A program made the translations under genes and the position numbers. This document shows, piece by piece, positions 1-64,000 of a DNA stretch of 64,000 nucleotides. Position 1 is the first letter of the stretch; each line of letters begins with the position of its first letter. Location of the stretch: the NCBI GenBank assembly GCA_032718475.1, contig JAUCBJ010000533.1, positions 62,001 through 126,000 of the forward strand, in the 5' to 3' direction. Source of the stretch: Nemertoderma westbladi. Lineage: Eukaryota > Animalia > Xenacoelomorpha. The notes beneath the pieces were generated by a model. The model was not told the DNA's origin. It made no database searches and was given only the letters and a program-made list of their open reading frames with translations.

Positions 1-3000
1 CAGCACCGGCCTAAAGAGAGAGAACAAAGCCAATTCTTAATCAGCATCGTCATAGAGAGAACAAAGCCAATTCTAAATCAGCATCGTCCTAGAGAGAGAA
101 CAAAGCCAATTCTAAATCAACACCGTCCTAGAGAGAGAACAAAGCCAATTCTAAATAAGCATCGGCCTAGAGAGAGAGAACAAAGCCAATTCTAAATCAG
201 CAACGGACTAGAGAGAGAACAAAGCCAATTCTAAATCAGAATCGCCCTAGAGAGAGAACAAAGCCAATTCTAAATAAGCATCGGCCTAGAGAGAGAACAA
301 AGCCAATTCTAAATCAGCATCGTCCTAGAGAGAGAACAAAGCCAATTCTAAATAAGCATCGGCCTAGAGAGAGAACAAAGCCAATTCTAAATCAGAATCG
401 TCCTAGAGAGAGAACAAAGCCAATTCTAAATCAGCAACGGACTAGAGAGAGAACAAAGCCAATTCTAAATCAGAATCGCCCTAGAGAGAGAACAAAGCCA
501 ATTCTAAATCAGCATCGTCCTAGAGAGAGAACAAAGCCAATTCTAAATAAGCATCGGCCTAGAGAGAGAACAAAGCCAATTCTAAATCAGCATCGTCCTA
601 GAGAGAGAACAAAGCCAATTCTAAATAAGCATCGTCCTAGAGAGAGAACAAAGCCAATTCTAAATAAGCATCGGCCTAGAGAGAGAACAAAGCCAATTCT
701 AAATCAGCATCGTCCTAGAGAGAGAACAAAGCCAATTCTAAATAAGCATCGGCCTAGAGAGAGAACAAAGCCAATTCTAAATCAGAATCGTCCTAGAGAG
801 AGAACAAAGCCAATTCTAAATCAGCACCGTCCTAGTGAGAGAACAAAGCCAATTCTAAATAAGCATCGGCCTAGAGAGAGAACAAAGCCAATTCTAAATA
901 AGCATCGGCCTAGAGAGAGAACAAAGCCAATTCTAAATCAGCATCGTCCTAGAGAGAGAACAAAGCCAATTCTAAATCAGCATCGGTCTAGAGAGAGAAC
1001 AAAGCCAATTCTAAATCAGCACCGGCCCAAAGAGAGAGAACAAAGCCAATTCCAAATCAGCATCGTCCTAGAGAGAGAACAAAGCCAATTCTAAATCAGC
1101 ATCGTCCTAGAGAGAGAACAAAGCCAATTCTAAATCAGCATCGTCCTAGAGAGAGAACAAAGCCAATTCTAAATAAGCATCGGCCTAGAGAGAACAAAGC
1201 CAATTCTAAATCAGCACCGGCCTAGAGAGAGAGAACAAAGCCAATTCCAAATCAGCATCGTCCTAGAGAGAGAACAAAGCCAATTCTAAATCAGCATCGT
1301 CCTAGAGAGAACAAAGCCAATTCTAAATCAGAATCGTCCTAGAGAGAGAACAAAGCCAATTCTAAATCAACACCGTCCTAGAGAGAGAGAACAAAGCCAA
1401 TTCCAAATCAGCATCGGCCTAGAGAGAGAACAAAGCCAATTCTAAATCAGCATCGTCCTAGAGAGAACAAAGCCAATTCTAAATCAACATCGTCCTAGAG
1501 AGAACAAAGCCAATTCCAAATCAGCATCGGCCTAGAGAGAGAACAAAGCCAATTCTAAATAAGCATCGTCCTAGAAAGAGAACAAAGCCAATTCTAAATC
1601 AGCATCGTCCTAGAGAGAACAAAGCCAATTCTAAATCAGCACCGGCCTAAAGAGAGAGAACAAAGCCAATTCCAAATCAGCATCGTCCTAGAGAGAGAAC
1701 AAAGCCAATTCTAAATCAGCATCGTCCTAGAGAGAACAAAGCCAATTCTAAATCAGCATCGCCCTAGAGAGAGAACAAAGCCAATTCTAAATCAGCATCG
1801 TCCCAGAGAGAGAACAAAGCCAATTCTAAATCAGCATCGTCCTAGAGAGAGAACAAAGCCAATTCCAAATCAGCATCGTCCTAGAGAGAGAACAAAGCCA
1901 ATTCCAAATCAGCATCGTCCTAGAGAGAGAACAAAGCCAATTCTAAATCAGCATCGTCCTAGAGAGAGAGAACAAAGCCAATTCTAAATCAGCACCGGCC
2001 TAAAGAGAGAGAACAAAGCCAATTCCATATCAGCATCGTCCTAGAGAGAGAACAAAGCCAATTCCAAATCAGCATCGTCCTAGAGAGAGAACAAAGCCAA
2101 TTCTAAATCAGCATCGTCCTAGAGAGAGAGAACAAAGCCAATTCTAAATCAGCACCGGCCTAAAGAGAGAGAACAAAGCCAATTCCAAATCAGCATCGTC
2201 CTAGAGAGAGAACAAAGCCAATTCTAAATCAGCATCGTCCTAGAGAGAGAACAAAGCCAATTCTAAATAAGCATCGGCCTAGAGAGAACAAAGCCAATTC
2301 TAAATCAGCACCGGCTTAGAGAGAGAACGAAGACAATTCTAAATCAGCATCGTCCTAGAGAGAGAACAAAGCCAATTATAAATCAGCATCGTCCTAGAGA
2401 GAGAACGAAGACAATTCTAAATCAGCATCGTCCTAGAGAGAGAGAACAAAGCCAATTCTAAATAAGCATCGGCCTAGAGAGAACAAAGCCAATTCTAAAT
2501 CAGCACCGGCTTAGAGAGAGAACGAAGACAATTCTAAATCAGCATCGTCCTAGAGAGAGAGAACAAAGCCAATTCTAAATCAGCATCGTCCTAGAGAGAG
2601 AACAAAGCCAATTCTAAATCAGCATCGTCCTAGAGAGAGAGAACAAAGCCAATTCTAAATCAGCACCGGCCTAAAGAGAGAGAACAAAGCCAATTCCAAA
2701 TCAGCATCGTCCTAGAGAGAGAACAAAGCCAATTCTAAATCAGCATCGTCCTAGAGAGAGAACAAAGCCAATTCTAAATAAGCATCGGCCTAGAGAGAAC
2801 AAAGCCAATTCTAAATCAGCACCGGCTTAGAGAGAGAACAAAGCCAATTCTAAATCAGCATCGTCCTAGAGAGAGAACAAAGCCAATTCTAAATCAGCAT
2901 CGCCCTAGAGAGAACAAAGTCAATTCTAAATCAGCATCGTCCTAGAGAGAGAGAACAAAGCCAATTCTAAATCAGCATCGTCCTAGAGAGAGAACGAAGA

Positions 3001-6000
3001 CAATTCTAAATCAGCATCGTCCTAGAGAGAGAGAACAAAGCCAATTCCAAATCAGCACCGGCCTAGAGAGAACAAAGCCAATTCTAAATCAGCATCGTCC
3101 TAGAGAGAGAACAAAGCCAATTCTAAATAAGCATCGGCCTAGAGAGAACAAAGCCAATTCTAAATCAGCACCGGCTTAGAGAGAAAACAAAGCCAATTCT
3201 AAATCAGCATCGTCCTAGAGAGAGAACAAAGCCAATTCTAAATCAGCATCGCCCTAGAGAGAACAAAGTCAATTCTAAATCAGCATCGTCCTAGAGAGAG
3301 AGAACAAAGCCAATTCTAAATCAGCATCGTCCTAGAGAGAGAACGAAGACAATTCTAAATCAGCATCGTCCTAGAGAGAGAGAACAAAGCCAATTCTAAA
3401 TCAGCATCGTCCTAGAGAGAGAACGAAGACAATTCTAAATCAGCATCGTCCTAGAGAGAGAACAAAGCCAATTCTAAATCAGCATCGTCCTAGAGAGAGA
3501 ACAAAGCCAATTCTAAATCAGCATCGTCCTAGAGAGAGAACAAAGCCAATTCTAAATCAGCATCGTCCTAGAGAGAGAACAAAGCCAATTCTAAATCAGC
3601 ATCGTCCTAGAGAGAACAAAGCCAATTCTAAATCAGCATCGTCCTAGAGAGAACAAAGCCAATTCTAAATCAGCATCGTCCTAGAGAGAACAAAGCCAAT
3701 TCTAAATCAGCATCGTCCCAGAGAGAGAACAAAGCCAATTCTAAATCAGCACCGGCTTAGAGAGAGAACGAAGACAATTCTAAATCAGCATCGTCCTAGA
3801 GAGAGAGAACAAAGCCAATTCTAAATCAGCATCGTCCCAGAGAGAGAACGAAGACAATTCTAAATCAGCATCGTCCTAGAGAGAGAACGAAGACAATTCT
3901 AAATCAGCACCGGCCTAAAGAGAGAGAACAACGCCAATTCCAAATCAGCATCGTCCTAGAGAGAGAACAAAGCCAATTCTAAATCAACACCGTCCTAGAG
4001 AGAGAACAAAGCCAATTCTAAATCAGCATCGTCCTAGAGAGAGAGAACAAAGCCAATTCTAAATCAGCACCGGCCTAAAGAGAGAGAACAAAGCCAATTC
4101 CAAATCAGCATCGTCCTAGAGAGAGAACAAAGCCAATTCTAAATCAGCATCGTCCTAGAGAGAACAAAGCCAATTCTAAATCAGCATCGTCCTAGAGAGA
4201 GAGAACAAAGCCAATTCTAAATCAGCATCGTCCTAGAGAGAGAGAACAAAGCCAATTCTAAATCAGCATCGTCCCAGAGAGAGAACGAAGACAATTCTAA
4301 ATCAGCATCGTCCTAGAGAGAGAACGAAGACAATTCTAAATCAGCACCGGCCTAAAGAGAGAGAACAACGCCAATTCCAAATCAGCATCGTCCTAGAGAG
4401 AACAAAGCCAATTCTAAATCAGCATCGTCCTAGAGAGAGAACAAAGCCAATTCTAAATCAGCATCGTCCTAGAGAGAACAAAGTCAATTCTAAATCAGAA
4501 TCGTCCTAGAGAGAGAACAAAGCCAATTCTAAATCAGCATCGTCCTAGAGAGAACAAAGCCAATTCTAAATAAGCATCGGCCTAGAGAGAGAACAACGCC
4601 AATTCCAAATCAGCATCGTCCTAGAGAGAGAACAAAGCCAATTCTAAATCAGCATCGTCCTAGAGAGAACAAAGCCAATTCTAAATCAGCATCGTCCTAG
4701 AGAGAGAGAACAAAGCCAATTCTAAATCAGCACCGGCCTAAAGAGAGAGAACAACGCCAATTCCAAATCAGCATCGTCCTAGAGAGAGAACAAAGCCAAT
4801 TCTAAATCAGCATCGGCCTAGAGAGAGAGAACAAAGCCAATTCTAAATCAGCATCGTCCTAGAGAGAACAAAACCAATTCTAAATCAGCATCGGCCTAGA
4901 GAGAGAACAAAGCCAATTCTAAATCAGCACCGGCCTAAAGAGAGAGAACAACGCCAATTCCAAATCAGCATCGTCCTAGAGAGAGAACAAAGCCAATTCT
5001 AAATCAGCATCGGCCTAGAGAGAGAGAACAAAGCCAATTCTAAATAAGCATCGTCCTAGAGAGAACAAAGCCAATTCTAAATCAGCATCGGCCTAGAGAG
5101 AGATCAAAGCCAATTCTAAATCAACATCGTCCTAGAGAGAACAAAGCCAATTCTAAATCAGAATCGTCCTAGAGAGAGAACAAAGCCAATTCTAAATCAG
5201 AATCGTCCTAGAGAGAACAAAGCCAATCCTAAATCAGCATCGTCCTAGAGAGAGAACAAAGCCAATTCCAAATCAGCATCGTCCTAGAGAGAGAACAAAG
5301 CCAATTCTAAATCAGCATCGGCTTAGAGAGAGAGAACAACGCCAATTCTAAATCAGCCTCGTCCTAGAGAGAAAAAAGCCAATTCTAAATCAGAATCGTC
5401 CTAGAGAGAGAACAAAGCCAATTCTAAATCAGCATCGTCCTAGAGAGAGAGAACAAAGCCAATCCTAAATCAGCAACGGTCTAGAGAGAGAGAGAACAAA
5501 GCCAATTCTAAATCAGCAACGGTCTAGAGAGAGAGAGAACAAAGCCAATTCTAAATCAGCATCGGTGTAGAGAGAGAACAAAGCCAATTCTAAATAAGCA
5601 TCGTCCTAGAGAGAGAACAAAGCCAATTCTAAATAAGCATCGGCCTAGAGAGAACAAAGCCAATTCTAAATCAGCACCGGCTTAGAGAGAGAGAACAAAG
5701 CCAATTCTAAATCAGCATCGGCCTAGAGAGAACAAAGCCAATTCTAAATCAGCACCGGCTTAGAGAGAGAGAACAAAGCCAATTCTAAATCAGCATCGTC
5801 CTAGAGAGAGAACAAAGCCAATTCCAAATCAGCATCGGCCTAGAGAGAGAACAAAGCCAATTCTAAATCAGCATCGTCCTAGAGAGAGAACAAAGCCAAT
5901 TCCAAATCAGCATCGTCCTAGAGAGAGAACAAAGCCAATTCTAAATAAGCACCGGCTTAGAGAGAGAGAACAAAGCCAATTCTAAATCAGCATCGTCCCA

Positions 6001-9000
6001 GAGAGAGAACAAAGCCAATTCTAAATAAGCATCGGCCTAGAGAGAACAAAGCCAATTCTAAATCAGCACCGGCTTAGAGAGAGAGAACAAAGCCAATTCT
6101 AAATCAGCATCGTCCTAGAGAGAACAAAGCCAATTCTAAATCAGCATCGTCCTAGAGAGAACAAAGCCAATTCTAAATCAGCATCGTCCTAGAGAGAGAA
6201 CAAAGCCAATTCTAAATAAGCATCGGCCTAGAGAGAGAGAACAAAGCCAATTCTAAATCAGCACCGGCTTAGAGAGAGAGAACAAAGCCAATTCTAAATC
6301 AGCATCGTCCTAGAGAGAGAACAAAGCCAATTCTAAATCAGCATCGCCCTAGAGAGAACAAAGCCAATTCTAAATCAGCATCGTCCTAGAGAGAGAACAA
6401 AGCCAATTCTAAATCAGCATCGTCCTAGAGAGAGAACAAAGCCAATTCTAAATAAGCATCGGCCTAGAGAGAACAAAGCCAATTCTAAATCAGCATCGCC
6501 TAGAGAGAGAACAAAGCCAATTTTAAATCAGCATCGTCCTAGAGAGAGAACAAAGCCAATTCTAAATCAGCATCGTCCTAGAGAGAGAGAACAAAGCCAA
6601 TTCTAAATCAGCACCGGCTTAGAGAGAGAACAAAGACAATTCTAAATCAGAATCGTCCTAGAGAGAGAACAAAGCCAATTCTAAATCAGCATCGTCCTAG
6701 AGAGAGAACAAAGCCAATTCCAAATCAGCATCGGCCTAGAGAGAGAACAAAGCCAATTCTAAATCAGCATCGTCCTAGAGAGAGAACAAAGCCAATTCCA
6801 AATCAGCATCGTCCTAGAGAGAGAACAAAGCCAATTCTAAATAAGCACCGGCTTAGAGAGAGAGAACAAAGCCAATTCTAAATCAGCATCGTCCCAGAGA
6901 GAGAACAAAGCCAATTCTAAATAAGCATCGGCCTAGAGAGAACAAAGCCAATTCTAAATCAGCACCGGCTTAGAGAGAGAGAACAAAGCCAATTCTAAAT
7001 CAGCATCGTCCTAGAGAGAACAAAGCCAATTCAAAATCAACACCGTCCTAGAGAGAGAACAAAGCCAATTCTAAATCAGCACCGGCTTAGAGAGAGAGAA
7101 CAAAGCCAATTCTAAATCAGCAACGGTCTAGAGAGAGAGAGAACAAAGCCAATTCTAAATAAGCATCGGCCTAGAGAGAGAACAAAGCCAATTCTAAATA
7201 AGCATCGGCCTAGAGAGAGAACAAAGCCAATTCTAAATCAGCACCGGCTTAGAGAGAGAGAACAAAGCCAATTCTAAATCAGCATCGTCCCAGAGAGAGA
7301 ACAAAGCCAATTCTAAATAAGCATCGGCCTAGAGAGAGAACAAAGCCAATTCTAAATCAGCATCGTCCTAGAGAGAGAGAACAAAGCCAATTCAAATCAG
7401 CATCGTCCTAGAGAGAGAACAAAGCCAATTCTAAATCAGCATCGTCCTAGAGAGAGAACAAAGCCAATTCTAAATAAGCATCGGCCTAGAGAGAACAAAG
7501 CCAATTCTAAATCAGCATCGTCCTAGAGAGAGAACAAAGCCAATTCTAAATCAGCATCGTCCTAGAGAGAGAGAGAACAAAGCCAATTCCAAATCAGCAT
7601 CGTCCTAGAGAGAGAACAAAGCCAATTCTAAATAAGCATCGTCCTAGAGAGAGAACAAAGCCAATTCTAAATAAGCATCGGCCTAGAGAGAACAAAGCCA
7701 ATTCTAAATCAGCACCGGCTTAGAGAGAGAGAACAAAGCCAATTCTAAATCAGCATCGTCCTAGAGAGAGAACAAAGCCAATTCCAAATCAGCATCGTCC
7801 TAGAGAGAGAACAAAGCCAATTCTAAATCAGCATCGTCCTAGAGAGAGAACAAAGCCAATTCTAAATCAGCATCGTCCTAGAGAGAGAGAACAAAGCCAA
7901 TTCAAATCAGCATCGTCCTAGAGAGAGAACAAAGCCAATTCTAAATCAGCAACGTCCTAGAGAGAGAACAAAGCCAATTCTAAATAAGCAACGGCTTAGA
8001 GAGAGAACAAAGCCAATTCCAAATCAGCATCGTCCTAGAGAGAGAACAAAGCCAATTCTAAATCAGCATCGTCCTAGAGAGAGAGAGAGAACAAAGCCAA
8101 TTCCAAATCAGCATCGTCCTAGAGAGAGAACAAAGCCAATTCTAAATCAGCATCGTCCTAGAGAGAGAACAAAGCCAATTCCAAATCAGCATCGTCCTAG
8201 AGAGAGAACAAAGCCAATTCTAAATCAGCATCGTCCTAGAGAGAGAGAGAACAAAGCCAATTCCAAATCAGCATCGTCCTAGAGAGAGAACAAAGCCAAT
8301 TCTAAATCAGCATCGTCCTAGAGAGAGAACAAAGCCAATTCCAAATCAGCATCGTCCTAGAGAGAGAACAAAGCCAATTCTAAATCAGCATCGTCCTAGA
8401 GAGAGAGAGAACAAAGCCAATTCCAAATCAGCATCGTCCTAGAGAGAGAACAAAGCCAATTCTAAATCAGCATCGTCCTAGAGAGAGAACAAAGCCAATT
8501 CCAAATCAGCATCGTCCTAGAGAGAGAACAAAGCCAATTCTAAATCAGCATCGTCCTAGAGAGAGAACAAAGCCAATTCTAAATCAGCATCGTCCTAGAG
8601 AGAGAGAACAAAGCCAATTCAAATCAGCATCGTCCTAGAGAGAGAACAAAGCCAATTCTAAATAAGCATCGGCCTAGAGAGAACAAAGCCAATTCTAAAT
8701 CAGCATCGTCCTAGAGAGAGAACAAAGCCAATTCTAAATCAGCATCGTCCTAGAGAGAGAGAGAACAAAGCCAATTCCAAATCAGCATCGTCCTAGAGAG
8801 AGAACAAAGCCAATTCTAAATCAGCATCGTCCTAGAGAGAGAACAAAGCCAATTCTAAATAAGCATCGGCCTAGAGAGAGAACAAAGCCAATTCCAAATC
8901 AGCATCGTCCTAGAGAGAGAACAAAGCCAATTCTAAATCAGCATCGTCCTAGAGAGAGAACAAAGCCAATTCTAAATCAGCATCGTCCTAGAGAGAGAAC

Positions 9001-12000
9001 AAAGCCAATTCTAAATCAGCATCGTCCTAGAGAGAGAGAACAAAGCCAATTCTAAATCAGCATCGTCCTAGAGAGAACAAAGCCAATTCTAAATCAGCAT
9101 CGTCCTAGAGAGAGAACAAAGCCAATTCTAAATCAGCATCGTCCTAGAGAGAGAGAGAACAAAGCCAATTCCAAATCAGCATCGTCCTAGAGAGAGAACA
9201 AAGCCAATTCTAAATCAGCATCGTCCTAGAGAGAGAACAAAGCCAATTCTAAATAAGCATCGGCCTAGAGAGAACAAAGCCAATTCTAAATCAGCATCGC
9301 CCTAGAGAGAACAAAGCCAATTCTAAATTAGCATCGCCCTAGAGAGAGACCAAAGCCAATTCTAAATCAGCATCGTCCTAGAGAGAGAACAAAGCCAATT
9401 CTAAATCAGAATCGTCCTAGAGAGAGAACAAAGCCAATTCTAAATCAGCATCGTCCTAGAGAGAGAGAACAAAGCCAATTCTAAATCAGCATCGTCCTAG
9501 AGAGAACAAAGCCAATTCTAAATCAGCATCGTCCTAGAGAGAGAACAAAGCCAATTCTAAATCAGCATCGTCCTAGAGAGAGAGAACAAAGCCAATTCTA
9601 AATCAGCATCGTCCTAGAGAGAACAAAGCCAATTCTAAATCAGCATCGTCCTAGAGAGAGAACAAAGCCAATTCTAAATCAGCATCGTCCTAGAGAGAGA
9701 GAACAAAGCCAATTCTAAATCAGCATCGTCCTAGAGAGAGAGAACAAAGCCAATTCTAAATCAGCATCGTCCTAGAGAGAACAAAGCCAATTCTAAATCA
9801 GCATCGTCCTAGAGAGAGAACAAAGCCAATTCTAAATCAGCATCGCCCTAGAGAGAGAACAAAGCCAATTCTAAATCAGCATCGTCCTAGAGAGAGAACA
9901 AAGCCAATTCTAAATCAGCATCGTCCTAGAGAGAGAACAAAGCCAATTCTAAATCAACACCGTCCTAGAGAGAGAACAAAGCCAATTCTAAATCAGCATC
10001 GTCCTAGAGAGAGAACAAAGCCAATTCTAAATCAGCATCGTCCTAGAGAGAGAACAAAGCCAATTCTAAATCAGCATCGTCCTAGAGAGAGAACAAAGCC
10101 AATTCTAAATCAACACCGTCCTAGAGAGAGAACAAAGCCAATTCTAAATCAGCATCGTCCTAGAGAGAGAACAAAGCCAATTCTAAATCAGAATCGTCCT
10201 AGAGAGAACAAAGCCAATTCTAAATCAGCATCGTCCTAGAGAGAGAACAAAGCCAATTCTAAATCAGCATCGTCCTAGAGAGAGAACAAAGCCAATTCTA
10301 AATCAGCATCGTCCTAGAGAGAGAACAAAGCCAATTCTAAATCAACACCGTCCTAGAGAGAGAACAAAGCCAATTCTAAATCAGCATCGTCCTAGAGAGA
10401 GAACAAAGCCAATTCTAAATCAACACCGTCCTAGAGAGAGAACAAAGCCAATTCTAAATCAGCATCGCCCTAGAGAGAGAACAAAGCCAATTCTAAATCA
10501 GCATCGTCCTAGAGAGAGAACAAAGCCAATTCTAAATCAACATCGTCCTAGAGAGAACAAAGCCAATTCTAAATCAGAATCGTCCTAGAGAGAACAAAGC
10601 CAATTCTAAATCAGCATCGTCCTAGAGAGAGAACAAAGCCAATTCTAAATCAGCATCGTCCTAGAGAGAGAACAAAGCCAATTCTAAATCAGCATCGTCC
10701 TAGAGAGAGAACAAAGCCAATTCTAAATCAGCATCGCCCTAGAGAGAACAAAGCCAATTCTAAATCAACACCGTCCTAGAGAGAGAACAAAGCCAATTCT
10801 AAATCAGCATCGTCCTAGAGAGAGAACAAAGCCAATTCTAAATCAGCATCGTCCTAGAGAGAGAACAAAGCCAATTCTAAATCAGAATCGTCCTAGAGAG
10901 AACAAAGCCAATTCTAAATCAGAATCGTCCTAGAGAGAACAAAGCCAATTCTAAATCAGCATCGTCCTAGAGAGAGAACAAAGCCAATTCTAAATCAGCA
11001 TCGTCCTAGAGAGAGAACAAAGCCAATTCTAAATCAGCATCGTCCTAGAGAGAGAACAAAGCCAATTCTAAATCAGCATCGTCCTAGAGAGAGAACAAAG
11101 CCAATTCTAAATCAACACCGTCCTAGAGAGAGAACAAAGCCAATTCTAAATCAGCATCGTCCTAGAGAGAGAACAAAGCCAATTCTAAATCAACACCGTC
11201 CTAGAGAGAGAACAAAGCCAATTCTAAATCAGCATCGCCCTAGAGAGAACAAAGCCAATTCTAAATCAGCATCGTCCTAGAGAGAGAGAACAAAGCCAAT
11301 TCTAAATCAGCATCGTCCTAGAGAGAGAGAACAAAGCCAATTCTAAATCAGCATCGTCCTAGAGAGAACAAAGCCAATTCTAAATCAGCATCGTCCTAGA
11401 GAGAGAGAACAAAGCCAATTCTAAATCAGCATCGTCCTAGAGAGAGAGAACAAAGCCAATTCTAAATAAGCACCGGCTTAGAGAGAGAACAAAGCCAATT
11501 CTAAATCAGCATCGTCCTAGAGAGAGAGAACAAAGCCAATTCTAAATCAGCATCGTCCTAGAGAGAGAGAACAAAGCCAATTCTAAATAAGCACCGTCCC
11601 AGAGAGAGAACAAAGCCAATTCTAAATCAGCATCGTCCTAGAGAGAACAAAGTCAATTCTAAATCAGCATCGTCCTAGAGAGAGAACAAAGCCAATTCTA
11701 AATCAGCATCGTCCTAGAGAGAGAACAAAGCCAATTCTAAATCAGCATCGCCCTAGAGAGAACAAAGCCAATTCTAAATCAGCATCGTCCTAGAGAGAAC
11801 AAAGCCAATTCTAAATCAGCATCGTCCTAGAGAGAGAGAACAAAGCCAATTCTAAATCAGCATCGTCCTAGAGAGAGAGAACAAAGCCAATTCTAAATCA
11901 GCATCGTCCTAGAGAGAGAACAAAGCCAATTCTAAATCAGCACCGGCTTAGAGAGAGAGAACAAAGCCAATTCTAAATCAGCATCGTCCTAGAGAGAACA

Positions 12001-15000
12001 AAGCCAATTCTAAATCAGCACCGGCTTAGAGAGAGAGAACAAAGCCAATTCTAAATCAGCACCGTCCTAGAGAGAGAACAAAGCCAATTCTAAATCAGTA
12101 TCGTCCTAGAGAGAGAACAAAGCCAATTCTAAATCAGCATCGTCCTAGAGAGAACAAAGCCAATTCTAAATCAGCATCGTCCTAGAGAGAGAACAAAGCC
12201 AATTCTAAATCAGCATCGTCCTAGAGAGAACAAAGTCAATTCTAAATCAGCATCGTCCTAGAGAGAGAACAAAGCCAATTCTAAATCAGCATCGTCCTAG
12301 AGAGAGAACAAAGCCAATTCTAAATCAGCATCGCCCTAGAGAGAACAAAGCCAATTCTAAATCAGCACCGGCTTAGAGAGAGAACAAAGCCAATTCTAAA
12401 TCAGCATCGTCCTAGAGAGAGAACAAAGCCAATTCTAAATCAACATCGTCCTAGAGAGAGAGAACAAAGCCAATTCTAAATCAGCATCGTCCTAGAGAGA
12501 ACAAAGCCAATTCTAAATCAGCACCGGCTTAGAGAGAGAACAAAGCCAATTCTAAATAAGCATCGGCCTAGAGAGAACAAAGCCAATTCTAAATCAGCAT
12601 CGCCCTAGAGAGAACAAAGCCAATTCTAAATTAGCATCGCCCTAGAGAGAGAACAAAGCCAATTCTAAATCAGCACCGTCCTAGAGAGAGAACAAAGCCA
12701 ATTCTAAATCAGTATCGTCCTAGAGAGAGAACAAAGCCAATTCTAAATCAGCATCGCCCTAAAGAGAACAAAGCCAATTCTAAATCAGCATCGTCCTAGA
12801 GAGAGAACAAAGCCAATTCTAAATCAGCACCGTCCTAGAGAGAGAACAAAGCCAATTCTAAATCAGTATCGTCCTAGAGAGAGAACAAAGCCAATTCTAA
12901 ATCAGCATCGTCCTAGAGAGAACAAAGCCAATTCTAAATCAGCATCGTCCTAGAGAGAGAACAAAGCCAATTCTAAATCAGCATCGTCCTAGAGAGAACA
13001 AAGTCAATTCTAAATCAGCATCGTCCTAGAGAGAGAACAAAGCCAATTCTAAATCAGCATCGTCCTAGAGAGAGAACAAAGCCAATTCTAAATCAGCATC
13101 GCCCTAGAGAGAACAAAGCCAATTCTAAATCAGCATCGTCCTAGAGAGAACAAAGCCAATTCTAAATCAGCATCGTCCTAGAGAGAGAGAACAAAGCCAA
13201 TTCTAAATCAGCATCGTCCTAGAGAGAGAGAACAAAGCCAATTCTAAATCAGCATCGTCCTAGAGAGAGAACAAAGCCAATTCTAAATCAGCATCGTCCT
13301 AGAAACAAAGCCAATTCTAAATCAGCATCGTTCTAGAGAGAGAGAACAAAGCCAATTCTAAATCAGCATCGGCCTAGAGAGAACAAAGCCAATTCTAAAT
13401 CAGCATCGTCCTAGAGAGAGAACAAAGCCAATTCTAAATCAGCATCGCCCTAGAGAGAGAACAAAGCCAATTCTAAATCAGCATCGTCCTAGAGAGAGAA
13501 CAAAGCCAATTCTAAATCAGCATCGTCCTAGAGAGAGAGAACAAAGCCAATTCTAAATCAGCATCGGCCTAGAGAGAGAGAACAAAGCCAATTCTAAATC
13601 AGCATCGTCCTAGAGAGAGAACAAAGCCAATTCTAAATCAGCATCGTCCTAGAGAGAGAACAAAGCCAATTCTAAATCAGCATCGTCCTAGAGAGAGAGA
13701 ACAAAGCCAATTCTAAATCAGCATCGGCCTAGAGAGAACAAAGCCAATTCTAAATCAGCATCGTCCTAGAGAGAGAACAAAGCCAATTCTAAATCAGCAT
13801 CGCCCTAGAGAGAGAGAACAAAGCCAATTCTAAATCAGCATCGTCCTAGAGAGAGACCAAAGCCAATTCTAAATCAGCATCGTCCTAGAGAGAGAGAACA
13901 AAGCCAATTCTAAATCAGCATCGTCCTAGAGAGAGAGAACAAAGCCAATCCTAAATCAGCATCGTCCTAGAGAGAGAACAAAGCCAATTCTAAATCAGCA
14001 TCGTCCTAGAGAGAGAACAAAGCCAATTCTAAATCAGCGTCGTCCTAGAGAGAGAACAAAGCCAATTCTAAATCAGCATCGTCCTAGAGAGAGAACAAAG
14101 CCAATTCTAAATCAGCATCGTCCTAGAGAGAACAAAGCCAATTCTAAATCAGCATCGTCCTAGAGAGAGAACAAAGCCAATTCTAAATCAGCATCGCCCT
14201 AGAGAGAGAGAACAAAGCCAATTCTAAATCAGCATCGTCCTAGAGAGAGAACAAAGCCAATTCTAAATCAGCATCGTCCTAGAGAGAGAGAACAAAGCCA
14301 ATCCTGAATCAGCATCGTCCTAGAGAGAGAACAAAGCCAATTCTAAATCAGCATCGTCCTAGAGAGAGAACAAAGCCAATTCTAAATCAGCATCGTCCTA
14401 GAGAGAGAACAAAGCCAATTCTAAATCAGCATCGCCCTAGAGAGAACAAAGCCAATTCTAAATCAGCATCGACCTAGAGAGAGAGAGAGAACAAAGCCAA
14501 TTCTAAATCAGCATCGTCCTAGAGAGAGAACAAAGCCAATTCTAAATCAGCACCGGCTTGGAGAGAGAACAAAGCCAATTCTAAATCAGCATCGTCCTAG
14601 AGAGAGAACAAAGCCAATTCTAAATCAGCATCGCCCTAGAGAGAGAACAAAGCCAATTCTAAATCAGCATCGTCCTAGAGAGATAACAAAGCCAATTCTA
14701 AATCAGCATCGTCCTATAGAGAGAACAAAGCCAATTCTAAATCAGCATCGCCCTAGAGAGAGAACAAAGCCAATTCTAAATCAGCATCGTCCTAGAGAGA
14801 GAACAAAGCCAATTCTAAATCAGCATCGTCCTAGAGAGAGAACAAAGACAATTCTAAATCAGCATCGTCCTAGAGATAGAACAAAGCCAATTCTAAATCA
14901 GCATCGCCCTAGCGAGAGAACAAAGCCAATTCTAAATCAACATCGTCCTAGAGAGAGAACAAAGACAATTCTAAATCAGCATCGTCCTAGAGATAGAACA

Positions 15001-18000
15001 AAGCCAATTCTAAATCAGCATCGCCCTAGAGAGAGAACAAAGCCAATTCTAAATCAGCATCGTCCTAGAGAGAGAACAAAGCCAATTCTAAATCAGCATC
15101 GCCCTAGAGAGAGAACAAAGCCAATTCTAAATCAGCATCGTCCTAGAGAGATAACAAAGCCAATTCTAAATCAGCATCGTCCTATAGAGAGAACAAAGCC
15201 AATTCTAAATCAGCATCGCCCTAGAGAGAGAACAAAGCCAATTCTAAATCAGCATCGTCCTAGAGAGAGAACAAAGCCAATTCTAAATCAGCATCGTCCT
15301 AGAGAGAGAACAAAGACAATTCTAAATCAGCATCGTCCTAGAGAGAGAACAAAGCCAATTCTAAATCAGCATCGTCCTAGAGAGAGAACAAAGCCAATTC
15401 TAAATCAGCACCGGTCTAGAGAGAGAACAAAGCCAATTCTAAATCAGCTCCGACCTAGAGAGAGAACAAAGCCAATTCTAAATCAGCACCGGCCTAGAGA
15501 GAGAGAACAAAGCCAATTCTAAATAAGCACCGGCTTAGAGAGAGAACAAAGCCAATTCTAAATCAGCATCGTCCTAGAGAGAGAACAAAGCCAATTCTAA
15601 ATCAGCATCGTCCTAGAGAGAGAACAAAGCCAATTCTAAATCAGCATCGTCCTAGAGAGAGAACAAAGCCAATTCTAAATCAGAATCGTCCTAGAGAGAA
15701 CAAAGCCAATTCTAAATCAGCACCGGTCTAGAGAGAGAGAACAAAGCCAATTCTAAATCAGCATCGTCCCAGAGAGAGAACAAAGCCAATTCTAAATAAG
15801 CACCGGCTTAGAGAGAGAGAACAAAGCCAATTCTAAATAAGCACCGGCTTAGAGAGAGAGAACAAAGCCAATTCTAAATAAGCACCGGCTTAGAGAGAGA
15901 GAACAAAGCCAATTCTAAATCAGCATCGTCCTAGAGAGAGAACAAAGCCAATTCTAAATCAGCATCATCCTAGAGAGAGAACAAAGCCAATTCTAAATCA
16001 GAATCGTCCTAGAGAGAACAAAGCCAATTCTAAATCAGCATCGTCCTAGAGAGAGAACAAAGCCAATTCTAAATCAGCATCGCCCTAGAGAGAACAAAGT
16101 CAATTCTAAATCAGCATCGTCCTAGAGAGAGAACAAAGCCAATTCTAAATCAGCATCGCCCTAGAGAGAGAACAAAGACAATTCTAAATCAGCATCGTCC
16201 TAGAGATAGAACAAAGCCAATTCTAAATCAGCATCGCCCTAGAGAGAGAACAAAGCCAATTCTAAATCAGCATCGTCCTAGAGAGAGAACAAAGACAATT
16301 CTAAATCAGCATCGTCCTAGAGAGAGAACAAAGCCAATTCTAAATCAGCATCGTCCTAGAGAGAGAACAAAGCCAATTCTAAATCAGCATCGTCCTTGAG
16401 AGAGAACAAAGCCAATTCTAAATAAGCATCGGCCTAGAGAGAACAAAGCCAATTCTAAATCAGCATCGCCCTAGAGAGAACAAAGCCAATTCTAAATCAG
16501 CATCGTCCTTGAGAGAGAACAAAGCCAATTCTAAATCAGCATCGTCCTAGAGAGAGAACAAAGCCAATTCTAAATCAACACCGTCCTAGAGAGAGAACAA
16601 AGCCAATTCTAAATCAGCATCGGCCTAGAGAGAGAGAACAAAGCCAATTCCAAATCAGCATCGCCCTAGAGAGAGAACAAAGCCAATTCTAAATCAGCAT
16701 CGTCCTAGAGAGAGAACAAAGACAATTCTAAATCAGCATCGTCCTAGAGAGAGAACAAAGCCAATTCTAAATCAGCATCGTCCTAGAGAGAGAACAAAGC
16801 CAATTCTAAATCAGCATCGGCTTAGAGAGAGAGAACAAAGCCAATTCTAAATCAGCATCGGCCTAGAGAGAGAGAACAAAGCCAATTCTAAATCAGCAAC
16901 GGACTAGAGAGAGAACAAAGCCAATTCTAAATCAGCATCGTCCTAGAGAGAGAGAACAAAGCCAATTCCAAATCAGCATCGTCCTAGAGAGAGAACAAAG
17001 ACAATTCTAAATCAGCATCGTCCTAGAGAGAGAACAAAGCCAATTCTAAATCAGCATCGTCCTAGAGAGAGAACAAAGCCAATTCTAAATCAGCATCGGC
17101 CTAGAGAGAGAGAACAAAGCCAATTCCAAATCAGCATCGCCCTAGAGAGAGAACAAAGCCAATTCTAAATCAGCATCGTCCTAGAGAGAGAACAAAGACA
17201 ATTCTAAATCAGCATCGTCCTAGAGAGAGAACAAAGCCAATTCTAAATCAGCATCGTCCTAGAGAGAGAACAAAGCCAATTCTAAATCAGCATCGGCTTA
17301 GAGAGAGAGAACAAAGCCAATTCTAAATCAGCATCGGCCTAGAGAGAGAGAACAAAGCCAATTCTAAATCAGCATCGGCCTAGAGAGAACAAAGCCAATT
17401 CTAAATCAGCATCGCCCTAGAGAGAACAAAGCCAATTCTAAATCAGCATCGTCCTAGAGAGAGAACGAAGCCAATTCTAAATCAGCATCGTCCTAGAGAG
17501 AGAACGAAGACAATTCTAAATCAGCATCGTCCTAGAGAGAGAACAAAGCCAATTCTAAATCAGCATCGTCCTTGAGAGAGAGAACAAAGCCAATTCTAAA
17601 TCAGCATCGCCCTAGAGAGAACAAAGCCAATTCTAAATCAGCATCGTCCTAGAGAGAGAACAAAGCCAATTCTAAATCAGCACCGTCCTAGAGAGAGAGA
17701 ACAAAGCCAATTCTAATTCAGAATCGTCCTAGAGAGAGAACAAAGCCAATTCTAAATCAGCATCGGCCTAGAGAGAGAACGAAGACAATTCTAAATCAGC
17801 ATCGTATTAGAGAGAGAGAACAAAGCCAATTCTAAATAAGCATCGGCCTAGAGAGAGAACAAAGCCAATTCTAAATCAGCATCGTCCTTGAGAGAGAGAA
17901 CAAAGCCAATTCTAAATCAGCATCGCCCTAGAGAGAACAAAGCCAATTCTAAATCAGCATCGTCCTAGAGAGAGAACAAAGCCAATTCTAAATCAGCACC

Positions 18001-21000
18001 GTCCTAGAGAGAGAGAACAAAGCCAATTCTAATTCAGAATCGTCCTAGAGAGAGAACAAAGCCAATTCTAAATCAGCATCGGCCTAGAGAGAGAACGAAG
18101 ACAATTCTAAATCAGCATCGTATTAGAGAGAGAGAACGAAGACAATTCTAAATCAGCATCGTCCTAGAGAGAGAACGAAGACAATTCTAAATCAGCATCG
18201 TCCTAGAGAGAGAACAAAGCCAATTCTAAATCAGCATCGCCCTAGAGAGAACAAAGCCAATTCTAAATCAGCATCGTCCTAGAGAGAGAACAAAGCCAAT
18301 TCTAAATCAGCACCGTCCTAGAGAGAGAGAACAAAGCCAATTCTAATTCAGAATCGTCCTAGAGAGAGAACAAAGCCAATTCTAAATCAGCATCGGCCTA
18401 GAGAGAGAACGAAGACAATTCTAAATCAGCATCGGTCTAGAGAGAGAACAAAGCCAATTCTAAATCAGAATCGTCCTAGAGAGAGAACAAAGCCAATTCT
18501 AAATCAGCACCGTCCTAGAGAGAGAGAACAAAGCCAATTCTAAATCAGCATCGGCCTAGAGAGAGAACGAAGACAATTCTAAATCAGCATCGTATTAGAG
18601 AGAGAGAACAAAGCCAATTCTAAATCAGCATCGCCCTAGAGAGAACAAAGCCAATTCTAAATCAGCATCGTCCTAGAGAGAGAACAAAGCCAATTCTAAA
18701 TCAGCACCGTCCTAGAGAGAGAGAACAAAGCCAATTCTAAATCAGCATCGGCCTAGAGAGAGAACGAAGACAATTCTAAATCAGCATCGTATTAGAGAGA
18801 GAGAACAAAGCCAATTCTAAATCAGCATCGGCCTAGAGAGAGAGAACAAAGCCAATTCTAAATCAGCATCGTCCTAGAGAGAGAACAAAGCCAATTCTAA
18901 ATCAGCATCGTCCTTGAGAGAGAGAACAAAGCCAATTCTAAATCAGCATCGTATTAGAGAGAGAACAAAGCCAATTCTAAATCAGCATCGTCCTAGAGAG
19001 AGAACGAAGCCAATTCTAAATCAGCATCGTCCTAGAGAGAGAACGAAGACAATTCTAAATCAGCATCGTCCTAGAGAGAGAACAAAGCCAATTCTAAATC
19101 AGCATCGTCCTAGTGAGAGAACAAAGCCAATTCTAAATCAGCATCGGCCTAGAGAGAGAGAACAAAGCCAATTCTAAATCAGCATCGTATTAGAGAGAGA
19201 ACAAAGCCAATTCTAAATCAGCATCGCCCTAGAGAGAGAACAAAGCCAATTCTAAATAAGCATCGTCCTAGAGAGAGAACAAAGCCAATTCTAAATAAGC
19301 AAAGCATCGTATTAGAGAGAGAACAAAGCCAATTCTAAATCAGCATCGGTCTAGAGAGAGAACAAAGCCAATTCTAAATCAGCATCGGTCTAGAGAGAGA
19401 ACAAAGCCAATTCTAAATCAGCATCGCCCTAGAGAGAGAACAAAGCCAATTCTAAATCAGCATCGTCCTAGAGAGAGAACAAAGCCAATTCTAAATTAGC
19501 ATCGTCCTAGAGAGAGAACAAAGCCAATTCTAAATCAGCATCGCCCTAGAGAGAGAACAAAGCCAATTCTAAATCAGCATCGTCCTAGAGAGAGAACAAA
19601 GACAATTCTAAATCAGCATCGTCCTAGAGAGAGAACAAAGCCAATTATAAATCAGCATCGTCCTAGAGAGAGAACAAAGCCAATTCTAAATCAGCATCGG
19701 TCTAGAGAGAGAACAAAGCCAATTCTAAATCAGCATCGTATTAGAGAGAGAACAAAGCCAATTCTAAATCAGCATCGTATTAGAGAGAGAGAACAAAGCC
19801 AATTCTAAATCAGCATCGCCCTAGAGAGAGAACAAAGCCAATTCTAAATCAGCATCGTCCTAGAGAGAGAACAAAGACAATTCTAAATCAGCATCGTCCT
19901 AGAGAGAGAACAAAGCCAATTATAAATCAGCATCGTCCTAGAGAGAGAACAAAGCCAATTCTAAATCAGCATCGGTCTAGAGAGAGAACAAAGCAAATTC
20001 TAAATCAGCATCGCCCTAGAGAGAGAACAAAGCCAATTCTAAATCAGCATCGTCCTAGAGAGAGAACAAAGCCAATTCTAAATCAGCATCGTCCTAGAGA
20101 GATAACAAAGCCAATTCTAAATCAGCATCGTCCTAGAGAGAGAACAAAGCCAATTCTAAATCAGCATCGTCGTAGAGAGAGAGAACAAAGCCAATTCTAA
20201 ATCAGCATCGGCCTAGAGAGAGAGAACAAAGCCAATTCTAAATCAGCATCGGCCTAGAGAGAAAACAAAGCCAATTCTAAATCAGCATCGTCCTAGAGAG
20301 AGAACAAAGCCAATTCTAAATCAGCACCGTCCTAGAGAGAGAACAAAGCCAATTCTAAATCAGCATCGCCTAGAGAGAGAACAAAGCCAATTCTAAATCA
20401 GCATCGGTCTAGAGAGAGAACAAAGCCAATTCTAAATCAGCATCGCCCTAGAGAGAGAGAACAAAGCCAATTCTAAATCAGCATCGTCCTAGAGAGAGAA
20501 CAAAGCCAATTCTAAATCAACACCGTCCTAGAGAGAGAGAACAAAGCCAATTCTAAATCAGCATCGTCCTAGAGAGAGAACAAAGCCAATTCTAAATCAG
20601 CATCGTTCTAGAGAGAGAGAACAAAGCCAATTCTAAATCAGCATCGTCCTAGAGAGAGAACAAAGCCAATTCTAAATCAACACCGTCCTAGAGAGAGAGA
20701 ACAAAGCCAATTCTAAATCAGCATCGTCGTAGAGAGAGAGAACAAAGCCAATTCTAAATCAGCATCGGCCTAGAGAGAGAGAACAAAGCCAATTCTAAAT
20801 CAGCATCGTCCTAGAGAGAGAACAAAGCCAATTCTAAATCAACACCGTCCTAGAGAGAGAGAACAAAGCCAATTCTAAATCAGCATCGTCCTAGAGAGAG
20901 AACAAAGCCAATTCTAAATCAGCATCGGTCTAGAGAGAGAACAAAGCCAATTCTAAATCAGCATCGCCCTAGAGAGAGAACAAAGCCAATTCTAAATCAG

Positions 21001-21833
21001 CATCGGCCTAGAGAGAGAGAACAAAGCCAATTCTAAATCAGCATCGTCCTAGAGAGAGAGAACAAAGCCAATTCTAAATCAGAATCGTCTTAGAGAGAGA
21101 ACAAAGCCAATTCTAAATCAGCATCGTTCTAGAGAGAGAACAAAGCCAATTCTAAATCAGCATCGGCCTAGAGAGAGAGAACAAAGCCAATTCTAAATCA
21201 GCATCGTCCTAGAGAGAGAACAAAGCCAATTCTAAATCAGCATCGGCTTGGAGAGAGAACAAAGCCAATTCTAAATCAGCATCGTCCTAGAGAGAGAGAA
21301 CAAAGCCAATTCTAAATCAGAATCGTCTTAGAGAGAGAACAAAGCCAATTCTAAATCAGCATCGTCCTAGAGAGAGAGAGAACAAAGTCAATTCTAAATC
21401 AGCATCGTCCTAGAGAGAACAAAGCCAATTCTAAATCAGCATCGTCCTAGAGAGAGAACAAAGCCAATTCTAAATCAGCATCGTATTAGAGAGAGAGAAC
21501 AAAGCCAATTCTAAATCAGCATCGTCCTAGAGAGAGAACAAAGCCAATTCTAAATCAGCATCGTCCTAGAGAGAGAGAACAAAGCCAATTCTAAATCAGC
21601 ATCGTCCTAGAGAGAGAACAAAGCCAATTCTAAATCAGCATCGTATTAGAGAGAGAGAACAAAGCCAATTCTAAATCAGCATCGTCCTAGAGAGAGAACA
21701 AAGCCAATTCTAAATCAGCATCGTCCCAGAGAGAGAACAAAGCCAATTCTAAATCAGCATCGTCCTAGAGAGAGAACAAAGCCAATTCTAAATCAGCATC
21801 GTCCTAGAGAGAGAGAACAAAGCCAATTATAAA
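1..21833. repeat. 39-bp tandem satellite, roughly 550 units, running off the window start
   Basis: Consensus AGAGAGAGAACAAAGCCAATTCTAAATCAGCATCGTCCT. Unit length varies in 2-bp steps (37/39/41/43) through the (AG)n tract. The array ends at ...AGCCAATTATAAA. Confidence 0.99.
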
Positions 21834-22229
21834 CTGTAGACGTCTGGGACAGTAACCCCCTGGTTACCCCGGGGGACAGTAGCCCCCCGGTGAGTATCCC
21901 CCGGACAGTACACCCCCCCCCCCCCCCCCCCCCCCCACCCCGAATGATTATATATTACTAAACAGTTAATTTAATTAATAATTTTTGATATCACTGAAAT
22001 TCTACAATTTTGAATACGGTAGTAAAATTGCGTTGACAGAAGGCTAAAAAATGTTTCTATTTATTATTTCTATCGAATTAGTTTTTTGTAATAGATATTA
22101 TTTTGTTTGAGCTATATTTCTGCTATTCTCTACTGTATTGTTAGTTTTAATAGTTTAAAACATTGTCAACAATTATTCTAATGTTTTTTTTCTATTTCAT
22201 CTAGAGCAGATTTGTTATCAAGATTCCAA

Positions 22230-22890
22230 ATTTGAAAACCGTTTAGCAATATCTCTCTTACTTCTCGAAATATGGCTGTCTCGCTGTCTGTATATTTGAC
22301 TGTCGGTATGTCCGTCAGTATGTCTGTCCGTCAATAGAAACACTTCTAGCTATCTAAAAATTCCCTATATGGGTTTTCTGGCCCGTGACTTCAAGTTATA
22401 TTCAGTCAGTCAGTCAGTATTCAAATTTGGCCTCGTCGTTTTGTCTGTATGCCTGTCAGTTTGTTCGTCAAAATATAACCGACAGACTGACAAACAGACA
22501 ATTTGGAAGTCATCAAATATTAAAATTGACACTCGAAATGAATTTTGTGACGATGAAAACCCTTGTAACTAAACTTTTAGCTAGATTGTGTGATCTATTC
22601 TTATATTTAACGAACAGATTGTCGGATAGTCAGATAGATCGACAGACAGACATACAGACTAACTAGATTTCAATAAAAGTGAAATCTAACCTCAGAAATG
22701 AAATCAGCGACCAAGAAAAATCTTAGCATGGTTTTGTGCATTCCTGTTGATAGATATATATTGACAGATTTTCTCACATTAACAGACACTTTTTGCGCGG
22801 GAAGGTTCAAATTTTAAGGGCAATATTATCTGAGAATGACATTTTTCATTTTTAAAACACTGCTCCTCCGCTATTCTTCAACCAAATATC
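22230..22890 (+). repeat. dispersed repeat (non-autonomous TE relic), copy 1
   Basis: Diverged reverse-complement match to 47120-48310, e.g. ATTTGGAAGTCATCAAAT vs ATTTGATGACTTCCAAAT and GAAGGTTCAAATTTTAA vs TTAAAATTTGAACCTTC. Contains GACA/CTGT microsatellite-like tracts. Confidence 0.8.
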
Positions 22891-23660
22891 ATTTTAGGCT
22901 CATTCGAAAGGGTTTGGTTCGGCAGTTCTTTAACATTTATCTTATAGAATTTGGAAAATAATCTTTGTATTTGATGTCATAGCTTATTTTTGTTGTGATT
23001 TGTGATTTTAATCAAAATAATTATAATTAATTATATAATTAAATTAAAATAAGCGAATTAAAAATTATATGAGATAAATTTTGTAGAGTCGATCCTGCAG
23101 AATCCAAAATTTCAAGAAATTTGGACTAAGATTGAGGGACTCGTAGTGTTTTTAGTTAAAATTCTTAATTCCTCTGCCAACCGCTAGGGGGAGGCCAAAA
23201 AATTTCAAATTTACGTTTGGAGACTATTTGGCATTCCAGAATAATGGCGACGATAAAATTCTTATTTTATCCCCCCCCCCCCCCCTAAACGTCGCATAAA
23301 TAATTTATAGATAGGTTATAATTAATTTATATTTAATAATTAATAATTATACTTATAAATAATAATAATTAATTTATAGATAGGTTTAGAATTGGCTAAA
23401 TTGGCTAGAATTGGCTAAATCTAAACCTATTTCTCCAAAATATTTTTGGCGATGAGAAAATATTACCTTACATTGCATTTGGAATTAAATAAATGGACAA
23501 TTTCTAAGTTTATAAAATAACTTTGATGATTATTTTTAAATTAAGTCACAATTTGGTTTTAAGCCTACTAGAGTGTAGGGAGTGATACAAAATAATAATA
23601 ATAATAATAACAAATAATAAAGTAATAAAGTCATTAATATACCCGATAAACAAACCATAC

Positions 23661-23874
23661 CTGTGTTTTACAAAGCGATTTAATGGCTTCCAATAACTGA
23701 CATGCATCCTGACGAGAGAGTTCAACCCGAACCAGGTCGGATGCTGAGGGAACGCAGGGTTGCAGCGCAGACTGAAGGAGGAGGGTCGACTGGACGTCAC
23801 GAACGCAAGATATACAAACACCGTCGGATAGGATGAGTTTATTTACATTGGGAAGGTAGACGCAATGTTTAATC
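23661..23874 (-). CDS. BIRC6: BIRC6/Bruce/Apollon coding exon 2
   Basis: ctgtacag|G acceptor and CAG|gtatgg donor, 214 nt, open: IKHCVYLPNVNKLILSDGVCISCVRDVQSTLLLQSALQPCVPSASDLVRVELSRQDACQLLEAIKSLCKTQ. This resembles the BIRC6 N-terminus as recalled (CQYISAVDKVIFVDD..GCRKDLNGILLLDTALQ....DDVVQLEL...EAQQLL). Phase matches exon 1. Confidence 0.8.
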
Positions 23875-23963
23875 CTGTACAGATAGTTAAATAATTAATA
23901 CAAATTATAATGTGTAACCAACCATATAGCCTGCCTAAAATAAATAATACTTTATGCAGATAT

Positions 23964-24205
23964 GGGGGGGGGGGGGGGGGGGGGTTGACGCAATCAAATC
24001 AGTTCATGCTTTCAAGGGGAAAATCCACGCAAATAACAGCTTATTAAGACTATTGCGTGCGTAACCTGTTATATTGACTTTCTTTTAATGATTGAGTTAG
24101 ATTAGAATAACATGCAGACACGCCACTGTAACCTGCTCTTTTCCAGCTTTCCCTTAATTGATAATTCATATTATTAATTAGACGATATGGGATTTGCTTG
24201 ATTCC
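23964..24205 (+). repeat. dispersed repeat in BIRC6 intron 1, second copy at 57574-57800
   Basis: Poly-G followed by shared blocks GACGCAAT, AGGGGAAA, ACGCAAATAACAGCT, GCCACTGTAAC and ATGGGATTTGC in the same order at both loci. Confidence 0.65.
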
Positions 24206-24394
24206 ACCACCTTCTCTTAAGCTTTTATACTGTTAAAGTTGACAAATAGAACTTGAAAAAGTTCTAAAAATATTACAGGTCATCACAATTGGACCTCCCT
24301 TCCGCCCCGTTCCATTCATTCAACTATCAGACTATACCGGTACTACAACTACAATAACTGATAAAGTCTCCGTCGATATAAGAGGTTAACTTAC

Positions 24395-24570
24395 CTATCT
24401 TTGGAAACCCCCACGGATTTTAACTCAACAAAACTCCCAAGATCAAATACTTTCATACATCCGGAATCTTTGTCGACAACGAATAGAGCATTGAGTTGAG
24501 AATGACAAACCACCTTATAAATATGATCCCGATCCATAGTGATTTCGTTCAGTTCGATATCGTCAACCAT
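24395..24570 (-). CDS. BIRC6: BIRC6/Bruce/Apollon coding exon 1
   Basis: ATG at 24570, 58 codons plus AG|gtaagt donor: MVDDIELNEITMDRDHIYKVVCHSQLNALFVVDKDSGCMKVFDLGSFVELKSVGVSKD. This resembles the BIRC6 segment HPALNAILAV....IKVID. The phase-2 join AG|G keeps the frame into exon 2. Confidence 0.75.
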
Positions 24571-25881
24571 TCACAAATCATAAAAGAACGCCTCGATTAT
24601 TGAAGTTGAAGGGATTGCCGGTACCAGACCAGGTACTGCTGCAACTCGCTGAAGTTCTGAAGTTAGTCAGTTAGGTTACGGTCAGAGTCAGACAGATGAG
24701 GATGGAGGAGTGTTCAAATCTAGGGATGAGAAGTCTGGACGCGTTACACCGTTACAGCCTTCGTTAGGCAGTTAGGCCTACAGCTTTAAGCTGTTAACAG
24801 GCTGACAGGTTACTGGGTTAAGGTAGATCAGTAGATATATGCCTTACTGCCTTACTACAGTACAGCAGTACTACCCGTAGCCGTAGGCTAGGCAGCCAGC
24901 TGGTCAGGCTGTTCAGCTGTTAGGCATTAGGAAGTAGGTGGGGTAGGGGTACCCACTGACCCAAGTCCGGCATCCGGTCTGCCGGTAGTTGTGGTGGAGA
25001 GCAGGCGGTGATGTCAACAATGCAAACAGGCAGTCAGGCAATATGGAAGAGCGAAACGGGAACCAGTACAGCAGTAATAAAATAGGGATGGCATAGGGCA
25101 GAGGGGCCTACCATGGCCTACTATAGTAGGCCATGCTGCCATGGGCCTACGAAAAAACCCAGACAGAGATCGGCTGATTGAAATTGGTGAAAATATATTA
25201 AATTTCCCAAGGATAATACACCAAGAGAAGTAAAGTAAAATGTGCTCCATAATCGAAATTACGTTAAAACATTAAACATTAAACAATGATATAAAAACAA
25301 AACACTTATGGTATTATACTTAATTACAGTGTGTATATAGTATAATGATCAAACTTGGGCCACTTAAGGCCCCTGACAGCCTGAAGAAAATTGCCCTCCA
25401 CCGATACTGCACGTACCATATTAATATAACATAATGACATACAGTATAACTACAATACAAAATTTAATATTTTAGTTAAACTGCATAAACCAACTGAGAA
25501 TTAAATATCTGCTGCTTACAATGCAACGGCACGTAGTTTAAACGCACTAAAATATGCCTGGCAATATCCAAAATTATATTTGGAGCTCTTTGTACCCACC
25601 CATTAGCTCAATATATGTAAAAATACTCGGTTAAACCGTATGCAAAAAGCCAATTGCGGTGACGTTTCAGCCTTCTCATAGGGTTAATGTTAAATTAATA
25701 TTGAAAAATTAGTGCCTAGAAGTAAAAATTTTACTGTTAACTGTGTTCCTATATATAGTTTATTGTTTTGGTTAGAAAAGCCTGCTATTAATACCTGCAA
25801 CTTTCCTTTAAAAGGTACCTTAAATGGTGAATATCGAATTGAAATATTCGCGAAATTAAGTTAATATGTTAAAATACGCTG

Positions 25882-26475
25882 TGTTCGCGGTATTTCAACT
25901 TTCCATAACGCGAGTTGAATATTTTTGTATTTATTTAAAATTGATTATTCCGATATTACTACTGGGTGCGGGACCATGGGTTTTGGGCACATTCAATAAA
26001 CTGGGGGCGATTTATGGGCGAACTTTGGGGCAACTTACAGGGTACGGGAATAATTTCATAGTTATAAGGGCCAGGGGGGGATGGAAAATGCAAGCAGTAT
26101 TCAGGTTAGCCTGAGTACTATTAGGCCCTGGCCAACTTCCTGCTGCCTGTAGGGGTGGATTTGGTAATGCGCCAGGCCTAAAGGACAAGGACTGCCCTTA
26201 GCGGTCCCTGGCCAACAGCAGCCATTACGAGACTGAAAAGAACTCGGACCGCTGACTGCTTGTGTCAGGGATTTGCGACGGGAAACGACGGCCCCTTAGT
26301 AGCCAAGCCATTCTGGTTCTCGATGATCGAACCCTTCGGGGTTCGTGAGGGGTGGAGCGGACACGCGAACGGGTGGCCAACTAACGACTGCCCCCTGAGC
26401 TAAGCCGTACTGGTCTGTTAAGTCACGTCTCCAGCATCGGCGTTTTTCCCCCCTGGTGTAGGGATAACGGCAACA
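25882..26475 (+). repeat. 5' LTR (594 bp, internally deleted)
   Basis: Matches 37710-38242 joined to 39250-39310, with only two substitutions seen. Confidence 0.95.
26063..26067 (+). promoter_or_regulatory. candidate LTR TATA box
   Basis: TATAAGGG about 180 bp into the LTR, also present in the 3' LTR near 37891. Position is typical of a U3 promoter, but this is a motif match only. Confidence 0.4.
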
Positions 26476-26725
26476 AAATTAAGAATAATTAATACGGTTA
26501 ATTTTGACAGGGTGTCAAAATTAAGAATAATTACGGTCAACTTCAACTGGTGGAAGTTGAGAATCCTTCAATACTCTTCAAAACTCTCTACGTGCTTGCC
26601 AGCACCCACTACGAGGAAACTCTGGTATTTGAGTTGAGACGAAGTCGTGGTTTAATTAATCAACAAACTCGATCTAACCAACTCGTAGTCGGCAGATCAC
26701 ATATTGGGAGAGTTGTTAACAGGGA

Positions 26726-26917
26726 ATGGAAGTATCGATCACACCCATTGATATAATTCAAGTTGAGCCAGGAATCTGGCACGTCGAAGTTGAAGTACAA
26801 GGAACGAACATCGGACGATTCAGGATTACCGTTCGGGTGGTCCAAGCTGAGTACAATACCTACGAGGAACTGTTTTATGACATCGCGTATCTAGCTATCG
26901 ACGAGGCGTTACAATGA
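26726..26917 (+). CDS. 63-aa upstream ORF overlapping the gag start (ATGA)
   Basis: ATG-initiated with protein-like composition. Its TGA overlaps the gag ATG at 26914. No family recognised. Confidence 0.35.
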   Translation: MEVSITPIDIIQVEPGIWHVEVEVQGTNIGRFRITVRVVQAEYNTYEELFYDIAYLAIDEALQ

Positions 26918-29900
26918 CGACAAATAACGTATCCGATACCGACGAGATGGATCACCACACAGACTCGGAAGCCGACGAGGTACCAAACGTCAAGAACATG
27001 ACCCGTCGGCTAGGGGCTCTCAAAGGCGGAGTAACCCGAGCGTATCAACGGATGGAGAAACAACTCAAGGGAGTCAAAACCCCCCTCAATGAAGTACAAA
27101 CTCAGCTTCAAAGTATCCGAAACATCCTACAGCGGTACGAAAGAATGATACAGGCGTACCAAGAGCTCGTTCCCTCTACCGATCAGGAAAACTACCCCAA
27201 GTTGGAAGAACACGTTGTACATCTAGATGGGTTCCGCAAACAACACCGGAGGACCCTCAGCCTTGTGAGAGGCTATGAAGAACAGTATTACAAGAGGGCT
27301 GAAAGAACAGACGCGGAATCGGTACGATCCTCCAGCATCAGGACAGCAGTACATCGAAAGAGAACGGGGTCCGCTAGAAATCAGCACTCCAGCGCTAGGA
27401 GCGAGATATCCGGCTCAGCGCGCAGTTCTCAAGGGGCGCCGCCACTCCGAGACCAACTACGAGAACGGAAGGCATTAGCCCTCAAAGCTCGGATGGAAGA
27501 TGAGTATATTCAACTGCAAGCCGAACAAGATGTATTAGCCGCCGAAACACAAAAGCGAGAGGCCGAACAAGCGGCCGAACGACAGGCCGAACAACGCGAA
27601 CAGGAGGCCGAACAACATAGACGAGAGGCCGAACAACATAGACGAGAGGACGAACGGCAGGCCGAACAACATAGACGAGAGGCCGAACAGCAGGCCGAAC
27701 AACGTAGACGAGAGGCCGAACAACATAAACGAGAGGACGAACGGCAGGCCGAACAACGCAAACAGGAGGCCGAACAGCAGGCCGAACAACGCAAACAGGA
27801 GGCCGAACAACGCAAACAGGAGGCCAAACAACGCGGACGAGAGGCCGAACGAGACATCGAACAACGTAAATGGGAAGCGGAAATGCGTAAACAACACGCC
27901 GAGGCCCAAGCAATTCTCATCCACAAAAAGAATGCGGATATTGCAAAACTCGCGGAATACGAAGCCGCACTTATAGAACGAGACATTCAACTCTACGAGG
28001 ACTGGGAAAGGGATATAGATCAGGAATACGAACCAATCCCGGTACCGGAATTAGAAAAGTCATTTATACCGACAGCGGCGAAACTTCCGAAACCCGAGAT
28101 CCCGCCTACCAAACAGTCTACGCTATCGGCACAAGCACCGGTGTTCCATCCCCCACCGGCTACGCTAAAGAATGAGGAACCTTATTTCCCATCCAACACC
28201 ACGACAGCGAGTGTACCCAAGTACGAGCCTGAAAAGGACTCAGAACGGGACGCCACTCCCCAGTCTAACAACCCATTTACATCCACACCACAAACTCGTA
28301 GCCGCGTCATTATTAAAACTCCACCTATTATTGATCCATCAAGTATGGGAGTGAGTGCCAATAACTATAACCCTCAGAGTCACTCCAGTTCAGATGACGT
28401 CAGCATCATCCGGGCGTTGGAGAACCGCCTTGCCATGCCTAAGATGGAGATTCGCACCTTCGAAGGAGATCCCGTCGATTACCTCAGATTCAAGAAACGG
28501 TTCTTTGCGCAGATCGGATCAACGGACATAGCCGACGCACAGAAATTGGTATATTTATCGCAATACCTGGGTGACAAACCACGCAGAATTATTGCATGTT
28601 TCGAAGGAGGTTCTCATGAGGCATACTATGACGCATGGAAAACTCTGGATAAAAGATACGGAAATACCGGAACTATAATTAATAAAACTCTAGAGAGACT
28701 GATACAGGACGCGGGATCACTAGGGGACCCACAGAACATACAGGAATTCTCCGACTCTATGAAGGATGCCTACTATACTCTGAAACCTTTGAATAAGGAG
28801 GACCAGGTGAACAACATTCTAAACCTCCGACAGATCGCCCGGAAGTTCCCCGGATGGCTACAAAGTAAGTGGGCTTATAAATGTGTAGACCTCCGGCGCA
28901 GACATCCAGATCGAGATCCTAGCTTCCTTGAAATGTCGGCATTCCTGGACGATATCTCCGAAGCCATGAATGACTCGATGTTTTCAAAACAGAGTCTCGC
29001 AAAGTTGGACGGAATAGAGAGCAACTCCAGGAGTAAGATAACCCCTCCGAAACCGAGATTCCGCCCCCCACCGGTGAGTACGATGGCCATCACCATGGCC
29101 GAAGATTCCGACGACGAAGACTACGAGGAACCGACATCCGCCGAGGAATGGGCATGTTACCTCGCGAGTTGGGCACCCGAAAGAGAAGGCATCACAAATT
29201 CCCTGCTCTGTCTCTTCTGTGGGGAGAAACATAAAGTGGAATTCTGCAGAAAGTTTCAGTTCGCCGAACTCGTCCCACGCTTCGAGGCGATAATGAAACA
29301 CCGAGGATGCTTCCGGTGTCTTGGAACAGGTCACTATGTTCGGGAGTGCGACCAAAGATCATGCTGTGGTGTCTGTAACGACCAACGCCATCACACGCTC
29401 CTCCACATCCCCGCGAACTTCGATTTTACTACCCTCCCCTTTCGGATCGAAGCCAGGCGAAGAGGAGAAACAAACCACGTCTTCAAAGGAACCCGGACAA
29501 CCCAACGGAGAGAAACCAACCCGTTTAAAATCTCCACCGATACACCACAAGTAACAAATATTTCGGCCACGATTAATCTTATAAATTGCCGCTACATGGT
29601 TTTCGCAAAGGTAATCCCAGTAAGGATCCAAGGAGTCGGCAAATCTTTGACGACACTCGCGTTCCTCGATAACGGGTCCGACGGAACCATCATCGACCGG
29701 GATTTCCTCGAGCAACTCGGCCTAGAATATGAGCCTTGTAAACGGCCCATACAAACCATCACCGATAACAGAGAGGTAGAGTCCGGGGAGGTGCAACTCC
29801 AGATGGAAGGAGTGATGAAGGGCTACGAAATGGTTAAGTTAACCATAAAGAACGCCTTGGTACACACAGACCTCCGGGTGCGGTTCCGACAATCAGCCGA

Positions 29901-32900
29901 GTACGCCCCCCTCATACAATTGGACCGGGACGATGTAGACCTGAGGTGTCCGCAGTTGGACATAAACCGTATCACCCTACTGATCGGACTTGATACACCG
30001 GAACTACACATCCCCACCGGAGATATCGCCCGATCTACAAACCAGGATGACGGATTTTATGCTGAACGAACAATAATGGGATGGACACTCTGTGGCATTA
30101 AGGAGGAAACTACGGACACCTATACCTACCTTCCCAAATGCCAGATTAAAGAGAATGCAACCTCCGTGGGTTATTGCTCAGCTTCGGATTTTGACGAAGA
30201 TTTGTTTCTGGAAACCGAGAAAACCCAACGAGAGATGACGAAATATTTTAATTTGGAGACCCAGGAGTTCGCAGAAAAGGACGAAAACCCATCCGAAGAG
30301 GACCAATATTGTATGGACGTTCTCGACCAGGCCATGTTTAAAGACGGACACTGGTGTTCACCTATGTTATGGAAGGACCCAAACAAACCAATGGCAAACA
30401 ACGCCAGCATGGCACTTAGGCGACTTAAAGGGATTCTACGCCGGCTGAATGACCAACCCGAGATAAAGGAGAAATATAATACCGTAATCCAAGGATATCT
30501 CGATGATGGATTAGCAGAAATGGTACCACGGAACGAACTGCAAGGTGGTAAAAGAACATATTATCTCCCAACCCACTATGTAGTAGAAGCCCGCAAAGGT
30601 GGGAAAATCAGAGTGGTAAATGATGCTGCCGCTATGTACCAGGGCGAATCCCTAAACAGTCAACTTTACACGGGACACAACATATATAGCACACTCATCG
30701 GCGTATTGATCAGGTTCAGGGAAAACCAGGTAGCATTCACCTGTGACATCAAGGCCATGTTTCATCAAGTTCGTACGTTACCAAGAGACTCAGACTGTCT
30801 ACGTATCCTATGGACGGATAAAACGCTTACTCAACAGGAGATTAACCAACTCACGATAAAGGACGTAGACGTAATGCGTATGGTCGTCAGGATCTTCGGC
30901 GCTAAGGACTCGCTGGTAGCATGCAGTGACATGCTAAAGAGGACGGCAACTATGTGCGAAAACGAGTTCCCTCCAACCGTCATAAAAACCATTCGACGAT
31001 GCTTCTACGTGGACGACGGATGCGCCGGCGCGGATAATGTGGATGAGGTGTATCGGCTAGCAATGGGGATGGTAGAATGTCTAAAGAAAGGAGGGTTTCC
31101 GCTCGTGAAGTTCAGATCCCACGACAAAACATTTATGGAAAAGTTTCCGGAGGACATCCGGCTGGAAAATAACAAAATGTATTCAGAGGATGTGGAACAT
31201 CGTGTACTCGGGATTGAATGGGACATAGAATCAGACGAATTCATCTTCAAATATAAACCCCTACCCAAGCCTATGACAAAAAGGGGATGTTTGTCGATAA
31301 AAAGCGCCATCTTCGACCCACTAAATTTCATATCTCCAGTAACCTTGGCCGGAATGAACCTGATTAAGGAAATGTGGATAGAAGGACTGGGATAGGACGA
31401 AGAGCTCCCCCCACACCTCAGCGTCAAATGGAGAAAATGGACGGAGCAGCTCGAACACCTACATCTTATGCGGATACCTAGACCGTTCTTCCTCGATAAA
31501 TTACCCACCGATATCTTCCAGCTCCACACCTTTTCGGAGGCTTCGAATACCGGAATCGGCGTAGTCACCTTCTTACGGAGACTAAGTAACGATGGAAACG
31601 GCGATACAAGCTTCTTATTCTCCAAAGCAAAGACAGTATCCGGGGAATTCGTAGCAACAATTCCGAGACTCGAGCTACAAGCTGCAGTTTGGGCAGTAAG
31701 ACAGAATCGCATGGTCATGCGGAACCTACGGATCCCCATAGAATCTCAACACTTCTGGGTAGATTCGAGTATAGTTCTCTATTACCTCCACTCTCCATCA
31801 CGGCATCACACCACGTTTGTTGCAAACCGAGCCACGGAGATTAAACAGTGTACCGGCCGAGAACAGTGGCATCACGTGAACGGGAAGGAAAACCCAGCGG
31901 ACTTATCAAGCCGAGGCGCCACCCCAAAACAACTCGGTAAAAGTAAACTCTGGCTTACAGGCCCGGAATTCCTACAGCAGCCACAATTAACATGGAGTAC
32001 CCGATTCGACCCCGAGCTCGATAGCGGAAAATACTCCGAGGACGATAAAGAGATCCGTAAAGTCCATCGAAGAAACGCGGTGGAAATTTATAGTTGTCTG
32101 ACTGAGCCTGCAAAGGACTCGGGCAGGCACTATAACGTCGCGACGATCACTCAACTAGCGGCGCCTTTACATCGGTTGATCGAGCGAACTTCATCCATGA
32201 GACGGCTCGTCCACCACGTTATAACCCTTCGCAACTTCCTACGGTGGAAAAACAACAAACCGATAGTTCAACGGAATATACAAGAACTTATTATCGCGGA
32301 GAAGTGTATTGTTAGATATGTCCAGAAAGAAAGTTTCCCCGATGAATGGGAACAACTTAGTGCGGGCAAAACGTTGAAACCGGACAGCCCAGTCTATCAA
32401 CTGAGACCAATGATGGGAGAGGACGGACTGATCCGACTGAATACCCGGATGGCAAACGCCCCGGTCGAATATGAGGTTAAATACCCGGCGCTTCTGCCCG
32501 GAACGTCGACACTAGCTAAGCTATTAATTCTACAATGTCACGAGGACAACCACCACGCAGGACAGAATTGGATTATAGCTAATATAAGACAAAGATATTG
32601 GATCACCCACATCCAGCCACTGATCCTGAAAGTGTTGAAACGTTGCTTCACCTGCAGACGTTACCTAGCGCCACCAATCACCCAAAAGATGGCCGACTTA
32701 CCAGCCACCCGTCTACAAGCGGATTCCCCACCATTCTACGTCACCGGAGTGGACTGTTTCGGACCGTTCACGGTTATTGAATGACGATCCAACATCAAAT
32801 GCTGGGGAGCCATCTTCACCTGCCTAAGGTCTCGGGCAATTTACCTAGATATCGTGGTAAATCTGACACAACACGCATTCATCAACGCTCTGCGTCGGTT

Positions 32901-33711
32901 CGTGGCGAACAACGGGACATGCCGCCACATGTATTCCGATAATGGTACAAACTTTGTGGGAGGAGAAAGAGAACTTAGAGAGGCGATCGAGGGATGGTTT
33001 ACCGATAACACCGCATCCCAAGTCTGGAAGGAACACCAGATACAGTGGCACTTCCAGACCCCCTTAGCACCCCATACGAGCGGGGTAAGGGAGAAACTGA
33101 TCGACCTAGTGAAACGATCCATGCGCGTCGCTCTAGGCGATACCCGGGTAACCCATGACACCCTCCGCACAACATTCTGCGAGATCACGGCTACCCTGAA
33201 CAACCGACCCATTGTTCCTATCCGCGACGACCCCACAGACCTGGAGCCCCTCACTCCTAACCACTTACTGGGGAGACCCAAAACCCACGTCCTCCCAGAA
33301 ACCATGTTCCCGGATCCCAATGAGATCGCGAAACATACGAACTGGAAAAAGGCCCAAGCGTTGGCAGCGCATTGGTGGAGAATTTGGGCCCAGGAGTATC
33401 TCATAACCCTCCGGACCAGGAGGAAATGGAACAACACCTACAGGAACGTCGCAGTTGGCGACATGGTACTAGTTAGAGAAGATCTCAAAGACCGCGTTCA
33501 CTGGCCTGTGGCGCGGGTCGTGACCATACACCCAAGCAAAGACGGACTTGCGAGGACTGTGACGATACGAACGAAATCGGGCCACTACCAACGCCCTATC
33601 CAGAAGCTGTGCCTTCTTGAAGGCAATGACAGTGGTGATTCTACGAGAGGTGATAAGTTCCCTACTCAAGATCCTGCTGCGGACATCGGTGACAATGACA
33701 AATGCGTTTAA
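26914..33711 (+). pseudogene. BEL/Pao gag-pol polyprotein with two in-frame stops
   Basis: ORFs 26914, 31468 and 32854 share one frame. Motifs: DUF1759-like gag (FEGDPVDYLRF), triple Cys/His knuckle (CLFC..H, CFRCLGTGH, CGVC...HHTLLH), protease FLDNGS, RT (DIKAMFHQV, FYVDD), RNase H (LHTFSEAS, IPRLELQAA, NPADLSSRG) and integrase (GVDCFGP, SDNGTNF, LTPNHLL). Stops at 31393-31395 (TAG at a conserved W) and 32782-32784 (TGA). Confidence 0.95.
27560..27880 (+). repeat. coding tandem repeat in gag (EAEQRKQ/QAEQ coiled coil)
   Basis: GAGGCCGAACAA-based in-frame units of 12, 21 and 33 bp. Confidence 0.85.
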
Positions 33712-33994
33712 ACCCTTCTCATCATGTTGACAAACTCTTTTTAAACTGTGATTTACTGACAATGAGTTATGGACCCCCCTTAAACCAACTGTAACCACGC
33801 AATGGTATTTGTGTTTCCCCGTGTGTTATGTGGAGTCCAGCGTCACCCTGCAGATGTTTCGGCTGACGCAGGGTCGTTTATGTTTTGTTTACCCTGATTT
33901 TGGTCATCAGGACCTACGATATTGGATTATTGGAAATGGAAAAGATTTGAAGTGGAATTCATTGTATTCATTGCAGTATGTTATGTTGTCCGTT

Positions 33995-34410
33995 GCGTGC
34001 GCAGTTCGGGGCGTAGGCGGTGTAACGAGTCCAGCTGTAGATCCTGGATTGCCGCGCAACACCCCCTCTATCCCGTTATTCTGGTGGGTCCATGGTGCAT
34101 CCACATGACTTCGACGATAGAGGGTTTTATGTTCTCAGTCGCGTTATTCTGGTGGGACCGTTGCGTGGATTTTGGGGCGTAGGCGGTGTAACGAGTCCAG
34201 CTGTAGATCCCAGAATGTTGCGTAACCCCATCCCACATGACTTCGTAGACTGAGCTGTATGTTGTTGGGAGTGTTATTCTGGTGGGTCCCTGGTGCATCC
34301 ACGTGACTTCACTCCCAGCGTCTTCATTGTCCATTACGTGCGCAGTTTGAGGCGTAGGCGGTGTAACGAGTCCAGCTGTAGATCCCAGATTGCCGCGTAA
34401 CACCCCTTCC
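33995..34410 (+). repeat. three degenerate direct repeats between pol and the extra ORF
   Basis: GGCGTAGGCGGTGTAACGAGTCCAGCTGTAGATCC occurs near 34010, 34176 and 34351. GTTATTCTGGTGGG also occurs three times. Confidence 0.85.
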
Positions 34411-34943
34411 ACGACAAAGATTAACCAAAGAAAATGATTCAATATAGTTGGATCAGACAACTCTACTATAAACCTGAATGATGACGCGTATGCTGATGAA
34501 AATGAAATGATGCGCACCCTGGTGCTGCGCTTATAACCAATGATGATAGCCGGGGGGCTATAAACCCAATGATGATGTGGAAATAAATAAATGTGAAATA
34601 AATGGTGGAACTAAATGATGAAATATATGTGGAAATAAATGAAATGAGATGAAATAATAATGAAATGAAAAAAGAAAAAAAAAAGGTATAAAAAAGTCTA
34701 AAGAAAAGAATTAGAAAAAAGAAAAGGACAAAAAAGTCATAAAAAACTGGTTGGATATTAATGTATAGCTATAGTAACTGTAAATGCTGAATGTATTAGC
34801 AATAAGATGATAGATGCCTATATAGCAATGTTATTAATAAACTGAATTAAATAAAAAACTGAATTATTCTGCTATCGCTATAGTTTCAGACTTTCTGGAC
34901 TTATAATTAACTGATCTAATTTGTAACGGATATAATCGTAAAT

Positions 34944-37544
34944 ATGGACCCAAATCGCCAAATTATCGGCGAATTACGTAACACGATAGATCTACTGGAA
35001 TATTCGCAACCCGGATCCCCTGACTTTGATACAAATTGGAGCACCCTGCTAAATGAGAACGTGCGAGTCATTAAATTCACCGGGCGAGAGGGACCGGATT
35101 CTAAGAATCTACGAGCCCTCCGGTTAGCCGATGCTAGTACGAGACTGAAAAGAACTCGGAACGCAAAGGCAACCGGAGGGGACGATTCGTCGTTTTGGGA
35201 AACGTTCCGGCAGAGCGTTTACAGATCCCGATGTTTGATCTACGACAACGAAGGAAACGCGACGCCCACCTCGAAAGCGATTACATTGGCGAGATGTCAA
35301 AGTTTCGTCGACGACAAGAGTACGTACCTCGCCCACTGGGGAAACCTGTCAGAGTGTATGGCGACGCTTCGAGAGGAACGCGTATCGATTATCCAGAACC
35401 GAGACGACTACCAGGAAAAGTACGGGGCGAAAGAATACGGTCGATCCTTAGTCGTCGTCCTCGGAACCCTGGACGGTTTGGTACTGGTGTGCCGAATATT
35501 CCCGACACCCAGACAGGAAGTGCAGGCAGCCGGAGCGATCTGGTTGCTGCCTCCGGAAATCCAAAAGATCCTCTTCGACTTCGACGTCATTAAAATCGGG
35601 TCAGATATCAAGGCGGACGTCCGGAACGACTACGCGAACGCTCCTGCAGGAAGAAACCGACGAGACGACCTCAACGCCCTTAGCCATTGCATCGACACTC
35701 AAACGCTACTAGCCTGGTTACGATTCGCCGAGTTCATGCGAGGATTCGAAGAGGTGAGACCGACGAAATCAGGGATCGGCTACCTCGCTGTGCTCAACGG
35801 CGGTATCGACTTCAAACCCCAGAAATTCCGGGACTATAATAAAATATACGGTGGATACCCGGGATTAGAAATAAAGAGCGAGCGAGAGGGTCGATGGAAG
35901 GACGTTGATCGGAAGTGGACGATACACCAAAGGTGGGAGAATCCCGATCGACGGAACTACGTTTACGTCGTTATGGAGTGCTACACCGTCGCTAAGTTTA
36001 TCTGTAAAACTCTCGATAACCTTATTACGGCGGTCCCCCTTTCCTTCGTCGACTACGACTGGAACGAGGTCATACACCACGCGTTCAAAGCGGTCGAGAA
36101 CATCGCACCGGGAGAGACTAAAACGCTCGCCGTTATCGATTCCTGGGACGAGAGCGGACCCTACGACATCCCTACGATTACCGAACTTCTCGGTGCGGAG
36201 GAGCCTCTGATCTCTTCGGAAGGGGAAGAGATATGGCTAAACGAGGGTGTTCTACTCTCCACCCCGAAGCGACAACTCGAGCCGGAGGCCGCGTATGGAC
36301 CGGCCGCCAAACGGGTTGCCTCGGCCGAATCGATGAAGAGAGCAGGCGTTTACACCCCACGCGGCTCCGGTAGCCCCGCGAGGGAGGTAGCTACTACAGC
36401 TGCATTGAGCGACTTCGGCGACATATGCCAACGGTTATCCCCGTATCCTTTCCCGGGTGGCGAAGATTGGTCGTCGGAGATTCCGAGTACCAGCCACCAA
36501 CGGACCCGCGCAGCGATACTGATCGAGGAGGGCCCCAGTGATGCGCCGACCCCCGACGATCTCCTCGGTATCCCTCCGTCTAAAACCCCGGCACCTCTTC
36601 GCCGACCAGCGGTGGCTACTACACCCGCCGTTCCTCAGGACCCTATGCGACTAACCCGTTGGTACGCCGAGCAAACTGAATGGATCCACCGCCAGAAACG
36701 GTCATCCGAGTTGAGACCAGCGGGATACAAAGAAGGTTATCGGAGCGAGAACCTACTACGCAAAAGCCTAGCATTCCGCGGGCTACCGACCACCGCGAAT
36801 ATTCCGAAGAGCGACCGACGACTCGAGTATCACGTCGGCGTCCCGATTCCGATATTTCCTGGTCGAGAGATGCAGTTGGAGGTATGCGGCGACTGTGGTT
36901 CGGAGCAGTGCCCACGCGGCAGAAGGAATCGGGTTACCGATTCATGCCTACAGCTCCTCGGGATACTCTATTGCCCATACTGCGCGACATCGGGCCACGA
37001 CGTTTCCGTCTGTCCGATCCTTTATAACCTCTGCACCACGTGCGGTTTCCGTGGACATTCCTCTAGCCCCCGCTGCTATATCAAATGTCCAACCAAAGAC
37101 GTTACCGCTATGGGAAATATGGTCATGTTTGAAACATACGCAAACAGCCACTTAAAGACCAAGGTTCGGAGAAACGCTCGGAATATTGCGCAGGAGATGG
37201 CGTGCGGGTATTTCTCCTTCCCGGAACACCTCCACACGTCGGCCACACTACCTTTCCATTACGTGGATCTGCTACTGAGCGCCGGATTATTCGGGCCATT
37301 TGAAGTCATTAGACGATTATACTCGTATAAAGAGGAGTTCGGTGACGGAGAATGGTTCCTAGAGGCACGCAAGTCTGAGTTGGAAAGACGAACCGACATG
37401 ATCCCTATGCCTTCGAAAGGAAGAGCCGCCAGGAGACAAGCCGAAGCGTTACTCACAATGGATGTTGACGCTCCTCTACCAGCCATAGCGATCGATGAGA
37501 GTCGACGGGCGAAGAGACGAAAGGCGTATCAGAGAAAGAAATAG
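34944..37544 (+). CDS. retrotransposon extra ORF: DEDDy-like (WRN/EXD/MUT-7-type) 3'-5' exonuclease domain plus CCHC zinc knuckles
   Basis: 866-aa open frame. ExoI LIYDNEG (D101, E103). LPPEIQKILFDFDVIKIGSDIKAD (ExoII D225) matches the WRN-exo pattern LPxxLxxLLxDxxIxKVGxxIxxD, followed by CIDTQ and SGIGYL. ExoIII W......YVYVVME (Y341, E345). Knuckles CPYCATSGHDVSVC and CTTCGFRGHSSSPRC. Confidence 0.75.
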   Translation: MDPNRQIIGELRNTIDLLEYSQPGSPDFDTNWSTLLNENVRVIKFTGREGPDSKNLRALRLADASTRLKRTRNAKATGGDDSSFWETFRQSVYRSRCLIYDNEGNATPTSKAITLARCQSFVDDKSTYLAHWGNLSECMATLREERVSIIQNRDDYQEKYGAKEYGRSLVVVLGTLDGLVLVCRIFPTPRQEVQAAGAIWLLPPEIQKILFDFDVIKIGSDIKADVRNDYANAPAGRNRRDDLNALSHCIDTQTLLAWLRFAEFMRGFEEVRPTKSGIGYLAVLNGGIDFKPQKFRDYNKIYGGYPGLEIKSEREGRWKDVDRKWTIHQRWENPDRRNYVYVVMECYTVAKFICKTLDNLITAVPLSFVDYDWNEVIHHAFKAVENIAPGETKTLAVIDSWDESGPYDIPTITELLGAEEPLISSEGEEIWLNEGVLLSTPKRQLEPEAAYGPAAKRVASAESMKRAGVYTPRGSGSPAREVATTAALSDFGDICQRLSPYPFPGGEDWSSEIPSTSHQRTRAAILIEEGPSDAPTPDDLLGIPPSKTPAPLRRPAVATTPAVPQDPMRLTRWYAEQTEWIHRQKRSSELRPAGYKEGYRSENLLRKSLAFRGLPTTANIPKSDRRLEYHVGVPIPIFPGREMQLEVCGDCGSEQCPRGRRNRVTDSCLQLLGILYCPYCATSGHDVSVCPILYNLCTTCGFRGHSSSPRCYIKCPTKDVTAMGNMVMFETYANSHLKTKVRRNARNIAQEMACGYFSFPEHLHTSATLPFHYVDLLLSAGLFGPFEVIRRLYSYKEEFGDGEWFLEARKSELERRTDMIPMPSKGRAARRQAEALLTMDVDAPLPAIAIDESRRAKRRKAYQRKK

Positions 37545-37700
37545 TGGATCGGGATATTCCAGGAACATTTATCGAACATTTATTTTTATACAAACTCTAG
37601 GCCAAATTAATTAAAAACTATGCAATATTAAATTTGGGTTTTTTATATTGGGAATGACCTACGCAAACTCAATCGACCGACAGACTTCACGAAGGTCATT

Positions 37701-37709
37701 GGGGGGGAC
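37701..37709 (+). other. polypurine tract
   Basis: GGGGGGGAC immediately before the 3' LTR. Confidence 0.8.
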
Positions 37710-39310
37710 TGTTCGCGGTATTTCAACTTTCCATAACGCGAGTTGAATATTTTTGTATTTATTTAAAATTGATTATTCCGATATTACTACTGGGTGCGGG
37801 ACCATGGGTTTTGGGCACATTCAATAAACTGGGGGCGATTTATGGGCGAACTTTGGGGCAACTTACAGGGTACGGGAATAATTTCATAGTTATAAGGGCC
37901 AGGGGGGGATGGAAAATGCAAGCAGTATTCAGGTTAGCCTGAGTACTATTAGGCCCTGGCCAACTTCCTGCTGCCTGTAGGGGTGGATTTGGTAATGTGC
38001 CAGGCCTAAAGGACAAGGACTGCCCTTAGCGGTCCCTGGCCAACAGCAGCCATTACGAGACTGAAAAGAACTCGGACCGCTGACTGCTTGTGTCAGGGAT
38101 TTGCGACGGGAAACGACGGCCCCTTAGTAGCCAAGCCGTTCTGGTTCTCGATGATCGAACCCTTCGGGGTTCGTGAGGGGTGGAGCGGACACGCGAACGG
38201 GTGGCCAACTAACGACTGCCCCCTGAGCTAAGCCGTACTGGTTCTCGATGACCGATCCCTTCGGGGTTCGCGAGGGGTGGGACGGACATGCGAAAGGGCT
38301 GGCCACAGGACGGGTTCGACGAGGACTGCCCTTAGCGGTCTCTGGTCAACGGCAGCTATTACGAGACTGAAAAGAACTCGGAACGCTGACTGCTTGTACC
38401 GGGATCTGCGACGGGAACCGACGACAGACCCCTTAGCCAAGCCGTACTGGTTCTCGATGATCGTTCCCTTCGGGGTTCATGAGGGGTGGAATGGACATGC
38501 GATGGGGTCGAAAGACAAAGGACTAGACTCTACTGGCCTACCGACTGTTCGGAGCAGTTTCTCGGCTGCCGAAGCGACTACGAGCCTGAAAGGGACTCGG
38601 AAAGCCTAGGTGGTTGGGTTTCTGCGATGAACCGACGGACCCCTAGCCAAGCCGTTCTGGTTCTCGATGATCGAACCCTTCGGGGTTCGTGAGGGGTGGA
38701 ACGGACACGCGAACGGGTCCACCGACACGACAGACTCCTAGCCAAGCCGTACTGGTTCTCGATGACCGATCCCTTCGGGGTTCGAGAGGGGTGGTACGGA
38801 TACGCGACAGAGTCTACCGACTGGACCAACCCTTAGCCAAGCCGTGCTGGTTCTCGATGATCGTTCCCTTCGGGGTTCGTGAGGGGTGGAACGGACACGC
38901 GACAGGGTCGACCGACACCGACACTACGGCACTAATACTAGGACCGAGGGAAAATCTGGGGAACATTAGGTAGGCTAAAATCTGAGCGAACAGTGGGTAA
39001 TTAAATAATATACCGTAGGGATTTATATTATCGTGTATAATTATTGTGAATATTTGGTGTATATTGATTTGGGGAAGCCCAAAATTATTCTTAATCAAGT
39101 TTCAATGATGTTGAACGGGTTTCAACTATAGGAAGTTACATTAAAGAGTATATCCAACTAATGCAGCTTTTTATCAACCGCAAACTTGCATCTCAGAAAA
39201 CATTCCCTCCCCTCAATCAATATCCGGTGACTGGCCGGGGCTCGGTGGTCTGTTAAGTCACGTCTCCAGCATCGGCGTTTTTCCCCCCTGGTGTAGGGAT
39301 AACGGCAACA
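37710..39310 (+). repeat. 3' LTR (1601 bp, full length)
   Basis: TGTTCGCGG...CGGCAACA followed by the TSD CGCTG. Confidence 0.95.
38018..38910 (+). ncRNA. putative cis-acting structured RNA array in the LTR (6 K-turn/UUCG hairpins, 3 GAAA hairpins)
   Basis: Repeated CTC-GAT-GA-Y-stem-CTTCGG-stem-N-GA-GGG and CGAG-ACTGAAAAGAA-CTCG modules, with compensatory changes in the outer stems. Confidence 0.6.
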
Positions 39311-40509
39311 CGCTGAAACGACACCTCAATTGGTAAGTACCTGCATCTCAGGTTATTATAAGCAGCTACAAACTAACAAACAACTTCAAAGTTAGATATT
39401 CATCTCATCGTCAATTAAATCAGCACTACACATATTGCAAATACGTTGTTCCCTAACTATTCCATGCCATCATCCCGTTACTATATTAAGATAACAGTCG
39501 TCGCCTAACTAAAAGATCAGTTAACACATGTAAATAAATATGTTGAGGGTTCAAAAATTTATTTAATATAAAATCAACCTTTTGGGGAAGATGCCACTTC
39601 AGATACACGTAGGTGACACATGAGTTTCAACTTTCAATTAAAAGATAGAACACATTGATGACTATGGTACATAATGTTCTACTGTATCTTACTTTAAATT
39701 TGGTATCTTTCTCATTGACAACCACTCAGGTACTGAAATAAAAATAACAAATAAATATCACATATGAATATTTGTAAAGCACATCATGGTGTCAGTCATC
39801 CCATGTTAGAAGGATAGGTACTAAATGAGAATCAAATTTGAAAATTGTTGAGATTCAATAATGTGTGTAGGGTGCAGTTCATCTGGGTCCCGCCACGGCA
39901 GTCCAGTTTCCAGGTGTATGTATATGTTATGTCATTATGTCATAAAGTGGATGAAAGTTGCACCACACAGTTTCAACTGTTTCGGTATATTTTCCCAATA
40001 ATGAAATCCAGATATTAATACTGTATAGGGGAAAGCAGCACCGCTGGTAGCTAAGCTAGTGATTGCTGCTGCCCGGGGGGGGGGGGGGGGGGGGGGGTGG
40101 TTCTAAATGCCATTTAATTTAGTTAGTACGATTATAAAATATTAATGATACTTAAAGTATTGAGTGTAATATGTCGATATGTACAGTATTAAATAGCAAT
40201 AGGTGACTAATACAGTAGGAATAAGTTAGCATGGCGTACAATTCTTTCTTTAAGGGTGCTCCTTAAGACCTCGTGGTTAAAATAATCTCTCTAAAATCAG
40301 TGAAATCACTCTTAATGCAGCACGGCCATCTCGTCGGCCATCATATGAAGAAGGCCTTGGCTATGATCTCATTCATCTAACATCTAACCATACAGTACTG
40401 TAAAGACAGTAGAACGTTTAAACTTCTAACATGTAAACTTCGGAATAATTTCTTCACTCGGAAGAAAATATGACAATTAGTGCTTCCGAAGTTAGTTGTG
40501 CTCGTCAGT

Positions 40510-42070
40510 AGGTTCTGACAATTTGTCAGCTGAACACTTTATAAACAGCAATTGTGAACGACTTAACTCATAGCATTATTTTTAAGCACGTTTTTAAGCA
40601 ATTTTTGTGCTTAAACACGGTTTTCTAACAAGTGCAATTATCGATAGTATCATATAGTACCGATTATTAAAGATAAGAATTGTGATATAAGCGACAAAGC
40701 GAACTATCGACCAGTTGCCATAGCAACGGCCTTCAGTAAGCTTTTAGAATATATTATTTTATCTCGGATACAAACCCATTTAATATGCAGTGATTATCAG
40801 TATGCTTTCAAACCGAATAGCGGTACAGAATTATGTGTATATACATTAAAAGAAGTAATAGATTATTACCTAGACAACGAGACGCCAGTTTATGTTTGTT
40901 TCTTGGATGCCTCAAAAGCTTTTGATCGAATCGACCACGATAAATTATTCCAGAAATTAATTTCTCGGAACGTTCCCATTTATCTTGTTCGCCTCCTCGC
41001 ATTTTGGTACCGCAATCAGACGTTGAAAGTGAGATGGAGTTCCACATACTCCAAATCATTTACAGTGTCCAATGGCGTCAAGCAAGGTGGAGTGTTGTCT
41101 GGATATTTTTTCAATGTGTACATGGACAACCTATCTTGTAATTTATCTTGTGCTAATGTTGGTTGTATGATTAACGGGCGTAGGATAAACCATTCAATGT
41201 ACGCAGACGATATCAGTTTGATATCAAATTCATTGGTAGGTGTACAGAAACTGATTAACACCTGCGAGGAATATGCTATTTCGCACTCGATTTCTTTCAA
41301 CTTAAAGAAAAGTAAAGTTGTGATATTTTGCCCGAAATCACGAAAAGTAAGCCAAATGGCGCAGGTTTTTCTTTTTGATCGTGTACTTTCTAGAACGAGC
41401 ATGTATACATACTTAGGCCATGTTATTCATGATACACGAGATGACGATTATGATATTAAGAAATTAACTCGAGGTGTTTACGCTCGCGCTAACATGTTAA
41501 TTCGTAAATTTATACGCTGCTCTAATTTAGTGAAAGTGAAACTGTTTCGTGCATTTATAACTCCGCTGTACTGCAATGCTCTCTGGTCACGTAGTAATTA
41601 CTCATCAATTGTTTACAACCGACTTAGAGTAGCGTACAATAACGCAGCACGTAAGCTTTTCTCGATCCCGTTTGGTGCTAGTTTGTCGAATTTCTTCGGT
41701 TGTAAAAATTTACCATGTTTCATTCACATTCGATATAAATCAATTTCCAGTTTACATAGTAGAATTTCTATGTCTAATAATGTAATCATCAATTCAATTA
41801 GTTGCTATACATATTTTCATGGTTCACGAATTAATGATATGTGCGATTCAAGAAATTTGGTTTCATAGTTTATATCCCATTATCCTCCGTTAGTAATTTT
41901 CACTTTATAACTACATATTTATAATTAGTATAAATTATAATATCATATGTGCTGTAGGTAGATAGATCGATGTAGAATAGTTACAAATAGATATGGGCTG
42001 ATTGTTGTTTGTAATATAAATATCATGTTGCCTGGTGTAAATGATAAATAAATAAATAAATAAATAAATA
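40510..42070 (+). mobile_element. 5'-truncated non-LTR retrotransposon (L2/CR1-group-like) RT fragment
   Basis: VPIIKDK..D.SDKANYRPVA, QYAFK, FLDASKAFD, GVKQGGVLS, YADD and YTYLG motifs. Frameshift near 40650. (TAAA)n tail at about 42045-42070. Confidence 0.9.
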
Positions 42071-42289
42071 TCTAAACCATCATGATGTTTAGTAGCCATT
42101 CTCACCACGACGACCTACTGCTGAACTCTAACCTTGTCTTTTGATGATCATGGAGTGGACGTGCGGGTGCGGTTGTTCTTCTGGAAGGTGTTTTGTGGTG
42201 TGGTGTCAGCAAATACTCATCCACCACATTTATATTAAGCACGGCAGTCTAGTCTACCCTCCTGAGCGGATGAGTCTCTAGTCTGCTAG

Positions 42290-43993
42290 ACAAGTCCCTA
42301 AAAGGTGCCACCCTGCTCCATAACGCGGGAAATTCAAATGATTGAAAGACATGTAATTTATACTGCAAAGGCCAAAGGCAGAAAGGGTGGCAGATCAGAT
42401 CTGCCACCTATATTTTGGCGGTAAATTCAAATCTGTTTTAACATTGAATATATGAATAGAGTAAGACTAATGTAATACGGCCTAATGTAATAATGGGCCC
42501 GCATACCCAGTAGTGACCGTGTTTGTATATGTGATGGCAGTTCAGTACAAAATGAACATCATGCAATTTTAATGTGCCCAAAAACCGCCTTTATAAGAAA
42601 CAAGTATAGTATTGTAGGCTGCATTTGTATGTCCGAATTTATGGTTCAGTTTTCAAATAATATAATAGTAAGTGCAATTACAGAATGTTTAGAAGTATTA
42701 GATAACTAGAATTCATGTAAATTTGTATTAAGTTGGACTGTATCTTTGTCGCAATGGTATATTTACAAGTTATTATTGTAAATTTATTTAATTGATTTAA
42801 TTTGGAAGATATTGTCAATAAACATATATATATATATAATTCATTGAATCAGAATAAATTATTTCTTATCGGTTTAACTCACTCATCCGTTGTTGTTGTT
42901 GTTTTATCTATTCTGGGGCTTCGAGCAGCACGTGAACAATTAAGCTGACTGGTTAACTAGTCTGGGACTTCGAGCAGCACGTGAACAACTAAGCTAACTG
43001 GTTAACAAGTCTGGGACTTCGAGCAAAATTTAAAATTGAGGAGGGGGGCGGGTCGGGTGATTTGGCTTAACTTCTATCCCAGTAAAGTATAGAACATTAT
43101 AATCCTAACAATTAATACACTTATACCAAGTATGTTAATAGTGGATTTCAAGTGGATAGATGATAGAAAGACGCAGTGAATTGATATATTTTTGGCGTTT
43201 GATTCAAATTACAGAATTATAATATTTCCATTACAAACTGTACACAGTGTGCTACATAATGTACGTGGGTACGTACTAAAAGGTCAAGGAGCTAGAGCAG
43301 TAGACTTCATACAGTAAACTTCTTACTGTAGTAGTACTTACAGTACTTCTACTGTAATAACAGTTCAGTTTAGTTGTTCACGTGCTGCTCGAAGTCCTAG
43401 ACTAGTTAACCAGTCAGCTTAATTGTTCACGTACTGCTCGAAGTCCCAGACTAGGAAACCAGCCAGTTTAGTTGTTCACGAGCTGCTCGAAGTCCCAGAC
43501 TGGGAAACCAGCCAGTTTAGTTGTTCACGTGCTGCTCGAAGTCCGAGACTAGGAAACCAGCCAGTTTAGTTGTTCACGAGCTGCTCGAAGTCCCAGGCTA
43601 TTTAACCAGTCAGCTTAATTGTTCACGTGCTGCTCGAAGTTCCAGACTAGTTAACCAGTCAGGTTAGTTGTTCACGTGCTGCTCGAAGCCCTAGACTAGT
43701 TAACCAGTCAGCTTAGTTGTTTACATGCTGCTCGAAGCCCCAGAATAGATAAAACAACAACAATAACGGATGAGTGAGTTAAACCGATAAGAAATAATTT
43801 ATTCTGATTCAATGAATTACATTTAGTCTTGCTCTCTTCATGTAGGGTATTCAATGTTAAAACTGATTTGAATTTACCGCCAAAATATAGGTGGCAGATC
43901 TGATCTGCCACCCTTTCTAGTACAAATTACATGTCTTTCAAGCATTTGAATTTCACGCGCTATGGAGCAGGGTGGCACCTTTTAGGGACTTGT
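42290..43993. mobile_element. non-autonomous foldback (Mutator-like) DNA transposon
   Basis: Long TIRs ACAAGTCCCTAAAAGGTGCCACCCTGCTCCATA.../...TATGGAGCAGGGTGGCACCTTTTAGGGACTTGT. 9-bp TSD GTCTGCTAG at 42281-42289 and 43994-44002. Internal tandem repeats lie in opposite orientation in the two arms. Confidence 0.9.
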
Positions 43994-44936
43994 GTCTGCT
44001 AGTGATAAGTTGCACTCTGCGGTTTATCTCACATACGTTCGTTATAAGGCGCCGTGGTAGGCCGACACCCCGAACTTTATCTTTGATACTGTTTGACTTT
44101 CTCTATTCTACAGTTACTGTATGCACATTCTTTGACCGATAACTCTCGGTCCGAGAATTCGGACCCTAAATTCTCAATTCCAGAATTTAGGCCTACGCAT
44201 CGATTTTGTGAAGGCCTACAACTTTAAGACTGTACAGTACAATTAATTTATACGGATCCATTACGGGCCATCATCCAATGCAATTCATTTCGACTCGCGC
44301 AATCATACTGCATTTATTGATACATTGACGTTTTGCGTTAAAAGAGTTGCTAATTTTTTTGCAAAGCGTCTCATTACTCATTTTTTTTCGATTATAAAAT
44401 AGATATAACTGTATAATTAAATGTATTTTATTCCAAAATTGTAACATTACTCAACGCCGATAGTATTAACAGCGAGTTGTTATTTAGCACTTTACAACTT
44501 TGGAGGACATTACAGTATTGAATTGGCCTGTACATTTAGTATTGTATTTGGTGTTATTGTTTACGTGGTAACCCATGACGGCGTTTAAGTAATGGCCACT
44601 AAGGGGACATTACTTAACGCCGTCATTGGATACCACGTAAACAATCGGTGGAAATTTGCCTGACAGCCAGATAGGCCTACTGCATTACCTACCGGTAGGC
44701 GTGGTATAGCTATTAATAACCAGTAGTGCCTAGCTATATTATTATAACATGTCTCCAAACGCCACCATAAATATAAGCTAACTTATTTATAACATAATTT
44801 ATGTAATTTTTACATTTATTTATACAGCAACTAATATAATTTGTGCAGTTTCAATCACTTATAATGTATATGTACAATCACTTCGTAATGTTAAACTTTT
44901 GGAATAAAACTACATACATACTTGTTGCAAAGTACT

Positions 44937-45187
44937 TTACAGTGTTCTGGTCCTCGTGTCTTTATTTTCACTCACTCACTACGTTCGTTCGTATAACAAA
45001 GCCACTGCACTCGGATCATCACACTGTAAAGTGCTACTTTACACACAAGTATGTAAATAGTTATTACAGTGTTCTGATCCTCGTGGCTTTATTTTCACTC
45101 ACTCACTAAACGTTCGTTCGTGTAACAAAGCCACTCGGATCATCACACTGTAAAGTGCTACTTTACACACAAGTATGTAAATAGTTA
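44937..45187. repeat. tandem duplication of about 125 bp
   Basis: TTACAGTGTTCTG...ACACAAGTATGTAAATAGTTA occurs twice. Confidence 0.85.
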
Positions 45188-46211
45188 TTTCATAACTTTT
45201 ATGAAATATCATATCGATCTTGTGTGGGTGCGGCCGAGCCTCAGAGTAACTTAGTAATGTGTGTGGCGTGCGAGGAATTAAGGATTCTAAGTATTTAAGC
45301 AACATAACGGCTGTGTCTCTCGGTAAATGTTTGAAGGCTAATTAACTCGTCAAAACTTGATGAGAATAAACCAAACTGTTATACCGGTATTTACTGTAAA
45401 ATATTTTAATAAAATATTTTATTGACCCACTGTTTACTTTATATTTATTTATATTATTGACTCGCTCGCTGGGCTCGTTCTATTAATAAATGTTCACAGA
45501 CAAGCGGTAAATAAAGAGATTACATCCCCTATAACCGATGTGACAGAATTCAACGGTATATAAAACATATGATACTGTAGGTCGAGACTTTTATGCGGTG
45601 GTAATTTTAATAGTTTGTGAATTTTTATTAAATTGTTCCTACTAAGTATTGATATTTAAAACGAAGTAGTAGGCTACAGTAATTGATAAAAGTTCACAAA
45701 AAACTTTCATTTAAACTAATATTATCGTTATAATTATTTGAATTATATATCCAGTTCTTAATTTACTGTACTCAATTCAATAGTTTCAACAATATCCTTT
45801 TCACATGATATCAGTAACAATGACTCTAAAGTCTTTACTTAGCAGACTTTCCATCATTACATTTTACCGCGATGAGATATCGCACTGCTGCCCGTGGGTT
45901 TTCGTCTCTTCATTTAGTTAACAAATTGACAGATTCACAGATTTGAATAGGGCCTACAGTACATAAGTAGTCAGTTGTCAGTACTACTGTACCAGCAGAC
46001 CAGTATAGTAAAATAATAAATAAATACAGTACTACTGTAGTTATAGTGAAATTAAAACGAAGTTAATACTACAGAAAGGCCTATTACTGTACCATAGGCA
46101 AAGTATTCCTACTTGACTACCAGTATTATAGTTTAATTCAATTTTCCCTCTTTTACTGTTATGAAAATTTTATCCTGTTACAAATGTTACCTGTTACTAA
46201 ATAAATGTTTT

Positions 46212-46848
46212 GTGATAAATGTTTTTCACCCGGGTGATAAATATTTTTAACCCGGGTGATAAATGTTTTTCACCTGGGTGATAAATGTTTTTCACACGGG
46301 TGTTAAATGTTTTTCACCCGGGTGATAAATGATTTTCACCCGGGTGATAAATGTTTTTCACCCGGATGGTAAATATTTTTCAGCCGGGCGATAAATGTTT
46401 TTCACCAGGCCAATAAATGTTTTTCACCCGTGTGATAACTGTTTTTCACCCGGGTGGTGAATGTTTTTCAACCGGGTGATAAACGTTTTTCACCCGGGTG
46501 ATAAATGTTTTTCACAACGGCGATAAATGTTTTTCACCCGTGTGATAGCGTTTTTCACCCGTGTTTTCACTCGGATGGTAAATGTTTTTCAGCCTGGTGA
46601 TAAATGTTTTTCACAACGGCGATAAATGTTTTTCACCCGTGTGATAAATGTTTTTCACGCGGGTGATAAATTGTTTCACCCAGGTGATAAATGTTTTTCA
46701 CCCGGTGGGTGAATGTTTTTCAGCCGTGTGATAAATGTTTTTCACCCGGGTGAAAAAAAGTTTTTCACCCGGGTTGTAAATGTTTTTCAGTCTGGTGATA
46801 AATGTTTTTCACAACGGCGATTAATGTTTTTCACCCGGGTGATAAATA
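46212..46848. repeat. 22-bp minisatellite
   Basis: Consensus GTGATAAATGTTTTTCACCCGG. Unit junctions form the palindrome TCACCCGGGTGA. Confidence 0.95.
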
Positions 46849-47119
46849 TTCTACTACTCCTTTGTTATACTTTATTTTCAAAAGTTGTAACCAGCTTTTC
46901 TGGAATTGGCATGTTTGATTACGTGAAAAATTTGTTTCGTAGTTTTCAAGGAAAGTGCCGCTATTTTTCAAAATAAATTTCAAATTTTCAAATAAGCAAT
47001 GTTTTCATCGTAAAAATTGTTATGATAACAGATGAACAATTATTGCAAAACTAGAAAAACTGTTCCGAATTTTATTATTGCGCACACTACTACTGTAGCT
47101 TTCATTTGAAAAAAAAATT

Positions 47120-48310
47120 TCAAAATGGTTGAAAAATGGCTAAGGAGTAGTGATTTAAAAATGAAAAAATGTCATTCTGAGATAATTGCTTTTAAAATTT
47201 GAACCTTCACTCGCAAAAACTTTCTGCTTTAATTATGTAAAATGTCTAATACGCATACATATCTAGCAACAAGAAAGCACAAAACCATGCTATGTAGTTT
47301 GTTGTGAAAAGTTTTATTTCTGAGGTCTGTGGGGGCGTTCATAAAGTATGTCACGCACTAGGGGGGGAGGGGGGGGGTTAGAGCTTGCGTGACATTTTGT
47401 GACAGAGGGGGGAGGGGGGTGTCGACTTTTGTGACGGTCACGGCGATGTTCTATGCTTTAATGTTAGCTTGGCTTTGACTTTCACACATGTGTAGAAGAG
47501 TGGGTAACTTTAAGGAAAACAATAAACTCAATAACATTGAGTATAATCGATAAATTGAGTAGGACATAGAAGCCATTGACTCCAACACTGTAATACCTGT
47601 TATTAATATAGAATAAGAACACTTGACTTGCCCGTGGGAAAATGTAGATATAGTGATTGAATTTATATTGTATTTTGGCATAACAAACATTGTGTATTAT
47701 TACAATAAAATATTTTTTGTCGGGGCGGGGGGGGGGGGGGGGGGTATTACAAATTGTCTAATGTGACAGAGGGGGGGGGGGGGGGGTCGAGCTTGTGTGA
47801 CACTTTGTGACAGAGGGGGGAGGGGGGGGGGTCAAAAATCGGAAAAATTTGCGTGACATACTTTATGAACGCCCCCTGTTTTCACTTTTAACGAAATCTA
47901 GTTACTAGTCTTAGTCTATGTGTCTGTCTATCGGTCTATTTGACTATCCGACAATCTGACCGTCAAATATAAGAAAATGGCACACCATCTATTTAACACT
48001 TTAGCTATAAGGGTTTTCCTAGTCGCAGAATTCATTATCAATTGTCAGTTTTAACATTTGATGACTTCCAAATTGTCTATCAGGCTGTTGGTTATATTTT
48101 GACGGACAGATAGACAGACATAAATGACGAAGCCAATTCGAATACTGACATCAGAAATGAGGTTACCGGCCACGAAAACCCACAGGGAATTTTTAGACAG
48201 ATACTGTAGTATGCTTTCTATTGCTTTGGAGACATACTGACGGACAGACCGACAGTCCAAACGGACAAACTCTCGATAAGTAAGAGATATCTTGTAAACA
48301 GTTTTCAAAT
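47120..48310 (-). repeat. dispersed repeat copy 2 (inverted relative to 22230-22890), split by a MITE
   Basis: Homology to copy 1 stops at about 47327 and resumes at about 47880 on the other side of the MITE. Confidence 0.8.
47331..47876. mobile_element. MITE, PIF/Harbinger-like
   Basis: Perfect 27-bp TIR GGGGGCGTTCATAAAGTATGTCACGCA, 3-bp TSD TGT and subterminal GTGACA repeats. Confidence 0.85.
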
Positions 48311-48522
48311 CATTACCCCCACCCCCTTAAATAATATTAATTTTACAAATTTCAAATTACAGCTGGACTCAAATTGTAAACTATTTGTATACCAAGATTA
48401 ATTTATTAATTTCATTTTAAATATTGATAACAGAAAGAACAGGATGATAAGTTATTTACCATAAATTATTACAACATGATCAAATTAAATATCATTGAGT
48501 ATTGCTATTGAGATTAACATCT

Positions 48523-51158
48523 TTACTCAAGGTTAAAGGTAGGAATAGGACGAGTTCCCATATAATCACCTATAGGATTGTATGTAACATCGTAACCAAA
48601 GGCTTTTGGCCCAACGACTCTCAGAGCCTCCGGGGTAGTGAGCAACGGAGGTGCGGGCAAACATATGACGCTCACTCTGAGACCGTATCGCAACTCCTCG
48701 CAAGGAATCCCAGTTCCCAACTCCAGGTTTAACACCGCTATAAGATCCGGCACGCTCGCCAATATCTCATCTCCGCATTTCGCTATTAAATTTTCGTTTT
48801 GGAATTCAACGACAATGGATTTATCAGCAAATGCCCTCGTCCCTTGCACTGTTATGCTACCGAAATTAAATCCACCTTGAATCCTGCGAAAAGAATCCAC
48901 GATCTTTCCTGATATCAACAACTTGCCATTTTCCATTTCAATAATTCTCCCAACGGGAGACTTATTTTCGCGTTTGGCTGTCAGCACTGCGTGACCTAAA
49001 TGTCGTATTCTACTCAGACTGTTAGCCACAAAGTAACGCCCAACGCCTTCTTTATCGCAAGACACCATGGATAAACCACCAGATATACCCATCTCGGTGA
49101 CTATAAACCTAAAGCGGTCTTCTGTCGCCTTGGCTGAGGGTGATTTTACAATAACAGCGCAACGACCTTTATTATCGGTGAGCACCGCAGGTGCGGACGA
49201 TTCACCGTAAACAAACGGACCGAACATCTGCAGTTCGGGGAAGGCGCGACCCATCCCATCCGCGTCCACTACCGGTATCCCTAACGCCGCTCCTATGGCA
49301 ACCGGTTCTAGACTATTCAAGCCCCCGACCTCCGCACAAATAACACTCGTATTACTCCAATTAACTCCAGCATCCACCGGAGACCAATCCTCTATGTAGA
49401 CAACTCCTTTATCATCCACTTTACATAAATTACCGTTATTCTTTATAAAAACATCAATATCGGTAAATTTATCTACTATTTCAGAATAGACTCTCCTTAA
49501 ATACGTCACAGCTTGAACGGTCTCTTTACCTGTGCAAAGTTTCTCTATCAATATTGTCGGGGCACCCATAAAGGCAATATTAACAACTTTGCCATCACGT
49601 GGTATACTACTTGGGTCTATAATCTTTGTGGTTCTGCCATCTTTCAACATCTTGATTAACCTCAACCGACCTGCTCTGGGAGAGCCACCACCCCCGCATC
49701 CAAGGATAGTGGCTCCAACACTCATACACTCGACATCGTACAGACTCACTATCCACTCACCATCTTTATTGACAACTGCTTCTGTGTGTTGCTCAACAAT
49801 CTCAGAGCCTTCCACGTTTTTCAATATCTCAACAGACTTCGGATTGAAACTTCCTGAAAGACGTTCGATAGCAGATAGATCACGAGAACACACACCAGCT
49901 ATATCGTCTCTACCAACATCATCCACTTGCAGAAGGAGATCCGAAACTATTTTAATTTTAAGTCGCACCGTATTCACTGTTCCTTGAACATAGCTCAACT
50001 GAATCTCAGAGATTTCTGTGATTTCGTTGTTATCCATGTCGCCTCCGGCTCGCCCCAACATAACCTTAGCTTCCTCCTTTGCATCGCTCAACGCTCTTTC
50101 CCTATTGTCCATGATGACGATTCTATCGAAGGTCGCGCTAATCTGACTAAGGGCAGCCCCAACGGCATTGGCGACGTCATAGAAAGGTGGTCGAATAACT
50201 TGACTCGCGCATTTTAATTCTAACGATTTAATGAGGCAACTTCCACCGCCTACGAGCAGAACCTTGACAGGTTCTTTGCTGGTTTTCATCTGATCTACAG
50301 CATCCTCAACAATTTCTAGAATTTTATTATGTACCTTGTCGATAACCGCTTTATCCAAAAGTTCTTTATCGAGTAGATCCTTATTTCCGATATCTAGTAG
50401 ATCTTCAGCGACGGCCACGTCAGTAGTGGTGAAGACGTCTCCCCCGAACACCAGGGAATCCGCCTCCAGACGATGTCCAACACTCCGTGGACCAACCGTG
50501 ACGATCCCATCAACGTCGACCCCAACCACGGAACCCCCACCCAAACCAACGCTGCTGGTATCCGGTAGGGAGAAATTCGTACGGATCCCCCCCATATAAA
50601 CGACAGAACCAGCTTGACGGGGGAATCCACCAACCAGAGCCCCAACATCGGTGGTGGTGCCTCCGATGTCAACCACTATGCCATCCTTGATGCCGCTGAG
50701 AAAATACCCGCCTCTAAGTGAGTTAGTTGGACCACAGGATACAGAGCGCACTGGATAAGTAAGCGCATCTTCCGGAGTTAGAAGGGTTCCATCATTCTGA
50801 GTAAAAAATACGTTACAATCAAGCCCGAGATTTTCAATACCTACCTCAAACGATCGAAGCATGTTCTTACTTATTGGTTTAAGAGTTTCATTGAGTAATG
50901 ATGCGTTTTCTCTCTCCAGTATCCCGGTGCTGCTAACTTGATGTGATAAAGTAACACTAATGTCAGGAAACTTCGACTTCAAATATTCACCAACCGCGAT
51001 CTCTTGACTGTTGTCCACCGAACTGAAGACACCGCTAATGACGCAGTTAGCTACTCCCTTGAGTTTCATGTCTCGTATCGCATCTTCAATCTGATTGAAG
51101 TTGATTTGAGATATAGGAGTCCCATTGTATTCACAACCTCCATCTACCATATACTCAC
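48523..51158 (-). CDS. hydantoinase A/oxoprolinase-like plus DUF917 fusion protein, large 3' exon
   Basis: Motifs GILERENASLLN, QNDGTL, GPTNSLRG, VVDIGGTTTDVG, GLGGGS, VANAVGAA, then DUF917-type GATILGCGGGG, EVGGLN, DADGMGRAFPEL, FQNENL, VPDLI and ELRYG. Acceptor ttcttctag lies just 5' of 51158. The N-terminus is absent. Confidence 0.85.
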
Positions 51159-51554
51159 CTAGAAGAAATTAAACGAACAAATATTTATTGAATTTTACAT
51201 ACTGCACTGCAGAATCACTTATAAACGACGACATATAATAAAATAAAATATAAACAAAATACGTGAAACCCGTTCTCTCTTGGCTGTTACTGTAAGCCAG
51301 AAAAGGCGCCACGTTAACTTCCAAGGGTGATCTCCATAACTATTCGACCTTATTTTTACTCCACCGGGCTCCCACCTCTGGGTGGGTGAAAGCGCAAACG
51401 TGAAAAGTGTCTTTTTTAGGGACACATCTCTGTGCGAAATTTTCATTGGTTTTTAATGAACCTGCAATCAACTGAGTGTGCCTTGCCTATATTATATTGA
51501 TATATTCTATATTATAACTTACTAGGATCGGCATGCTGCATTGCAGCTGCATTT

Positions 51555-52930
51555 TTAAGAATGCTGTGCCGGCTTATCGACAAAATTGCACCGCCACAAC
51601 TCCCTATCACCCATAACATTTGCTAGATCATCCACATCTTCAAGGCCAGTGTCCTTTACGATGCGTCTCAAGAAAGTCATGGGCTGTCCACCATGTTTAT
51701 TCACTCCATGAGGCTGCCAAAGTACAAGATTATGCACTGGCTGGTCCTCACGGCGAAAGCAATGTCCTGCAAAGCGGAGGCGATTTTGTTCTAGTGTCAA
51801 GCTTGGGGGGACCAATGAGACACCTCCAATGTTATATAGTGTCTGGTTGGAGATGTGTGCATTGTACTTGACACGATGAACCCGGCGTAGCATTCTTGTG
51901 AATGTGCCATCCAGAGATTTGGAGTTCTCAGCAGTTACAGCCCAGCATGGACTCCCGTAGAGGAGTACTGGAACTACTGCTGCTCTAAATAATCGGACCT
52001 TAAGTTTCGGATTAATTCTCGTTCACTTCCAAAACCTGGAAAGCCTATTCAAGGCTGCCCATGCCTTTCCCTTACGTATTCGAAGGTCCTCACCTGACTT
52101 CCGGATCCATGATCCCAGGTAACAGAAGTCATCCACATGCTCAAGCATACCATCTTTTGAGCTTATGCTCATCCGATCAGAGACTTGCTGAGGACTTTGA
52201 AAGTTAACTGTCAAAATTTTGGTCTTTCTGGAGTTAATAAAAAGACCAACACTAGAAGCAGCTTGTTCTAATGAGCTGAGGAGCCGTTGGGCTCCCTCTA
52301 GTGATTCTGAGAGTACTCCTAAGTCATCAGCAAAGTCTAGATCAGTTAGGTACTTGGCAGGATTTCCTCGACTTCTGGAGCCAGTAGGTGGAGTTATCAT
52401 CACCCCATCATCATTATGATGATCTAAGGACATGCGTAGAACATAGTCAACAACAATTATGAACAAGAATGGTGCAAGTGTGCCTCCCTGGAAGACGCCC
52501 CATAACACTTCAAATGGTTCTGTGTCACCGTCAACAGTAGACACAAATGTTGTCGAACCATCTGATTGCTGCAATAATTCAGGAATCCCATATAATGAAA
52601 GTATGCTGAACATACGTGAGCGAGAGACTGAATCAAAGGCCTTGAAGAAGTCAACAAAGATAACAGCCATAGATGCCTGTCTTTCTTTTTTCATAACTCT
52701 TCAATTATCCTTCTAAGTGCCAAAATGGGCTCCATGGTCCCACGACCTTTACGGAACCCATTCTGATTTCCACGGAGCAGTCTCTCAATGGGATCCCTGA
52801 TGCGATTTAATAGAATTCTATTGTATAGCTTTGCAGCAATCGAGATCAATGAGATTCCCCGAAAAGAACCATAGAGTGTTAGGTTGCCCTTCTTGGGAAC
52901 TGGCACCAACTTATTTGTTTTAATTTCTTG
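51555..52930 (-). mobile_element. degraded RTE-clade LINE RT fragment
   Basis: VPVPKKG...FRGISL, QNGFRKGR, FVDFFKAFDSV, GVFQGGTLAPFLF, DLDFADD, FCYLGS and RLRFAGH motifs across three frame-broken ORFs. Confidence 0.9.
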
Positions 52931-53827
52931 TGGGACTCTTGTTGTGGGGCGAGCCACGAAGTGAGTGAGCCTTAGCATAGGGGTACCATTAATCAACCTG
53001 TCGTTCTGTCGCGTTTTTTTTTCAGTATTTTATTTTAAACGTTAATAACTCGGCCAATCCTTGATGAAATCTATCCAAACTTGGTACACATGTTGTTTGG
53101 CAAAAGTTTGAAAATTTTCCAAGTAGAATTTACGTGGGGCCTTCGTGCAGCATCAGTGTAACTGTTATTGCAGTTATAATAAATTTATTTATCCAAATTT
53201 AAAATGCGTTAAATTATTATTACTGTAGGATAAATCAGCTGGGTTTCTGACAAATTTTGCAATACATTGGGGCTGTCTGCATGTACCATGTGTACCGGTA
53301 CTGTCAGGCTGTACTCAATCCCTGAATCGAGAATCCTGCAATCAGTCAATACTGCAATACTGGTCAGCCGGTACCATACACTGCAGACATGCCATATCAT
53401 GTAATCTAATTAAACATGGCCCTGGCAACCCTTGCGGTGATTATAGTTTAGGCCTACTAGCCCAGTACCGGCACCGGTAATAATAATATAATAGTTTAGA
53501 TAGTTACCGCTAATCATTCAGTCATTGGCACGGTACACCGTGTTGCTGTACTGCCGTTGTAGTGCGCACCGTAGGTACCACCCTACTACCGGTACCGGCT
53601 GACCGGTGGCAACTAGCACTTCAGCACACTTGCACAGCACTGCAGCAACAGCACTACCGGCGATACACAGGTTGGAATTTATGTAGAGTTTGCTCAACAG
53701 TACAGATATAAAATAGTTACCGGTATCTAAATTATATATATTACTAAATATTGACAATTATTGAAATATATACCGTTATTCGTGTTATCAGTATTTGCAA
53801 CATCTGACATTGAAGAGGTGAGAGAAG

Positions 53828-54170
53828 ATGAATACCGGCACTCAACAAAACCAACGCTTATCACAGGTCGGTATGGTTACCTCGAAACCGGCGCGACTGT
53901 CCACTCGAATAGAACTTCAAAACACAAACGCCAACAATAAACTGAAAGCGAATCGAACGTCTTCAGAAGAATCTGTCATTGGGACGAAGAAAAGGAAGCC
54001 GAAACCACGGGAATGGACCACAGCTAAGATTGAATGCTCCCATTGTCAGAGTTCCTGGACCGAAATTGAAACACCAATTGCCGATGGGCTTGATCTCTCA
54101 AACCAAAACTTCCTCTGCGGGGTTTGCGTGGCAGTAAAGATTGAAAGTCTGGAAGCTGGCATCCCTAGGT
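53828..54170 (+). pseudogene. possible LINE ORF1-like fragment with a C4 zinc finger
   Basis: CSHC...FLCGVC followed by a short heptad (KIESLE). The family assignment is a guess. Confidence 0.25.
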
Positions 54171-54794
54171 ATTATTATTATAAAGAGCGTCAGCCTGCGT
54201 TTAATAAATATATTTTAATACAAAACAGGTCGAACGCAAAGAGGCTTATAATGAAGACGAGTACTGCATTGATTATATTCCTATAAACCACCTGGCTTTG
54301 CATATTGAACGTGCGTTTGGAAATAAGTTCGTGCTACCCTTCCGTGGGTGGTAGATGTCGCGGTTATGTATTGGTGGGGGGGGGGGGGGGGGGGGGGGTG
54401 CAGATTAAAAGGGGTGAACACGTACTGTCCCCCTTTCTTTGATTAATTGGTGGTGTGGGTTAATCTCTCATAACCTGATTTTGTGATACAGTCGCGCGAA
54501 GGCCCCACGAACGTGTTCGGTACATGTCTACTATGATGGGATAGATGAGCTTTAAACTAGCCGGATTATTACTGGCACGTATATCTAAGACCTATGTATA
54601 TAAAGATCTCGGCGTGTACTTGTCCCTTATCCTTAACCAGCTTATAAATTTAATTTGGTCCCACCATAACGTAGTGGTTTGGTTTGCCCTGAATGCATAT
54701 CATACTTTGCGTAGTGTGCACATTATCTGGCAAAACGACCGAAGAAACCATTTTTAGTTGGGTAGTGTATAAAACAAAGACCGCAGACCAAATA

Positions 54795-57256
54795 TTTTAC
54801 ACTTTACTATCAGCACACTATAAAACCTACAGTATGTTACACTTTACTTTCAGCACACTATAAAACCTATGTTACACTTCACTTTCAGCACACTAAAAAC
54901 CTATGATACACTTTACTTTCAGCACATTATAAAACTTATTTTACACACTTACTCTCAGCACATTATAAAATCTATTTTACACTTTACTTTCAGCACACTA
55001 TAAAACCTATGTTACACTTCACTTTCAGCACACTAAAAACCTATGATACACTTTACTTTCAGCACATTATAAAACTTATTTTACACACTTACTCTCAGCA
55101 CATTATAAAATCTATTTTACACTTCACTTTTAGCACACTATAAAACCTATTTTACACTTCACTTTCAGCACACTAAAAACCTATGAAACACTTTACTTTC
55201 AGCACATTATAAAACTTATTTTACAGACTTACTCTCAGCACACTATAAAACCTATTTTACACACTTACTCTCAGCACACTATAAAACCTATTTTACACTT
55301 CACTTTTAGCACACTATAAAACATATTTTACATTTCACTTTCAGCACACTAAAAACCTATGTTACACTTTACTTTCAGCACACTATAAAACTTATTTTAC
55401 ACACTTACTCTCAGCACATTATAAAATCTATTTTACACTTCACTTTTAGCACACTATAAAACCTATTTTACACTTCACTTTCAGCACACTAAAAACCTAT
55501 TTTACACACTTACTCGCAGCACATTATAAAATCTATTTTACACTTCACTTGTACCACCCTATAAAACCTATTTTACACTTCACTTTCAGCACACTAAAAA
55601 CCTATGATACACTTTACTATCAGCACATTATAAAACTTATTTTACACACTTACTCTCAGCACATTATAAAATCTATTTCCACTTCACTTTTAGCACACTA
55701 TAAAACCTATTTTACACTTCACTTTCAGCACACTAAAAACCTATGTTACACTTTACTTTCAGCACACTATAAAACCTATTCTACACACTTACTCTCAACA
55801 CACTATAAAACCTATTTTACACACTTACTCTCAGCACACTATAAAACCTATTTTACACTTCACTTTTAGCACACTATAAAACATATTTTACATTTCACTT
55901 TCAGCACACTAAAAACCTATGTTACACTTTACTTTCAGCACACTATAAAACTTATTTTACACACTTACTCTCAGCACATTATAAAATCTATTTTACACTT
56001 CACTTTTAGCACACTATAAAACCTATTTTACACTTCACTTTCAGCACACTAAAAACCTATTTTACACACTTACTCGCAACACATTATAAAATCTATTATA
56101 CACTTCACTTTTAGCACCCTATAAAACCTATTTTACACTTCACTTTCAGCACACTAAAAACCTATGTTACACTTTACTTTCAGCAAACTATAAACCTATT
56201 CTACACACTTACTCTCAACACACTATAAAATCTATTTTACACACTTACTCTCAGCACATTATAAAATCTATTTTACACTTTACTTTCAGCACACTATAAA
56301 ACCTATGTCACACTTCACTTTCAGCACACTATAAAACCTATTTTACCCTTCACCCTCAGCACATTATAAAATCTATTTTACACTTCACTTTCAGCACACT
56401 ATAAAACCTATTTTACATTTCACTTTCAGCACACTAAAAACCTATGTTACACTTTACTTTCAGCACACTATAAAACTTATTTCACACACTTACTCTCAGC
56501 ACATTATAAGATCTATTTTACACTTCACTTTCAGTACACTAAAAACCTATTGTACACTTTACTTTCAGCACACTATAAAACCTATTTTACACACTTACTC
56601 GCAGCACATTATAAAATCTATTTTACACTTCACTTTTAGCACACTATAAAACCTATTTTACACTTCACTTTCAGCACACTAAAAACCTATGTTACACTTT
56701 ACTTTCAGCACACTATAAATCTATTCTACACACTTACTCTCAACACACTATAAAACCTATTTTACACACTTACTCTCAGCATATTATAAAACCTATGTCA
56801 CACTTCACTTTCAGCACACTATAAAACCTATTTTACACTTCACTCTCAGCACATTATAAAATCTATTTTACACTTCACTTTCAGCACACTATAAAACCTA
56901 TTTTACACTTCACTTTCAGCACACTATAAAACCTATTTTACACTTCACTCTCAGCACAATATAAAATCTATTTTACACTTCACTTTCAGCACACTATAAA
57001 ACCTATTTTACACACTTACTCAGCACATTAAAAAACCTATTTTACACTTTACTTTCAGCACACTATAAAACCTATTCTACACTTCACTTTTAGCACACTA
57101 TAAAACCTATTTTACACACTTAATCTCAGCACATTAAAAAACCTATTTTATACTTTACTTTCAGCCCATTATAAACCTATTTCACACTTCACTTTCAGCA
57201 CACAATAAAACCTATTTCACACTTCACTTTCAGCACACAATAAAACCTATGTTACA
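54795..57256. repeat. about 35-bp AT-rich minisatellite
   Basis: Consensus CAGCACACTATAAAACCTATTTTACACTTCACTTT with 34-37 bp variants in recurring order. Confidence 0.95.
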
Positions 57257-57470
57257 CGACGTTGACGACTCTCTTCCCTTATCTCACCTAATTACCAAAT
57301 CTTCTTCTGCACATTCTTATAGCACTCGTCTGGCCTCCTCTGGTCTATTTCACATATAAATCGATGCAAGGCCCCCTTCTCTGGAACGCTTTATCTGAAT
57401 CTATCCGTAACAGTCCTAGTCTTGAAATGTTTAAACGTCGGTTAAAATATCATTTACTCCAGTGCAGTTA
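57257..57470 (+). mobile_element. CR1/L2-group LINE ORF2 C-terminal relic
   Basis: Translates to HSYSTR... and GPLLWNALSESIRNSPSLEMFKRRLKYHLL, the typical WNxL..IR...S...FK..LK tail. Confidence 0.6.
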
Positions 57471-57998
57471 TTAATGCAACCAAGAATAAAATTATAACCC
57501 CAGGTTGCACCTCACCATCATTCTGTTTATTTTTCTCGCAGACACCTTTTGGCCACCATTTTTTTTTCCAGATAGGGGGGGGGGGGCATTCGACGCAATA
57601 AAAATTCATCCCTCTCCAGGGGAAATTCGACGCAAATAACAGCTGATTACCATTAAAAAAAACTGTAACCTTTTCTATTGTCTTCAGTTTATTGTTTTGG
57701 TTAAAATAACGTGCCACTGTAACTTGCTTCTTTCCCTAAATTGAGAATTTAACATTGAGGCGGGATATTAATTCGCCGAGATGGGATTTGCGTCCAGTTC
57801 CCCCCCCCCCCCCCCCCCCCCCCGCCGTCTCTTCTTTCCAATCACAGCCTCACATGACCACCCGCAAAACTTAAACTAACTTGTCCTACTTCCTCCACTG
57901 CCAGAGGGCGCGCCGAGCTACACTAGCTGCGCTATAGTCTCGACCGCCCCCTACCACCCAGCAGAGTGAAACTCTGCTTACAAGTTTATTATTATCTA

Positions 57999-60900
57999 CT
58001 AGAAAGCCAGTGGCCCTTCGGGCCACGGCTTTCTAGTTCACAAGCCTATTCACCATTCCAAACATTAATTAATTAATTAACTTAACAAAACTTCATATGA
58101 TTGAGAGTGTTCTCTCAAACAAAAGGACTGATGCTGTTTTACTTTTCAGATACCTACACTGGTCAACGTCATTCACATTGATGCAGCCTTATGATGTAGT
58201 ACAGTAGACCTCTGACAATTATCAGCGTAAAAGCATTTTTAATAAATAAATGTGAGAATGTTTTTACTTTTCAGATTCAGATTTTTCGCACCCTAGCAGT
58301 AGACTGGAAATCCGCAGACTGGTTAGCGTCCTCCCCATACAAACAGCCTATGGTCATCATGCCTTTCCCAAGTATAAGCAAAAAAGCATTAGAAACAACG
58401 AAATGGGAGAAGAATTTCACTTGAGACATTTCACCCTCTAGCGGCAGACTGAGAAATTGCAGATTGGTCAGAGTTTTCCACAAACACGCAGTCTATGGTG
58501 TAGTAGACCTCTGCCAAGTACCAGGCTATAAGAATTATAAACAACGAAATGGGATAAGTTTTCACTTTCAGATATTTCGCCCCTTAGTGGCCGAATGGAG
58601 AACTGCAGGTAGTTGGGAGTCCTCCACAGACACACACCATATGGTGTAATACACATCTGCCCAGTGTCAGCCTAAAAGCATTATTAATAACGAAATGGGA
58701 TAAGGTTTTCACTTTCAGACATTTGGCCCCCTAGTGGCAGACAGAGGAATTGCAGATTGGTCAGAGTTCTCCACAAACACGCAGTCTATGGTGTAGTAGA
58801 CCTCTGCCAAGTATCAGCCTAAAAGCATTATAAACAACGAAATTGGATAAGGATTTCACTTTCAGATATTTCGCCCCCTAGCGGCCGAATGGAGAACTGC
58901 AGGTAGTTGGGCGTCCTCCACAGACACACACCATATGGTGTAATACACATCTGCCCAGTGTCAGCCTAAAAGCATTATTAATAACGAAATGGGATAAGGT
59001 TTTCACTTTCAGACATTTGGCCCCCTAGTGGCAGACAGAGGAATTGCAGATTGGTCAGAGTTCTCCACAAACACGCAGTCTATGGTGTAGTAGACCTCTG
59101 ACAAGTATCAGCCTAAAAACATTATAAACATCAAAATGGGATAAGGTTTTCACGTTCAGACATTTCGCCCCCTAGCGGCCGAATAGAGAACTGCAGGTTG
59201 TTCAGCGTCCTCTTCAGACACACAGCCTATGGTGTAATACACATCTGCCAAGTGTCAGCCAAAAAGCATTATTAATAACGAAATGGTATAAGGTTTTCAC
59301 TTTCAGACATTTGGCCCCCTAGTGGCAGACAGAGGAATTGCAGATTGGTCAGAGTTCTCCACAAACACGCAGCCTATGGTGTAGTAGACCTCTGCCAAGT
59401 ATCAGGCTATAAGAATTATAAACAACGAAATGGGATAAGGTTTTCACTTTCAGATATTTCGCCCCTTAGTGGCCGAATGGAGAACTGCAGGTAGTTGGGC
59501 GTCCTCCACAGACACACACCATATGGTGTAATACACATCTGCCCAGTGTCAGCCTAAAAGCATTATTAATAACGAAATGGGATAAGGTTTTCACTTTCAG
59601 ACATTTGGCCCCCTAGTGGCAGACAGAGGAATTGCAGATTGGTCTTAGTTCTCCACAAACACGCAGTCTTTGATGTAGTAGACCTCTGACAAGTATCAGC
59701 CTAAAAACATTATAAACATAAAAATGTGATAAGGTTTTCACGTTCAGACATTTCGCCCCCTAGCGGCCGAATAGAGAACTGCAGGTTGTTCGGCGTCCTC
59801 TTCAGACACACAGCCTATGGTGTAATACACATCTGCCAAGTGTCAGCCTAAAAGCATTATTAATAACGAAATGGTATAAGGTTTTCACTTTCAGACATTT
59901 GGCCCCCTAGTGGCAGACAGAGGAATTGCAGATTGGTCAGAGTTCTCCACAAACACGCAGCCTATGGTGTAGTAGACCTCTGCCAAGTACCAGGCTATAA
60001 GAATTATAAACAACGAAATGGGATAAGGTTTTCACTTTCAGATATTTCGCCCCTTAGTGGCCGAATGGAGAACTGCAGGTAGTTGGGCGTCCTCCACAGA
60101 CACACTCCATATGGTGTAATACACATCTGCCCAGTGTCAGCCTAAAAGCATTATTAATAACGAAATGGGATAAGGTTTTCACTTTCAGACATTTGGCCCC
60201 CTAGTGGCAGACAGAGGAATTGCAGATTAGTCAGAGTTCTCCACAAACACGCAGTCTATGGTGTAGTAGACCTCTGCCAAGTATCAGCCTAAAAGCATTA
60301 TAAACAACGAAATTGGATAAGGATTTCACTTTCAGATATTTCGCCCCCTAGCGGCCGAATGGAGAACTGCAGGTAGTTGGGCATCCTCCACGGACACACC
60401 ATATGGTGTAATACACATCTGCCAAGTGTCAGCCTAAAAGCATTATTAATAACGAAATGGGATAAGGTTTTCACTTTCAGACATTTGGCCCCCTAGCGGT
60501 AGACTGGAGAAATGCAGACTGATTCTAGCTCCTCCCCAAACACGCTGTATTGTGTAGTAGACCTCTGCCAAGTATCAGCAAAAAAGCATTATAAACAAAG
60601 AAATGGGATAAGGTTTTCACTTTCAGATATTTCTCCCCCTAGCGGCAGACTGGGGAATTGCAGATTGGTCAGCATCCTCCCCAAACACACAGCCTATGGT
60701 GTAGAAGACCTCTGCCATGTATCAGCTAAAAGGCTTTATAATAACGAAATGGGAGATGTTTTCAGTTTCGGATATTTCGCCCCCTAGCGGCAGACTGGAG
60801 AACTGCAGATTGATCAGTGTCCTCCCAAACACACAGTCTATGGTCGGGAACAGATCTGCAAAGTATCATTTAGAACAGATTAAGTCTGGTATCAAAAAGT

Positions 60901-61125
60901 AGCATAATAGTCGATACCCAACGTGTCGAGTGACAGAATGAACTGCTAGGCCTACCGCGCTACGGGTACCGAATTCACGAAATTCGCATTCACGCAAACA
61001 AACGCGTAAAATAAGACTCGAGATAGCGACAGTGCACGTGCTCGTGACGAGAGCTTTCGTTCGATGTATCGCGAGCTCCGATTGGTGCTTGTGTGTAGAA
61101 ACGTATAGCTTGGACAGACAAACAA

Positions 61126-61168
<43 letters not shown>

Positions 61169-61189
61169 CATGATATTTATATATATAGA
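57999..61189 (-). mobile_element. non-autonomous Helitron-like element
   Basis: The minus strand starts A^TCTATATATATAAA followed by (TGTC)n and ends in a GC-rich hairpin and CTAG^T. No TSD, A|T target. Confidence 0.75.
58190..60870. repeat. 146/147-bp tandem repeat (293-bp A/B dimer) inside the Helitron
   Basis: TATGGTGTA anchors at 58494, 58640 and 58787, with alternating A and B variants. Confidence 0.95.
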
Positions 61190-61532
61190 TACTATTGAGG
61201 AAAAAAAATCAAAAAATCACACTATAAAACACACTATTTTTCGTTTTACTCTTTATTACAAGTGAAGTAAGTAACGATTAACACATTTAAAAATTCTTGG
61301 CTATTATTCCCAGTCTGATTTGTTAATTTAAAAATAATAATCTTCGTCATAAAATATTAAATTTTCCATTAAGATTACAATAATAATATATTCCAAGTTA
61401 TAATCAATCATATAAGATTAAATTCTCATCTCTATTATACGCCTCGCTTCGCTCGAATTTTAATTCGAAATCAGGAACTATGATCAGATAGTTCACGCAG
61501 TTTATTTATATTGACATTTGACACATTCCAGT

Positions 61533-63275
61533 TCAAATATCATTTAACGCCTCAAAATAAGACCCAACGAAATCGTAAAACATTGTTGGCTCGCCACTTA
61601 AGCAGTTGGAATTAACATGTTTAACAAACTTAGTCGTTCCCTTTTCCCTATAAACTAAAGCCAAGTTGTTCCCTACCGGTTCCACAGTTAGTAGTTCCTC
61701 ATTGTCCGCGACGTAGTTAGTTGCACCGCCGCATATAGCGTCCCAAACACCGTCTACAAAGTAAAGAGCGATATCCAGAGAATCTCGGGAGAATTCGTGT
61801 GAATCTTCGTGAACTAGAGTGTAATCCCCGTGTGAGAACCGACGCAATGAGACACCGCACGCTGGGGTACCATTGGTGGATTCAGTACCTGTGTTACTAT
61901 TGGATGACCCACACACTGTGTTCCTATTGACAGATTGAACTCCCGCATTCCTAATGGCTGACCCAGATACAGTGCTCCCATTGGTTGATTCAATTCCCGT
62001 GTTCGTATTGATTGGCAGCTCTTCACTATCAGAGGACTGAATATCCCCCACATCACTCTCACTACCTTCACTAGTAGCCGCTAACTCGTGAAGCTTCAAT
62101 CCGGTGCAGTTTGAGAGAAAAACAAAGAATTGTTCGCTTCGAAACAGCCGCAGACATTTGCTAATCGCCATCGACTCACGTAAAGAGGATTCTAGGGCAC
62201 GATGGTAATGGAATCTATTGGGAACAGCTAATGATTCCCAGGAAATGGAGCTTAATTCCTCCAAAAGAGACGCGTAAACTCTGGGAAGGAAGAAATCTGT
62301 TAACTTAATCTGGCTTTCATCGCCAAACGTCTCTCGAATATCAGTCTGACAGGTGAGGTTTAAATATTTCGGATTAATAAACGAATTCAATTCAATTTCG
62401 TAGGAGATATGCCGAGTTAGGGGGAGCGGAGGCTGAATGTTGCGGTTATCCGTATAATCTCCGTGATACCAACCCGACACGGAGAGTCGAGATCCCCTGG
62501 AATCAGAGAGGATCTCCGATACCTGATGGAAGGAAATCGGACTCACTTTAAATAAGATTATTCGATTGCGTACAGGTGCGAGCCTTGCGACAATGTCGTC
62601 AGGTCTTCCTAAGGAGTCCACGGAGAATAGATCCAAAGTACCTCCGTTGTCTTCAGGTTTCCAGTCCGCGGATACCAGGTAGAAAGTAAACGCGATTCTT
62701 CGGTCGTCTAACATATCGTCGTGGCAGAGTAGGGTGTCTGTCCGTGAGTATCGAGAGCAGGATATGCTTATCGTGTCGTTCAGAACTATACCGCTCGCTT
62801 TGGCGACCCAATTCCTGAATCGCGAGTATAATTCCGTGCGAAACCGGTCTAAGGTCCGTCCTACAGGGCAACGACTTAAATCCTGCGATTGAGAAAATTG
62901 AAACAGGTCGTTGGATTTCTTATGAAACTCTAAGGATTTTACTTCCGTTTCGAGTTGTTCCAACACCGAGGCCTTGAGAAAATTGTCTACGATGACATAC
63001 GGAAAGGGGTAACCATTGGAAAGAACTTTGAGAGTCCCAAAATTCCTAGTTTCGTGGGACTTTTCGCTTTCTGCTTTGGTCGCGAAGCGAAACAAGTTAC
63101 TCCTTCCGTTGTTAAGGAGAGACTCATCACTACTCTCTGCGACAAACAGTTCGTCGTTTATAACGTTACTTCCGAAACCTTCTCGAAATTCCGGCTTAGA
63201 TTTCTTTGGGTTCACGAATTCCGTATCAGGTGAACAATTGGTAATGCGCTTAACTGAATGGGAAGTAACATCCAT
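61533..63275 (-). CDS. OGFOD1: prolyl 3-hydroxylase OGFOD1/Tpa1 (RPS23 hydroxylase), single-exon CDS
   Basis: LLCHDD (HxD), RRIAFTFYLV, GGTLDLF, SFHQVSEIL and RLSVSGWYHG, plus a C-terminal domain with LRRFSHGDYTL, EELLTVEP..N.LALVYR and FVKHVN. AATAAA on the minus strand at 61506-61501. Confidence 0.93.
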   Translation of the reverse strand: MDVTSHSVKRITNCSPDTEFVNPKKSKPEFREGFGSNVINDELFVAESSDESLLNNGRSNLFRFATKAESEKSHETRNFGTLKVLSNGYPFPYVIVDNFLKASVLEQLETEVKSLEFHKKSNDLFQFSQSQDLSRCPVGRTLDRFRTELYSRFRNWVAKASGIVLNDTISISCSRYSRTDTLLCHDDMLDDRRIAFTFYLVSADWKPEDNGGTLDLFSVDSLGRPDDIVARLAPVRNRIILFKVSPISFHQVSEILSDSRGSRLSVSGWYHGDYTDNRNIQPPLPLTRHISYEIELNSFINPKYLNLTCQTDIRETFGDESQIKLTDFFLPRVYASLLEELSSISWESLAVPNRFHYHRALESSLRESMAISKCLRLFRSEQFFVFLSNCTGLKLHELAATSEGSESDVGDIQSSDSEELPINTNTGIESTNGSTVSGSAIRNAGVQSVNRNTVCGSSNSNTGTESTNGTPACGVSLRRFSHGDYTLVHEDSHEFSRDSLDIALYFVDGVWDAICGGATNYVADNEELLTVEPVGNNLALVYREKGTTKFVKHVNSNCLSGEPTMFYDFVGSYFEALNDI

Positions 63276-63582
63276 GTCTGACTATTGTTGAATACTGGCT
63301 AGTCAACTGGTCAATAAAATTAATAAAGTTTAATTTTCTACTGAACACAGGAACATGATGGGGCAATCTGATTTTCCACTAAGTTAGGCCTAGTTTAGTG
63401 TTTAGGGCCTATTTTATAATTGTGAAATACATTGGGTGAGATCTTTCGTGCTGTATTGCTGTATTATGCAATTTATAATTTTTACTATGAATGAATATCA
63501 TTTTAAATTATTAGATACATGAAATATAGGCCTAGTTGAAAAAAAGTTGTCCCGGTAGTAGGCGGTAGTAGTAATTACAGAA

Positions 63583-63662
63583 TTAAGTTGTAGGCCTAGT
63601 TGTGATTGTGACAGTGTCTTTAAACATTTCAATGTAATTGCAAGGCACCCACCCACTGCTGC
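63583..63662 (-). CDS. possible terminal exon ending an SH3 domain
   Basis: ttctgcag| acceptor, then (G)SSGWVPCNYIEMFK...stop. GWVPxNYI is the SH3 C-terminal signature. Upstream exons were not identified. Confidence 0.4.
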
Positions 63663-64000
63663 CTGCAGAAGCTCGAAACGTATTACGTATTATATAAGAA
63701 CGCGTCAGCCCGTAATTAACAAGCAGAACTGGGATTGGCGCAAGTTTGTAGTGCTGCTTCAGTGCTTCCCAGTGGCTAGTTAATGTAGACTCATCATTCT
63801 TCGTTACACTGCCCTTTCCTTCCATATTTGGAACTCCACTCTTATTGTCTTTTCCCGGCATGGCCCCTTGAGAAAGTCTTCCTTTGTCTGGCGAGACCTA
63901 CCGTTCAGCTGACTGCATTCAACCGTCTAGTCCATTGTATTGGATGCGTCTACTGCTGTACAAACGAATAACTACAGTATAACATAATAGTGAGAAATAA

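Follow-up and report, generated by a model that had tools for sequence, protein, structure and literature searches.

A conserved third gene of BEL/Pao retrotransposons with a predicted exonuclease-type fold and a zinc-knuckle module

The 64,000-nt window analysed here (from Nemertoderma westbladi) contains a complete BEL/Pao element of 13,429 bp, with TG..CA LTRs and an identical 5-bp target-site duplication on either side (25877-25881 and 39311-39315, unstranded). All element features lie on the + strand. Relative to the 3' LTR (37710-39310, 1601 nt), the 5' LTR (25882-26475, 594 nt) is short of 1007 nt, and the pair differs at 2 of 594 aligned bases. Gag-pol occupies a single frame (26914-33711) with two in-frame stops (31393-31395 and 32782-32784). 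Its domains follow the Pao-type order of protease, RT, RNase H, then integrase, and a YVDD motif is present. By Pfam the order is DUF1759, aspartyl protease, Peptidase_A17, integrase H2C2, rve and DUF5641; DUF1759, Peptidase_A17 and DUF5641 exceed the cut-offs, while the aspartyl protease lies just under and rve also under. Behind pol follow three ~85-nt repeats with predicted hairpins (33986-34409; z-scores -2.4, -0.9 and -0.7), an open frame of 866 codons (ORF3, 34944-37544) and a polypurine tract (37701-37709) ahead of the 3' LTR, which carries six ~85-nt hairpin repeats at 38125-38916. LTR ends, target duplication, polypurine tract and gag-pol domains are those of a BEL/Pao element. For the primer-binding site (18 nt, tRNA-Arg or tRNA-Gly in BEL/Pao), no TGG adjoins the 5' LTR, and the first candidate lies ~70 nt further on. 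Both the element and its 3' LTR are outside the typical sizes of 4.2-10 kb and 0.2-1.2 kb, which are a descriptive range and no criterion (PMC8742986). Rfam gave no match in 25800-39400 at E ≤ 5, and the window contains no tRNA genes.

As an earlier note on this DNA had claimed, ORF3 is uninterrupted and sits ahead of the polypurine tract; it begins ~1.2 kb behind pol, whose stop is at 33711, as a separate gene. The same note saw neither a signal peptide nor a transmembrane anchor. Consistent with this, the five most hydrophobic windows are all non-N-terminal; the second part needs qualification, in that aa 168-186 reach a Kyte-Doolittle value of 2.08. However, this sole strongly hydrophobic stretch pairs with strands of the EXD2 and Egalitarian exonuclease domains in the alignments, and the model shows it as a pair of strands. 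No fusogen matched ORF3 in Pfam or in a PDB sequence search, and by these searches and its hydrophobicity ORF3 shows none of the env-like features (signal peptide, membrane anchor and fusogen homology). Pfam as a whole returned nothing at cut-off and one match at E 0.16. A basic C-terminal tail (37506-37541; 8 K/R in 12 aa) may serve as a nuclear localisation or RNA-binding stretch. Note that the openness of the frame is in itself expected, because the near-identical LTRs indicate a young copy (probability of no new stop 0.82). The earlier contrast between an intact ORF3 and a gag-pol with two stops is no argument, since length alone would place both stops in gag-pol with P = 0.52.

The N-terminal half of ORF3 (aa 79-390; 35178-36113) is predicted to adopt a DEDDy/EXD-type exonuclease fold, well supported from ~aa 165 on. 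Profile, language-model and fold searches each gave modest signals, and all agreed with the DEDDy-type assignment made earlier. A profile of eight exonuclease stretches of the family, with no known exonuclease included, produced three PDB matches at E ≤ 10, all EXD-type: EXD2 (3.3e-4) and Egalitarian (5.4e-4 and 3.5e-3). The same three were returned by a second profile search. ORF3 aa 173-366 matched an HMM built without ORF3 at E 9e-17. Among 30 ESM Atlas neighbours, 24 were clusters carrying PF01612; the best of these scored 0.92 with 163 shared features, fewer than the 170 typical for same-family matches, and had the family on 50% of the cluster, while the top neighbours (0.93-0.94) were unnamed clusters. 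VIA-align placed DnaQ-type exonuclease domains, judged from titles, in 43 of 50 rows and in all of the top 15. Nibbler was the best match (Z 6.3, rmsd 4.2, 169 aligned), WRN and polymerase exonuclease domains were also present, and Exd1 ranked lower. All Z values were < 8, and fold-alignment identity to the EXD2/Egalitarian/Nibbler-type matches was 10-14%. The underlying model is of low confidence (mean pLDDT 44.6, with aa 1-166 under 50 except for single residues; a single-sequence model gave pLDDT 34). Single-sequence PDB searches yielded chance matches only, and no Pfam exonuclease family was found on ORF3, on seven homologues or on ORF3 pieces among 23 locus ORFs. Foldseek reported nothing at E ≤ 1e-3 in the PDB, where many DEDD proteins were listed with Hermes transposase on top, or in BFVD, where the matches were noise. 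The fold comparison proposed in the earlier note thus recovered a DnaQ-like fold through concordant modest matches, but not through Foldseek at this threshold and not with the acidic pair D101/E103 inside the aligned fold.

We next consider the catalytic residues. D101/E103, D225 and Y341-x3-E345 are present as previously listed. D225 (ExoII; 35616-35618) is common to the homologues P0002, P0004 and P0010 and aligns with the corresponding Asp of the homologues, Egalitarian and EXD2. At ExoIII (35964-35978), Glu is shared by P0002 and P0004, whereas P0010 and P0012 have Asp. ORF3 is therefore a DEDDy-like variant and no canonical member, as it carries Y341-x3-E345 instead of Y-x3-D. A literature search for Klenow D501E data (Glu at ExoIII) found none. 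The ExoI candidate D101-x-E103 (35244-35252) lies ~55 aa out of register with the homologues. Its window scores best for ExoI of all windows in ORF3 (8.4, compared to -2.2 for the alternative strand aa 137-153); shuffles matched this score in 54 of 300 cases for aa 1-400 and in 28 of 1000 for aa 1-168 (p ~0.03-0.18). In the hhalign alignment, the N-terminus of the homologues pairs with aa 105-161 and their ExoI strand faces a gap; their ExoI Asp coincides with D101 in only 2 of 18 pairwise alignments. Most fold matches start at aa 115-137, past D101. The sequence gave no support to the idea that a tandemly duplicated N-terminus caused the displacement (421/1000 shuffles). An intact DEDDy nuclease, as originally claimed, is not established by these residues: two distant homologues share the ExoIII Glu, but the ExoI strand is absent in register and D101/E103 are no more than the best candidates. 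On balance, we lean slightly towards D101/E103 reaching the active site together with D225/E345.

The C-terminal half contains a conserved module (aa 648-790; 36885-37313) composed of a Cys cluster, two CCHC-type knuckles and an F-E..A..G..Y tail, bearing out the Cys cluster and knuckles described before. The cluster starts at C648, knuckle 1 reads C677-x2-C-x4-H-x4-C690, and knuckle 2 reads C697-x2-C-x4-H705 with a later Cys. All 13 module copies compared have the same 11 residues unchanged; five of them (C648, C677, Y679, C680 and H685), as well as Y773, were not part of the pattern by which the rows had been cut. The module is a conserved domain without a Pfam match, and the whole-protein search gave no fold match to it. 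Matches of the knuckles to HIV nucleocapsid and Lin28 (E 0.05-0.13) weakly support a nucleocapsid-like character, and the knuckles of the element's own Gag are similar at a borderline level (E 0.07). ESM Atlas neighbours of the module of P0002 were CCHC clusters with scores under 0.9.

Seven representatives of the ORF3 family were recovered at E ≤ 1e-3 among 1.84 billion entries, and the family is abundant, with 3087 and 1551 contig records in two sequencing runs. From 46 pattern matches, five loci (L001-L005) were fetched. In three of these (L003, L004 and L005) the ORF3 homologue is preceded on its own strand by a BEL/Pao gag-pol, 24-36% identical; in L001 the 8.4 kb upstream are free of pol, and the locus L002 is truncated. 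L001 was considered as a spliced LTR-ORF3-LTR retrocopy, which was not established, its flanks showing only patchy 70-76% repeats. In L004, a pyrimidine tract and CAG directly precede the ORF3 ATG. Searches for protein homologues, covering near-length proteins, found no match with aa 80-400, only P0002 itself with a three-row alignment, and none at E ≤ 1 with an exonuclease-only alignment. Viral contig scans gave no confirmed locus of the family, and a plasmid search gave no match. The tetrad is D-E-D-E in P0001, P0002 and P0004 and D-E-D-D in P0010. P0003, P0006 and P0008 are missing the catalytic residues with frames still open for 633-1025 aa, and P0007 and P0009 have no exonuclease region. 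Thus, across the family the knuckle module is constant and the catalytic residues are variable, several open-frame homologues keeping the knuckles without the latter.

To the earlier note, absence or neutral decay of the frame in sister copies would have spoken against a functional gene. In a read-based comparison covering ORF3 alone, 40 listed of 261 differences comprised 28 synonymous changes, 12 non-synonymous changes and no stop, compared to an expected synonymous share of 24-30% (p < 2e-7). ORF3 is ungapped in sister contigs down to ~81% identity. One sequencing run (X5), which may be of RNA, covered 12 of 30 bins. Within aa 79-166, five differences were synonymous and one non-synonymous, including a synonymous change in the E103 codon (hand count). 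Between L003 and L005, dN/dS was 0.15 for the knuckle module, 0.17 for the exonuclease half and 0.10 for pol as a control; comparisons with L001 were saturated. ORF3 is thus present and under purifying selection in the element's own family and in a second lineage. We put the probability at ~0.9 that ORF3 belongs to a BEL/Pao lineage as a conserved third gene, encoding a predicted EXD/Nibbler-type exonuclease fold and a zinc-knuckle module.

A hairpin motif inside ORF3 (35133-35164, + strand) recurs in the LTRs and gag, and the six 3' LTR repeats have a k-turn-like core. Folding z-scores were mostly unremarkable, covariation was at shuffle level (336/500), and the core pattern was not enriched across the window (11 versus 7.9). 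The hairpins are perhaps binding sites of ORF3; nothing in these results ties them to it.

As to function, we tentatively favor, at somewhat less than even odds, an accessory factor that binds the element's own RNA, 3' trimming being optional. Like env, ORF3 would be expressed through splicing to a subgenomic RNA. Its knuckles would bind element RNA, with the hairpins that recur along the element as possible sites, and D101, E103, D225 and E345 may form a two-metal D-E-D-E site. The protein would grip the element's own transcript and possibly trim or guard its 3' end, with catalysis optional across the family. There is precedent in Egalitarian, whose exonuclease-like domain binds RNA stem-loops with dispensable catalytic residues (PMC13186709, in excerpt).

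A nuclease directed against silencing, which would bind and trim or destroy the host piRNA or siRNA precursors that would silence the element, is possible but doubtful. The nearest solved folds point in this direction, several of these proteins acting in small-RNA pathways, as described for Nibbler (PMC5622571, in excerpt) and for Maelstrom and EXD1 (PMC5408684, in excerpt). Arenavirus ExoN, moreover, suppresses host innate signalling (PMC7968707, in excerpt), and the family is abundant. However, the available text on rotifer elements reports no clear relation of DEDDy ORF3 to copy number (PMC5408684), and several open-frame homologues have lost the catalytic residues.

Rev, Rex and Rec have response elements, and ORF3 could be an analogous pseudo-nuclease adaptor: ExoI would be truly lost, D101/E103 a coincidence, and the protein a carrier similar to Egalitarian or to Rev/Rex, by which unspliced RNA of the element is exported or transported via the LTR hairpin array. 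The missing in-register ExoI strand, fold matches starting past D101, Egalitarian among the top matches, the basic tail and the six k-turn-like 3' LTR repeats are all in line with this. We nevertheless regard it as rather unlikely, given that D225 and Y-x3-E are retained at 25-28% identity, that the D101 window far outscores the alternative strand, and that the region around E103 changes mostly synonymously.

A DNA-directed role, in RT proofreading or in cDNA 3'-end trimming ahead of integration, appears improbable. WRN and polymerase exonuclease domains occur among the fold matches, the 13.4-kb element exceeds the family range (PMC8742986), and 3'-end processing has been proposed for the DEDDy domain within Dada transposases (PMC3706591, in excerpt). 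Yet ORF3 is a gene apart from pol, nothing indicates how its product would enter the particle, its sequence matches are EXD2 and Egalitarian rather than polymerases, and homologues without catalytic residues have kept open frames. Of the three functions that the earlier note proposed, proofreading has the least support. That ORF3 is a neutral passenger, taken up as a host exon or inserted into the element and still undecayed, would fit the youth of the copy but is largely refuted by selection in two lineages, the same slot in elements with such divergent pol, and the ungapped sister frames.

Juno and Vesta of bdelloid rotifers are gypsy-type LTR retrotransposons. These and Athena/Terminon elements likewise have, behind pol, a DEDDy-like third ORF that shows neither coiled-coil nor membrane segments (PMC5408684, in excerpt, as for the rotifer comparisons that follow). 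Both sets show an Asp-to-Glu exchange in the tetrad, DEED in rotifers and D-E-D-E in ORF3, and a Cys-His-Cys motif is described for the rotifer ORF compared to the separate double-knuckle module here. The rotifer host elements, compared by description, are retrovirus-like and Penelope-like, not BEL/Pao. In the portion of that source available, intragenomic variation is given for env and GDSL ORFs only, and the function of the DEDDy ORF is putative, as it is here. EXD2, the Egalitarian ExoHD and Nibbler, of the EXD/MUT-7/WRN branch of DEDDy enzymes, are the best profile and fold matches; they are host genes with other partner domains, in contrast to ORF3 with its ExoIII Glu, displaced ExoI and knuckle module. 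Dada DNA transposons also carry a DEDDy domain on proteins with zinc fingers, but inside the DDE transposase and with all four DEDD residues kept (PMC3706591, in excerpt). Retroviral nucleocapsid and Lin28 share two adjacent CCHC-type knuckles with ORF3, where, unlike in those proteins, they are embedded in the larger module. The env-like third genes of Belpaoviridae (roo F-like and chuvirus-like glycoproteins) occupy the same genomic slot (PMC8742986, PMC13524379), while ORF3 has no glycoprotein features or matches and a predicted soluble, nucleic-acid-binding architecture.

The third-gene slot of BEL/Pao has been described as env-like or empty (PMC8742986). Our literature search for a DEDDy ORF3 in BEL/Pao found none, in agreement with the earlier doubt that such an ORF is standard there, and homologues recur in L003, L004 and L005. 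A DEDDy ORF3 is already known from rotifer gypsy-type elements, and by this search the BEL/Pao setting appears to be new. In this setting, a circuit in the style of complex retroviruses may be envisaged for a widespread BEL/Pao lineage, although we consider it unlikely: the third gene would act in trans on structured LTR RNA sites (k-turn-like and loop-E-like hairpins) to export or protect the RNA or shield it from small-RNA silencing, using a D-E-D-E site with a relocated first strand.

In conclusion, with a selected nuclease-fold gene common to elements whose pol is only ~30% alike, what was observed in rotifers now reaches a further superfamily, suggesting that mobile elements repeatedly recruit exonuclease folds of the small-RNA-pathway type. 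The BEL/Pao ORF3 goes beyond the rotifer case in four respects: the family is abundant, selection is in evidence, catalytic residues are present in some natural variants and absent from others, and there is a conserved zinc module that has no name. The role of transposon-borne DEDDy genes thereby becomes testable with purified protein.

The BEL/Pao element is a complete LTR element (25882-39310) with TG..CA termini and a 5-bp target duplication; its LTRs agree at all but 2 of 594 aligned bases. Relative to the 3' LTR (37710-39310), the 5' LTR (25882-26475) is missing 1007 nt and with them five of the six hairpin repeats. A single gag-pol frame with two stops lies 5' of ORF3, the third gene; its pieces match DUF1759, Peptidase_A17 and DUF5641, the BEL/Pao signature. 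ORF3 (34944-37544, forward strand) is open over 866 aa, with a polypurine tract ~155 nt 3' of it, bearing out the uninterrupted frame between pol and polypurine tract described in the earlier note. Every residue cited there was present at its assigned position, and the claimed lack of a membrane anchor held, the sole hydrophobic stretch (aa 168-186) aligning with exonuclease strands. The contrast drawn between an intact ORF3 and an interrupted gag-pol was uninformative, as by length alone both stops fall in gag-pol with a probability of 0.52.

Elsewhere in the window, an unbroken 881-codon frame (48523-51168, reverse strand) encodes hydantoinase/oxoprolinase and S-Me-THD domains, an architecture we take to be microbial or fungal; horizontal transfer into the animal genome is possible. 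An unbroken 582-codon frame (61533-63281, reverse) encodes 2OG-Fe(II) oxygenase and Ofd1 C-terminal domains, an intronless OGFOD1/Tpa1-like gene. Non-LTR-type reverse-transcriptase frames occur at 40648-41868 (forward) and 52023-52700 (reverse), and satellite arrays (units of 39, 22, 35 and 147 bp) at 1-21833, 46212-46847, 54793-57257 and 58203-60844. A fold-back structure at 42290-43993 has inverted arms that contain 49-bp subrepeats.

Pfam and PDB sequence searches with ORF3 alone gave no match. HMMER, run over all 1.84 billion representatives, yielded 7 proteins at E ≤ 1e-3, all of them uninformatively named. A knuckle-region pattern occurred in 46 stretches of metagenome contigs, and 5 of these were confirmed as homologue loci (L001-L005). 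In L003, L004 and L005 (LTRs of 407 bp in L005), a same-strand BEL/Pao gag-pol with 24-36% identity to that of the window lies upstream of the homologue. Because L003 and L005 are 77% alike they were counted as one lineage, giving three distant lineages with the window and L004. The L002 sequence ends just 5' of its homologue. At L001, pol was absent from the 8.4 kb upstream of the homologue (8070-11270), which has a canonical Y-x3-D and is flanked on both sides by patchy repeats, some direct and some inverted; this is possibly a non-autonomous ORF3-only element.

Selection was analyzed in sister copies from sequencing runs; X1 may be the source sample, and single contigs of X4 contain frameshifts. 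The best-supported 40 of 261 differences comprised 28 synonymous and 12 non-synonymous changes and no stops (expected synonymous share 24-30%, p < 2e-7; omega about 0.13-0.18). By hand count of the same best 40 of 261, synonymous to non-synonymous changes were 10 to 4 in the exo region, 13 to 7 in the linker and 5 to 1 in the knuckle module and tail. Between L003 and L005, dN/dS was 0.15 in the zinc module (Cys cluster, two CCHC-type knuckles and tail), 0.17 in the exo half and 0.10 in a piece of pol. ORF3 is present and not neutrally decaying in sister copies; it is a real, selected and recurrent gene.

The predicted DnaQ-like fold was supported by several modest lines of evidence. At E ≤ 10, family-only profiles retrieved 3 PDB sequences, each of the EXD type (EXD2, 3.3e-4; Egalitarian, 5.4e-4 and 3.5e-3); a 4-row family profile gave weaker EXD2 and Egalitarian matches. 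In the ESM Atlas, 24 of 30 listed neighbours fell in PF01612-bearing clusters (up to 0.92), below top-ranking unnamed clusters at 0.93-0.94. An AlphaFold model from a 15-row alignment was poor overall (44.6) and moderate at aa 170-265; with it, Foldseek found nothing significant in PDB or BFVD. VIA-align against 48,161 chains gave DnaQ-type exonuclease domains in 43 of the best 50 rows, including the top 15. Nibbler ranked first (Z 6.3, rmsd 4.2, 169 aligned), and every Z was below 8; the other 7 rows matched helices at aa 50-135. Profiles, ESM Atlas and VIA-align are mutually concordant and suggest an EXD/DnaQ-type exonuclease fold.

Of the three catalytic motifs proposed earlier, all residues are present, and D225 (ExoII) and Y341-x3-E345 (ExoIII) aligned with counterparts in the homologues P0002 and P0004. 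Both share the ExoIII Glu, which is therefore a trait of the lineage rather than a sign that the window copy is decaying. ExoI, however, is the least secure motif, as D101/E103 mostly falls out of the homologues' register. Their ExoI lies about 10-15 residues N-terminal to the second strand; in the alignment, aa 105-161 correspond to their N-terminal helix and edge strand, and a gap stands opposite their ExoI strand. N-terminal to aa 105-161, ORF3 has a helix-plus-strand segment with D101-x-E103 at its end. This is the top-scoring ExoI window in ORF3; its score was reached in 54 of 300 shuffles for aa 1-400 and in 28 of 1000 for aa 1-168. It was in register in one MAFFT alignment and out of register in two others. 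Most VIA-align fold matches begin C-terminal to D101, which is not an independent test because the model was built from an out-of-register alignment. A contig from another study matched 34900-35644 gap-free, and contigs about 81-84% identical covered aa 75-146 ungapped; thus, the arrangement is not private to the window copy. We lean slightly towards D101/E103 completing the catalytic site.

The zinc module was present in every homologue. Across its 13 copies, taken from 12 proteins or pieces, the residues C648, C677, Y679, C680, H685 and Y773 were invariant independent of the row-cutting pattern. The tetrad was D-E-D-E in three family members, and D-E-D-D in P0010, where His replaces Tyr; P0012 has D-E..Y-x3-D but no clear ExoII Asp. 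The tetrad was lost in P0003, P0006 and P0008, and the exo region was not found in P0007 and P0009. P0003 (L002:124-2022) has two knuckle modules, and its exo region is degenerate. Although the comparison is biased, most homologues having been recovered via the zinc module, its constancy beside a variable tetrad suggests that the core role is to bind nucleic acid and that cutting is optional.

Six ~85-nt hairpin repeats occupy the 3' LTR (38125-38916, forward), with one copy at 26290-26384. Their UUCG-capped stem above a 3-nt bulge and tandem G-A pairs presumably fits the box C/D-type kink-turn pattern; Rfam gave no match, and pairing held in 90% of cells with covariation equal to shuffles. 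A second hairpin, with an internal loop we take to be loop-E/sarcin-ricin-like, recurs on the forward strand in LTRs, gag and ORF3 (26226, 28222, 35138, 38054, 38360, 38579; weaker at 26610, 27458, 33642). Counts of the 6-base core of this hairpin were 14 on the forward and 3 on the reverse strand, and 10 in the inner region versus 3.5-5.7 expected. It is a possible dispersed packaging or protein-binding signal. For the repeated hairpins as a whole the statistics are weak, and no link to ORF3 was found.

WRN, RNase D and Rev/Rex serve as background comparisons. We give a probability of about 40% to an accessory factor that would bind the RNA of its own element and may also trim that RNA, or protect it, at the 3' end; expression would be through splicing, as suggested by the env-like slot and by an acceptor-like signal preceding the start codon in L004. 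Egalitarian binds stem-loops through the same fold, with catalysis dispensable (PMC13186709). A counter-silencing role is less likely, and a dead-nuclease export or transport adaptor slightly less likely still. DNA-end work or proofreading is improbable, and neutral cargo, for a gene under such selection, very improbable. Catalysis and function of ORF3 are putative.

DEDDy ORF3s have been described in Juno and Vesta, two bdelloid elements, and in Terminons; their motif is DEED and their activity is putative (PMC5408684). The same case is repeated in PMC6338049, PMC6431247 and PMC5718144, and Dada transposases contain a DEDDy domain (PMC3706591). For Belpaoviridae, the genes listed in PMC8742986 are gag, pol and env alone, and 'exonuclease' occurs 0 times in the main text of PMC3118150 and PMC13524379. 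No BEL/Pao DEDDy-like ORF3 was found in the literature searched; subscription papers, Repbase and the supplements of PMC3118150 and PMC5408684 could contain such elements. In conclusion, a retroelement ORF3 with a DEDDy-like fold is already known; new here are the host superfamily, the knuckle module and the candidate D-E-D-E site.

Follow-up and report, generated by a model that had tools for sequence, protein, structure and literature searches.

The question raised by this locus is whether the 3' LTR of a BEL/Pao retrotransposon carries an array of protein-binding RNA structures and, if it does, what such an array could be for. The original prediction was of six tandem kink-turn (K-turn) hairpins, each capped by a UUCG tetraloop, which would form a multivalent protein-binding scaffold. 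The window (the whole stretch of DNA that was analysed, 64 kb in length) contains one full-length BEL/Pao LTR retrotransposon on the plus strand, with the following components:

25877-25881 and 39311-39315: 5-bp target duplication flanking both LTRs
25882..26475, plus strand: 5' LTR (594 bp, TG...CA)
26914..33711, plus strand: gag-pol of BEL/Pao type (DUF1759, protease, Peptidase_A17, integrase, DUF5641)
33986-34409: three related 83-nt repeats spaced by about 170 nt, between pol and ORF2
34944..37544, plus strand: ORF2 (866 aa; exonuclease-like domain, Cys/His knuckle-like domain, basic C-terminus)
37701-37707, plus strand: polypurine tract, G7, just before the 3' LTR
37710..39310, plus strand: 3' LTR (1601 bp, TG...CA)

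The element and its family

The BEL identity assigned from the sequence was borne out by the Pfam domains, and the hallmarks of the group are present (DUF1759 Gag, aspartic protease, Peptidase_A17, integrase, DUF5641, TG...CA LTRs, target duplication and polypurine tract); BEL/Pao elements have been reported from animals only (PMC3601003). The 5' and 3' LTRs are 99.6% identical over 533 bp, and since just 2 of these 533 aligned bases differ, the insertion is recent. The copy in the window is damaged: pol is broken by in-frame stops at 31393 and 32782 (one UGA, the other UAG), and the 5' LTR has suffered a deletion of 1007 bp (38243-39249 in 3' LTR numbering) with a 4-nt microhomology at the joint, so that five of the six K-turns are lost there and one A rod, one B rod (both described below) and a fragment remain. 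Six of the sequencing runs listed, belonging to four studies, contain the LTR or part of it, and in X1 and X3 its depth summed over contigs was very high, a sign of a large family, though depth does not equal copy number. The retrotransposon family is young, high-copy and homogeneous.

The rest of the window includes a 39-bp satellite that fills its first third (positions 1-22000, more than 400 overlapping repeat windows), a fragment of a non-LTR-type reverse transcriptase (40648-41868), a foldback element with a 49-bp internal array (42290-43993) and two long uninterrupted host-like ORFs on the minus strand, with no introns in either: a hydantoinase/S-Me-THD-like gene (48523-51150) and an Ofd1/TPA1-like 2OG oxygenase (61533-63275).

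Two kinds of RNA rod in the 3' LTR

The six-copy pattern was matched by all six units of the 3' LTR, with cores starting at 38147, 38244, 38453, 38663, 38758 and 38853; the approximate positions first given refer to the same units and lie about 6 nt upstream of the true starts. A seventh copy was found at 26319, within the 5' LTR, and no copy was present on the minus strand of the window. The units are repeated as predicted, but rods of a second type, three in number, lie among them, and the array is more than a plain tandem. It reads A B B A B A B B B, with six K-turn/UUCG rods (B) and three loop-E-like/GAAA rods (A), nine in all. Two further A-type structures were found inside coding sequence. 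All are on the plus strand:

28205..28255, plus strand: A-type apical module within gag (module 28223; E 0.002; weaker stem)
35116..35180, plus strand: A-type rod within the ORF2 coding sequence (module 35139; E 8.9e-9; z -6.51)
38019..38112, plus strand: rod A1, basal motif, long stem, loop-E-like UA/GA loop, apical GAAA (z -4.25)
38116..38208, plus strand: rod B1, K-turn, bulge 38150, cUUCGg cap, basal AGUA/GAA motif (z -2.86)
38216..38306, plus strand: rod B2, K-turn, bulge 38247, 3b.3n C.C (z -0.08)
38325..38418, plus strand: rod A2 (z -3.52)
38426..38512, plus strand: rod B3, K-turn, bulge 38456 (z -1.34)
38545..38633, plus strand: rod A3, stems diverged, apical module the same (z -3.80)
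38636..38722, plus strand: rod B4, K-turn, bulge 38666 (z -3.31)
38731..38817, plus strand: rod B5, K-turn, bulge 38761, 3b.3n C.A, bearing the outer-stem compensatory changes quoted in the original prediction (z -2.35)
38826..38912, plus strand: rod B6, K-turn, bulge 38856 (z +0.03)

A basal motif, stem-(U/G)A-GC...GC-GA-stem, is common to all nine rods, and its outer stem varies in sequence and still pairs. The two types differ at the apical end, which is the K-turn in B rods and a GAAA hairpin above a loop-E-like loop in A rods.

K-turns have been described in ribosomes, snRNPs, snoRNPs, riboswitches and a small number of mRNAs. In the B rods the GAU 3-nt bulge, the tandem G.A pairs, the closing C-G pair and the cUUCGg tetraloop are identical in the six units, as had been described; the U.U-type mismatch, stated for all of them, occurs at 3b.3n in four, the other two having C.C (B2) and C.A (B5). 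The 4b:4n pair is C-G in five units and C.A in one; the bulge is closed, and the upper helix is a 7-bp stem capped by UUCG, without an apical A-rich loop. Judged by sequence, every unit has the features of a standard K-turn (3-nt bulge, G.A and A.G pairs, two helices) and the determinants of Snu13/15.5K targets (U at L3, closing base pair). Snu13/15.5K needs the G.A pairs and the bulge-closing pair and favours U at L3 with a neighbouring U.U; SBP2 wants a purine-pyrimidine fourth pair as well and prefers an open loop (PMC1874613). A -1 C:G, which these units have, and a 4b:4n C:G favour folding with Mg2+ alone, U.U being intermediate, and human box C/D keeps G:C at 4b:4n (PMC5689011). The units accordingly have a standard U4-orientation sequence that fits the published Snu13/15.5K binding determinants, as claimed, but the box C/D consensus also claimed for them does not hold: the LTR contains no RUGAUGA, and its 4b:4n pair is C-G as against the human G-C. 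The array units are, on these sequence features, standard K-turns and not box C/D motifs. They resemble the 5' stem-loop of U4 snRNA and other Snu13 targets in the bulge with U at L3, the tandem G.A pairs, the closing C-G and the loop-capped non-canonical stem (PMC1874613, PMC5689011). They are set apart from the U4 K-turn by the non-Watson-Crick 3b.3n and the 7-bp cUUCGg stem, and, unlike it, they occur as six copies in the LTR of a mobile element, with no snRNA or snoRNA context.

The strict scan required each K-turn to carry a closing tetraloop of the UNCG or GNRA kind. It gave seven plus-strand matches in the 64-kb window, all of them array units, together with one unrelated minus-strand match, and none in 95,923 bases of related loci; shuffles of the array contained a match in 9 of 3000 cases, rising to 386 of 3000 once the tetraloop requirement was dropped. 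A covariance model of the unit recovered the same seven copies and nothing else in 159,923 bases. A looser K-turn scan was dropped, all loci having matched it at background rates. Exact-pattern scans for the K-turn core found no locus in either viral or metagenome contigs, and no cross-species homologue of the unit was detected in these contigs or in the related loci. Rfam, searched over 23000-42000 of the window up to E 5, had no match to the array, the only hit being a chance miRNA match (E 4.6) outside the element. The six K-turn units are paralogues and therefore count as one origin, and the last three form a plain 95-bp array.

Compensatory base changes had been put forward as evidence for the structure. 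This was not upheld for the core: the 21 core pairs did not score above the control (334 of 500 shuffles reached the observed score), 15 of them being invariant, two showing one-sided changes, one a double change and three departing only through mismatches. Nor is there compensation above the K-turn, where every change breaks pairing, mostly from A-U to U.U. The outer-stem swaps do exist, and the outermost stem pairs in all rods, but the P2 position quoted in their support is unpaired in three of the six units. The five copies of the A module show double-sided changes in 6 of 16 predicted pairs (a predicted structure and a small alignment). Among the rods of this element the outer stems and the A module thus show covariation, and the K-turn core shows none above the control.

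The proposed preference for the sense strand was found in all ten stretches, which fold better on the plus strand by both energy and z-score; this strand bias rests on G.U, which makes up 43 of the 257 predicted pairs. The z-scores range from -3.5 to -4.3 in the A rods and from -3.3 to 0.0 in the B rods, three of the six B rods folding no better than shuffles, under an energy model that gives K-turns no reward and with array units that are not independent. Other strong hairpins from a rough scan reached only -1.1 to -2.0 under dinucleotide shuffles. Pseudoknot and kissing-loop folds of the B unit were set aside by eye, a simple rod explaining the same pairs.

Reads covering one B unit show at least six variant rows at five places, none listed in the bulge, the G.A pairs or the closing pair, and a 2-nt loss at the tetraloop at about 2% of depth. 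The list of read variants is incomplete, because it omits the 3b change known from B2 and B5, and is not counted as proof of invariance; nor would invariance of the B unit among copies prove selection, because the family is young and homogeneous. In DNA contigs every array bin has about the same depth as the LTR elsewhere, and among the variant rows listed the joints that delete units reach a depth of at most 288, against tens of thousands. Several mismatch or wobble sites of this copy have the pairing base in most other contigs, again among the variant rows listed. The contig depth fits retention of the full array, and recent spread fits it too.

The A-type rod of ORF2 has an AGUA/GAA loop and a GAAA hairpin atop a 10-bp outer stem of different sequence. 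Both the gag and the ORF2 modules carry the full AGUA/GAA sequence, which we take to be the sarcin-ricin motif, and they lie in different codon frames. Nothing else at this locus speaks as well for selection acting on RNA structure as this reuse of the A module in coding sequence, although template-switch copying could have seeded the modules there.

Array position, primer site and ORF2

The original prediction placed the array downstream of the LTR TATA box, in R/U5. Two further features bear on this:

26478-26490, plus strand: putative primer-binding site, 2 nt past the 5' LTR, not of the TGG tRNA type
39083-39095, plus strand: exact 13-nt complement of the primer site, probable 5' end of the transcript (self-primer)

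The putative primer site lies at the offset expected for one, and a 13-nt match between it and the LTR arose in only 2 of 5000 local shuffles. The primer-site sequence is repeated at 26520-26532, and the leader (26476-26565) contains two hairpins (z -3.49) besides this duplication. A TGG primer site is absent after the 5' LTR, and the 64-kb window contains no tRNA gene. There are TATA-like boxes at positions 39036 and 39060, and an ATTAAA at 39140. Because of the primer-site complementarity, these TATA-like boxes and the ATTAAA, we infer a transcription start near 39083; R and U5 would then comprise the last 230 bases, and the array would lie in U3, present once per RNA, in the 3' UTR. A TATA box does exist at 37891, as predicted, but a start there would imply an R-U5 of 1.4 kb, and the R/U5 placement of the array is probably wrong. 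No RNA run holding the array stretch was found among the sequencing runs listed; run X6, whose RNA type is a guess, has a contig containing a single A and a single B unit, and this does not show expression.

Self-priming elements are primed by the 5' end of their own RNA, to which the primer site is complementary (PMC4600332, PMC6317226). The self-primers described (Tf1/Tj1/sushi, Tcn1/TAR) are like this element in that the primer site, a putative one here, matches a stretch within the LTR in place of a tRNA; unlike them, this element belongs to BEL/Pao, a group absent from the self-primers described in the portions of these sources consulted (PMC4600332, PMC6317226). A literature search of titles and abstract starts, with most subscription papers outside its scope, found no self-priming BEL/Pao element, and three relatives of the present element (L004, L006 and L007) differ from it in having TGG tRNA-type primer sites. 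The primer-site match would extend self-priming to BEL/Pao.

ORF2 lies between pol and the 3' LTR, and part of it is likely to be a degenerate 3'-5' exonuclease-like domain. In an alignment of three sequences, the ExoI D-x-E segment is present in P0001 and P0003 and absent from ORF2, which is thus likely to be inactive as a nuclease. A full HMMER scan with ORF2 found seven distant relatives among 1.84 billion representatives, and a domain profile search found five, two of them new; a word-indexed search gave no homologue, and protein scans of viral contigs found nothing. The Cys/His domain is common to the relatives, and the nuclease-like part to several of them; the former weakly resembles retroviral (HIV) nucleocapsid knuckles (E 0.003). 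The Atlas lead was 0.92, with 163 shared features. Pfam on P0001 matched the exonuclease family at E 0.2 only, searching PDB sequences by means of the nuclease-like profile returned a single chance match, and the AlphaFold models were of too low a quality for fold search (mean pLDDT 38.6 for ORF2, 37.5 for its nuclease-like part). As an observation in its own right, ORF2 and its relatives constitute an accessory ORF family downstream of the BEL integrase, with a Cys/His domain that has no Pfam model and that P0002 carries twice.

The metagenome scan retained 10 ORF2-relative loci out of 234 pattern matches, and BEL integrase sequence lies upstream of the ORF2 relative in seven of the ten. The original prediction put forward a possible partnership between the array and ORF2; none of the ten loci contains a matching array unit (strict scan and covariance model). 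In seven of them the sequence past ORF2 could be read, and no array was visible; L006 and L007, in which the 3' LTR was readable end to end, lack the array, and their LTRs are short, with TGG sites after them. ORF2 therefore does not need the array, and on the loci sampled the array appears to be lineage-specific, the relatives being distant (protein identity about 25-35%). Two side observations were made on these loci: direct repeats flank the ORF2-like gene in L001 (8070-11133) and L003 (6127-10627), which may be small or decayed elements; and AATAAA next to CTGGG, ATTTATGGG and ATTCAGGTT are words common, by eye, to the LTR (37800-37945), L006 (10500-10570) and L007 (8920-8990).

The DEDDy ORF3 of bdelloid LTR elements is likewise an additional ORF downstream of pol that includes an exonuclease-like domain, but it keeps its catalytic residues and belongs to non-BEL clades, while ORF2 lacks the ExoI segment and has the Cys/His domain in addition (PMC5408684). 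In Egalitarian, a domain of this exonuclease-like kind binds an RNA localisation stem-loop (bioRxiv 10.1101/2025.08.03.668247).

What the array may do

The array is a real and unusual structured RNA, a variant of the cis-acting RNA elements of retroelements, and its function is predicted. The multivalent scaffold first proposed proved the most economical reading of the units. The reading we lean towards, a little short of even chances, is that the nine rods may form a protein-docking platform in the 3' UTR (U3) that aids nuclear export of the unspliced RNA. Transcription would start near 39083, copying the array once and ending it about 230 nt before the poly(A) signal, a step we regard as quite likely. 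Each B rod would then kink and bind a host protein of the L7Ae family, most likely Snu13/15.5K (somewhat less secure, and still probable), and the A rods may bind a protein of the element itself, either the ORF2 knuckle domain or Gag, which we suggest only tentatively. Once loaded, the RNA would be directed to export, much as retroviral RNAs are through the Rex and Rec response elements. Snu13 on K-turns usually goes with nuclear or nucleolar RNPs, and Snu13 loading could cause nuclear retention instead of export. To our knowledge, RNA export, protection and priming have been little studied in BEL/Pao.

The MPMV CTE is a retroviral export element at the 3' end that is comparable to the array. 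The HTLV-1 RxRE, which lies in the 3' LTR (PMC7551171), and the HERV-K RcRE (PMC10746203) are, like the array as predicted, large structured cis-elements in or next to the 3' LTR, with repeated protein-binding loops and an accessory ORF in the element. The array differs from RxRE, RcRE and CTE in its tandem K-turn rods, its putative recruitment of the L7Ae family and its BEL/Pao element, export being proposed here by analogy. Cer1 is also an LTR retrotransposon with an extra Cys-rich protein of its own, CERV, needed for export of the genomic RNA, but no RNA response element or stem-loop is named for CERV in the portion of the account consulted (PMC10309623). The GA motifs of BC1/ID retroposons share with the array the use of tandem G.A motifs, which direct RNA transport there, but they are of SINE type, single and bound by hnRNP A2, and form no array in an LTR (PMC4033767).

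A more elaborate form of this proposal, to which we would give only a small chance, is a self-priming BEL/Pao element with a two-code RNP scaffold in its 3' UTR: the K-turns would recruit Snu13/15.5K into the snoRNP trafficking route, and the A rods, which recur along the genome of the element, would be read by the dead-exonuclease/knuckle protein, acting as a Rev-like adaptor.

Protection of the RNA is the strongest of the rival explanations, though an unlikely one. K-turn proteins give end protection, and some long RNAs carry snoRNP caps; a protein-loaded array could mainly shield the RNA from decay or silencing, either 3' exosome trimming or nonsense-mediated decay over the 5-kb stretch after pol. 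The structural evidence is the same as for the docking platform, the probable site of the array is near the 3' end, and gag-pol ends at 33711, more than 5 kb before the predicted poly(A) site. The units, however, are hairpins within the RNA, not box C/D pairs at its ends, and end protection does not readily account for the A rods that lie in gag and ORF2.

We consider it rather improbable that Gag recognises the array as a scaffold for packaging or dimerisation. Rods that are repeated and capped by GNRA loops are well suited to nucleocapsid binding, and the A module in gag is carried by the full-length RNA only; but the U3 array would also be present on any ORF2 message and hence cannot alone mark the genome, and the leader has hairpins of its own near the primer site, at the usual place of packaging signals.

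The same low standing is given to the explanation in which the repeats are DNA enhancers of U3, or a neutral amplification of a self-complementary unit, with the K-turn incidental. Tandem repeats are common in U3, the last three units are such a simple array, the core covariation is not significant, and relatives without the array as well as deleted forms exist. On the other hand, cUUCGg, GAAA, the K-turn and AGUA/GAA are RNA-specific motifs that occur together; there is the G.U-based strand bias; the outer stems and the A stems covary; and an A rod is kept within coding sequence at z -6.5.

Less probable still is that the K-turns, by recruiting SBP2 or L30, promote stop-codon recoding or translation as 3' elements of a SECIS-like or translation-enhancing kind. 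Their AUGA/GA core lies in a likely 3' UTR, and pol has two in-frame stops, one of them UGA; but the other is UAG, and the apical A-rich loop on a long helix II, a feature of SECIS elements, is replaced here by the UUCG-capped 7-bp helix. A SECIS identity was rejected on this apical-loop rule, on the lack of a SECIS match in Rfam, and on the open loop and purine-pyrimidine fourth pair that SBP2 wants (PMC1874613), the units having a closed bulge and C-G.

Tandem ribozymes are common in the repeats of retroelements, and the GCGAA before the closing stem is reminiscent of J4/2 of HDV-like ribozymes, but self-cleavage by the units is highly improbable: Rfam gave no match up to E 5 bar the chance miRNA, neither strand has a hammerhead core, the units are simple stems with, by inspection, too few bases for the HDV double pseudoknot, and hammerhead, HDV-like, twister and pistol folds were rejected, in part on the Rfam result and the core search.

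No K-turn in an LTR was found in the literature, in a search of titles and abstract starts with most subscription papers outside its scope. If neither protein binding nor a reporter effect were seen, the array would be a structured but lineage-specific LTR repeat. If it is functional, retroelements would have a new host-factor route in the shape of a natural LTR array of six K-turns; if the two-code scaffold is true, a mobile element would have hijacked the K-turn/L7Ae system by means of a natural multivalent array, like the engineered ones.
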